From Balanoglossus misakiensis (lineage: Eukaryota; Animalia; Hemichordata), in the NCBI GenBank assembly GCA_040954595.2, contig CM082596.2:2780656-2844655 (forward strand): a stretch of 64,000 nucleotides of DNA, in the 5' to 3' direction. The position numbers were made by a program, and so were the translations under genes. Below, one piece after another: positions 1 to 64,000 of this stretch (position 1 is the first letter of the stretch; each line of letters starts with the position of its first letter). Under the pieces are notes generated by a model. The model searched no databases. It worked only from the letters and a program-made list of their open reading frames with translations, and had not been told where the DNA came from.

Positions 1-1755
1 GCTGAAATCAAAATAAAACCGCTTGGAAATTTTCTGTGCGCTACAGAATGTCGTTTACCTGAAGAAACAGCGAGGTTGTACGGAAATAGCTGCAATCAAG
101 CGGCTCCGATTTTGCCTCTACATGTATGTCGGTTTTTGCGCTACATGCATTTCGGAGACCTTTTCTCCCGAGGTAGAAAGATGAACCCGTTGCACGCGCC
201 AGTTACGGCTTATTTGTTTGTTTCGTTGAAGATGGTACGCTCATTTGCGTTGTAATGGATTGCGTCTGCGTAATTCGCGTGCGCGTGTTTAATGTATAGT
301 TCGAAATCGCACGCACATATATCAAGAAAAACCAACACATACTCCCCGGGTCTTATACACGCACTTCCATTTTAGATTGTTACAATTGAGGAAATCGTTG
401 AAATGAAGAGTTATTGGCGGCAGTCAGAGGTAACTGTCAGCGATCCAATTAATTGCCGCGAAATCGACATGCTTAACAAGTGTGACCATGTCTATTGCAT
501 ATCGATGACTCGAATGTTTAAAACAAGTGGGACGGAGTGGTTGACAGGATAACCCCGCGCAGTAAATATTTATCATCGTTCTGGAGGCTGGAACCAAGTG
601 TAAACTCCGTGTCAGCTTTGAAATATGGGATGTAATGATAGTAAAACCGCTTCAAATTTACAAGTCATTTGAGCACTTAAAGTGGCAAAATAAAATAGAA
701 CAAATACGAGTCTTTAAATGACGCGCCTTTCGAAATGTAGAAACAGGCCCCCAAAGAAAGAAAGAAACATCAGATTTATTCATTATGTTGAAAATTGGAA
801 ATATGGCATATATTTTAATGATCGCATAATATTTAACATGTTGAATTACGAGCGAGATAGAAGGGGCACCATCTGTACTAAGAATATAAAATTCATCGTT
901 TTTTTGGTCGATTTGAGAGCGTGCCCACAGGAGGTAACAGTGGGGGTAATTATGTATTTATCTCGCGGTGCGGAGTCCACTTTAGCTAGCCGTGTGCGTA
1001 AGCACAAAATTAGAAATTCAAACTGCGCATAAACAATGGCCAAGACCCCAAAATTCGCATGCTCTGCGTCAAAAGCTGTGAGCAACAAGCTGGGATTTCT
1101 ATATAAGGGCAGGCGAAAATAGTACGTCAGTGAGATCCTCGGCTTGACGAGCGGTCCATGAACATACATAATACACAGATAATATGAATGGATGCCTACG
1201 TCACACTGGGTACACGCACACGTAGACTCATATACGTAAGCCGAGCACAGTGCAGGCCTTCAACTGATGAGCGTGATACACACTAAACCGTTCGCTCCCG
1301 AAGGGGGTCAGCTCCGGAAGAAACCATTTCATGTCAGGGGTGGGCGACTTCAATTAGTCGGCGACTACACGTTTCTAAGTTTAATACCTCGTATCGTCCA
1401 AAAGTCCGCGCATCTAAATGCTAAAAACACACAAGCTGCTGCTGTCTGCGGTCACCCTATCGGCGAATATCAGTAATTCTACCGCGCAGAAAGGCTAGAT
1501 TTTCGTCCAGCATGTGTGGGCCGAACGTCAACAAACGAGATATCGGATATTCGATATTTCTTGTTTCACCTGAACACGTGCATCGCCAACCCGTATTCAT
1601 CGCGAGTTGGTTAAGCGATTAAATTGGTGACGTCACTGGCCCTGCCTGCTCGCTTCCAACATAATCGCGCGATTTGCTTAATGTCCCAAAATAAAATGAT
1701 TGAGACGTCAGAATATTTTTAAAATAGTGGTAGTAATAATTTTCATTTCATATTC

Positions 1756-1757
<2 letters not shown>

Positions 1758-1787
<30 letters not shown>

Positions 1788-1822
1788 CATACATACATAC
1801 ATACATACATACATACATACAT
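1758..1822. repeat. (TACA)n microsatellite
   Basis: direct reading. Confidence 0.95.
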
Positions 1823-4800
1823 TAACATATGTCCGCTTTTCCGTGTTTTTGAGTTCTTTAAAGGATATTTTATTTAACCTGGGCTTGCTACCATTAAAGC
1901 ATGCAAATTTTCGGAAATTCGAATCTCACTGTATCTGAGAGAGATCTGAAATGTGTCGCATCCAAATCGCGTTTTCATGTTCTTGGCGGTTTAGAGTGAA
2001 AAGCTGTCTGAGCGATGTGTTCGAGTGTTGATTGGGAGGCAGGAGAAATATCCCGGTCGTACATCGCCGCCGAGAGCAGTCGGATCAGAGACAAGCTGTC
2101 GTTAACACGTCCGTATGGGTTCGTTCACCCGCAATTTTCGCACAGATGACGAACAAGACAACAACGGACCCGTAAACCCAGACTCTCTAACAAGAAAACC
2201 AGAGCGCTGAATCTCACACATTTCTGCCTAACTGTAAAACTCCTCAGTGACAAGATAAAATAATGTCATTTTTTGCTCATAACCCAAACGAAATAGACAT
2301 TGTCCAATCTCCAACTGCTAAGCAGTGAAATCGACACGCGCGCCTCACGAACGGAAAATAGTTCTAAACTTAGATCTGGAAACGCATTAAGAAAACCTGA
2401 AATTAATCGAAATAGTCTTGGCGCTAAGAACGCCAAAAATCCCCATCTCGGCTCAGGAGGCCCAAGAGTTTCTGGTTTGTGACTGAGTTCGGATATTTTT
2501 TCTCGAGTAAGTTTGCACAGTTTCAACATTTTCCCCCAATATGTCGACCCTACCGTGTTGGGATTTGTGGGAGGGGGGTTTCTCAATTATTACAACAGAC
2601 TGGCCGCCTCAGAATGAATCTGTGAGACTGTGATTGACCAAGCTATGAATCAAATAGTCCAAGGATGTGTTTACACCGTCGGAAACAAATAATCGCTACA
2701 GTTCTCAGTTATAGGAGAGACACACCAAAGGTGACGACTGAAATAATAAATAAGAGCCCGACATCTAACATCCGGGTGTATTTATCAAACGTCCCTTGGC
2801 TGTTGCTCAAACAAAAAAGGCCAGAAATAGAGTGAGAGGGGAAGAAAGGGTTTAGATAGACAAGGACACGATGATGTAGTCAGGGAGGGAGGGAGATGGG
2901 GAAGGAGTGAGGGTCAGAGACGGCGAAGTAAGATGGGCAAGGGGGTAGAAAGAGGTGAGTGAGAAGCGCAGAAAAGGGGAGGAAAATGCCCGGGGAGGGG
3001 GGGGGGGGCTGAGGGAGAAGACAAAACGAGAGCAGAGAATCAGATGCTTGAGAAACAAAAGAGCAATGACTATACCTGGCGTTTATTTTAATACACTAAC
3101 CTCGCGATTTGTCACCGTCCATCTGTAGGGTCTGACTGAGGTAAATATTGTATTCCGTTCGCTTCCAGAGACATACTGGGATTTCTCCAGCTCGTCTCCG
3201 AGGCTCTCGCCACGAACAGCGGAAGCAATCAGAAGAAAGGGATATGCTTGGACACCCTTTGTCAATCTGTGTTATACTGTTGGCACAAGCCCTGCACGCG
3301 ATACGGGCCTAGGCCGGAACTTGGCGTTACGGTACCGTGCCATATGGAACCTGGGGCCATGGCGAAACAACGGCAGTATCTCAGACGTAACAGTCGATAT
3401 CCGGACACGCGAAGGCACCATGAGTCGGGGAGGGGAGGGGGGGGGGCTGTTGCTGGCGCGATTCATTGGAAAGTTTACCCTACTAGAGTTCGAGGAGCAT
3501 AATCGTTTATCACGACCACACGAGACATGCAACAGGTGTGACATGCTTCGCCTCTCAAAGCATTAAATAGACGTCTCAGTTTCTTCCTGGAAACTTTGCA
3601 GAATGGGGACTATAGTCATTCTCTTTCTGTGTGTTTTACGCTGTGAAGCGTTTTCTTTCTTGTTTTCGATATCGGATTGGAGTTGTGACCTCTCACCAAA
3701 GCGAATAGTTTTGGCCACTTTTGGCCACTGCAGTGTGGTGGAAATCGCCACCCAATAAAACGTCCCGTGGATCCGATGTCCACTTTTGTCATCAATTTGT
3801 CGGTAATACAACAACAACAAAAATCCGTTAAAGTTTTGTCTTCCATGGGACAATAAAATGGCGACATCAGATATCACGACACAGATTCGTGTGCGTTCCG
3901 TAAACAGAACAATATGGCAGTTGTGAAGAGTAACACAAACACGTCAGCCTTTTGTTCAATGCACCAACAACGTCCATCACAATAACTGTTTTAATAACAC
4001 CCCCATCACTAAAAACAGAAGAAAATGGTGCCGAACAACGGAAAGGATCAAGAATTAATAGCGAGGCACAGTTTTAGAGACACTGTACGTGTAAAGCAAC
4101 CGGGCATACGGAAGCATTATCGACAAACTTTCTAATAGGTTTATACGATGTTCGATTCTAGTTTTTCAGATCAATATTACGTACTCTTCAGCAAATGGTG
4201 GCGAAATCGTTACACTAAATCATACTATCTATCCCCTTCTGAAACACGAAACCACCCACCACTAAATATGGCCACAGCGATTATTTATTTTCATTTCATT
4301 TCATTTATTTAATAATTTGGTGAGTGAGTCAATAGGACTCAGAATCAACGATAACTTTTTCTGCTTGCTAGGTTGTGAACTGTTCGTAAAGATTTTCTGC
4401 ACATCCGCCGTCAGCAAACGCGGTTTGCGATCGAGCGTTCGTTTTTTTCTCTCTCTCTCCACTTCCCATTACGTGTCTAGTGTGAACCGGACTTCCTGTT
4501 CGATACAACAGATGCGCCTACTTGGGCTGTCGATTTTTTTATCTGTGGCTGCGATATCTGGGGAATATTGCCTGAAAACCGAGCCGACTTACCGTGATTA
4601 AGGAAAATGGCAAATGATCAAGAACATTGTGAAATTTAGAGAGCTTGGCTCATAGCCGCTGAAATTGTTACCCTCATACTGGCATTGTGAGGGATGACGT
4701 ACCTCGGGATATGAACAGAGGACAGCGCTCTTCAATTAGCGAAGCATCTTCAGGGGAGGGGGTCCTTTTTAGGGAACCACTTAAAATATCATTTCTTTTT

Positions 4801-6849
4801 TTTCTAAATGACCGCGTTTTTGGGTATCAGAAGAAATATAAGGCGATATATCTAGATCACGGAGACTCATGAGATTTTCCGCGGACAACCGCGCGCGCGT
4901 CCGTTGGTCTCTTTGTCCTTTCGCGCTCTCAGTGCTCATCCGCATCAAAGTGCGCATAAACGCGATGGTGTCGACGCGCCCACATTCACTGGGCAACATG
5001 AAAACCTTTGCATCGCTTTTTTCATCAAAAACAATAATTTAAAGCAAGATGACGAATAAGCGGTTATGTTTTCACAAAAGAATGAAACTTTCTATCGCTC
5101 TCATTTTCATCATGAATATGGAGTCGTAGAGAAGGGGGGGGGGGCAAAATCAAGTTGGTCTCAGTGGATGTTCATTTGACAAGATAAAGTGTTGTATATC
5201 CAAGGAAGACCAGTTTAATTCACAGACAAATAAATCTTGATGATTTAGATGAGTTTACTTTAAACAAGCATCATAAACTCGACCTTTTCTCGCAGGCTTG
5301 CACGTTCCACTTTTGGAAATCCGGCTGTCTTGCCGCACGTGCTCATGTTTACCTCCGGTGAATATGGCCCTAAAGGGGGGAGTCTTTAGTGAATTTTGTA
5401 CGTCTGGAGGATTCGTTGTAAAAGTGCGAAGTTTTGGTTTATATACTACATTGTAGTACGAATAACCTGAGGACGAGTCATTGATTACTGCGACATATTA
5501 ATGTATCAACAAAAAATATCAAGAACATAACCTCATCATCGTCATCATCAACAAAAACAACAACAACAATAAAGGCAAGATGCAAACTTCGAAAATCTAC
5601 TCTGGGGTTTATGAAGTAAATGTGGGAAACCTTTTTCTCGAACTTGAGGGAGCATGCGTCGGCACGTATACTCGAACAGAACTAATTATCAAGGAGACGC
5701 CAGCATATGCTGTTGGTGGCGCGAGTACATAACATTAACCAATTACACTAATGAAATCGTGTTTCAATTTGATGCAGGAGATTTCGAAAAAAAATCGTGT
5801 TAACTTTCAGGTAGGGCCAAGTGGGGTCTCGCTTATCAGTGTCTCTCGTTTGCACGCCCGGCTCCGGGGCTCCTTCTCCCCGTGCGCGCGTGTCATATCA
5901 ACTTGGATACATTCGAGTTTGTGTCGGGCACGTGTCGTGCCGTCCTCCACCACGCAGAGTTCAACACATATGAGGTCAGGCCAGCTTTCTCTTAAACCGA
6001 TACCATAAAAATGCCGTACCCTTCTCAAACAACGCCGAAGAAAGGAACAACAACAACAACAAGACAACAACAACAAACACTAAAAAACAACAAATCAACT
6101 TATACACGACATAAGTATATACAAGGTCAATTCGTCCCCAACATTATTAGCGTCAAATCGCCGGCAATATATATTTCGATTAAAAATATGTAATTTTAAT
6201 AAAATTATGAATATATAGTTATTTGTTTTCCTTCCACTTTAGTCACTTTGAAATAAATTTATTAAATGTAATTTGTCCATAAAATAAATCATGTATAAAG
6301 TTACAAAAGTTTTATTTTGTTGATTATGTCGGTGCTATATTATTGGTCACATCTTACCGTGAAAATAAATCGCTGGCGAAAAAAAATCACACTCCTACTG
6401 AAATTATCAAGTCTTGAAAACGAAGGCCCGGAGAAGTGACAAAGTGGTTTTCCATTAAGTCGCCGACACTGTCTTTGTTCATGTGGTTTGTATTCAGATG
6501 CAGAGGACAACTTGTAGTGTGTTTAAGTATGCCAACATGAGAGGGCCCTGGACGACACTGCACATACACGACACTCACACATATAAAGCATAGGTATAGT
6601 AGAAGTAGTAGGAGGACTATGATAGTAGTAGAGTGTGCGCCTACCGGTTCCGTCGCCGCGTTCCACTTTCCCGCTATGCAAGTTGAATTTTCTTTGGTAT
6701 GGGCGAGACAAGTCCACCTTAAGGTCCTTCCACAATTGCCGCATCGAGGGAGACACGAGTTAGCTGCGAGTGCCGACTGGTTTAACTGGAATAATATACT
6801 CCGGTTCATCGTATTTGTGTATTTCCCTTGACGGGGGCTAGCGAACAAC

Positions 6850-7345
6850 GTTCATACGTCACAACAATCTACATTTTCGTCATACATTCCGGGAAATTAG
6901 CATGGGCCAATCAGTGAGCGGCATTATAATTGATATCACCACGGTTGGTGACCATTCGAGTGTCGTCAGAAGTGTACCTTGTCGAACTAGTGACGTCACA
7001 GCATGCAATTCACGACAATGCCAGTAATTTATTCACTTGGCGAGAACAAATAAAGAATGCATTAACATCTCATTTTCATCTATTTGTGACGTCATGAACG
7101 CGCCTTGGCCAATCGGATTTGGCCATTGGTAACCTGATCGCTGCCCAGATTAATTTTTGTATTGTCCTGAAATGCGCCATTTTATAATGCATTACGCACT
7201 ACCTAATCTCTGCGTGCGTAGTCAGTTGGGCTAAATATAGAAATTCTATTGATTTTACACGTTAACTTCTTATTGTTTATGGACATTTTACTATAGGAAG
7301 TATTCCCTGTCGCCAATTTTACTTTCAACATGACCAAATATAGAA
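6850..7345. promoter_or_regulatory. CRE/CCAAT/MEF2 cluster
   Basis: CCAAT at 6907 and 7109, TGACGTCA at 6991 and 7087, MEF2 consensus CTAAATATAG at 7231-7240. Confidence 0.5.
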
Positions 7346-10300
7346 GCGACTTGCGATATTTTGGGTCCACTGATTATTTTTGGACGACCTCTTGCGGTGG
7401 TGACATTCTGGACGGTCTGGGGACCTTAAGTCGAACAGGTTCAGACTGCCCAAGTACATTCCTAGCGGTAAGCCACTAAGTATATTACATTCCGAAAATC
7501 AAATATAGCCGATGTCCCGCTGATCGGGCACGTTTGACGACGGAGCCGAGGCGTGTATTATTGTAGGTCGTTCGTTGTTCACAGCTGCTGCGTTGTCGGG
7601 TTGCGAAGGACTGTCATGTCAGTCTTTTCCAAGCCTGTAAATTTTGCAGTGCGGCGGCCATCTATCATGCATTCACCAACCGACAACAGAGTGACACCAA
7701 CAGAGAACACAAACAGAATAAAAAACACTCTAGACATCACACCCTTCTCGATAAATATCACAACCAAATCAATAAAGCCGCCTTGCTGCAATTCTTGTGT
7801 GTATAACAGACGCCTCTTTATTTTCCATCGCCATCTTAAAAAAAAGCAACCCAAGACGATTGTACAATAGTAACCGCACAATGCGAAGTTAGTGATTTTT
7901 CAACCTTGACATTAAAAATACTTTATATATTCTAAGGCTTCACATAGGGGCATTTTGAATAAGATATATCGACTAGCTCGAGTTGACCCCAAGCGAGGAT
8001 ATGGCCCTGACCTGAAATGACCCACTTAAAGGTGATGTACTACTAAACATAGCGGTTTACCGGGCTGATGTCACCACATTGAATTCACAAATGTAACGTG
8101 TTTGTTTTAATCCTTTGCTAAGTTATCTTTAGTTTTCTGTAATTTTGTTTAAAAACCGTCATTATTACAGAGAGCAAATTATCCACATAATTGCGTTCGT
8201 GCTGCATATACACTGCTGTGACACTGATTCGCCCTAGAAATTGTGACACCATTTTTACAATCATTATGCTCGTCAAATATACAATAAATATCCCTATATA
8301 CCACAATAAGATAAAAATGAATTTCCCCAGCCGTTTCCAATTTCAGTCACTTACATATCTGACCTTTATTTAGGTCAAGGCATCTGATATATGACAGTTA
8401 TTGGCCGGGTCCCCATTTCGGTGGTTCGGACGCTTTTTGAATTTGTCCTCTCGGCATATTTGTCATTCGTGTGAGATTCGTCTACCTTGGGGTCGTGTTG
8501 TCACGCTGGGACAAGGAAGAAGCTATGAACAGATCGAAAAAAGCCATTTGCTCAGAAAGACAGCTTCTCCCAGATTCGCCCCCTAAAGTGCCGCTGCATA
8601 TCGATCTGAATGATCCGCACTTTGCATTCTGTTGCTCTTGACAGGGGATTTAACACACCTTCCTTTTTCAAAACATCATCATCTCAAATTTCTCCGGGTT
8701 CAATATTACATCTCAAGTGACCCCTTTTACACAGCCAGTCTTCCTCGTCACCTGTTCAACTATACCCTCCATCTGCTCCATGCATCACAGTTGTCTAAAA
8801 CACTAAATAGATGCTCTACAATACAATGCTGTGTAAAATTCAACTTTTAAAGAAATACATTTTTGTGTCTTATTCATGAAAGTTCGGGGTGCGACATCCC
8901 TTTCGAATTTAAAATCTAAATGACGTAAAAAGTACATTTTTTAGACTTTTGACGTCAGCTATTACGCACGACACATGCCATGTACAGGATGTGTTTGAAT
9001 GTTTTGTGGAGTGGCTGTGTTTTAGCCAGCTGAGCATGGGAGGGGCGTGACCCGAGGAACTTCTACCACCAGCATAGCGTACCCTCAACAGCGAGGGTTT
9101 TATTGGGGTTGGTGTCCTCAGCTATTCGGTTAAATGTCACTGACCAGGTGCTGTTTTAGATCTTAAAAAACTAAAAGAATGCTTTGTTCGAGTGTTTCAA
9201 AGAGCCCCATTCTTCATATTGGCAGCGTCTGTTGCTCGCCCACGCATTCCTTGTGGGCCAAAGGTTGCCACCCGCCCACGTCATCATCTACGACGACGAC
9301 ATCTCGGTCACTGCGCGAACTCGCGCATTCGAGTTCTCTCTGCTTTCTACTCTTGCGGATGTTTTTGCGAGAGATGGGTGACAAAGACGCGTCATTACAG
9401 GCGTTTCCTCCAAGATATCTAACGCAGAAAGGCCTGGGTCTTCAGATTGTATTTCTCCACTGAAGTCGCCCTGGCAACGAGATCCTCCGTCGACGCAGGC
9501 TATCTGCGGAAGTGTGCGCAAGCGCACATTGGTTTCAGGCTTCACACTGACGACAATGGTGTCAACAGCAAATTCGTGTACTGACGTAAAACGACAAAAC
9601 ATGCGTACTGCAGATGCTTATAACTTTGGTGTCAACAATCTTGAGCCAGAAGAAAGGTGGTTTTCATAATCCTGGCGCTACAAAGGCCATTCGCGTTCCA
9701 GTCTTTCAAAAGCGTCGTATTTCTGAGGTCGAGTTCTTCTGGAGAACGAGCAAACTGCGAAGGTGAGAGTCGTTTTCATTGCATGCGTGTTTTGGTGAAC
9801 GTCTGTCATCTTTCGAAGGTAGTTGTTTTCTTGGTGTTGTTGCTGCTCCTTCTTCGCTATTTTTGTAACCTGCCACGACATTTCGAATTCAGTTGTCTTC
9901 TGCGCATGCCGCGCACACGACAGATGGCCAATGTCACTGAGAGCTTTTCTCCTTCGTGAAACGTAAGAGATGTTGAAACTCCGGTCATCTGGTAAGTCGC
10001 TGTTCTGCAGTTGTTTATGACGATTGCTTCGGCGTTCATCTGGCAGAACTTTGAATGCTGCAAACTGACGGAGTCATCGATGCCTCGTGGTTCAAATTCA
10101 ACAAGCTCTTCTTGGGTCCCCATGTGGTTGTGAGACTGAAAACAAAACACATTTTCTTTAAGACTGTGGGGTTTATGTTGATGTTTTGCGGAACGTTTAT
10201 AGTATCCGACTAGTATTCGATACAACTCCTTCTATGTGCCTATCAACCGTGCCAGTAAAATATAGCTTTGTTTTTAGCATTCATATTAATTTCAGTTTGT

Positions 10301-12625
10301 CATAAGGCAATTTTTGTTAGTCGGGTATCCTTTCTGTCCGTCCCTGTATGTTTTGAAAAGTCTCCCATGCACATCCGCCTGTGCATGATGTGTCTACAAG
10401 CTTCCCTGTGTTTCATCTAGTTCGAAGGGTGTAATTTTATCAAACGGACAGCTCACCTTTTAGTAACTAAATCTTCCAAATCTCTGGTCTTTCGGAACTC
10501 CATCATCGATGTTTGGAACATTTCGGCGAGTTTCCAGTCATCAGCTTGTGTTTGACATCTCTCTTCAACCCCTCCCCCTCTTTCTCTCCCTCCGTCTGTC
10601 TGTCTGTCTCTCGCTCGCTCACTCACTCACTCACTAACTCACTCACTCACCGGATGGAATATCTCTTCATCCCGCCAGCTGGAATAACCCTAGAAGACAC
10701 GAAACGACAAAATTTGTATTACTTCCCCCGCCTTTACTATTCCTGCTTGCAATTGTACCAACATTATATATTAACCGTTTCTGTCAATTTTTCATGAACG
10801 ACAAGGGCTTAAATACACGACCCCATCATTCTTAGAACGGTATGTTTTACCCGACAGCGCAACAGCCTGATGTTCGGTCATGATAAATGGGATCCCGTAG
10901 GCGGGAATCGGCCATGATCTAACCGTAAGCCCTGGAGGGTCTATGGTTAGACTGCACTATTCATTGTCTCCAATCATTGCTTCTTTCCCATTAACCCTCT
11001 TTTTGGTTATATATTACACACGTGTATTTGTTCCATGCGCACTCATAGAAGTTCTTCGCGTGTTTGAAGCCGGAAATCTCAGACTATAGTTTTCTGAAAT
11101 AATAACGTTTTCTTGCTCAAGTGGTCGGCGATGAATTTCACGGACACGTCCACATTTTAAATTTGCTGTGGGCGGTTTTTTCTGGAGCCCGTATAATTGT
11201 GGGTTTTATTTTGTCCAATCTACGCGGCACAATATTTCTCTGACAAAGAAGGTCAGCGGGTTGATGTAAAGACGAACATAACAGGTGGTTGGAACAGAAA
11301 CAGTGTGATGTGTCGGGTTCGCGTCTGTCACGTCATCCGCAGAATCCGATATCTAATAATCAGATAATCCCTCGCGCATAAAAATAGGCAAGGGGAGTGG
11401 GATTTTCACAACATAGGTTGACATGCGTGTTAAGCTCATCCCTGTAGAATTCGATTTTTGTTAAGAAACGTACGCGGTGAAGAATGGATGGTTCGTGGTT
11501 GTTCTGTATCCGTTTCGGTTGCGTCTCTGAATCCGATTTATGCGGATTGTATCATGTTTCGGGAGGAGAGGCCGTGTGTCATTTGAAGATTTCATATTTT
11601 ATGCTGGAATTCTGGCAAGCTTGGTTATATTTCCTGTATTACATTACTGTAACGCACCACTGCCAACGTAGACTGCGTATGGTTAGGGTTTGCAACATAT
11701 GGAATCACTTCAATTATAAGCACGAAGGTGACCCGCGCCCCTACCGCGTATACAGAGGTGATTTTACCGGGATAAACATCTGTTTCACCGTGTAGCTAAA
11801 CCATGATTTCCAGCGGTTCAAATCTGACCTTGAATATAGCGTGGACGAAATACCTGCCAATGCTAACGTTTTGTGCCCTTTCCAGCAACCACAATGAATT
11901 ATACCAACGCAAACATATTCGAAATCAATACAGTATTTGACTGTCAATGACACTGATACGAGAGAGGCCCTAAACCAGGTACTTTTTTCAGTCTCTTCGC
12001 TTGTGGATTTATCATTTCCCGGCGGCAATACGCTGAAATACTGCGCCCACTTAATGATAAAAAAACGAGGCAAGCTAAAGGGGGAATAACACACAGACAA
12101 AAATCCACATCCGGGCGTTCGTGTTGACTATACGGTGACCCGTGCCATCAATCATTGGATTTAGCGATCACTGTGCCAATTATGACACGTCGTATGTTTT
12201 TATGGGATAAATACGACAATTTATGGCCTACTGAATTCAGGAAGCAAAGAATACTTATTGATTGACTATAATTTCAAATAGAGACACAATGTTATTTCTT
12301 TTTTAATATAATTAGTAAATTTTAATATACAATAGATTTTCTCCTTTTTTTCTGAATGGCGCCTACGATGGTTAAGGATTTTACCTGAAAGGCCTACGTT
12401 CATGATTTGGAATGGTGCATTTTTGCATTGTGGGTTGGCAGCATCGCGCAAAGAACGCCGGGTATCATCATTTGCGAAATGAGCGATTCTCCCCTCCGCA
12501 AAATCCGGATGAGACAAGCCGGTTACCATAGCAATTTACGGACGTCAGAACGCCTGGCCCCATGCTGTCCGATTTGAACGGATTATTGTTGTATGCAGTG
12601 ATGTGTGTCGCGCGGTTGAATTGGT

Positions 12626-12646
12626 GGATACCATATTAGGATGTCC
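12626..12646. promoter_or_regulatory. CArG box / serum response element
   Basis: GGATA-CCATATTAGG-ATGTCC; the core is identical to the c-fos SRE CArG. Confidence 0.45.
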
Positions 12647-14958
12647 TCTCCGCGTCATCCTCTTGTTCAGTAGGTGCCCGCCGGCTCCCCCCCCCCCAGA
12701 TTGGCAAAAGCCACCGAGGAACACAGTGCCGATGTTAATTTGCCGCTCAGCTCCTTTCATCCGCGGTTGCCAGGATATGCGTTGTTATCATGGCAACCGA
12801 CTTGCGTCAATGTGCGTCACTGAGTCTTCCCAGAACCAAAGCGATTGATGTCAATCTGATATCGCTATAATGTCGTTTGGGCTATTTTTAGTGATTTTTC
12901 CCCCTAATTCTCGACAAAAGACGGTATTAACCCACGCAAAAATACGGCAGTATTTTTGTAATTTCTTTGATTTCAAATTCATGTATCTGCGCCTATTTTC
13001 GGACTATTGTTTCTGTAGACACGCTGTTCAATTAAGCGGCGCATTCTGTCAAAAAATTAAAGCGGAACTATGCTGTTTTCAAACCACACCAAAATGGACG
13101 CAAATGTTTACATGCCTTGAATTGTTTGAAGGTAACAGAGTGATCAAGGTCCACACGAGATATAATTTTCTATATTTTGTCAGTAGACACGTGGTTCTCT
13201 TCAGGAGTTTTTTAAATACGTTTTTTCTGTGACATGTCTACAACTGAAACACAAATATCTTCTATTAAAATGTCAACGCACATGTGTCGAACTGAAGTTA
13301 ACATTTTAAGAACTGGTAATATTTGTGGATTTTGGATGCGCTTTGCTGAGACTCGTCGACACTAATGCATGCAAACTTATGTTATACAGTGTTATACTGC
13401 ATATAGTGTTTGTAATCTACGCTCGTCTCGTCTTCTCACCTTTCCAATATCCCTCGAAATCGCCCATTTTCGTGATCAATTTGCCCCAGTTTTGACCCAT
13501 GCTCTTGGTGCCTTATCAGTTTCCTGACTCAACTTGGCCTCGTCCAACTTTGCACCCATCCCCGCATGCATGCACACTTCTCCACTGTGTCCCGTCTTGT
13601 CCTTTCCCCCAAGAATCTTCCTCTCATCTTTTGGTTCCTGTCTTGCAACCTGTTTTGTCAGCCTCTCAGGAAAAAGTAGCCCATTGTCTGGCTTCGTCAA
13701 GCAGCCAACCACCATCCTGGGGAAAAACAGAGAGACAGGTCACAACTTTGTCTGAAAAATTACATGATTTACGTTAATATTGCTTTTACCGATTACCAGA
13801 AATTCGAGAGGAACATCCAGATCAGGTAGAATCGAGAGACTTTTCCTGGAGAGTCATCTACACGTGCGATCTAAAACAAAATATCATGACGGTAGCCTTG
13901 GCACCAGATCAGTGAAGGGTCGATGGTTCATTTGGCTGAACCGAAAAAGAACACGTTAATCAGTGGATTTATACCATGAATCTTGGAATAACTATTAGAA
14001 AGAAACAAGAGAAAGCGGTATTTGGAGATTTGTGAATTTCAAAACTGATTCCGGAGAGAAAAAAACGCACAGCTATGGCGGCCGTCAGCCAGACAGCAAA
14101 AGCCAATCTGTCAGCAAATCACCGGTTTTGGAGTGACAAAAACGGAATATTGATCTCAAAGCAGGTCTTTGAGCTTCGATTGAGTCTGGGTCTTCCAAGA
14201 TCTGGTAACCGTGACATAAATTACGAAAGTTTAGAGAAGCGAAGGGGATCTCTGCCGTTTCGACAAACATCCGAAAATGCGCGTCTCGTCGTCCCGTGAT
14301 TAAGACTAAAAATCAAGCACGAAATGCGAAATAAAACAGGTTATGATGATATTGAGATATAAAATGAAAAAGATATAATGATTCGCAAAATCGCTATGGA
14401 TGTAACCCCCAAGTTTAAAAGTATTCCAGGGTTCGGAAATAAAACATGACAGGATCTACCGTGAGTGATGCTGTCCCTATACCAACAACCAAGCGGCCTA
14501 GTATCACATCCAATCCCATCGTACGAGTTCAATGAAACACAATGATTTTTTTGTGACCACAGACGGTCTCAATTACCCACTTCCGAGGTTGGTGACCAGG
14601 CTACACGGGTACTTATTGACAACATGGTTGAGATACTTAAAAACTTATCACGGAAAAGTCCAAGTGAAGCAATGCGCATTGCATCTCTCTCTGTGTTAAC
14701 CCCTATACTTGAATAGAAATGGAAAGTCCACGTACATTTAAAAATCTCCGGCAGTATACAATCCATGACCCCGGCGATTGACGGTTTGCACCAGTTTTCG
14801 CCATCTTCGTCACTTTAAGTACGACGGCACACCTACGTAAGACGTCAACGGCCGACCCTCGACGATCGTAAAAGCAGTCCAAATAGACTACGCCGCATAT
14901 ATACCCCGTCCGTATTACGTGCGTGGACACAACTAAACTCCCCCCGATTCGCGCCATG

Positions 14959-15116
14959 TTTTATATACGTACGTCAGCAATTGACGTCACCATACTCAAA
15001 GTACTCCAATAACAAAACGTTTTACAAAAACAGATTCAACGATGCTGACGTCAGTGGCAAATATGGACAACCGACTGACGTCAGTAGCTAATTTAGTCGC
15101 TGATTGCCTTATATAG
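14959..15116 (-). promoter_or_regulatory. CRE-rich TATA promoter/enhancer of immediate-early type
   Basis: TATATAAAA (minus strand, 14959-14967), TACGTCA at 14970, perfect TGACGTCA at 14982, 15046 and 15076, near-CArG boxes at 15057 and 15107. Confidence 0.55.
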
Positions 15117-17672
15117 ACAATCTATTGTGCCGTATGACTACTACATTTGTTTAATAGACCCTGGTACCTGAGAGCCTCGGTAGCAGATGGGGCCCGACTG
15201 CCTGCCGAGCTATTTCGGGACTGGCTGGCAATTTCTGAATTGTATCATAGTAACCTGCTTCTCAAGCACCGACCTGTCTCGACCTAACATTTCTATTCCT
15301 ACACAATAACAATGAATGACACCTCAGACGATTTGTTATTCCTTTGCAAAAGTAGACAGTCTTCTGGAAACGTAACCTTTCGTCAGTTATACATAATATA
15401 TTTATCAGGGTATAGGAATGTCAATTTATAATGCATGCATTCAGCGAAAACGCACAAATTTAAATGTTTAATCCTCTTTCGCTGCACAAATTCGATATGT
15501 CAAATATTGATAGGACCTCGAAGAACTGGGAAAGGATAAATCCATATCTAACTATCTATTTATAATCTGCTTTATGTATTTGTAGAGCTGTTTTTTATTA
15601 AAATATTACACGCACTCCTTTGCAGTGATCCGTTGAATATTTTTAGGGTTTCCTTAAGGAGTTGATGTACATGTCTGTAGCGTACAATAACGACTAAATT
15701 TAAGATATAAGCTTATACTTCAATATTAAAACTGATAAACTATTAAAGTACATTGACCCATAATTTAGTATGACCAGAATCCGGGCAAACTGCAGCGTTT
15801 CATGGTAGTACGCAGCCGATGTATTCCGGGCGTAACTTCACGAACCTGGAAGCGAGATTTCTGATACTGTGCTTGGGGTGATATATGTCGCAAGTTTCGC
15901 AACCCACACGTTCTCGATCCACTGTTGCTTTGTGATTTCTGACGTCGAAGTGAGAGAAGGACGCGTCTAAAAGTACTTGGCCATAAATTTTGCCTTTCTT
16001 TAGTAACATGATAATAAAGGAGCTACCTATGACCTGTATACAAGAAAAAGACGGTCGAAGGTCACGGTTTGTATCGAATAGCATACTAATGCCCGGAAGC
16101 CTGCTGTCATGGTGCACGCAATAATTGCAGTAATTTACATCTGCTAGGGGGTATGACGTAAATTATACACGACACATTAATGTTCCCCTGCGCGAACTTT
16201 GCCCGCACGGGCGCCGGTCACGTACCCCCGTGCGTTGGTTATATAGACAACCGAGAAATAACTCAAGGAAAATTTAAATTTAGTTTGGCGACAGTGCAAA
16301 CAAATACAAACAGTTCCGCGCGTAAAATCCCTCCCTCACGCATAAACGGCTGCTGGCAACAGAAACAAATCGCTTTATTATCGAGAATTATCGAGTAATT
16401 TGTTGCGCAGTCGCAGCAAGTCTCTAGCTCAGTCGACGATGAAATAACGTAACACCCAGGGTAGCGTTTATGGCAAACCACGTGATCTTCGCGAGGGTGG
16501 AGCACAAAATCACGATATCAAAATCATTGTTGAATTTTGATGCTTTATATCAAAGAGTTTCATAAATTGCATGTAAAAATCATTTGGAACATCAGGGAAA
16601 GTCGAATGAATGAACGAACGAACGAATGAGTGAATGAACGAAGGAGTGGATGGATGGATAAATAAATGAATGATTGAACGATGAACGAAAACGTAGCATG
16701 TCAATGCATTTGGTGAGACATTCTTTGTCATTGTTTCCACCTCAAAAATATAAGAAAGACTAAAAATAGACACCCCGTCTTCTCTATTGATTTTCTGAGC
16801 CCAGTTCTCCTCCAAAAGTTGTGTGTAGGCGTCTTGAGGAGGCGTCTTGTAATGCCCAGGGTAAATTTTACAAGCAAGAGCTGTCTTCCTGCCACGCAAA
16901 AAACCCACATGGGTAGATATTAGCCTCTATTCCAGAGCTGCAGCCCCGGGTATTTAGTCCACACTTCGGGGAAACGAAGCAGATAGCCCCAGTCTTAATT
17001 TCCAACTGCATACTTCACGCCCAGGCCTTCTGGTACTTGTACTTTATGCCTACATCGCTCGACGGTCTATTATACAAATCATTCCACGGCAAATTCAGCA
17101 AGCCATTCCTCTCAATTTAACACGATTTTTTTTTCAAATTTCAGTGGAGGAAGACTTCAACAAAAGAAGACTACTACAGTTATGCATACCCATTGTAAAA
17201 ATTCTCAGTTTGAGGCCACGAACTCGTTTACATGTTATGTAACTACCACCTGTTGTTTTCAACCAGATTAAAAATTTCTAATATTAAAGCTGAAGTGATT
17301 GGATTGAGTTTTATATCACCCAGTGTGATCTAGAATTGTATTCTTATGATTCAAAACTGTGCGAACCAAATCATTTTCATACACGCCGTCTTCGAACATT
17401 GGACTTTCTGCTGAAGTAACGAAAATCGTTTATTTCCGGTGACCATGTCGTACATTTCCGGTGGCCATGTCGTTTCCACAGGATGACTGTCGTTCTGCAA
17501 CTAGACAACCGAATGCCGTCGCTGAAAAGCGCTACGGATCGAATCTGGCGGATTTCAGGTGTGCATTGTCGATTTCAGTTTAAGGGGGATGCTTCAAATC
17601 GATTTCTTCGACACAAATTACGCACACTATCACGTCAATGACTAGCATGAGAAGATGATCGCCTTTGTCGTT

Positions 17673-17716
17673 CATCCATCCATCCATCCATCCATCCATC
17701 CATCCATCCATCCATC
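17673..17716. repeat. (CATC)n microsatellite
   Basis: direct reading. Confidence 0.95.
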
Positions 17717-18036
17717 TTCCTAGATCACTTGTACTTATTTTACTAAACTTTTTTCAGTTGCGCCCACACATGCAATGGTTTGCTGGTGAGGTCAACAAAC
17801 GAGCTGAAATTTTGTACCATTATTGAACTTAAGTACGTGCAGAATGTTCCGAACTCAGAGGGAACATTCCTTGAAAAGGCCAGGTTTAGCTGAAAGCGGC
17901 GATATGTTGTTCATGCGTGGGTTGGTAAGACCGAATCAGCTTCAACATGATGATTTGCACACACTCTCTTAAACCACGGGGCTACAGAACCCACGAGTTG
18001 TTTCTGTAGCCTAGAGACAGCAGTCGAACAGCAAAT

Positions 18037-18181
<145 letters not shown>

Positions 18182-18689
18182 AGCTGTGATTAGAGATTCA
18201 CTTTCTGTAAGGAATACAAGAAAACTACTATTAATCTGAATAAGTTTTGAATGCTTTCTTTATTTCGGATGATGAACAAAGATGGCCTGGGATGTGCGTC
18301 AGTTAGAAATCTATGACGCCTTGCAATATTTGTCGATATTGATTACATGTAACAGGAAACTCTCTTCATCTTCAGAATGGTGAGCCTTTCACATTATCTC
18401 TTCCATCTCGCCAGGAAAGAATGCGATCAATGTAATTTTTACCCGTCGAATAAATCACATTTCCTTCGGTGATATTGACCAGAAACGGACAGCTGGAGTC
18501 GGACTTGAGGCGGCTGAAAAAATGACTGGCTCCGGAAGGACAGTGTGAGAGAGGAGCAAGTATTGACCTCCGGAAGGTGACATTGCATGGTGTGAACACT
18601 GGAACTTATGTCGTAACGATATCTCCGTCTCTCTCTCTTTCTCTGTCTCTGTCTGTCCCCCTTTCTCTAGCCCTCTCTCTCTCATCATC

Positions 18690-18712
18690 GACAGACAGAT
18701 AGACAGACACTC

Positions 18713-18804
<92 letters not shown>

Positions 18805-18810
18805 CGATAT

Positions 18811-18907
<97 letters not shown>

Positions 18908-18965
18908 CAGATAGATGGACAGATAGATAGAGAGAGAGATAGAGAGATAGAGAGATATAGAGATA
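18690..18965. repeat. (AGAT)n microsatellite with AGAC/AG variants
   Basis: direct reading. Confidence 0.95.
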
Positions 18966-19499
18966 GGCAGTCAGGCAGGCAAGCTGTTAACCAATAGAGG
19001 AAAGTAAAATCCCTGAAGGAAGAATACCCTGAAGAAGGATTGGAAATTGTGTCACTGCGATCGAAATCAGTTCTGTAGAAGTCTGCCTTTATCGACTCGC
19101 CGAGAAGCGGACACAAGCTGATGACGTGGTTATCCCCTCACCTGACGCCATTCGGAAACAGACTCAACGGGATTGCGATAAACGAAATCGAGCAATTGGC
19201 AGGTCAATAAAATCTATCGGATGTTGACCTGATGGACAGGATATTATCTTTCGACGGCGATGGACGAGATATCATCGCAAGACATCATATATGGTGCAAA
19301 AAAGACTATGGATTATCATGTTCCTACTTTGCTCGCCGATAATGACTCCAGATGAGAGAAACAAATCCAAATGTTGAAAACTTTTGTGTGTGTGCGTTTC
19401 CCAACAGGTGGCATGTTAGTGCTTCAACACTGTAAAGACTAGTGCCATACATTTCTAGGTACAGGAATCAAAATTTAATCTAAGAAATTAAGAGGTGCT

Positions 19500-19501
<2 letters not shown>

Positions 19502-19530
<29 letters not shown>
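19502..19530. repeat. (AG)n microsatellite
   Basis: direct reading. Confidence 0.9.
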
Positions 19531-19533
<3 letters not shown>

Positions 19534-21199
19534 GAAGAAGGCTGTCGGATAAAGGATGTGGACGGAGATATCTTCAAACATGATGTTAGTGCTGCAATCA
19601 TTAACGCCTCAAAGCCCCTCTCGCTCGTTACACGACGTATGGTGTACATACAAGCAGCGACCTGGCGTTCCACAACGATCCACATCTACAACATGATCTG
19701 GGTCGGGTTTGTACTATCGAACCGTTGAGAGAGAGTGGCCGAGGCTTCCTATCTGACAATATATCGAATTTGGACAGCGTCGCCGGGTGGCGAGGGCGCC
19801 TTTCCGAAAATCGACGGCACTGTTGGCCAGGAGAAACGTTGCTGTGTGGTCCGATTAGCCCCCTTATACAAATTACCGCCCCTCCTCTCAGTCAACTCAG
19901 ATAAGCTAAATTATTCCGCAAATCTCAAGGCCCACGCATGAGCTAATTAGCTCTGGCCTGACTTGAAGAGAAGGATGGCGTCACACAATGTATTAATATA
20001 TGCCTGATAAGATTAATATCCAAATGTGCTCACGTCAATTGTATAATGACGATGACGTAGGAGAAAAAATGTCTCATTTGCTATGACGCGCTGATGACGA
20101 CAGTTTCCGACCTATGTACGACATATCGGGCTTTCGGATCTATACAGGTAATACCAGCGTCGGAAAAGACGCATTGCCTGCGATAGATCAATCGGAACTA
20201 TTATGAAAATCATTTCCCGCATGCGTCATCGTTTCGGTGCGAATAGCGCAGGTATAATATGCAGGTGTCGTTTCTACACTCCCAAGAAATGAGACCAATA
20301 TCCGTGAATGAAACCTCTCCTTATATGAACACAGGGCAAGAATCTACCGACCCGTGTTGAAATTGACGGTGAAATGAAGTCTCCTCGTTCTCCGCTGCTG
20401 TGTGAAGGCGAGGCACTTGGTCGCACATTTATTATACATAATAATCATAAGCTTACAATATGAATCAGCGACATATGTGTATAATTTCAATAAATTTAAA
20501 ATTTTCCAGACATCGCATCTTTAGCCAATTTATAATGGTATTTTCACAGTAATTACAGTAATTAAGTCTATTTCATGTGTTGGAAAAGCTTACACCCCAT
20601 ACAACGATGAAATGGGCCTATGCCATTTTTGCTATTTTCTCTAAAAGGTGCAAATAAGAAAAAAAGACACTGGGAAAAAATTAGACATTTGTTATCCGAA
20701 AGTGTTCAAGTTACGAAAGGTGACAGAGAGGAATTGCCTCTTGGGTTGAAATGTTGGAGTGCGTGCGAATTCTTCTCAAGGAGCGAGGGCGCTGGTAGCA
20801 CTCAGTCAAACAACTCGACGTCTTTTCAATGAAAGATGTTATCCACGGCATATACCATTCCGGCTTTCTCCTTAGCCTGACACTGCTGATCTTATCTCCA
20901 CGATGTCATGCGCATGTATGCATGTATGTGTGTGTACGTATGTGTGTACATGTATTAGGCTTGTCAGTTTCATAGTACAGTACTTAATGCAAGATATAAA
21001 TATTCTTGAAGAAATGATATTTGTTTCACTTTTACTATCCGTAGAAAAGAAATCGAAAAACAGTGACATTGTGACTTTTATGCAAAAATAGACAACATGG
21101 TTACATAACACTTGCTGGTATTTGTAACGTACGGGTGTCGAGAGAAACCATGGATATGTGGATGCAATATATATTCCTAGTGAAACTGAGTTTCACTTA

Positions 21200-21460
21200 C
21201 CTGGAGGTCAAAGGTTATAAAAGGGCGTTGCCCTTGAGGTGCGTACTGTCTGCTGCGCAGTGGTGTGGCCTTGCGTTGTATACTTGATGTATACTGTACT
21301 GTAGATACAGTACATGCCGTTTAGGGCGGCCAGCGTTTGTTTTGGTCCCTGATTGGGACAAATCTGGACCAAATTTGAATTGTAGAAAGCCTTCACCACC
21401 TCCACGTCGATGTTACGAGTGAACGATCGCCGATTGTTTGCGAATTATACCGGTAAGTTA
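21200..21460. promoter_or_regulatory. Probable GPD2 promoter / 5' UTR exon, apparently bidirectional
   Basis: GC box (GGGCGG ~21324) and CCAAT (GATTGG 21351-21356) lie between outward-facing consensus donors: CCG|GTAAGT at 21453 (+) and CAG|GTAAGT at 21200 (-). Confidence 0.5.
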
Positions 21461-23057
21461 CTCTACTTGTCCAGCACTGATGGTTTTGAAACCAGTCGAT
21501 GACATTCAGTCAAGGTTACTCGAGGCCAAATCCCCACGGTGGTGTAACGGTTTGTACATTATCATACCTGTTTTATTTGTTGTTCTGTACAATCTATCAT
21601 GCAGCGATGAAGCCGTCCAGGTTTCTATGGGCGTCTTACTTTCTTTTGTAAAATGCAGTCAGACAACTCATGTTCTGCGCGTGAACCCTTCATGATGACG
21701 CAAAACTTGTCTGACTCATTTACAAAAAGGCTTGATGCACGCAGTATTGACCATCGTCCAAGTTTTATTCTGACTTGCTGCCAGTTTTGTTAGACGGATG
21801 CAGTCTGTGTAACAAGAAATGAGAGGGCCGTCGAATGTAGGATATTTCCAGAGGAAAAGTGCATGCTCATCTCGCGTGAGGGCCGTGGAATGTCAGGTCG
21901 GATAACACTGGATGACATAAAACACTTCCGGGTTATTCCCGATGCTTGGAAATTGAAATATCGATGTTTATATCTATGAAATCAGATCGGTGCCGACACG
22001 CCCACTTTTGGCTTGGTGGTTGCCATAGTTATGGTTTTGGTTCTCAAGACATTGTTTATTATCAACAAGGTGTTAAGTAAGCCAAATTTACATCTGAATA
22101 AGTCAATCTGCATAGTAAGGTTTTTCATTTGCATATAACAGTCTGTCAGACAAAGCACTGCATTAATGATTCAAGGTGACAATTGATGTGGTACCTCCTG
22201 CATTGGGGCCTGCTCTGCTGCAACTTGGGGCAGGCCTGCTGCAAGGAGCAGAACTCCACAATATTGATCTCCAATTACATTTGGCCCTTATTTGCACTGA
22301 TGCAAATATTTTGACTCTGATGTCTGAATGAAACATTTTTTTCCTTTGCCAGGATAGAATTTTAAGATCAGATCACAGAATTCAGATCATCTATTGTATG
22401 ATAGTCTGTGTGTGTGTGTGTGTAGGGGGTGCTACTCCTATGTTCCCTAACTGGGTCTACTTGCAATTATTTACACAGAAATGGATAGTACTGGGGTACG
22501 GTTTGGAAGTGGGTTGTGTCTGGCCCTGTTTCCCCTGATTCATGTGAAATCATAAAGCTCGAGATGTAAATGCAGGTCAATAAAGTCTAAGACTTTGGTA
22601 GACAAAAGTTGTCGGAGTTCCAGACAGCCTTTGGTAGTCTATAATAATAAATGTCACTGTTGTACCCCGGTATCACAAAGAACATACCCTTAACAATTGT
22701 TTTGGCAACAATGACGAGGAAAATAGGGGTGTTGCGTAAAATGCAAAGTTTAGAGACACGTCACTTATTCCACGCTAGCATTTCATGGTTTTTTCTCTCT
22801 CATTCTCTGTGTTAAAAGGGGGACATTTGACTCGTCAGGTGGCACACTTTTTTGTGTGGCCACTCAAGTGAAAATCTGTCATTGGCTTGAGGTATCTGTG
22901 GCTAGATTTGCACATAATACCAAGTGGACTATGTTATTGTTGCTGGCTGATGCTGATTCCAGGCTTGAATTTATTATGAAAAGTCAATGTATCAGTAATG
23001 ATTATCATTTTGTTTAGATAATTTCAGAAGTTGACCTGAAGTGACCAATCAGTGATA

Positions 23058-23162
23058 ATGGCTAGCTTTCAGAGAGTACGACGTCTTGGTGTGACTGGAG
23101 TGGCCATAGCGGCTGGAGCCACAGCGGCCTTTTTGGCGTTGAATCGTTCTCAATTTTCAGAC
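23058..23162 (+). CDS. GPD2: GPD2 coding exon 1 (mitochondrial presequence MASFQRVRRLGVTGVAIAAGATAAFLALNRSQFSD)
   Basis: ATG at 23058 downstream of acceptor ttcag (23027); donor GTAAGT at 23163; basic/hydrophobic presequence. Confidence 0.88.
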
Positions 23163-26100
23163 GTAAGTTTTCTTCAGACATAAAAGCTCACAAGACTTAA
23201 GATGTAAGTCATCCGATCTCAAGCTGCTTTTATAATAGAGTGATAGGGACCACGGTTTGCACACACTTACTCTGTAACCAAGAAACTCCCCTCCAAGGGG
23301 AAACAAATCTTGAAAAAAGAAGCAAAATTCTGTTTTTCTTGAACAAAGCTAAACCACCGTAGTTGTTTGAAAAAATCAGATGTTATCAAACAAACTCTAA
23401 GATGGCGATGACTACGATAACAAGCCAAAAGTAAATATGTTTTTGATGGAAGGATTTCACGTAAAAGAAGGATGAAAAATGAGGGAAAAGCACAAGTTAT
23501 TTGTTTGATTAAGATGTATAGATGATAGGGCCTTTACTTCAGTTGGAAGATGATGTACAGTACATAGTAGTAGAGATCAATGGCTTTTTACCTGTAGTGC
23601 GTTGTATCCCTTGTTGATCATCCCATGGGATTTGGAATAATAGTTTTGGGGACTATTAAATATGGTAGAAAGGCACTTTCATTGGTCAGATTCTTTTCGC
23701 AATAGTTGGAACATACCAAACCAAACTTAAGAAGTTGTTGAGAAATTGACTTTTTTTGCTTTGACAGAGACAAACATTACATGTGAATGCAGCTGAGAAG
23801 CGGGTGATTCCACAGTACACGCCACTCCCCACAAGAGAAGTGCAGTTAAAATCTTTGCAAGAGACACCGGAGTTTGATGTCTTGGTGATCGGAGGAGGTG
23901 CTACAGGATGTGGTGTGGCGTTAGATGCTGTCAGCAGAGGTTAGTCTTCATGAACAATCATAATCAGTGTTGTAGTATAGCACATACATGTACTTGATTT
24001 TTCTGTGTAAACACGGTCACTAAACAACCCAGTTTTGTGGAGTAATCGTAGATTAAATCATCCGAAATATTCACCCGTCTCTGAGAATTAGGGTGAGGAT
24101 ATCCATGAAAGGGTGTTTGTGATCTGGTGCATTTAACATTTGATGCTTGATATACAATAGAACTGCAGAATTTGGTCTCTAACTTTTGTATGGTTGATCT
24201 GTGTGTATTTCTTGTGAGACCACAATACCCTTTATGTACTTTTCATTTTGTTTTTCCAGGTTTACGCACAGCACTTATTGAGAAAGACGACTTTTCATCA
24301 GGGACCAGCAGCAGAAGCACAAAACTGATTCATGGCGGTGTCCGATATTTACAAAAGGCTATTATGGGACTCGACTATGAACAGGTATGTAGAAACTTTG
24401 AAATACCGTGTGGAAACAATTGGGACATGGTTGAGTGGGGTTGGGGTTGGACCTCTATAGAGGGAACTGGGGGTGAAAGGGTTTATGGAAATCAGTCTTG
24501 ACTCACAAATTCTTGCAAAATTTGAACCGGTTTGACAGAACTCATTTGAGTATTATATAGAGTATTATGTGCTCAGAAATAGCCCTTGGGCAAATATACT
24601 TGTAGTGCATGTGTGTATTACAAAGTGAATGAAACTGCCATGCATTATGAATGATTCAGTTTCATTAAGATATATAACACGAAATGATGGCAAAGTTGAG
24701 TGTGTGACCATGACCATAAAAGAAAATGGAGTGTATTAAAAGTATCCTTCATAAAAGTGTCTTTAATTTGGCGTATGTGATTTTTACAATGTCTGTGACA
24801 GTATTTCATCTAGCCGACTGAATTGCATGATTTATGTAAATTTGGCAGGTCATGTCTTTCAAGTGTTCTGGGGGGTGGGAAGATGAGTCTGTCTGTCATT
24901 TATAAAATCATTTCACCCCCTCAAAACTAAAGACAGACATTAATCTCAGGGACTTTTTTAACAAGCGACGACTCAAGATAGTTTTATGTAATGGTGGACA
25001 CCACTGAATGTGTTATAATGTACAGTGGAGCGGACATGTGAGGTGTCTTTCGGCCTTCATTTGCATAATTGCCGTCCATAGTAGCGTGTTGTTCTAAGCA
25101 GGTTCTTTGGGCTCAAAGTGAAGTGAAATAGTGAGGCTGAGCAATCTTGGTCAAAAACACCTCATTGGCTACATTGTAGTGTCAACAAGCACTGTCAACA
25201 ACTGTGATGAAAGATACTCTTTAAGAAGAAAGGTGACTCCCATTGGCTGAAGAGTCACTCACCCGAAACCACAATAAATGACCCTGCCTTGTTAATTTGA
25301 CTACACGGGTATGTCACCTAAGAGTGCGATATTTTGGCGTGTGCGTTTGACATCATCAATCACCTTGTCCCAAAGAGACCCTAAAGGGAAGAGGATAATG
25401 AAACGGCAAAATGAAATAGAAGATACTAATGAACCCGCACTGGGAATCTCCACGTTCAAGTTCATTCACAAAAAATAGAGTAATTAAGTGTCAGATGTAC
25501 TTTGATAACAGCAAGATCTGGGGACATTTACAAGGTACGGTGGTTTACCAATTATAATAAAGATGGGCATTATCTCAATTTCCAAAATAAGAACTTGCTA
25601 CCTGAATGGGAAGGTGTTGACTTTCTTCAAAAATTGGTGATGTGGAAGAAAAATAAATCATGAGAAAAAAACTTGAGTGTCAGGATTTGGCTGGAAATTT
25701 GGTGCTTGTAGTTTGCTGTTCAATCCGTGAATAAGATTCGTTCGGCTGACACTTTCGTGTTCTGTAATGTAAAATCTGTGTTTTTTTAAGCTTGACTGCC
25801 TCTAAAGGTGCAACCTCTTGTCCTGAGAAACTTATCAGAGCGATGACACTGTGTGGTCGGTGTGTGCTGTGACGCCATCATCAAAGTCTTTTCATCTTAT
25901 TCTTTCTGATCGTATGGAATGGCGACCGTGTATCCTTGGATGAGAGACCGCCACCAGTAGTTTCAAATCTGGCTGGAACACGCGGGTGTTTGGCGTGCGT
26001 GTGAAACATCCCCCCAGCGGGACACCAAATGCATCATTTTTATCTGCATCGTTTCAATTTCCAGAAGTTTTTATAGACTTCCTCCCTTCACACTTCACAG

Positions 26101-29100
26101 TGCATTGAACAACAATGGAACAGCTCGGCAGGTTGCCAGGGAGCAAAATACGTTCCTCCTGGTGCAGCTTCCGGAGAACACTACAAGTTGCCCGCGACGA
26201 CGAATCCCATCCCTGCTGAGTCGTATTTTGTTCTATTTTCCCGGTCATGCATAACACCGCGATTATTATTCATGGTGCGGGGCCAGTGGGGTTAATCCGC
26301 ATGTGCGTCTGAGGTCAATTATCGGAGATTAAGTTGTATAAGCTGCAATTAATTTATCTTACTTTGATAACCTTATTGTTACCTTCATCTCTTCTCCATT
26401 ATTGATTAGGTTTTACGTTTAAATTATTGGCGTAATGGAGTATTGGGGATCGTAGCTTCCGGGTGAAATCAAATAAGTCTGTCATTGGTTCCATGATTAG
26501 CCATTGGAAACGTAATCAAAAATTGAATTAGTACAAGATTATCGGGAGAAATATATGATTACAAAGTAGCATGATAGACCATGAAGAATGATTATTTCGG
26601 TTGGAGTGTTTTATTTATTTTTGAAAAATTAAAAAAGAAGATTTTAATCAATTTGGAGATGTGGTGTTTGCAAAAATGCTGACACCCCCAGTTTTCATGT
26701 TTGATACACACACACACACCAGTCAGTCATTATTAGCAGCTGTTGTGTGGGAACATTCACATTTTTACTATTTTCTCAGTGCATTTTTTTCTTCAAATTG
26801 GAATATTCCTCTAGTTGTGGCCCTGAGAAGGTCAGTCAATTATATCAGGAGCTCCAGGTGGAAAAAAGGAGGTGGCGAAATGTGTCAAGGATTGACGCAA
26901 ACAAGTCTTGTGGAGAATAGCTTCATCTTGGTGAATAATTAGATCAGCGCGATAATGGCACCTCTTGACGACAGTCTGTGGGGCTCCGAGTACTCTGGGC
27001 AATAAGCGTAGAACTGGAATGATCACAAATGTCGTGGAAATAAACAAAACATGCTTGGAATGCATTCTGGCTGTTGCATCCCAACACGAAAACAGGGTCT
27101 AAAAAACCTGTCACAGCAAATGTTGTGCCCTATGCAGCATCAACATAACCTGGGAAAAAATGTACTCATTATCATCCAATTCAACCTCTTCAGTCAGATA
27201 TTTTTTTCCTGGTTCAGCAAACTCTATTTAAAACAACTACGTTAATGGCGAGACATCTAATCGTTTGTCTTGATGTTGTAGATGTATGGATTCACTTAAA
27301 ATTGAGTGTCGTTATATATTATTATGTATACCTGCATGATGGAAATTGCTTAGGGGGATGAGGTAGTTGTTCTCTCACTGAAAATAAATAAGACTTCTCA
27401 TACCCCCCCCCCCCCCTCCCCATAACATCATGCAGGTGCTTTTCATTTTCTCAAAACAGCAAGAGAAAAGAAAATCAATTTTTACAAGTGATACTAATCC
27501 AGCTTCTTTTTTCTCTCTCTTTCTCCTGTTTCCATGGCAACAGTACAAGCTGGTGAAGGAAGCCTTGCACGAGCGAGCCAACCTGCTTGCGATAGCTCCT
27601 CACTTATCAGATCCGCTCCCCATCATGCTGCCAATTTACAAGTAAGTACGCTCCCGACCATTAGTTTCTCCTCTTGACGGCGGCCACACAGAAAGCGGTC
27701 CCTGTTTCTTGTCAGTGTCTCAGTGTCAGCTCGGCGGAGACCCAGAAATCTCAGCTCTTGTGTTGTGCAGTTGTTTGGTGAAAGTACAGACAATTTCCTC
27801 TGTGCAATGACTCTGGGATTTTTTTCAGTTGTTTATCATGTATCTCGCGTTCAGACCCTGGGCACTGACTTAACTTGCCTACACCCATGCAAGCACATGC
27901 CTGCAAACACAAACCACCCCCCCCATCCCCTCTTCTGCCCCCCCCCCCCCCTCCCTCCACCAACCAAACTTCTGTGGAAAAGCACTGCGCATTTGAAAAA
28001 TGATATGGATTTTAATGAGAGCCCAGGAATTAATTCAATGTGGCTACACTATGAATATCATCTAGTTCACATTATTTCAGTTTATTACTTTGGGGTCCCC
28101 GGGGTCCTTCAAAATGGGAGGTCAAATACACTCATCCACTGTGAGATATCTTATTGGTGTGTTGAGAGGTAGCCTCCCTTATCAAGTGAGGGAGCTGTCT
28201 CTTCTGAAATACATGGAGTGGGCTGAGTTGATAACGTTTATTACGGAAGATTGTTGAAACACAGTGGTTTGCATAGACTGTGTTCATCTTCAAGGAAAAT
28301 TGATATATTTGAAGTGCTGATTTTGAGGAGTGACCCAGAAAATGTATTGTGTGTGTGTGTTACATGTATGTAACAATTGTGAGTATCTTGTATGTATGTA
28401 TGTATGTATGTACATGTACTACAACATGTGCATGTGCACCTGTATGTGTGTATGTGAATGTTTTCATGCAAATCCAAGTATGAGTGTCCATGCATTGTGT
28501 GTTAGAGGCAGAGCCCTGTGTGATACAGAAAAAACCCTCTAGCAAGTCAATTACACCAAAGCCTTGAGGCTGTTATCTCCGTGTCTGTTCCACCTTTCTC
28601 ACTTTCCAAATGACTCACTTGGCTTTCTCACCGGAAATTCACCAAAGACAGAGAAAAACAACTCTCTCCAACAACCCAGAGAGAGCATTAGACTCCGCAT
28701 CAGTCATTTCCAGTGCGATGCCACAGCAGATATTGTCGTCATCCTCCCAGAAAAAAAAAAACCTGAATATTTAAGACTAACCTGAGGGTACAAACAGGAT
28801 CCTGTTTGATGGTTCGGACGAAAACCACTCCATAAAAATCCCCCAGTGTGTGATAGCTGGGCGAAAGTTTTTTATCTTTCCTCGTATGATGGATCAATAA
28901 TTTGTTAATGGCCCGATCATAAAAATTCATATGATATATCAATCTTTTGTTGAAACAGATTTAAATCAAATTTAGGGCAGACTGTCTCCCCCGGTGTCTT
29001 CTGTAACGTTATTGTTCACTTCACGATGATAGCTCATAGTTAACGTGTTATGGTAATTTGCTTTCTGGAAACTAAAAATCTAACTCTGCAGTCAATATGT

Positions 29101-32100
29101 AATTTTATGTTTTGCTGCGTCATATTTGGAATTGAAATGGCTTTCAACGCTTGTTAATATGTCCTTACGGATGTAAAATGTTACAATGTAGAAATAAATA
29201 TTCCTCGTAAAATGTTAGGAAATTTTTTTAGAGTGCTCGTCAAGTCATAGAAACAAGCACCTACTGGAATGTGTTTGATTTTGATCTGAAGAAAGGCCTG
29301 CTTTTATAACTGTATTAAGGTCACCTTGATATAGTGTCGACATCAAAGAAATCAAGTTTTAAACCTTCAAAGTTCAATCCCATTTTTTCCAGGAAAAACT
29401 TTTTGTTTACTCTGTTTCATTTGTTGATTTTCTGAGAAATGTGACAGTAAGTACTCCATTTCTTCAAATTTCAATTTCATTCCATACATGCTTGTACATT
29501 GCAAAGGAAAACTTGATAGATATAAAAGTGGTAAAGCTGAGGTCCGATTATGCCTATGAAAGGATAATTTACCAGAAATGGTTTTCTCCTCAAATCCTTA
29601 CTGATGGAAGTGATAAATTTCTGCTGGAAGATGAGATTTACAATTCAATTTTGCGAAGGAGTTCGGGTGACCAGGCAGATTTCGCGGCGTTGTGTATTTA
29701 TGGTTGCGTATCGCTTTCATTCCTGAAATCCGGTCTTCAGAAATGACGAGAGGATTAATAACATTGATGGGATAGAGACTGCAGATCAGATGAAAATAAA
29801 TCCACAGGTGAGAACAAGACCGCGATAAATAAACACAGAAGACTGCAGGCAAGCTGGAACACTGTGCTAACTGTATCATGTCCTGATACGAAAAAATTCT
29901 CAACGACTCGTATTTCAAACCGAGAATGAAAAGTACAGTGCCAGTGTAGAGAGATATCTACAATTCCCCAAACGGCCTCAGATTTACCTGAATTCATGTG
30001 TGTCATGTCAGTGGGTATTCTGAGCTGAACATTGCCATTGCACAATTACGTTTATTTGGTCCCGATTTTACACAGAATGTGCAAATGAGCCATGCACATA
30101 ATAGGGTGTCTTCATTGCCAATAGTTCAGCTTCCTTTCCGGGAATTTTTGTTCCTGTCTTCCAACAGCAGTCTGTTGAGATAGTGTCTGCTTGATTGAGG
30201 TTCAGAAGCTATTTTTGCGTGTGGGTCTTTATAACAACGTCCAGGAGATTTTGTAATTTCGCGTCTTGGGTTGTGAATGGTGCATTGTGGCAGATCACAA
30301 TGGTGTATTATAAGCAAACTGGTTCACTGGTCTGGAATCAGTTTTCAAGACTGAAATAAGATGGGCAGATTCACAGACTAGAAGGCACGAATAAACGGTC
30401 GAGACAGATAGATTTGAGAGTCAAAATGTGAGCAAATTTGGTCGGTTGACTGATTTGAGAAAAAACACAATTGGAGTTATGGGGGGAGGTAGATGGATTA
30501 ATACAGTACAGAGGTAAATTTTGCAGGATTTCTGAGCATCAGATGAACGAGGGAAGATAAATAGATACCAGTTGAAAAGAAGACTTGGAAGAACAAATGT
30601 TTTAGTGAGTACGACCGTGAAGATAACCTGAGACTTTGAAGGTAAAATGTCACTAAGGAGATTGGTTTTATAGATCTTTAGCGTTGCTTCCTCCAGTTTT
30701 CTTGTCATTTTGCCGAGTTAATGTGTTATTATGAAGATAAAGGAAATCTTGACAGGCTTGGGTTTTACAACCTCTGGGAGAGTGACAGCCATAAATTAGC
30801 AATGGTGTAAAAATATGCCGTAAATCTTCCCAGCTGCAAAATTGATAGATGATGCTGTTGTTTTTTGCCTTGAACCCGGCTTGCCACAGATCAATCAAAA
30901 ACCACATCATTGGCGTGTTTATCACCAAGTCGTTATGGAAACTTAGAAATTTATAAAGATGCATCAGGATGTGTGAATGACAGGAGCTGTTAAGTGGTTA
31001 GAGAAGGGATACTAGTATGCCATGCACTGCCAGCCGACTGGCCTTATGTTTCCTAATAAACAGTTCTACATACAGACAAAAGTGTAACATACAAGACGTT
31101 TAACTGTGCTAGGGGATTCTAGGGGGTACAAGTTCTTTTTAAATGATTAATAAAAATGTTTATTGGGTCGTTTGTGTTTGTTGTTTACTTAAGTGTCTTT
31201 GCATCCATTATATGACCTTGACATGTTGAGATTTTATTTCATTTATTTCAAAGAACCTAACCAAATACTCTTATTGAATCGTTAAACCATTATTAAAAAT
31301 AGAAAAAACTTCGAAAAGAGCTGACATAAACTTTTACATGATACAGGCTCAGAATTAATGTGGAATACAAATTTTAATGGATGTTGGGTTTATTGCTTCA
31401 TTCAGCATTGAGGAATGAATTTACGAAATTCAAAAACGGAACCTGTTGAACTGAAAACTGTTATCCCGTGGAGAGAGAGAGAGTCCCTGTGAAGCATGCG
31501 CACTTATAACCAGTCGCTGAAGGCTGAGTTTTTTTACGCGTTTGTGGCGAATAGTGGCTACCATGGTGATGGATATGTGCGATACTTTCTTGTGCGGTGC
31601 CTTTGATTGAACTTGATTGTCAATTTTTTGCCCTGAAGTACAGGAGTTAAGTTAAAAATCAATGCCAGAGATAGGAGATTAAAGAAGGACAAATATTGAA
31701 TCCGAATTATTTTCCCTGTGAGTTGAAAGGAGACAGTTCTGCCCTGTGGAGGCTCCAGTGAGCATATGAAAGCAATTAGTTAATTTCCTTAGACGTGAAA
31801 AAATGCCCATGTGCAAGGCACGATGTCAAGGTGAACAAAAATTGGTGATCAATTTATAATTTTGACTGTTTCCTTGTTTTTTCTCACATAAGACACATAA
31901 TTTTTTGCATTATCTATAAACACGAGGTTTGACTGTGTTGTGAACAGAAAAAGAGTTCGTCGCTGAAAGAAACCAGGTCAAAAATTTTGCTGCAGAAACT
32001 GACAAATCCATGAATTCACTTTATGGTGTGAGATGGACTGCACAGATTACAGGCGCAGAAATGTGTAACACAAATTCCATTTATGATAGCCTGATATACT

Positions 32101-34278
32101 AGAGATGTGACAAGAGATTATGAACACAGCAACTCGCAATGTCGCATCGTATGAGTGTTGTGGTTGTGTGTGTGGGGGGGGGGGGTAGATAATGCAGTTG
32201 GATTTAGTTACATTGATGTAATTAAATGAATGGATTTGGGACAGCTAAAACTGTGTTGCATTTATTAATTATTACGCATTTTGTTTTCACTTACATTCGT
32301 GGGGAGTGTGCAGTGCATATGTGTGATTGAGCTGCCGTATATGGTAGTTTCAATTATTATAAATGTTTTATTGTGTCCATTTCCCGAGACATAATTACAC
32401 CCTGGAACCGATCACATTTTGTTCAGTTACTACCGGGGAAAATACCTGTTTTTTGTTGTGTGTGTGGAGAATCTGGGCTATCTTGTGTAATCAAGCATCG
32501 TTCCAATTTTCACTCTTGCACATCGGGTTCACGCGCAGTGTGGCACATTCTTTGCATCTCGCCGAGGGCCGGACAATCTTCTGCAAGAGTGAATGAATGA
32601 TCAGTAACCGTGGAAACAGAATGGTGGAGTAATTCTCGCTTTGAGTGTGTGTTTTGTGCGTGCGGGTCTGTCTGTGTGGGTCTGTGATTGTGTGCTTGTG
32701 TGAGTGTATTTGTGTAATGCACCGAGCCCAGTTCGAATCGAATCATTAAAGATGCACTTGAATACTAGTTCCCGAAAATACAAGAAGACTTCATCTTTGT
32801 GCATGGCTTGTGCCTTATAAAAAATATTTCTCTACGGATACTAGGTTTTTAGCCTTCACTGGCACAAAATATATATTTATCAACATGCAGACCAATTTTT
32901 AGCTTGAAAATTAATGGAATTGCTGGTAACAGCTGCTGATGATAAACATACATGTACATTGCAGTGACATGTGTCAATAATATAAAATGAATGAAAAATT
33001 GCATGTGTATATCGAAATCTGAATACATACCAGTGATATGAGAAAATGTGTAGGATAAAAATATGTGTTCAAGAGTAATTTTGAATGTATGAATATTGCA
33101 GAGATTTCCTAACGAGGGTAAGCTTGAGGTTTTGGTTATCACTTGAACTCAGACCAAAATATTTTTTGCTCAAGTTTTTGTACGAAAATACAGAACACTG
33201 CCTGTGAACAGATTTGTGGTGGAGTATAAAATTGTAACTGTGCGTGCCAAACGTGGCGACAAGATCGATTCCTATTGCTAACACATGGCGGGTACATGTG
33301 ACAAATTATACTGCTGGTGTTTGTCACACATGTTCGCTGGAATGAAAATGTTTTGACCCCTTGTTCAAAACAGTGGTGTTTATTCCATTTACAGAATAAA
33401 TGGTTTTCGCTTCATCTGTCCGTTATTGAATTTCAACGTTTGTGTAATCTACTGTATGATTCTTATTCACAATTGTCATATTGAGTCTTTCGCTTAATGT
33501 TTGGTTTTTGTCATTTTGTTTTGGACAGGTGGTGGCAGCTTCCGTACTTCTGGGTGGGCATCAAAGCGTACGACATTGTCGCTGGGAAACAATGCTTGAG
33601 AAGCAGCTACTTCCTGTCAAAATCCAAAGCCTTGGAACACTTCCCCATGTTGAAGAAAGATGCACTTGTTGGAGCGCTCGTGTATTACGACGGTAAGTGA
33701 AATGAGCGCCCTCAATAGTATAAGGAGTCGTATCAAATGTGTGGTGCGCCCTCTGGCAGCGGTTTACAAAATGTGAACATTTAAAGAAACAAATCTCTTT
33801 GATAAATGAAGTCTTTACCACACCATTCCTTAGGTCTGTTGTGAAGTTCAGCTCGAGAAATAATGGCATAGTTTTGTGGTCCATTAGTTGTTGCACACAT
33901 TTTAACCAGATTTGCGACATTCGTGTTGGCTAGTGTAGTGCTGACACATTTTCTGTACTTTTGCCCCATTAAAATATCTGACCCTTCAGGCAGACACAAT
34001 GATGCTCGGATGAACATGGCCATAGCACTGACGGCAACCCGCCTTGGAGCAGTAGTGGCCAATCATACCGAAGTATTAGAATTGCTCAAAACGAAGTCTG
34101 AAGATGGTAGAGACGTTGTTAGTGGTGCCAAGGTCAAGGATGCCATGACAGGTAAAAAGAAATTTTCTGTAGAATAATTGGTGACACACAGAGAAAAGGG
34201 CTTTTGTTTTGGGGTGACTTCCAGCCCCATCAGCATCAGTCCTCCTCAGACGTAAAGTTCCCTTTGTTTTTCAACACT

Positions 34279-34350
<72 letters not shown>

Positions 34351-37300
34351 GGTCATGAATTCAAGGTCAAGGCAAAAGCAGTCATCAACGCCACAGGTCC
34401 GTTCACAGACACTATCAGACAGATGGCTGAACCGACAACGAAAAAGATCTGTCAGCCCAGCGCGGGAGTACACGTGGTTTTGCCCGGTTATTACAGGTTA
34501 GTGATCAGTGTCACAAATAAGCAAACTAGGTCTTCTCATGACTTAACCACTTTCAGCCCATTTTCAATGGACAATATCAGTCTGTTCAAACTTATTAATT
34601 TAGAAATTTATTATTATCATTTCTGTTTTTCTTTATAGTCCAACGTCAATGGGATTACTGGACCCAGCCACCAAGGATGGTAGGGTGATATTCTTTCTTC
34701 CCTGGGAGCACAAGACCTTGGCTGGCACCACGGATACACCGTGCGAGGTCACCGACTCGCCAACTCCAACCGAGGAGGAAATACAATTCATCTTGGATGA
34801 AATCAAGCACTACCTCAGTCCTGACGTCCAGGGTAGGTGGTCTGTTATGTGTACGTGAAATTTTGAAATTCTTGTTCTGTTAGGCTGGCTGCTATGCACA
34901 TAGCACATAGTGTGATTTATTTCAGTCTAATACAAATCTCTCTCTTTCTCTCTGTGTATGTTTGTCTCTCCCCCTGTGCAACTTAACAAACAACTGTACA
35001 GTGAGGCGAGGTGATGTATTGGCCGCTTGGAGTGGTATAAGACCACTGGTGACAGACCCCAAGGCCAAAAACACAGAGTCATTATCCAGAAACCATGTGA
35101 TTGATGTCAGTCCCTCAAATCTGATCACAATTGCAGGTGAGTCCATACACTTTCTCTTCTATTGACCCATACAATATAACATACAAATGTTTATTATACA
35201 AATCTGCATATAGACAGCCAAGCATCACATTGAAATGTCATATTTCCAGGTGGGAAGTGGACGACATACAGGTCCATGGCAGAGGACACTGTTGACGCGG
35301 CTATCAAGGCTTGCAACCTGGAACCGAAGACAAAATCTCAGACAGATGGGATGTTGTTGGATGGTGCCGCTGGATGGACTCCGACTATGTTTATCAGACT
35401 TGCGCAAGACTTTGGTCTGGAAAGTGAAGTATGTATATTTACAGTTTTAGTGAATTCTGCGTGATTGCGTGTATTTTGGTAGATGTGCCTGGGCTGCCAC
35501 ATGCATGCATTCTTGATCAGTACACCATTGACCAACCCTTGACTTGTCAGGATCATTACTACATCCATGTTCTTTTCTTTTCTCAGGTCGCACAACATCT
35601 TGCCAACACCTACGGGGACCACGCCTTCGAAGTGGCCAAGCTGGCCGAGTTGACTGGCAAGAGACAGCCTGTTGTCGGAGTCAGGCTAGCGGAAGAATTC
35701 CCTTATCTAGAGGCTGAAGTAATCATACTTATTATCACATCTAGTATCTGAAAGATATCTTTTCTAGCTTTTGTATTGTTGCCTGTAATTATTAAACCAT
35801 AACACGTACATGCCCATTTCAACACAAGGTTGAGATACTGTTGAAAGTTGATTTTTAATTTTTTTTCCGAATTTTGTCTCCTTCAGGTGAAATTTGCAGT
35901 GAGGGAATATGCCTGCACTGCAGTGGATGTCCTTGCCAGGAGAACTAGGTTAGCATTCCTGAATGCACAAGCGGCTGAAGAGGCTGTCCCAAGAGTTGTG
36001 GAACTCATGGCTAAGGAACTGGGCTGGAATAAACAGAGACAGAAGGTGAGGGTGTCATAGTCCAGTGGATAGACCAGTGGACTCATGAACGGAGGATTAT
36101 GGGTCACAATGTCAGAGCGCTTTCATTTCAGAGATTCATTCTTTACTGTTATGCATGCATCGAGGGTGTGATGCTGATGTGTATTCAGGATGTCTCTGTA
36201 TCTAATCTTTCTCTTGGTCTCACAGGAAGAGAGAGAAAGAGCCGTCAAGTTCATCTATGAACAGATGGGAAGCAGTTGCCATGAGAACCTGTTGAGGATA
36301 CCCATCAACTTCAGCGAGAGCGAAATCAAGACGTACTCCAGAAAGTTTGACAGTCTTGACACCGAGAAGAAAGGCTTTATCACATCTGTGGACATCCGGA
36401 AGTATCTTGATGTAAGAATTACTTTTTAGTAAAATTCTACCTCATTTACTGTAATATAGAAGTAATATTTATGGGAGGGGTGTATGTTTATTAAGATCAG
36501 ATTTTTACATTAGCATGATTAGTCCTGTCTTGATTGGGTCGGGGTGTTCATATGAATTTGTGAGATTTTGCATCTGGACTTGAATTGAAATGTTGCCATC
36601 CTGACTGTGATTAATTCTGAACTTCGTGAAAGATTCACTGTTGAATGTAGTTATCACGCCAACAGATACCTTGTTTGTGCGAAATCAAAGGTAGGTGTAT
36701 GCCTTGGAAAATTAAAACAAATGTTGATGAATTTTCAACTTGTATTGTAAACTTTCACAGCCACAAACTGCAAAGAAGCCCAGATCAGATACTGTAGTCG
36801 TCGAAAATAGGTAAAGTGTGTCGGATTGTCAAAATGTCAACAAAAAACCCTAACTAATACTGTTCTGTACCCTTTCGTGGTGTCGTGTGGAATCTGATCT
36901 CTCTGCTAACCCCCAGTATTGACAGCACTTGTAACAAACATGGATGACTATTTCTCTCACAGCTCAAATGCTCCACATGGAATGCACTGACAAAGGGGGT
37001 AAATGGGTCTCTGCTATAAACTCGGCAAGGCACTGCAAGATGACATACAGTTCAATTTCACTTCTGGCATATTTGGAATTCGAAACAAAAATAACATTGA
37101 TTGAAACTAAACCCATTTCAACCAATTAAAAACTGTACATGATACAAATGTATGCCTTTCAAACATCAATGGCATAGAGATTACTGATGGTAGCTTATGA
37201 GGTTTTAAAGTACATTTCCCTCAAAATTCCATTCAAACTTTTACTTTTAATTGAGCCCGATCTAACCAACTAAAGTGAAAGCCAAACTGTAAATAAGTCA

Positions 37301-38505
37301 AAAGACGCGAGGGACCGTTCTGGTTTTAGGAACTGGATTGGACCGGATCTGACCTCATCCATCCACAGGTGCATGAAACTCTTGCCAGTTTTATTTTTAT
37401 CGCTTCGGTTTTCTATTTTTTTAGAATATTGGCGAAAATGTCACTGAAGATCAGCTAAGGGATATGATGAACGAAGTAGATTGTAACAAGAATGGACAAA
37501 TCGAAAAAGATGAATTCTTGCAGGTCTCTTTAACATTTCTTTCTTCTTTTTCTGTCTTAATTTTGTGAATGCTTCTGTCCTGTCATCTCTCTCTTCCTCA
37601 TAAGGTGAGCAGCACCGCCATAACAAGAGTAAAAGTTTGCCTCTGATTGGTTGAAAATAATAGCAATCCCACCATCAGCCAATCAGATTTATTGTTCTTT
37701 ATAAAACAGCACAGAATGCTTCCATCTTGACATTCTGTGTCAGACTTCCCTGCCGATTTCCGTCTTTCTGTTTCTATCTATCAGTTGGCAGTATAAAACA
37801 AAACAATTAGTCATGCCATGAAAGTATGCGTTTCAGAAAAAAGCAAGATAAGTTTGAAAAAAAAACACTTGCAAACTTTTAACAACACCACAAACTCTCA
37901 ACAGACTTACCGGTACCTTATTCTGTTGGTCTAACCTTCCTACCCATGTACATGTATCTGTGTTGTCTAACCTTTATTTATTATTACAATGAGGCTAATC
38001 ATGACGGTCATGTAGTGATGAGCACCAAACACACCATAGTACTGAGAAACCATTCACTTGTAACAAGCATGCCATGTTTATGCACACATTGACAACTTGA
38101 TGTCATTTACCTCAAGTCTGTTAGTTTGGCACCCAAGAGCATGGCATGTTTTGTTACAGTACAGTACATCATGTCCTAGTCTAAATAAAATCAACAGTTT
38201 TTCATGCTGAGGCTTGATTTTGTCCACTGTATGTATTATAACATTTCCAAAAACATTGATTATATTACAATTATTTTTAAAAATTCACTGTTTCCGTTTT
38301 GAAAATGTACTGTTCGAAATTTCATGATGTCAACTCTGAATGAGGAAGGTGAGTGACTTCTGTAATGTTGTTTCTTCTTGGACAGCTCATGAGCGCCCTG
38401 AAAACTGGAGCCCTTGCCCACAGCCGCCTCGGAACAGCGATCGCTCTCGGTGAACAAAAACAGAGAGTGGTCATCTCTACGGAGCGCAGTGGTGGTGGTG
38501 TGTAA
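23058..38505 (+). CDS. GPD2: Glycerol-3-phosphate dehydrogenase, mitochondrial (FAD-dependent); 15 coding exons, 724 aa
   Basis: join(23058-23162,23768-23939,24260-24384,27544-27641,33529-33692,33990-34151,34352-34496,34639-34832,35002-35136,35250-35428,35587-35718,35887-36045,36226-36411,37425-37523,38386-38505) = 2175 nt, all GT-AG and phase-consistent. Motifs: FDVLVIGGGATGCGVALDA (FAD-binding), SGTSSRSTKLIHGGVRYL, INATGPFTD, DGRVIFFLPW, WSGIRPLV, GGKWTTYRSMAED, C-terminal EF-hands DTEKKGFITSVD and DCNKNGQIEKDE. Confidence 0.97.
23768..23939 (+). CDS. GPD2: GPD2 coding exon 2 (FAD-binding GxGxxG)
   Basis: RQTLHV...EFDVLVIGGGATGCGVALDAVSR; AG/GT flanks. Confidence 0.95.
24260..24384 (+). 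CDS. GPD2: GPD2 coding exon 3
   Basis: GLRTALIEKDDFSSGTSSRSTKLIHGGVRYLQKAIMGLDYEQ. Confidence 0.96.
27544..27641 (+). CDS. GPD2: GPD2 coding exon 4
   Basis: YKLVKEALHERANLLAIAPHLSDPLPIMLPIYK. Confidence 0.96.
33529..33692 (+). CDS. GPD2: GPD2 coding exon 5
   Basis: WWQLPYFWVGIKAYDIVAG...GALVYYDG. Confidence 0.96.
33990..34151 (+). CDS. GPD2: GPD2 coding exon 6
   Basis: GRHNDARMNMAIALTATRLGAVVANH...KDAMTG. Confidence 0.95.
34279..34348. repeat. (CT)n microsatellite forming a GPD2 polypyrimidine tract
   Basis: abuts the acceptor CAG at 34349-34351. Confidence 0.95.
34352..34496 (+). CDS. GPD2: GPD2 coding exon 7
   Basis: HEFKVKAKAVINATGPFTD...GVHVVLPGYY. Confidence 0.96.
34639..34832 (+). 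CDS. GPD2: GPD2 coding exon 8
   Basis: SPTSMGLLDPATKDGRVIFFLPWE...YLSPDVQ. Confidence 0.96.
35002..35136 (+). CDS. GPD2: GPD2 coding exon 9
   Basis: VRRGDVLAAWSGIRPLVTDP...LITIAG. Confidence 0.96.
35250..35428 (+). CDS. GPD2: GPD2 coding exon 10
   Basis: GKWTTYRSMAEDTVDAAI...RLAQDFGLESE. Confidence 0.96.
35587..35718 (+). CDS. GPD2: GPD2 coding exon 11
   Basis: VAQHLANTYGDHAFEVAK...EFPYLEAE. Confidence 0.96.
35887..36045 (+). CDS. GPD2: GPD2 coding exon 12
   Basis: VKFAVREYACTAVDVLARRTRLAFLN...WNKQRQK. Confidence 0.96.
36226..36411 (+). CDS. GPD2: GPD2 coding exon 13 (EF-hand 1)
   Basis: EERERAVKFIYEQMG...FDSLDTEKKGFITSVDIRKYLD. Confidence 0.94.
37425..37523 (+). CDS. GPD2: GPD2 coding exon 14 (EF-hand 2)
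   Basis: NIGENVTEDQLRDMMNEVDCNKNGQIEKDEFLQ; weak donor GTCTCT. Confidence 0.93.
38386..38505 (+). CDS. GPD2: GPD2 last coding exon
   Basis: LMSALKTGALAHSRLG...STERSGGGV-stop (TAA 38503-38505). Confidence 0.94.
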   Translation, partial: LMSALKTGALAHSRLGTAIALGEQKQRVVISTERSGGGV

Positions 38506-40065
38506 GGACCAAGCCGGCCAAAAAACCAACATTCCTGACTTGAAGTGAAGTGAAGTGAATATAAACAGACAAATGCAATGCACTTGGTATATTTAATGTT
38601 TGAGGAGAGTTTTATATTTCAACTGTGTTTACTTCTTCTCTCTTATTTTCAACGCCAACACTGTCAAGGTGAAATAATTTAACATTACCCGACTGATGGT
38701 TTAAAGTACTACACCATTATGCAAGATTGACCATTGTGACACTGGGTCTCAGATTATATTAATTTAGTACCTTTCTACTCTCCAAATCTGTCACTGTTTA
38801 AAGTCAAAATACCAAAAGTTGCTCATGGTATCATAAACTTTTGAGTGTGAGTGTCTAATCTTTACTAGTGTTTTTCCATTATTAAATACCATTTCTTTAT
38901 TTAAATATAGCAATATTTTACTTAAAAGGTTTAGTGCAAATTCATGAAAGAGTGCAAATTTTTTAACAAAACTTTTGTTTGAAAATGTTTCAGGGTATTG
39001 AGAGTAGGAATGATTTTAAGCTGACGTTGCTGTACATAACCCATTAGGATAGAAGAATTATATTATAATGTTACCGCAGATTTTTTTCTTAGTATGTGGT
39101 GGAGGCCCAAACATTTTGTGTTCATAAGTTGAGGCAAATTTTGATTGACCAAAGCATGAAATCATAACGAAATAACTATACCGGTACTCTGCCCTGCCTT
39201 TCTGACAAGTTTGCCACTTGCAAAAAAACTTGCCGAATATTGTGTGTTCTGACACTGCCTGTGTCTAGCACATGAATATTTACTTTTGTTTTGTTGCGCT
39301 TTCTTTTCTGTGAAGTTTGGAATTGTCGTACCTTTGAAATGTGGCTCAGGGAAAACATTTCATGTGTATTTAATATGTTTTGTTTTTTATGTTTTTATTT
39401 CACTTGCCAAGTGTGTGTACGTCTGTCCGTTTGTATGTCTGTAAACCAGTTCATGGTTTTCTGCAGATTGCAGTCTGCCCTCTAAGTGATATGTACATGT
39501 CTACGATAAAAACTTGTGTTCCAACCTTCCCGTCCAACCTAACCAGGAAGCTTATCTTACCAACGATGTGGTAAACCCCCCTTTGCCAATTTGGTTTCAT
39601 CCAACTTCATTGTTGGTCATTGTAAAGTGGGACATGTACATGCAGAGAGATAGGTGACAGGGTTGTTTTTTTTTAACAGATGTACATAAAATTAACAGAT
39701 GGAAGAGGGGGGAATTACCTTGAGGCCTGCCCCTTTTGTTTAATATTGATAGCACCAGTCATTTCAGCATGATGTAGAGTAACCCAACAAATGGTAGTGC
39801 GCTACTAGTGGCCAAACACCAATAATGATAGACTTGAATACTAAATTTAGCCAAGAATTTGATCTTGAGTATTTTTGTTGTGCCTTAGAATGTATTGGCA
39901 AAATCTCACTTCATTATGATTACATATAGTGCAGTCATTTTCGCATCTTTAGGATCATACACTTCATTGAGAGGTTTCTTTTTATACGTTATTAAACTGT
40001 AAAAATGTCAACTTTTGTATTCAGTTTTCAAGAAATGTCTCATCTTCAACTGTCTTACATACTAT

Positions 40066-40071
40066 ATTAAA
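40066..40071 (+). terminator. Candidate GPD2 polyadenylation signal (ATTAAA)
   Basis: ATTAAA followed by a GT/T-rich downstream element ~40089-40112; another ATTAAA at 39991. Confidence 0.4.
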
Positions 40072-40171
40072 AAACTGAAAAGATGTATATTCTGTCTGTA
40101 TGTCTTTCTGTCCAAGACTATTTCCTTCAATAACTACAACACACAAATATCGATACCATTTTACTAAAATG

Positions 40172-40248
40172 TTTATTCCACTTTGCTCAATGCACTTTGC
40201 ATGTGCATCAAAATAACAAATACATTTTAAAGTTTATCGTTCTTTATT
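40172..40248 (-). terminator. Candidate SEC61B polyadenylation signals (AATAAA x2)
   Basis: TTTATT on + at 40172-40177 and 40243-40248, roughly 110-190 nt past the stop. Confidence 0.55.
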
Positions 40249-40359
40249 TTTTAAAGACTTAAAAAGTGAACAGTGGTGTAGAACAGCATTTTTTTTCTGT
40301 CATCACAAATTATATTCCATGATCCAGTGTCATTGTTGTGGTTGTCCGTTCTGGTCCTC

Positions 40360-41754
<1,395 letters not shown>

Positions 41755-41759
41755 CTTGA

Positions 41760-42170
41760 ATCTTCCGTGGAGTGAAATAGGAAGTGACGTCAGCTGTAAA
41801 CCTGAGACATGACCTCTGTGTGAGGGCGCTGTAAAGGGTCACCTTTGCCAACTTTTCCCAGCTGTAATAAAACTTTCAATGCCAATTTCACGTAATTTAA
41901 CGAGCTATTCATGACATGACTTGTAAGTTGCCAAGCTGTCAGCACCATGTAAACGCCGTTGCATGGAGAGACGTTGGTAAGTTCAACGCTTCGATGTTTA
42001 GCTTTGAAACAAACGATAGCGTCGGTCGAGATAATGTGGTAACCATGACAGCCAAAACGCCGTTGCTCATTTGTCTTCTTATTAATAATTGATTTGACAA
42101 CGTGTGAATTTGTCGCCTACTCTGAAAACGAACATACCAATTAGTTTATCAATGGGTTGCCTTGATTAAC
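41760..42170. promoter_or_regulatory. Shared promoter region of SEC61B (-) and the KIF9-tail gene (+)
   Basis: ETS-CRE composite GGAAGTGACGTCA at 41780-41792; RFX X-box-like GTAACCATGACAGC at 42039-42052 and GTTGCCTTGATTAAC at 42156-42170; + donor TTG|GTAAGT at 41977. Confidence 0.6.
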
Positions 42171-42704
42171 TTGTGGTTCAGTAATAGGTTTTGCAGTCCT
42201 GATGGAAATAGTGCAGGCCATTATTTCTTCTTCCAAGTTGTGCATTTATCCACAGGCAGGGCTTACACAACCACAAAGGGGTCTTTAGGATTGCACCAAT
42301 TTAGCTATGTTAGAATTCCTATCCTGAATTCAACAGCAAAATGGAAAGCTCTGGGGCAAATGCATGGCTTCTGACACCCCACATACCAGACAATGGGAAA
42401 TTCGAGTGTGACTTTTTGATCCATTATACTTACATGAAAAACACTCTTTGCTTCCTATACTTGTACTTTTTGTAAGTTTTTTTTCTTTTTGATATATTTT
42501 AATCATCAAACTCAAGTGTCTTTAGTGAATAAAGTGACTTGGTAATTACTGATTAGTCATTCTGAACTAAACCATGATTTACAACCTGGCAAATGGCCAA
42601 TAATGGACAGCCATTTTCTGCTCTCTGAATCTGTGCCACTTTACCCCATGAAACAGGAGTGGCAATTGAGATCCTGAACACTGGAACAGAAGCAAGGCAG
42701 AAGA

Positions 42705-42942
42705 ATGGCAAGCGAGTATACTTTGAACAGTCAGCCACTGCCTCGGCGGGCCAGCGCACTTTCAACAAGATCACACTTGGAATCCCCGATGACGAGTTTC
42801 CGGACGGAATCTGGGAGAGAAAGTGAACTCAGCATTACGATCACAGAGAGATCAAATTCCCCGCCGACAAGAAGTCAAGCTTTTGAAATATTCAAACGTG
42901 GAAAAGGAAGTGAAATAAATAAGGTCTTCATAGATAATAAAG
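42705..42942 (+). CDS. KIF9-tail gene coding exon 1
   Basis: MASEYTLN...SPPTRSQAFEIFKRGKGSEINKVFIDNK; in-frame TGA at 42675-42677 upstream of the ATG; donor GTGAGG at 42943. Confidence 0.78.
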
Positions 42943-44302
42943 GTGAGGAGATGATATATTAAGATTTATGTGTGTGGGATGAACTTTACACTCAAGCCTC
43001 GATGACATAAAAGACTAATTACTGTGAACAAGTCCCTCAAAGAATTTTCCATTTCTTTGTAGAAATACTGTACTCTAAGAAAACGGAGTACAGATACCTT
43101 GCCAAGATAATAAATGGTACCAAGAGAGCCATCGATGAGACAAAAGTGAACCTTGAAAAGTCAAGAAAAGAAAGACTTGAAAAAGGTTGGTTGCATAACT
43201 ATTTTTAGTGAAATAATATAGCCGTAAAACTCACACCATTTTTTTCTTCACATAACGTCCCTCTTCACTTACATTGCTGCAGGAGAATTCGCAGATGAAC
43301 ATGGAGAGGTTATCGAGGAAGAAGAATATTTGTTGATGACAAAGCTGAAGGAACTGAAAATGTCATACAGGGGAGATTATGAAGACCTGCAGAAAATCAA
43401 AGTTGAAATCGACTATTGCCAGAAACAGGTCAACCAGTGTAGGGAGAAACTAGTGAATGGTGAGTGGTTGCCATGGTGTGGCTATCTGTAAACAAAGTGA
43501 TTACTGTGGTATCTCAAATGTTGTCATCTTTGAACTGCATGTAAATCAGAAATAACTTTACAGGTTTTTACAGTATAGTCTTGGGAGTCGGAATGATATT
43601 AATTTTGTAAATTCTCTGTTTTTTTGCGACAGCGTTTGAGGTCTGGTATGCGGATGATTTTCAGATGTGTTATAGTCTCTCTGAGCTTGAAATGAGTGGC
43701 AGAGAAAGTGAAATAAGGTGTGATACGAGCTGTAGTTGTGGCAAGCAACATCAGACAACAGTGAGTAGCCTAATACATTTCTTCTTCAGTGCAGAGCGCC
43801 CTCATGTGTGGTGTCTCCCTCAGTCCTTTTGTTTGAGGGGTGTACATTCTGAGCAAGCACAGCAGTGAAACTTTTACACAGCATAAATGCAATGTTTGGT
43901 GTGCATATCAGACATGCATAATACTATTAACACACTCTCCCATTGTTTCTTTCAAAGCCCGAAGATGAAACAGAGAAATTTGAAAGATTACAAGAAGAAC
44001 TGTCGACAGGAGATTCTGAAGCAATGCCATTCCTGACAGCGAAGTCGAGGACAGAAAAACGGGTGAGGACACGAAAATCATTTTGAATGATATTAATAGG
44101 ACATCGTTCTTGTACAGGTAGCAGATAAGACACTGTCTTTCTTGTACGTGCTTGTGAGTTCTGAAGTTCTATTTTTCCTAATTTTGTCTTTCAGCACAGT
44201 CACAAAGGGTCTATTTCACTGCCACAGAATCCCCACGTGAGGTCGAAAACGCCCAAAAATTCTCTTACCTCGAAACCAGGGAAAAAGTCGAAGAAGCCGT
44301 GA
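42705..44302 (+). CDS. KIF9-like protein consisting only of the C-terminal coiled-coil tail (no kinesin motor domain); 6 coding exons, 292 aa
   Basis: join(42705-42942,43063-43185,43283-43459,43633-43760,43958-44062,44195-44302) = 879 nt, no internal stops. SPPTRSQAFEIFKRGKGSEINKVFIDNKEIL...IEEEEYLLMTKLKELKMSYRGDYEDL...EIDYCQKQVNQCREKLVNAFEVWY...EDETEKFERLQ is colinear with the vertebrate KIF9 tail as I recall it (AFEEFKNEQGSEINRIFKENK...IDEEEF...EIQYCQHLVDQCRHRLLMEFDIWY). Confidence 0.85.
43063..43185 (+). CDS. KIF9-tail gene coding exon 2
   Basis: EILYSKKTEYRYLAKIINGTKRAIDETKVNLEKSRKERLEK. Confidence 0.85.
43283..43459 (+). CDS. KIF9-tail gene coding exon 3
   Basis: GEFADEHGEVIEEEEYLLMTKLKELK...EIDYCQKQVNQCREKLVN. 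Confidence 0.88.
43633..43760 (+). CDS. KIF9-tail gene coding exon 4
   Basis: AFEVWYADDFQMCYSLSELEMSGRESEIRCDTSCSCGKQHQTT. Confidence 0.82.
43958..44062 (+). CDS. KIF9-tail gene coding exon 5
   Basis: PEDETEKFERLQEELSTGDSEAMPFLTAKSRTEKR. Confidence 0.82.
44195..44302 (+). CDS. KIF9-tail gene last coding exon
   Basis: HSHKGSISLPQNPHVRSKTPKNSLTSKPGKKSKKP-stop; AATAAA at 44474-44479. Confidence 0.72.
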   Translation, partial: HSHKGSISLPQNPHVRSKTPKNSLTSKPGKKSKKP

Positions 44303-45668
44303 GACTGTCAATGTGATTGGCGCGTACAACTCACCATGATTGTTCATAAGTAAGGTGTGTGCTGATTGGATGAAAAAATAACCATCACCAGGGCTAATGT
44401 TTAGTCAGCCAATATCTTTTGTCCTTACTACTACCCGACCAAGCTTGTATCAAGTGTGAACATTGAAAATGCAAATAAATCCAGTTAATTCTTATCCTAT
44501 AAGGACCATCTACACTTAAATGATTTGTATCAAGCTGTTCGATTTTCATCTTAAAGGTGAAAAAAAGTGATCAGGTAAAATTAAATTCATGTTGAAAAAT
44601 GAATGAAAATTCCGAAATGAAAAACAACTTCTGAAGTGCCAACATTTGTACTTGCAATGCAATAATGTGTGAAAATTTGGATTGTGGATATAGTTATGCA
44701 CATTACTTTGATACGAGTTCTATTTTTGTGACTTTTTCTGTGAATCTTTTATGAGTGGCTATTATATTGTGTTTGTTTTTTTACTGCATTTTACATGAGT
44801 GGAAACTTCATTTACACAAAAACACTTCAAAGTTATATTTATTTTTTCAGGCACCAATTGTACTTTTCAAGTAGAAAAAAATATTTACTCTAAAGTATAT
44901 GCCAGTGTGGTCGTTATTTTTATCTGGTCCTCAGATTTCTGTAAGGGGTAGAACAATGTCAGACCGTCTTCTCCAACCAAGATCTGTCAATGCAGGCATT
45001 GTTGATAGTGGAGGGTCTGCAGATTTGCCCTCAACAACATTTGCGTCAGATTCTTTGTTTTCCAAATTATTCCAGATCCCACTTACCTGTTTGGGAGGCC
45101 TTCAAAGAAGACTTGTCCTTAGTAATATAGATCAACATCACACTTGCTACATAAAATGGGCTCAACACAACTTTATTGCTATCTCCCTTGTATGTGGTTG
45201 ATATTTCCGCAAAAAAGTAAATTAACACACACTCACATGACAAAATATGAGAAACTAAATCCACGAAAAAAATCATGGATTGGATAAATGGCGTTTATTC
45301 AGATCAAGCCACAAAGCAAATGGTATTGTGCAAGCGACAAAAGTCAAAACTGATATTAAATATAACAGCAAGCCATCAGCTTCCCCCTAACTCAAGTGTT
45401 ATGGAAGAGAATGTCTATCTGTAAACATTTTACGTCTGATTAGAACCCTGTCTGAAGAAAAGTACAGTAAGTCTGATATGTACAAACACACTTTTGATAT
45501 CAACTTATTTTCTCCAAAAGATGTGGTTGTTAAACTTGGGAAAACTGGTAAATATCTGCAAAAGTGTAGATACGCGGTACAAATACTTGGATTCGAGAAG
45601 TGCTACTTATCCTGCAAGTTTGTAGTTTTTCGCGTATCCATCGAATGGTTCGTTTCTGTCGTTCACGA

Positions 45669-45704
45669 TTAAACAAAAGAGATTATGTCTTCGTTTGCTG
45701 ATCC
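45669..45704 (-). CDS. LDLa gene last coding exon
   Basis: Acceptor ctcgtttacag, then GSANEDIISFV-stop; AATAAA (minus strand) at 45294-45299. Confidence 0.6.
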   Translation of the reverse strand, partial: GSANEDIISFV

Positions 45705-48700
45705 CTGTAAACGAGAGAACACAAAGAACACGTGTAATACAACGATCATATCACGTTGCTGATGAAGTGTTACGGCCAGGACGCTGTGAGTTTGTGAAAA
45801 CTGCTGGAACAAGAATAGGTGTTTGAATGCATTCCCGCCAATACAGGCAGTGGTCAACACTCACCGAGTCTCTACCAGCAATGTCACAGAATGCTTCATC
45901 GCTGCCATCTACACAGTGAACTTCGCCATCACACAGCTGCCATTCAGCATATATACATTGGGTGTTACTGCTACATTTCACCATTCCCTCTGGACACTCG
46001 TAATTTTCTAGAGAAAAATTATATTATCTGTTGAAAATACGATATTATGTGCGCAACACTGTCTTGTAAAAGTATATTTTTGCACAAATTATTTTGGTTA
46101 TCTTTTCAAAAGTTGTACATTTATACAGAGAACTGTCAACTGACTTTTAAAAAATCTTTCTCAAAAAGACGCCCAAGGAAACCATTTCTTACCACAGTCC
46201 CATTCGTCGCTGCCATCACTACAAGCTCTCTTTCCGTCGCATCGTAATTTGTTCAGAAAACATTGTTTTCCGTTGGCACACTTTGTGGTCACGCCATCCA
46301 GACAGAGCGTCCAGTCGAGGTCCTGATCGTTTCCTGAATTTGTCAGACGTAAAAAAGAACAGCGGAATAAGTTCGTTACTCAAAAAGACAACCCTTTTAA
46401 TCATCAACTAAAACTAAGACTTTGACAGTACACATACTAACTGTCTTCCTCCAAGAGTTCCAGAGGACAGAAATTAATATTTGATATATGCGCACCCTAA
46501 ACTGTTACTTAGAACAACGTGAGAAAACACGTTTTGTCTGATATGTCTGTTGGTAGATGCCAATTAAACTCTCTGGTCGCCACCATAAGAAGAGGGATTC
46601 TACACGTACCACAGCCTAGTTCATCACTTCCATCTGCGCAGAATTTCTTGGAATCACAGATCCAGGAACTGTTGATACATTGTTTCCCGTCATTGCACTT
46701 CTGCCAGTTTGGTTCACACTCGTACGCATCTGATGAGAAGAGAAAAAAAAATGATCTCCATGGCGCAATCAGTTCACGCACTGGCGTTGAACTGGTCAAA
46801 ATCTCGTGGTATACCATCAATGGAAGTGTTTTATTGCTAATCCTAATAGTAATATTCCAATATTCTTTGAAATTTGGCACGTATAGTCTGGTTCCCTACC
46901 CCCTTTCGAACGCTGCTGGCGCTAAGCGCAGCGCAGCGCAGCTAGCGGCGGGAATAGGACAGGTGAACAGACTAGACATGCAGATCGCGTATCGTGTACT
47001 GCACCTGTTCGCTTCCAAAAGACTTGTGGACAACAAAGGGATTGTGGTACAACCATGCATGAGACGAAGATGGAATAACGTGTTTTCCCAAGTGGACATC
47101 CTCAAAATATGGCCGTTTGTTTTGGACTGAATATTGTTTAGTACAAGTGACTCAGTTCGCGGTAAATCGACGGGACATGGACAGTTTCAGTAGGCCTGCA
47201 AGTTGGAACTTTGGAAGCCTTAGGACGACTTTCACACTCGTATCCTTATATAATAATTATATAATTTCGGAAGAGGACTCGGTAAGTTTAATATTTTCTT
47301 CCGCGAGCATTATTTTTCATGGCTTGCATGGTTTATGATGCTTGTACGCTACGCGCGCTGCAGGTGGAGTCAATGTTGACATGTCCATCACACTGCAGTT
47401 TTTACATGATCACGTTCGCGTTTCGGCTTTGTGGTTAAAATTATAGAGTGTCCATTGCTGTAGTCAGATTCTGGACATTCATAAACAGAGTATCGTCTTC
47501 CTGGACCACCGATGAGATACGCTTGCATTGCTCGAAGGTTTTGTTTATCGGTCGCGTTTGCAGCAGACGACATTTTGTTACGTCACAACGCGTCGCCAAA
47601 ATGGAGGCTTGTGTGCGCCCGGCGCCCAGGCGCTGCACGCGTCTCGACCAATCAGATCGCGCTGTTTCCACCATCACTACACACACTGGTAAAATAATAC
47701 TTTTCTATGACTTGACTGCATTGTACTTTTGTCAATAACTTGCACAACCATATATACTGTGGCAGCTCATGAAACTTGTGATGACAACTCGAGTGTGGAA
47801 TAATTTGATAACAGCCTAAAGTACATGTAGAAGAAACGTAGTCATTCGCAATATCACACAAATATTCTGTTCCACTGGAATTTCCAGTAAAGGGGGCCCC
47901 TTGGTCTGCATGGTGTTTCAACTTACGACAGTTTATTTCGTCTGATCCGGTAGCACAGTCCACTACGCCATCACACGTCCATTTTTTCTCATAGCACTGT
48001 CTGTCGTCATCGCATTTCACCATACCTGGGGGACACGTCATTTCTTCTGAAGCAAAACAAAATTTAAACTTCTAGATACTGCCTCGGTATACCCATCACT
48101 CTTGTATTCAAGAGAACAAACGTCGAAAAGTGAAAGTTACTCGTTCTGTACATTATATTCACAGTGCTGGTGCTTTAAATCTGCCAATTGGTGGCGCCAT
48201 GTATATTGTAACATATCAACCATTATGACGAGAAAACACCGATGCAGCAAACACGCCTTGGTAGCTGCTCATCAGCCTTAACCATTGTTATATGAGTATA
48301 AGCAAGATGTACCATTCGGTTAATCGGCTTCTAGAAGGATACATGGGTGGGTTTACATATACACGTCAAACAGAGTTAGATTTCAATGTGCCCGCGGGCA
48401 TCTTCGATAAACCGGATTTGTTTTTCTCTTGGGGTTAGAACGTACTTGCTCATGTGGGTAGTCAAAATGTTATATTTCAGAAGTAAACTCCCTAGCGTAC
48501 ATTATCTTTGAATTTCAACTGTAATAAGTCAGTTTCAATATTTTCGTTTACCCACGAGATGCCAATGAAACACACAACAGTATTAATTTATAGCTAACAT
48601 ATACAATTTAGCCCAAGTATTTCTGTCATAAATACTAATACTGCGTTCTCCATTAAGAACCGCGTGTATTACCAGTATCAGAAAAACAACCCGCGCCCCC

Positions 48701-51700
48701 GTTTGTGGCCAGGGGGCGCTATCACACTCACCACATGTTTTGGTAACTTCATCGGAGCCATCTTTGCAGTCGACGTACATGTCGCAGAGCCACTCTTCCG
48801 CGATACACTGCAGTTGATCGTTGCACTTCACTAGACCTTTGTGACATGTGTAATTCGCTGGAAAAAGTAGAGAGTGGAATGGAAATCGTTTGATCCAATT
48901 AACGTACATATGAAACATGACCACTGACATACATTTGTATTAGTGTCGACGCCATATTGCTTTATTTGCGGGTGTAGTGTATGTGCAGCGTGGTCGCGTG
49001 TTCTTATTCCGTGATATTAGCAGTGCAATATCTGGCTATGCTAAAGAGGCGGCCATCGAGCTCACCACATTTTTCGGCGACTTCATCTGAACCATCGTTA
49101 CAGTCGACATAGAAATCACAGACCCACTCTTCGGCTATACACTGCGCTTGATCATTGCACTTCACTAAACCTTTTAGACAAGTGTGATTCGCTAGAAGTT
49201 TGAGAAAGAAAAAGAAATTGTTTGACCTGATTAAAAGTCAGTATGGTGACGTCATAGTATCAATCATATGAGTTGGCAGCGCTAAGAAGATAAACAGGGT
49301 AGTTAATTGTGTATGAGGGTTATAGAGAAACTCGCAAATTCACTTACCACAGTTTAGTTCGTCCGAGAGATCGTCACAGTCCACGCTACCATCGCACCGT
49401 GCCCAATCTTCCACGCACTGTGTTCCATCCTTGCATGTAAATTGTTGCGGCCCGCAATGCACAGGCTTCGAGTTGCCGGCGTGCTGCTTCGAGTTGTCGC
49501 TGTGCTGCCCGAGTTCTGAAAGAAGCAATAAAAAAGAAGGAACTTTGGCATACAGAATCCATTATTTTGATGCCACCTTTCCATTACTGAATGCAGTTGG
49601 TTGCATTCACCCACAAGTGGTTCGTTTAATTTGCCTCGCCTGTGCCATCTAAGATAGCGTTCTCTCTAGCCCCCACCACCTTGTAACCCACACACAAAAA
49701 ACTTAAAACGACACCGAAAGATTTTAATATTGTTGATGACAAGGATTTCATGTGAGCAGACGACAATAAATCGAGCTGACCTTTTGGCTGCCTGTCTCTG
49801 TTGCAAATCGCTGTGATTAACTTTTACAATTTACTAGTACACTCAGCAGGCCAGTTCAGTAAATGGTGACACTGATGACGATGACAAATTTTCTTTCGCA
49901 AAACACATTCCGCTTATGGCCACCCTCCGTTAGCGACATGATGACATTTTCACTTGATAGCTCCTCTGAATTTTCCGCACTGCAACTTTACCGTATTTGT
50001 GGGCTGTCACACCAGGTGACGTCGAGTGTTAACCTTTCTATCATTCACTCATACCCTAAATTTCGAAATTAGACACAAAAGTCATTGCCAAATAACCGTG
50101 ATATCGCCAGATCTATAAACGAATCTCTCGTGACCTAACATCATCCAACAAGTAATAGCTTCAATCATCTTATTGTTAACAAGGAAATTCCCATTTGGAC
50201 TTTCTAATTTATCAGTTTCCTGTTGTATGATTTTTTACAAGCGCAACAAGTGTGCTATCTTCGCAATGATTGCCAACCCTGACTGAGAACGGTAGAGTCA
50301 TGTACTTATCCGGTAATTTAGCATTCAACTGGGATAGAAGTGTACGTCTCCCGTTCCCTGTACACACGCCCCATCTCTCTCACATCAAGCCCTGGCAGAA
50401 TTAAATCAATCTATCCTGAAAATTGAAATTGCACAAAACGAGATCTAGATGAGTTCCCCATCGACGACATATGGAAAGTGGTAATAGGAAAGTTGCACAC
50501 ATACTGTTCTACAATCACTGGGGGTCAGGGGATGAATTTTAATGCTTTGACATAGGAAGCTGCTGTAAATTGCCCTAACATAAACACTTTGAGGTTTAAT
50601 GATAGCATTTGTTTTTCAACTGTTTCACTGTTTTGAAATAATTCTCTCTGTGGCATTAGCTGGCATCAAATGTTTCAGATATAAGGGAGGGACCCCCTTA
50701 TCACCAGTCATGGCTTCTTTGACTTGATGAGATGTATAGTATTATCTGTATGGCTCTCCATGGGAAAAGTGATCTATCGATTCCCGTGCAGTCACTTGTA
50801 CAATTCAACATCCCTCTTCAGCTCGAAACAACGGGTACATGACAGTGTGTACCCATTGGCGTCTTGCGATGCTGAATAAAGCCATTCGGGCGAGAAAACT
50901 CCGAGAACTCCATGTTTTTCCAAAATATTAAATGCCGCATAAATCGTTTTAAAGGGTAAAGGATGGTGCTGTCGGGAAAACCAGGCAGGCTAATTATCAG
51001 AGTATCCCTCGAGTCCGGCAGTAACACCAAAGTACCGCAATCGGAAGGGGTATTTTTTGGACTTGAAGAAGATCAAAAAGTGGTGACGTCAGAAGCGTGG
51101 AATAAAAACGACGTTTCCCCCTGTTCATCGCGGAGTAGTCACGAATGACGTCAGACACGGAAGGATGTGTTTTGTTGCATGCACGGCGCGGTGAGTTATG
51201 AAGGGGTTATTTAACTATTGGCTGAAAAGCGAATGAAGCCGACGCCTTTGCACCGGATAAAGTGCCTTTACGAACGCCTACGCCAACCCGATCTGCACAC
51301 TCGAAACCTGTGCACTGCTCTCTCACAGGCAAAATTCTGTTTGTTTTGTTGAGGATTCTTGCTTTTGATTCAAATGTCACCTGTATGTAGGTACGAGTGT
51401 CTCCATAGAACAAATAAAATGAGACAATAGTGGCCCCATATTTGATGACCTGAACATTTCAAAGTGATTCACCGGTTCCTTCCTTTTGTACTCACGATTT
51501 GTACATCCTGGTTTATTTATCACGTGATTAGATGACACCAACTCACTAAGTAGCTCAAAAGATTTAGGGATTTAAGCATTGATCGACAGACATTTTTGTA
51601 TTTAAATTATTTATTGGTCAAGAAGTAATCTTCAGTAGCAGTCAGTATTTCAAAAGCTCCAAAGATTTTATGGCTTCCGGATAACTGCGTCACACAATCC

Positions 51701-54700
51701 GCTGTATTAATAAAAATATTGGGTGTCTTCAATCCTAGTTTAGGTTAGGGAACTACTAAAAAATAAATATATTGTCAACTATATATGATATACTTTTTCA
51801 GGTTGAGGACCTCAAGTATAGGGTAAAATGTAGAGTATGCAATTTTCCTATGCTCCTTGCCATTGCTTATGTGCGGATCAGTTGGCAAGTATATTTTCAC
51901 TGCCCCGTTTTGGTCGACCCTGCCTGTCTGTCTGTCTGCGTGCCTGTCTCGCTGTCTGATTATTTCCACTACAAAAATGGAGGTGCCATTTAACGTTTGC
52001 AACCGGAATAAAAGACTTATAAAATATTACAATCTACAACCATTTCCAATCAACCTATCGTTTTGAAACAGTTTAATATTGGCTCCACGCTTGCAATTTT
52101 GGCAATTTCAACAGACGGTTAGATCTTCCACGCCGCAGGGAGAAAACTCGTTAATCGCTAAATCTTCCAGACGATTTCTTTCTGATATCCTGATTTCCGC
52201 TCCAATATGAGTTATTTAAATGCTTATGAAACATTAAACCGTACGCTCATACGTGCAGAACTCGTTCAGTATATATAGCTTGCATGAAACCTTTGCAATA
52301 TTCATACATAATCGGCCGTGTCGCAACCGACTTAAAACATCAACCGTATTAGCGCTTTCTTGCTGGCGGTAGGAAAGCTTTGTCGTGTGCTTTTCCGTTC
52401 TGGTGATTGGATCTTCGCGTTTGCTCCCAGTCACATACATCCGTAATCGGAGTTGTGCGGATCACGCGATTAGCGTAAATCATGCGCTTTCCGAAAGCAC
52501 GGGTGTTCAGCTCGTTTTCCTTTTTGGAAGAATCCTGAATGCGTTTGGTTTTGAAATCGCCCACAGTCTAATCTTTGCATGACATTTTATATGGACCAAA
52601 TAACCTATTATATTAAGGTACACAACGGGTGTCATTATATGAGCATGGCTAGAGCACACATGAAAGGTAGAGAGAGTTCCCTGAGTTGTGTATTCTATCG
52701 ACAGGATAGCTTTCTTAAAAGAGTGACACGTTTTTCTCTCTCATCGTTCAAGTCAAGGAGCATTTGATCACAATCAAACCACCGGGTAGACCATTGAGAG
52801 GAAATGAAGCAAAATGCTCGTTGGACCTCACTGGTGAAAACCTGTCTATGTGGAAACCTATAGAGAAAGGATTTCGTCAAAACAGCTAAGGTATTAACAT
52901 TGAGAAAAGATCAGCTAGACATAGAGCGAAACATTGTTCGAAGAAAGTGAAAAGATTGTCTTGAAGGTAGTATTCGGCTCGAAAATCTGAGCTCAAACCT
53001 TTTCTCACATTTTGGTCAAGGCAACCTTAGATTGCTCTCTTAAAATCAAGAATAAAAGCCGTCACCAGGAGAAAAGTATAAATTTTCCCTAATTATCCAT
53101 GTAAAGAGCGAGACGGGACGAACAAATCTTGCCTGACGCGCAAAGAGAGCGTTTTTGTCTTTGTTTGTGCCGGGTAAAGGCAAGGGGTGCCATAGGGGCG
53201 ATAATAATCAGCCTGTGTGTGATAAGGATGGTACTGCGTACCTAAGGAAATATATATACTTTTATAGAATGCTAAATATAATTGGATGTAAATTGCCTCA
53301 GATGAGAAACATCTACGTTTACAAACGCTACAAGAAGAGACCGACCGCTTCTGTATTTACTGTCTTAAAAGTGCAGTAAAAGTTCTTGTTTTGAAAAATT
53401 GTATGGGTAAATGCCTTGTATTTCATTAATGACACCTTCACAAGCAGAAACGCCCAGGGTTTAACGAAGTAAAAGTTCATAGCGTAATAATGTTAACACA
53501 GCCCATCATGTCCAGAAGGTGTTAGTGCTAGTTTAGTTTAGGAAATATAATTCCGTGAAGATAACCAATGATGAAAACTTTTTTCCATGGTCAAAAACTT
53601 TCAATGAAGTTTTGTCTGAAAACAGAGCATGGTGACTGTGTATTTAAGTTGACATTTCTATTTCTAGGGTGTTCTTAATGCGCTGATGTCTGAATATGGC
53701 AGCAGTAATAGTTTTTTAACATCTTTCCAATTATTTGCTAGTTTTAGTCATCGATTACTTACATTGAAAAGAAGTTCAACGAAATGAAGCCATTTTGTTG
53801 TCTGCCAAATCAATAATTCATCCCCTCCCGGAAAGATTAATCTCAGCTTTAGGACTCCATATTGGGTATCAAATATTGGGAAGTTTTGCGATTATTAGCT
53901 CCTTAATCCAACTTTTTATGAAATCGATGACTTTTATTACCCTTCGGGCAAAGTATCAGATGACTGGAAAGTTCTAGTGCGTGAACACAGCGTAACATTT
54001 TTCAGACATGTGTCACTTGTGATGACGAATATTCAAAATTTAACCCAAAACTTTTGTACACTAGTATGTAACATTAGTATTTTCACATTTTGCCTCGATG
54101 AAGGGTGGCATCGGAGATCAAGCGAGTAGCGACTCTAATATATGGCAGACAGATTAACAGGTGAAAACAAGTTCTCATAATTATGGATATCAAAAAGATC
54201 CCCAAAATAGATTCTGAAGATGACGATTTGGCCCTTTAATCGATCCACTTATGATGTGGACAGTATCACGCCAATAGCATGATCTGGGGAGGGAGACTTA
54301 TAATTCACATCGCATATCACACGCGGTGTTCAACCTGGATAGAGGAAATTGTCGTCGGAAATTGATTCTTGTTGTCGATTAAAGCACAAAGAGGCGGAGA
54401 GACTATACTTTCTGAGTGCCATCTGAAACCGTGAGCAACATGTATGGAAGCGAATAACACAACACCGTGGCCGTGGTAGAAATCCCCTTCATGTGTAAGG
54501 AATTAATTGTTCATCTATTACGCGGTTGGTTGTCTCATAAAACCCCCGGAACCTTTAAATATGACAGACGGAGGAAGAATCGAAGTGATTTACTTGATAT
54601 AAACTTAAATATCACCCGCGACTGTTTTTCATAGCTCTGCACGATACTGTCGAACTCAAATCATGCCTGGCACCTATCAAACAATAGCATGCTCAGAATA

Positions 54701-56437
54701 TTGATCAAAATATGATTGATAGTGTAGTATGCATTACACGTTTTCTATGTCACATTTGTCCAATAAAAACTGAAAAGAAAATCACGTTTGATCAAGAGGT
54801 CAAAAGAGAGGGAAATGTTAATGTTTTGATGACAATAAAACTTTCAAATACGGTAGAATGCACGCACACGTATCCCTAGCTTTATACACAGTCATCCGTA
54901 TCTTTTAAATGCAAAGTCGAGAAATTATCATTTCACAGTCGGTATTTTGCAGCTTCGTGCCTGAACGCTTGGCCTTCACTTCCGTGCGCTCTAAGATCAA
55001 ACCTGGATGGAATTTGTTTTTCAGTGCAAAAAGGAACCCGACTCTTTTTTTTCTGGGACTGTACATAATTGCCTTCTAACATTCAATCTCACCTGTAAGG
55101 CTTGATGGTGATATAGAGAAGAAGAAAATTGCCGTAATGCGCAAGTTTTAGATAGATTTGATACTGAAAAAAACGCTGAGAAATGGCGCCAATTGATAAA
55201 ATACATGATAAACACACAAAATGCTGTTATGTGAGTGAAATCCATTCCGTATTTTCTTCAAGTGAGCTCTAAGTCACGATTCAGAACCCAACTGTGCAGT
55301 CTCGTTATAAACATTGTTTTGCGCAAAGGACAGACTGAGAGAATCATTAAGTGAAACCAGCTGTGATCATGGATGTAAATTGCTCCTCCAAGAATCCATG
55401 AATAGCCTATTTTCATAAAGGAGAAAATTTGATGAATTTGATGGTGAACGTGACAATTTGATTTGAATCAGTTGGTGCGTTAACGGGTTGGACAGTAAGT
55501 ATTTAGACCTTGATTCGTGATAAAAAGTGCATTGAATTATTCGATTGCAAAGGAAATGTCCACTTTTGTCGATTTGTTCATCAAGTGCTCAACCAGAGCT
55601 CTATTTATCGTTAAGGAGGCCATTTATCATATTGTTAAGGTCCCCTGTTCCACCAATTGCCAATTTCGCTTCGTGGTGATATCCGTTGAAGTGCAAATCT
55701 TATAGGAGACGGACATGATTGCGGCGCTGCCTAGCGTGAACACATCACGCTGCATTAAAGGCCTGTGTTTCTTGATATTGGCATTTCTAAAAACCCTTTG
55801 TGCACAGAAGTGGGAAAGATAGGGGAAACAATCAGTTGTGCATAACACGTGCCCCTTTAAACAAACATGTATGGGTGGCAAGCCGGCAACTTCATCATAG
55901 TCGCAATATTAAAGTTTGTGTAAAAGACATCAACAAGTGCACGCTAGCTAATTGTTAATATACAACTGGTCATAAATAAATAAATGAAATAGGTTTGTTT
56001 TGTTGACGATTCCTCTAAAACCGTGGCTTTTTTGCAACGGTGTTGACTTTAAATGTATTAAAAATCATATGCTTCACGAGTTCATGTCTTTCAACTATAT
56101 CTAGCCAGGCAAAAGCAACGGTTTTTTACCGCACAATTTAATTTCGCAGTAGCAAGTTTAAAGTCTATCAGTGGCCGGAAAAGAATGAAATCATAGCGAA
56201 AACAGGCATAACAGACAAAACAAAACACGTCCTACCTTTGAATAGATTCAACATGTCTTTTCCAAACTCTTCAACCATGTGCTGTTTGTCAGAAGACGCT
56301 AGATCGTTGTCGGAGAGGTCCAACCCGGGATGCTCAGATCGGCTGGCCAGGAACCTCTGACTCCCACTTACTGTCACGAACCGGACCGCGGCAATTGCGA
56401 CGAGAAGAAGAAGACCAAACGCGGCTTGTCTAGGCAT
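45669..56437 (-). CDS. Predicted secreted protein: signal peptide plus seven LDL-receptor class A modules, about 393 aa
   Basis: complement join(56236-56437,49348-49515,49066-49191,48732-48857,47927-48046,46610-46729,46193-46333,45865-46007,45669-45704) = 1182 nt in frame. Each middle exon holds one 6-Cys module ending SDE..C. Linking the signal-peptide exon across a 6.7-kb intron is inferred from phase and orientation; further small exons are possible. Confidence 0.75.
45865..46007 (-). CDS. LDLa module 7 exon
   Basis: NYECPEGMVKCSSNTQCIYAEWQLCDGEVHCVDGSDEAFCDIAGRDS. Confidence 0.9.
46193..46333 (-). CDS. LDLa module 6 exon
   Basis: NDQDLDWTLCLDGVTTKCANGKQCFLNKLRCDGKRACSDGSDEWDC. Confidence 0.88.
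46610..46729 (-). CDS. LDLa module 5 exon
   Basis: [39 protein letters not shown]. Confidence 0.9.
46884..46974. mobile_element. 91-bp palindromic MITE-like insertion
   Basis: TAGTCTG...CAGACTA inverted termini, internal GC-rich stem CGCTGCTGGC/GCTAGCGGCG. Confidence 0.45.
47927..48046 (-). CDS. LDLa module 4 exon
   Basis: EMTCPPGMVKCDDDRQCYEKKWTCDGVVDCATGSDEINC. Confidence 0.9.
48732..48857 (-). CDS. LDLa module 3 exon
   Basis: NYTCHKGLVKCNDQLQCIAEEWLCDMYVDCKDGSDEVTKTC. Confidence 0.9.
49066..49191 (-). CDS. LDLa module 2 exon
   Basis: NHTCLKGLVKCNDQAQCIAEEWVCDFYVDCNDGSDEVAEKC. Confidence 0.9.
49348..49515 (-). CDS. LDLa module 1 exon
   Basis: ...HCGPQQFTCKDGTQCVEDWARCDGSVDCDDLSDELNC. 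Confidence 0.9.
52964..53066 (+). mobile_element. Degenerate interspersed repeat (MITE-like end), copy A
   Basis: AAGGTAGTAT...GAAAATC...TTCTCA...TCAA.GCAAC...GTCACC aligns by eye with 58462-58574. Confidence 0.5.
56236..56437 (-). CDS. LDLa gene exon 1 (signal peptide)
   Basis: MPRQAAFGLLLLVAIAAVRFVTVSG...KDMLNLFK, phase-1 donor GTAGGA. Confidence 0.65.
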
Positions 56438-58461
56438 GGTCGAACACTGCCGATGTATAGAAAGGGGCCGGGAATCGAGCGACTTGGAGAGCGTTGTGCG
56501 AGCCTGCCTGCCACAGATATACCGCCTGGTGCTTCTCCTGTGTCTTCGGAGACGAGAAAATCTCTGTTGAAATATAAGTACATCATATCGCTTATTTATT
56601 TATTTATGACAAAGCAGTGGTCATGTGACTTGTCACTATGAAACGATATCCTCCGTCTCAAGTATACCGTCCCGACAGGCTTTGAGCTGATCATTTTGAT
56701 CAGTTCCCTGAGTGATATACGAATCGGCGTATCGCTGTCACGACAATCGTATCTTTTTTTCTATATACCTTCGCAAATATGCCTCGAGGGTTCAACCGGT
56801 TTTAAATGAAATTAAACGGCAATTTTTTCAATTACTGCAAATGCGGATTGTGGCGCCAGTATGTGATCTAACGAGAGCCCCTCGAAATTTAAAATAGAGA
56901 AATTCAACGTCTTCCTCTCCCTCTCTCTCCTCTGCCTGACCCTCCCTCCCTCCCAATACCGTTCTAATTATATTCCTTTCCGATTTAACCTGGTCAATAA
57001 CATAATATATAGCAAGCAATCGACTTTTCACCACCAAGAGGTCAGAGAGATATGACCTATGCAGGTGGAACAGACAAGTGTTACTATATTCGTTCGCAAC
57101 AAGCTAAGTACAGCGATCAATAATAACCCGAAATCGAATCTGGATCCCAGACAGAAGAGTACAAAGAAATCAGGCAGAGATGCATATTTAGTATTTACTA
57201 TAACGTTCATGTTAGCTATATAGTTGCTGACAGAAAATCCGAGTCTCTCACCCTGTTATAGATAAACCGAAGAAAGTACATACTGATTCTATAGTTCGGT
57301 TTGATGGGAGCAAACATACTGTCGTGTTAATTCCAGACCTTTCAAAGTTTAAAATAATGCATGAATTGTTCGTACATTTCGGCATACTTGCGAAATGAAA
57401 TGTGTTACATGTACACACCACGAAGAAAATTAAAAATTATAAGGTTCCTTTCTCGAAACCTTAATAATAATTTGATGTAATCCATTAGTTCATAACGGCG
57501 GCTAGTACAAAAGTTCGTTGTCATAGCAATACATGTATCTCTAGCTAATCTATGAACGTATATCCAACATAGGAATAAATATTTCAATATGAATCATCCA
57601 GAATATCTTTCAGGCAAGATTGGCAGTACGCCGACCCTCGCTCATCGTTCGCAAGAATTGCCATCATACCCATCCATAAGATCATAGGTCATTTATCACG
57701 TTGTCTGGTGTTTCGAAAATAGTAAGCAGTCCTGCCCACCAGTACATTCCACCGCTGCCAACTTTAGATCCATTTTATTCAAATCACAAGCATTCTAGGC
57801 CTGAATAATTACACGCAAAGCTAGAGTTGCAAGTTGTGCAGTCTAAAAGACAACTTAAACATCTGCTAATCCATCAGTCGACAGTTACTGTCGCCCGTGT
57901 CTTTAACCAGATGGTGTATCTGAAAAGCCAGTGACTAATGAAGAGAATTATTCATTTCTAATAATTCCGTGCTGCATAAATCATTATCATATTCATAAAT
58001 TTTCAATAAGGGTTGGTTTAATCCCCTTTCTGTAACATTACATCTGTGGTGTCTGTCTTCTGCTTTTTTTTTGGGGGGGGGGGGAGACCTCCCTCACTCA
58101 TCATAGATAGTCGATCGTTTTTTGATGATTTGATATCCTTTTGTCGAGATGCATTTTCCGATGATTTTCTCGCGCTGCATGTTTCCGGACGAGACGCCAA
58201 ATTAAAACTGTCACACTGTGCAGCAAAATTGATCTGTTGTTGTAATTTTGCGCGTACAGGTTGAGACTTCCTGTTCTGTTGTAACGCAACGGCCGCTAGG
58301 CGAAAAGGAAACTTCGTGAAACAACAAATCAATACATATAGTTAGGCCAAAAGAGTTTACGTTGAACACGATTACTTTCTATTTTAATTAGTATGGTTGC
58401 CGTATCCCGTATGTCTCATTATATATATCGAGTTATGCTGGAAGTGTTCTTTGGACGCCTT

Positions 58462-58640
58462 AAGGTAGTATGCACTTTGAAAATCCAAGTCTAAAACTTC
58501 TCATTATTTGCTCAATGCAACTTTGGATAATTCCTTCTTAACGTTGAGGATGAAAATTGGAATTTGGGGTCACCGTGAAAAATTTACAATGAGAGAGAAA
58601 TGTTGTCTTAAATGGGAAATTCAAAATGGCCGCCAGTGTG
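58462..58640 (+). mobile_element. Degenerate interspersed repeat (MITE-like end), copy B
   Basis: colinear similarity to 52964-53066, continuing to TTCAAAATGGCCGCC. Confidence 0.5.
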
Positions 58641-61600
58641 TTATCTCTAAGGAGAAAAAATGGTGAGTAAACAAAGTGGAAACTTAGCCGGGAATTTTCA
58701 GAGAGGTGAAGGGGCGGGGAGGAAGTTTTGGATACCCAGCAATGATAGTCATATTAAGCGCATGATATCATAAAAATGACAAAATAATTCCAAGTCAAGT
58801 GTTTTAACATTTAATGTTTACCCTTTACTCACTGACAAAGAAACCTTACATAGAACTTGCTAATGTGTGCGGAGGTGCTTCTAGCGTGGAAAGATGGTTT
58901 CCAAGCGTTTGATCGTGTTAATCTACTTTTTTAGAAGACACGCTTAAATATTTTGTGATGCCTTCCAGGCGAGTATTAAAATGTCTGAAACCATAGGAAA
59001 TCATCAGTTCTGCTGGCAAAGTAATATAGTCTTTGCGTCAGCACATATGAGGTGTAAAAAGCCAGGAATCGAAAACGCTGATGTGTTTAGTACGGGTAAC
59101 TTCTTTCATTGATAACAACGTCCCATTTGAGTACTTTAAACCAAAATCTGCTGTACGATTCTTCAAGGTATAAATTAACGTTATGAAACCCAGAACCTCG
59201 GCATTTTTCAGATCGGCGCAAAACACTGGTTTCTAGTTCAAATAATTTTAGATCCCCCTCCCCACAATTCAGTCGCTTTGTGCAACGCAATTCTATCGGT
59301 GCGGAGCCTGAATACCCAAGAATTGTGGCACCGTCGGCCCGATCAAAATAGCTATCATTTTGCAAAATGGCATTGGCGAGTGTAAAAAGCTTTTTGTCGT
59401 GACAGACATCTCCGGGGATTGCCTACTGTAACCAAATCCCACCGACCACCACTTCCCCAGGGGCCTTGTGTCATATTCCAGTTTTGTCGATCAAATACCC
59501 AATTTTGTCGACTTCGTATGGTGTGAAAAACTTTTAATGCGTCGAAATCATCCCACGCGGACAGACTCTTAAATTCTAATTCCGGATAGCATCGTATTTC
59601 TTTGTATCTTCGTAGCAGACGAAAAGAATTATTTTCTCCACCTTGCTTTTAAAAGAGAACGGGGTTGGATTCGATTTTGCTACGACCCGATGAAGACGCA
59701 AAAGTTTCTTTCACATTCGTGTTTGTTTGCCGAAATAAACCATACACCTGACTAACGACGCCAAAAAAGTGAATCCGTAAGATACAATGACAATAACAGA
59801 ATGCTTTCGCGGTTCCCATGACAACCCCGATGAAGTCGACAAGCACGTGTTTTCGACAACTGACCGGTGGCATCTGCGTCATGTCGATTGTGCTGATTGC
59901 GCAGGGACCATCGGAAGTGGCTTAAACGATCGCTTTGAGCGTCCATGATGTAAACCGGTGCCACGGAGAAACATTCACCAGTGGCAGAAACCTGTCAACT
60001 CTACGTGAGCACGCACAAAGCGTTTGACGTCAGAAAGCGGAGATGGATTTACTGAGGGTGTGCAATGTTGCCCTTGGGCGATCCGCAGCGACAAGAGGTT
60101 TCTAGCTGGCTCGGTGTCCCATGTACGAAGCAAACAATCTGCTTTTCTCGTGTGAAGCAGGATGCGCCGGATTTGCCGCCTGTCACGTGACGGGAGTGCA
60201 CAGATCTTTGGTTGATATCTCTGCTCGTCACCTTCTCACCGGGGTCAGTCGAATGGCACACGTACATGCAAGTCAGCTCAAACAAGTATCCCTGTTAATT
60301 TCCTCCTGCATCCCCTGAAAATCCTCCGTGCCCACCGGAGGTAAATTTTGAACACTCCCTAATACACGTCAGTCGCCCTTCGGTTTTGCATGTACCTGTG
60401 CCATGGCAGCAATTTGCTACCTGAAACGATCACGGCTTTAAAGTAACTTTTTGTTTGCTATGCGCTCAGGATAGACCATCAGTGTGTAGGATGTTCGGTT
60501 GGAACAGTATGCATGGCATATATGTTCCACGGTTTGAGATTTTTCTTCCTCTGGTGGTGTTTTCTACCACCAAGAATCTGGATTACCCTTTGTCTGTGTT
60601 TAATCACATATTCGGTTTATCCTCGCAGCACGACTCTTACTCTGTGCTATCGACGTGTTTCTGCCCTCTGGAGTTGTCTTAACTACTACGGATCTGCATC
60701 AGCGTGACACCTGCGTTTCATGCCCTGATATGGATTGCAATTTCGTACCAGTAAATTCGTGCAAACAAGAGACCCCGCAGGTCTCTCTCCCTCTCTCTTT
60801 CCAGTACCTCATGGAACATAGACCCCAGTATTACCCTGGATATGCCTAATCAAGTTACCCATGATTCACCGCGCATCATGGTATCATAAAGCAGTCGATC
60901 TCTACAAAATGCCTTCAAGGTAATCAGGATATTGCTCTGATGCAAAGTACATGTATTCCTCTGAGAAGTTTTTAATAAGTTAAGATTTTAAAATCTAAAG
61001 ATCAAGCTCGCTGATATGACATTCGCGTCAACCATTATATTTCTTCTCAGGGTTGAGCGGTGTAAATGGTTTAGGGAATCGCAAAGGACGTGTACATCAT
61101 AAGTGGACACGCTCCAGACCTCATGTATGCTTTGTGCGTCACCATGAACAGTTCAAATGAGATCTCTGGCAGCAACAGGTCTGGCTGGGAGGTTGAAGCT
61201 GTGTTTTACTGTGCTCACTTCCCGAATGCCTAGGAGCATTTCTTTTGTCGTTACATACAATAAGGCATTTCTACATTTGAATTACTGATACTGAGAAGGG
61301 AAACCTGTTATTTACAACAAAAGTACATATATAAATGCATTCAATTTGTTCATTCTTCCGACTTCATAGCAGCATGATATCCGCGTTGGGTCACGACACG
61401 CCATCTCACACGTGTTAGTTTTCCGGCAGAAAAACGCCTATCACTGAACACGATTTTATGGCAGGGATAATACTTAATAGATCAATTTGGTGATCAGAGT
61501 CATCACCTGTTCTGTACGTACCGGATGGTCTTCTTTTGTGTTTCTTAGTCAGGGTTGATGAGGTCTCTTCTCGGTTGGTGAAAGCGTCTGTGGGTTGACC

Positions 61601-62536
61601 GATGTCTCTTCTGAAGGACTGTGTATATACAGTGGCAATTTACTGTTTGCCAAGTTTAGTTTTGACTATGAGTCTTCAAATCGCTGTTGTCATTGGCGAT
61701 TGGCAGAGTGTTCTTCTAGCAAATTTCAATTTATTCATGGTACCTGGCCGCTGAAAACAGTCCATTAAAAGCTTGGAACGTCACGAATAAAGTGTTACGG
61801 TTTACCTGTGTTTCTACTTTATCTCTTACGAAGTCCTTGGCCTGTCTGTTTTTCTGTCCAACACTTTTCTTATTAAGATGCTTTCATGTGTTCATGGAGC
61901 ATAATCCACATGTTGTGCTTGCCGATTATGTTACTAATTGAAGTGTATACTCTTGAAGATGTTGCTATGACTACGACTACAAGGTACTGTTATTATTGAT
62001 ATGGGTGTGAAATTTATTTAACCTTAGAAATGTCAGTCTAAAATCGCTTCATTGTTTATTTTATGAACAATGTTAGATATACGTGCACATGTGATAAAAA
62101 TGGCACGGGCAGGTATAGCAGAAGTTGACCTGGTAATCAAAGTGTTTTTATGATCTTACCAGGAACTTAATAAATAGACCAATTTCCGTAAACCCCTCCC
62201 CATTTCCCTTTCCCCTCTCTCTGATTTTATCACCGAGGGCTGTCATCTTTTTTCTCGCCATTACATGACAAACACATCGATTATTTACGTGCAAATTTCA
62301 CTGAATACGGTACGTGCGTCACTGGATGCATGTTTTCTGTAATAAGCTGAGCTCAGCGTGGGTGTAAACGTGATCGTGACGTGTTCTGATGGAGCAATAT
62401 AAACGTGAAATCGTGTTGTACAGGTTATGCCCCGTTCTTAAAGACTAATTCCCACGTTGTCACCTTGACCTAGTAGTATAGAATTTTTTAATCAGTGACA
62501 ATTACTGTGCCAAATTTGACGGAACTTGCAACACGT

Positions 62537-62702
<166 letters not shown>

Positions 62703-63619
62703 TTTCTAATTTAATCAAGTTCTCACACGGGGGTGTAGTTCATACGCTCTCTCACAATCCCAACAACCCCCACCCCCGCCTACCCACAATATTGTCCTCA
62801 GCATTTCAGCCTAGCAAAACAACACCTCGCTGGTTTCATGTGCCAGACGTCTTGCTTTTTAACCCGTCGAGGGCGCATCAGTGTTCAATATGTAAAGAGC
62901 CTCGTAGCTAGGACGTGGGCTGTGTGACTGAGTCTCAGCATACTTTCTAGATCATAAGCGGATTAGTTACTTTTCTTAAGCTTACGTCTCAGGTGAGAAA
63001 TAATATATTATAAATAAGCGAATAAACAAGGTTTCTGGTTAAAGTATTCCACCGTAGATAACCTTTAAACCTTCCACCCTCATTTCCCTGCATTAAAGAG
63101 GTATAACCTTACCATTAATGGATTTCGACCAGACCATGGTGCCCACGCCCCATAGAATCACTTGCAGGAAAATGCTATTACGCTAACCACCAAGGAAACA
63201 TCAATTTTGTCAAAACGCTTTCTGAATTTCAAACGCGAAAACATCGAGTTTCTAGCCGCATTTGTATCCTGGTGTTGGTTATTTTAGCACGATATTATCC
63301 TAAAGGCTAAACGTAAATCGAGATTTATTGAACACAAATCAACACTATCTTTGAAAGGAAGCGGAAACATCTATTCACAGTTATAAAGTCGATTCTCTAT
63401 CCCTTACGTATCGATTTCCACTGGATATTTTCCCCCATGAAATAGATTTTTCATATGTCAGAGATTTTTAATATGTCAGTGACAGTGTAATTTGTAACCG
63501 ATATTTTCCCTGGAAAAACACACCGCGAGATTGTCAGTGTGTTTATGCAAAAGTCAAAGCTTTTTATAAGGTTGTAATGATAAAAATTTGACAGAAAACA
63601 CCTCTCTCTCTCATATCGG

Positions 63620-63915
63620 TGTGCACCGGATGTGACGTCAATGTATATGATTGGGGTTTTATGATAAACCGAATGCTTTGGGGGAAACGTTAATATACTA
63701 GATTAAAACCATGTAGGCCTAAGTAGGAAACGATTTCAGTAATGATATACACAAGTACATGTACACACTGTACTCATTATTCTGGGCCGTGGCCATGGCC
63801 ACGGTTACTAGTGTTGAAAACAAAAGTATTCACTAAACCGTCGTAGATAGCGCCATTAACTGCGCGCTGGTTAGTGCGCAGCATAGTGTTGCTAGGTGAT
63901 CGCCATTTTGTTGCT
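63620..63915. promoter_or_regulatory. Probable promoter of a gene at or beyond the right edge
   Basis: CCGGATGTGACGTCA (ETS-CRE) at 63626-63640, GATTGG, X-box-like GTTGCTAGGTGAT ~63888, YY1-like CGCCATTTT at 63901; locally CpG-rich. Confidence 0.45.
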
Positions 63916-64000
63916 GTGTTGACATCGATCGCAGCAGCGGATAATCACTTAGTTAGTGACAAATCAATATTGCCTTTATTTTGTTGTAAAACTTGAATTT

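What the first reader, a model, noticed from the sequence alone, without database searches (positions are those of the whole stretch)
42705..44302. Motor-less kinesin-9: an intact gene encoding only the KIF9 tail
Seen: six canonical exons splice in frame to 292 aa. From about residue 50 the sequence follows the KIF9 C-terminal tail motif by motif, after an unrelated-looking Ser/Thr-rich leader. No motor motifs (GxxxxGKT, SSRSH, DLAGSE) were found upstream, only ~950 bp separate this ATG from the opposite-strand SEC61B ATG, and an in-frame TGA lies 30 nt before the ATG. Known: KIF9 is an N-terminal-motor kinesin-9 associated with motile cilia and sperm flagella (central apparatus). Inference: a partial duplicate kept by selection (clean frame and splice sites despite strong divergence) that could be a structural axonemal component or a decoy competing for, or heterodimerising with, full-length KIF9. 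I do not know of a described stand-alone KIF9-tail gene.
Basis: partly seen in the sequence, partly recalled or inferred. Interest (0 to 1): 0.8.

Follow-up and report, generated by a model that had tools for sequence, protein, structure and literature searches.

The report
Headless kinesin gene in acorn worms
This intact gene, which has a close counterpart in the acorn worm Ptychodera flava, encodes only the tail of the cilia motor protein KIF9 and no motor; it likely arose by copying the back end of the KIF9 gene, and its product would most likely sit at the KIF9 tail's docking site in the core of beating cilia as a passive strut or competitor.

Summary
Confirmed. Six GT-AG exons give 292 aa that carry only the KIF9 C-terminal domain (PF23735). 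No kinesin motor exon lies in the 64 kb; upstream are SEC61B (minus strand) and a complete GPD2-like gene (plus strand). Ptychodera flava RefSeq holds a motor-less orthologue (290 aa, 218 of 293 columns identical, same start Met), auto-named 'KIF9'. All five introns match intron positions of other animals' KIF9 genes, so this is likely a DNA-level partial copy. Listed allelic differences are 10 silent to 2 replacement, so it is under purifying selection. The orthologue's model overlays the mouse KIF9 tail in the sperm central apparatus (2.1 Å over 144 residues), the part reported to bind CFAP65. Best reading (0.4): a motor-less tail that docks on CFAP65 at the C2a base. Heterodimerisation is less likely because the neck coil is missing. 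Not shown: expression, localisation, and a separate full-length KIF9 in this genome, so gene fission stays open. Precedent: plant headless myosins; my searches found none described for kinesin-9. New variant of a known kind; interest 0.45.

The parts
42705..42942 (+). Coding exon 1: 48-residue Ser/Thr/Arg-rich leader (predicted disordered), the RxS/TPP-like motif from 42849, and the first helix of the KIF9 tail domain; phase-1 intron follows
   Evidence: intron shared with 15 of 21 KIF9 contexts
43063..43185 (+). Coding exon 2: first long helix of the tail hairpin
   Evidence: PF23735 26-63, E 6.8e-05; helix 68-119 in the orthologue's model
43283..43459 (+). Coding exon 3: second long helix of the hairpin, best-conserved part
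   Evidence: PF23735 71-124, E 1.5e-14; acceptor shared in 23 of 26 and donor in 24 of 26 KIF9 contexts
43633..43760 (+). Coding exon 4: end of PF23735 and an acidic, Cys-containing loop
43958..44062 (+). Coding exon 5: two short C-terminal helices of the KIF9 tail; phase-0 introns on both sides
   Evidence: both borders shared with 8 of 10 genomic KIF9 loci
44195..44302 (+). Coding exon 6: basic, predicted disordered end (net +9) and stop
42675..42677 (+). In-frame TGA 30 nt before the ATG; not among the 3 differences of the other allele's contig that spans it
42762..42776 (+). Switch-I-like pentapeptide in the leader, probably chance
41755..42704 (.). Interval between the two divergent ATGs; likely shared promoter, with candidate 5' UTR donors at 41923 and 41977 and a candidate acceptor near 42657 (untested)
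44474..44479 (+). Candidate polyadenylation signal
40360..41754 (-). SEC61B, four coding exons, 96 aa, head to head with the gene
   Evidence: PF03911; model
23073..38505 (+). GPD2-like gene (FAD glycerol-3-phosphate dehydrogenase with EF hand) that ends with its own stop upstream of SEC61B, on the same strand as the tail gene
   Evidence: PF01266, PF16901, PF13405; translations

Best explanation
The gene encodes a motor-less copy of the KIF9 tail, likely made by DNA-level duplication of the last six exons of KIF9, and its protein would most likely dock through its helical hairpin on CFAP65 at the base of the C2a projection of the ciliary central apparatus, as a passive strut or competitor of KIF9 tails. 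Shown: the open six-exon frame, no motor exon in the window, a motor-less orthologue in P. flava, five shared intron positions and an excess of silent allelic changes. Predicted: the hairpin fold. Inferred: that a full-length KIF9 exists elsewhere in the genome, that the gene is driven from the SEC61B promoter region, that the protein enters motile cilia or sperm flagella, and that it keeps the CFAP65 contact. If so, it would fill tail sites without coupling them to a motor on the C2 microtubule and so tune the beat.
For: Orthologue P0001 (XP_070570626.1 and XP_070570627.1, one protein under two accessions, longest contig 44 Mb) starts at the same Met and has only PF23735 above cut-off. Identity is 116 of 141 in the domain and 31 of 49 in the leader. 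P0001 keeps 46 of the 54 columns that are at least 80% conserved in 22 other KIF9 proteins. Intron 1 is shared in 15 of 21 contexts, intron 2 in 23 of 26, intron 3 in 24 of 26, introns 4 and 5 in 8 of 10 genomic loci. One of these loci, L008, also carries motor exons. Of 40 listed allelic differences (86 in all), 12 are coding: 10 silent and 2 replacement, against 180 and 696 sites, p 5.9e-06. The model has pLDDT over 90 for most of residues 51-190 and matches mouse KIF9 chain 9ijj_c best: Foldseek E 1.2e-08, Z 12.7, 2.1 Å, 144 residues, KIF9 570-714. The mouse KIF9 C-terminal coiled coil binds CFAP65 in different conformations (PMC12297659 passages; preprint 10.1101/2024.08.06.606614 passages). 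A long stem (0.89) with short tips (0.10, 0.12) in a quick tree fits release after duplication followed by renewed constraint.
Against: No expression or localisation data were obtained. The promoter has no outstanding RFX X-box: its best site ranks 15th in the window (consensus recalled). A full-length KIF9 in this genome or in P. flava was not retrieved. The CFAP65 contact residues could not be read from the tools, and the tail is more diverged than other deuterostome tails (exon 3: 44-45% mean identity to 27 invertebrate contexts against 57% for lungfish), so the contact may be lost. Z 12.7 is only about 1 above unrelated helical hairpins, so the fold match rests largely on the 44% sequence identity. 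How a motor-less tail would reach the central pair is not explained. The selection count omits 46 unlisted differences, some likely in exon 1, and comes from one sample.
Confidence: 0.4

Rival explanations
1. Soluble brake: the free tail binds the KIF9 motor in trans, copying tail-to-head autoinhibition, or titrates tail partners in the cell body, and so limits how much active KIF9 enters cilia.
For: Full-length Xenopus Kif9 did not bind microtubules in vitro, whereas Kif9(1-461) did (10.1101/2021.08.26.457815 passages). Kif6 is autoinhibited by its tail (PMC11334332 passages). The tail gene keeps the whole region after the linker, including a basic end.
Against: Mouse Kif9 showed no microtubule binding even without its C-terminus, so autoinhibition of KIF9 is disputed. 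Inhibition in trans needs high concentration (general knowledge). Not tested here.
Confidence: 0.2
2. Repurposed adaptor: the copy kept the helical hairpin as a generic coiled-coil scaffold and now works with other partners, not tied to KIF9 or the central apparatus.
For: Long stem branch. A new, conserved leader and Cys-containing loop. It sits head to head with a housekeeping gene and has no strong X-box. Arabidopsis headless myosin-11E2 is expressed without a visible phenotype (PMC3850447 passages).
Against: 46 of 54 KIF9-conserved columns are retained, more than a generic coiled coil would be expected to need.
Confidence: 0.2
3. Gene fission: KIF9 is split in this lineage into a motor-neck gene elsewhere and this tail gene, and the two products reassemble.
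For: No full-length hemichordate KIF9 sequence came back or 24 (of the 149 other listed hits, only 20 were looked up for names). Shared introns fit fission as well as duplication.
Against: Searches returned no full-length KIF9 from any species, so the blank reflects search sensitivity. Faster divergence fits a spare copy better than a sole tail. Another enteropneust, Schizocardium, has a gene annotated Kif9 (PMC13554239 supplement rows; length not given).
Confidence: 0.08
4. Heterodimer partner: the protein pairs with full-length KIF9 to give a one-headed motor.
For: [quoted passage not shown]
Against: The same paper places dimerisation in the neck coiled coil, which is absent here: similarity starts at mouse KIF9 residue 569. 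The long helices fold back on each other within one chain in the model.
Confidence: 0.07
5. Not a stand-alone gene: these are the last exons of an ordinary KIF9 whose motor exons lie outside the window or were displaced in assembly.
For: A weak in-frame AG at 42688-42689, downstream of the TGA, could formally accept an upstream coding exon. No cDNA was seen.
Against: It would need an intron of over 42 kb spanning a complete same-strand gene and SEC61B. An independent assembly and annotation gives the same start Met. Contigs of X1 have depth in all 30 bins of 41650-44500 with no joint.
Confidence: 0.05

Closest known systems
KIF9 / KLP1 (kinesin-9A), C-terminal domain PF23735; mouse chain 9ijj_c
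   Same: Tail sequence (E 5e-39 to mouse KIF9 569-788), predicted fold and five intron positions.
   Different: No motor, neck coil or middle region. A 48-residue leader with its own Met. Cannot hydrolyse ATP or step, by absence of the domain.
Ptychodera flava XP_070570626.1 / XP_070570627.1, auto-named 'kinesin-like protein KIF9'
   Same: Orthologue by similarity and tree: 218 of 293 columns, same start and end, motor-less.
   Different: Public model only; its lack of a motor is not discussed in any paper my searches found. Synteny with SEC61B not checked.
Plant headless myosin XI genes: Arabidopsis myosin-11E2 (HDK) and Poales myosin-11E4
   Same: Separate genes holding only a motor's tail, from partial duplication, with shared intron positions (PMC3850447 passages; PMC3935558 passages).
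   Different: Myosin rather than kinesin. 11E2 lies in tandem with its parent, whereas no KIF9 motor lies within this 64 kb. The expected partner here is an axonemal protein rather than a cargo adaptor.
Headless Myo10; Kar3 partners Cik1 and Vik1 (recalled, not read)
   Same: Non-motor relatives that regulate a motor.
   Different: Headless Myo10 is an isoform of the same gene. Cik1 and Vik1 keep a motor-like fold and the dimerising coil; this protein has neither.

Membership tests
Kinesin superfamily / kinesin-9 | Kinesin motor domain (PF00225) with P-loop, switch I and switch II | tested here: not met
   No PF00225 in P0001 while full-length P0151 has it. No motor exon in the window. Only a 5-6 residue switch-I-like string, without the Asn.
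Kinesin superfamily / kinesin-9 | Neck coiled coil that dimerises the heads | tested here: not met
   Similarity to mouse KIF9 starts at residue 569. Residues 1-50 have no helix in the model.
KIF9 tail domain proteins (PF23735) | PF23735 above the gathering cut-off | tested here: met
   P0001 133.7 bits and window exon 3 alone 54.7 bits, cut-off 31.9.
KIF9 tail domain proteins (PF23735) | Helical hairpin as in the mouse KIF9 C-terminal domain | tested here: met
   Predicted model of the orthologue against 9ijj_c: E 1.2e-08; Z 12.7, 2.1 Å, 144 residues.
Headless motor paralogues from partial duplication | Separate gene with its own start, tail exons only | tested here: met
   same start in P. 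flava.
Headless motor paralogues from partial duplication | Intron positions shared with the full-length gene family | tested here: met
   All five introns, against other animals' KIF9 rather than this genome's.
Headless motor paralogues from partial duplication | Full-length parent present in the same genome | not testable with these tools
   No genome held. Longer-protein searches returned no full-length KIF9 of any species.
Headless motor paralogues from partial duplication | Transcribed and translated | tested here: inconclusive
   No RNA run listed. Two RefSeq accessions for one protein and the silent-change excess are indirect.
Central apparatus C2 proteins | Localises to the central pair and binds CFAP65 | not testable with these tools
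   Known for the mouse KIF9 tail; no hemichordate CFAP65 sequence was available.

The most novel reading that the evidence does not exclude
Acorn worms have a dedicated motor-less kinesin-9 subunit of the ciliary central apparatus. It occupies KIF9-tail sites on CFAP65 and uncouples part of the C2a projection from the KIF9 motor array, giving a cell-type-specific beat (sperm or larval ciliary bands). It would be the first natural separation of KIF9's structural role from its motor role. A bolder version, a KIF9 split into two genes, is not excluded either (about 0.08).
Probability: 0.3. Interest if true: 0.7.

Novelty: new variant of a known kind. Interest (0 to 1): 0.45.

Why it matters
Whether KIF9/KLP1 acts on the central pair as an active motor or as a structural link is disputed: Xenopus Kif9(1-461) moves slowly, mouse Kif9 showed no microtubule binding, and the tail's contact with CFAP65 was only recently seen. 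A tail-only gene kept by selection would show that the tail has a job without the motor, and it offers a natural reagent to test this. It also flags an annotation trap: a 290-aa protein named 'KIF9' in RefSeq is not a motor. The range so far is two species, which limits the reach.

Tried and rejected
Whole genome: none held. Expression: no RNA holder listed. Complex job, two copies of P0001 residues 46-266: no verdict (score 0.15, mark 0.32), not used either way. Other tail-only relatives: the near-length search gave only P0001 among 517 candidates; the longer search gave none among 2060; metagenome scan with P0001 alone gave none of 90. Of the 149 other listed hits, 20 were looked up. Two short ones cluster with full-length KIF9 (P0002, P0066), one is marked partial, and several lie on contigs of about 1-2 kb. 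One 307-aa fish model (TNN60529.1) and three short ENA or Logan models on 14-67 kb contigs (P0025, P0016, P0106) could not be judged, so other tail-only genes are not excluded. Leader origin: best of 33 KIF9 linkers (L056) scored 178 of 20000 shuffles for the window but 19013 of 20000 for P. flava, rejected as unproven; Atlas search of the leader gave no usable hit. Switch-I relic: a switch-I profile was matched or beaten by 72 (P. flava) and 449 (window) of 5000 shuffles, and the alignment spans 6 residues only; treated as probably chance. RFX X-box scan: no enrichment. Tree: the careful search did not finish; quick tree of 59 of 110 tails, sister group unresolved. A first pattern for exon 5 found nothing and was corrected. 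Papers: no paper held P. flava with KIF9 or kinesin-9 with 'lacks the motor domain'; searches listed nothing on a motor-less kinesin-9 (listings only). Supplements of PMC11618098 and PMC12768270 had no KIF9; only 12 of 42 files of PMC12297659 were searched, so its figure on the CFAP65 contact was not seen. dN/dS between species could not be computed: no P. flava DNA.

Full report
Observation. The six exons named under parts are bounded by AG and GT and give 879 nt, 292 residues and one terminal stop. Exons 1-3 match the KIF9 tail family PF23735 in order. An in-frame TGA lies 30 nt before the ATG. SEC61B starts 951 bp upstream on the other strand. Beyond it, a GPD2-like gene fills 23073-38505 on the plus strand and ends with its own stop. 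Downstream is an LDL-receptor-class-A repeat gene on the minus strand.

No motor nearby. A profile of 27 full-length KIF9-like proteins finds only the four tail exons among all six-frame ORFs of 15 aa or more. As a control, a profile built without the bivalve protein P0151 found 23 of 24 pieces of 25-35 aa cut from its motor at E 0.012 or better; the best non-tail window ORF scored E 1.8. Contigs of run X1 have depth in all 30 bins of 41650-44500 and show no joint. X1 and X2 are one sample and may be the source of the assembly, so this is weak support.

An orthologue. Exon 3 retrieved one protein, P0001, 86% identical. It is Ptychodera flava XP_070570626.1 and XP_070570627.1, 290 aa, auto-named KIF9, with PF23735 as its only family above cut-off. 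It aligns end to end with the window's protein: 218 of 293 columns, same start Met; 31 of 49 in the leader, 116 of 141 in the domain, 71 of 103 in the rest. The window is therefore most likely from an acorn worm (inferred). Two assemblies giving the same motor-less frame make an artefact unlikely.

Origin. A metagenome scan with a KIF9 alignment gave 63 loci; 13 of the 63 hold motor exons in the same contig. Intron 1 sits at the same codon and phase in 15 of 21 distinct contexts; 3 of the 6 misses are intronless, transcript-like records. The acceptor of intron 2 (allowing a one-residue gap) is present in 23 of 26 contexts and the donor of intron 3 in 24 of 26. Introns 4 and 5 match in 8 of 10 genomic loci, two of which encode the same peptide; 5 further loci are intronless. 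L008 carries a motor and shares introns 2-5. So the gene descends from genomic KIF9 DNA, not from a retrocopy. In some loci the linker and the RxS/TPP motif lie in one exon, as here; in others an intron splits the motif. The leader may thus be diverged linker, but no linker matched it reproducibly. Whether a full-length parent survives could not be tested. Duplication is preferred over fission because the tail diverged faster than other deuterostome tails (exon 3: 44-45% against 57% for lungfish and 50% for camel, over 27 invertebrate contexts) and shows a long stem with short tips (quick tree, 59 of 110 tails, sister group unresolved). Schizocardium has a gene annotated Kif9, length not given (PMC13554239, supplement rows).

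Selection. Of 86 allelic differences in 41650-44500, 40 were listed. Twelve are coding: 10 silent and 2 replacement. Against 180 silent and 696 replacement sites this is pN/pS near 0.05, binomial p 5.9e-06. None of the 12 listed indels (24 in all) is exonic. The 46 unlisted differences include some in a contig with 19 differences over 42755-43048, so exon 1 is under-sampled.

Structure. The orthologue, folded with a 91-row alignment, has mean pLDDT 77.5: a low-confidence leader, helices 55-64, 68-119 and 132-194, a loop, helices 225-239 and 241-262, and a low-confidence basic end. Its best matches are the KIF9 chains of the mouse sperm central apparatus (E 1.2e-08; Z 12.7, 2.1 Å, 144 residues, KIF9 570-714). 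Unrelated hairpins reach Z 11.6, so the sequence match (E 5e-39) carries the assignment. The window's own protein was not folded.

Mechanism. In mouse sperm the KIF9 C-terminal coiled coil binds CFAP65 in different conformations and forms part of the base of C2a (PMC12297659, passages; 10.1101/2024.08.06.606614, passages). In Chlamydomonas the heads dimerise by the neck coil and the tails link dimers into an array (10.1101/2022.01.23.477438, passages). The tail gene keeps that domain, with 46 of 54 conserved columns, and lacks motor and neck. I therefore infer docking on CFAP65 as a passive strut or competitor (0.4). Rivals are a soluble brake on KIF9 (0.2; disagree on autoinhibition), a repurposed adaptor (0.2), fission (0.08), a heterodimer (0.07) and an artefact (0.05). 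Nothing here shows expression or localisation, and the promoter has no outstanding X-box.

An oddity. The P. flava leader holds SSRSHC, the same six letters as switch I in many KIF9 motors, and the window has STRSHL. S[ST]RSH arose in 9688 and 2955 of 2,000,000 shuffles of the two leaders, but a profile test was weak, the Asn is missing, and the match was noticed after the fact. I treat it as probably chance and leave a motor relic open.

Comparison and novelty. By the defining motor domain this is not a kinesin; it is a PF23735-only protein. The closest kind is the headless myosin XI genes of plants, tail-only partial duplicates with shared introns (PMC3850447, passages; PMC3935558, passages). 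My searches found no description of a motor-less kinesin-9 gene (the library lacks most subscription papers). The model is public but misnamed. Verdict: real, selected, so far known from two species; new variant of a known kind; interest 0.45.

Noticed in passing
window 42762-42779: Switch-I-like hexapeptide in the leader of both species (STRSHL here, SSRSHC in P. flava); probably chance, possibly a motor relic or mimic.
   Followed up: partly
window 42690-42704: The five codons before the ATG, after a weak AG, resemble the start of the linker exon in L056; not significant after 33 comparisons and not testable in P. flava.
   Followed up: partly
window 43720-43745: A Cys-containing motif in exon 4 (CDxSCSCGKQHQT) is conserved with P. 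flava and absent from the other KIF9 rows of alignment A2; a possible lipidation or metal site, untested.
   Followed up: no
window 44063-44117: A second donor at 44117 would extend exon 5 into an in-frame stop and give a shorter product; 5 listed allelic differences fall in 44080-44113, as expected for intron.
   Followed up: partly
window 41752-41754 (minus): The first coding exon of SEC61B holds only the ATG; a CRE-like and an ETS-like site lie at about 41780-41793 (motifs recalled).
   Followed up: no
window 45754-56500 (minus): Gene of single LDL-receptor class A repeat exons (PF00057) with a signal-peptide-like exon near 56237-56446, converging on the tail gene.
   Followed up: no
window 46788-46960: High-copy short repeat inside the LDLa gene (depth over 11,000 in that bin).
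   Followed up: no
L033, L035: GC donor at the conserved KIF9 intron 3 position.
   Followed up: no
L008 and L010: The KIF9 intron near position 1 lies about seven codons upstream of the usual site in these two loci.
   Followed up: no
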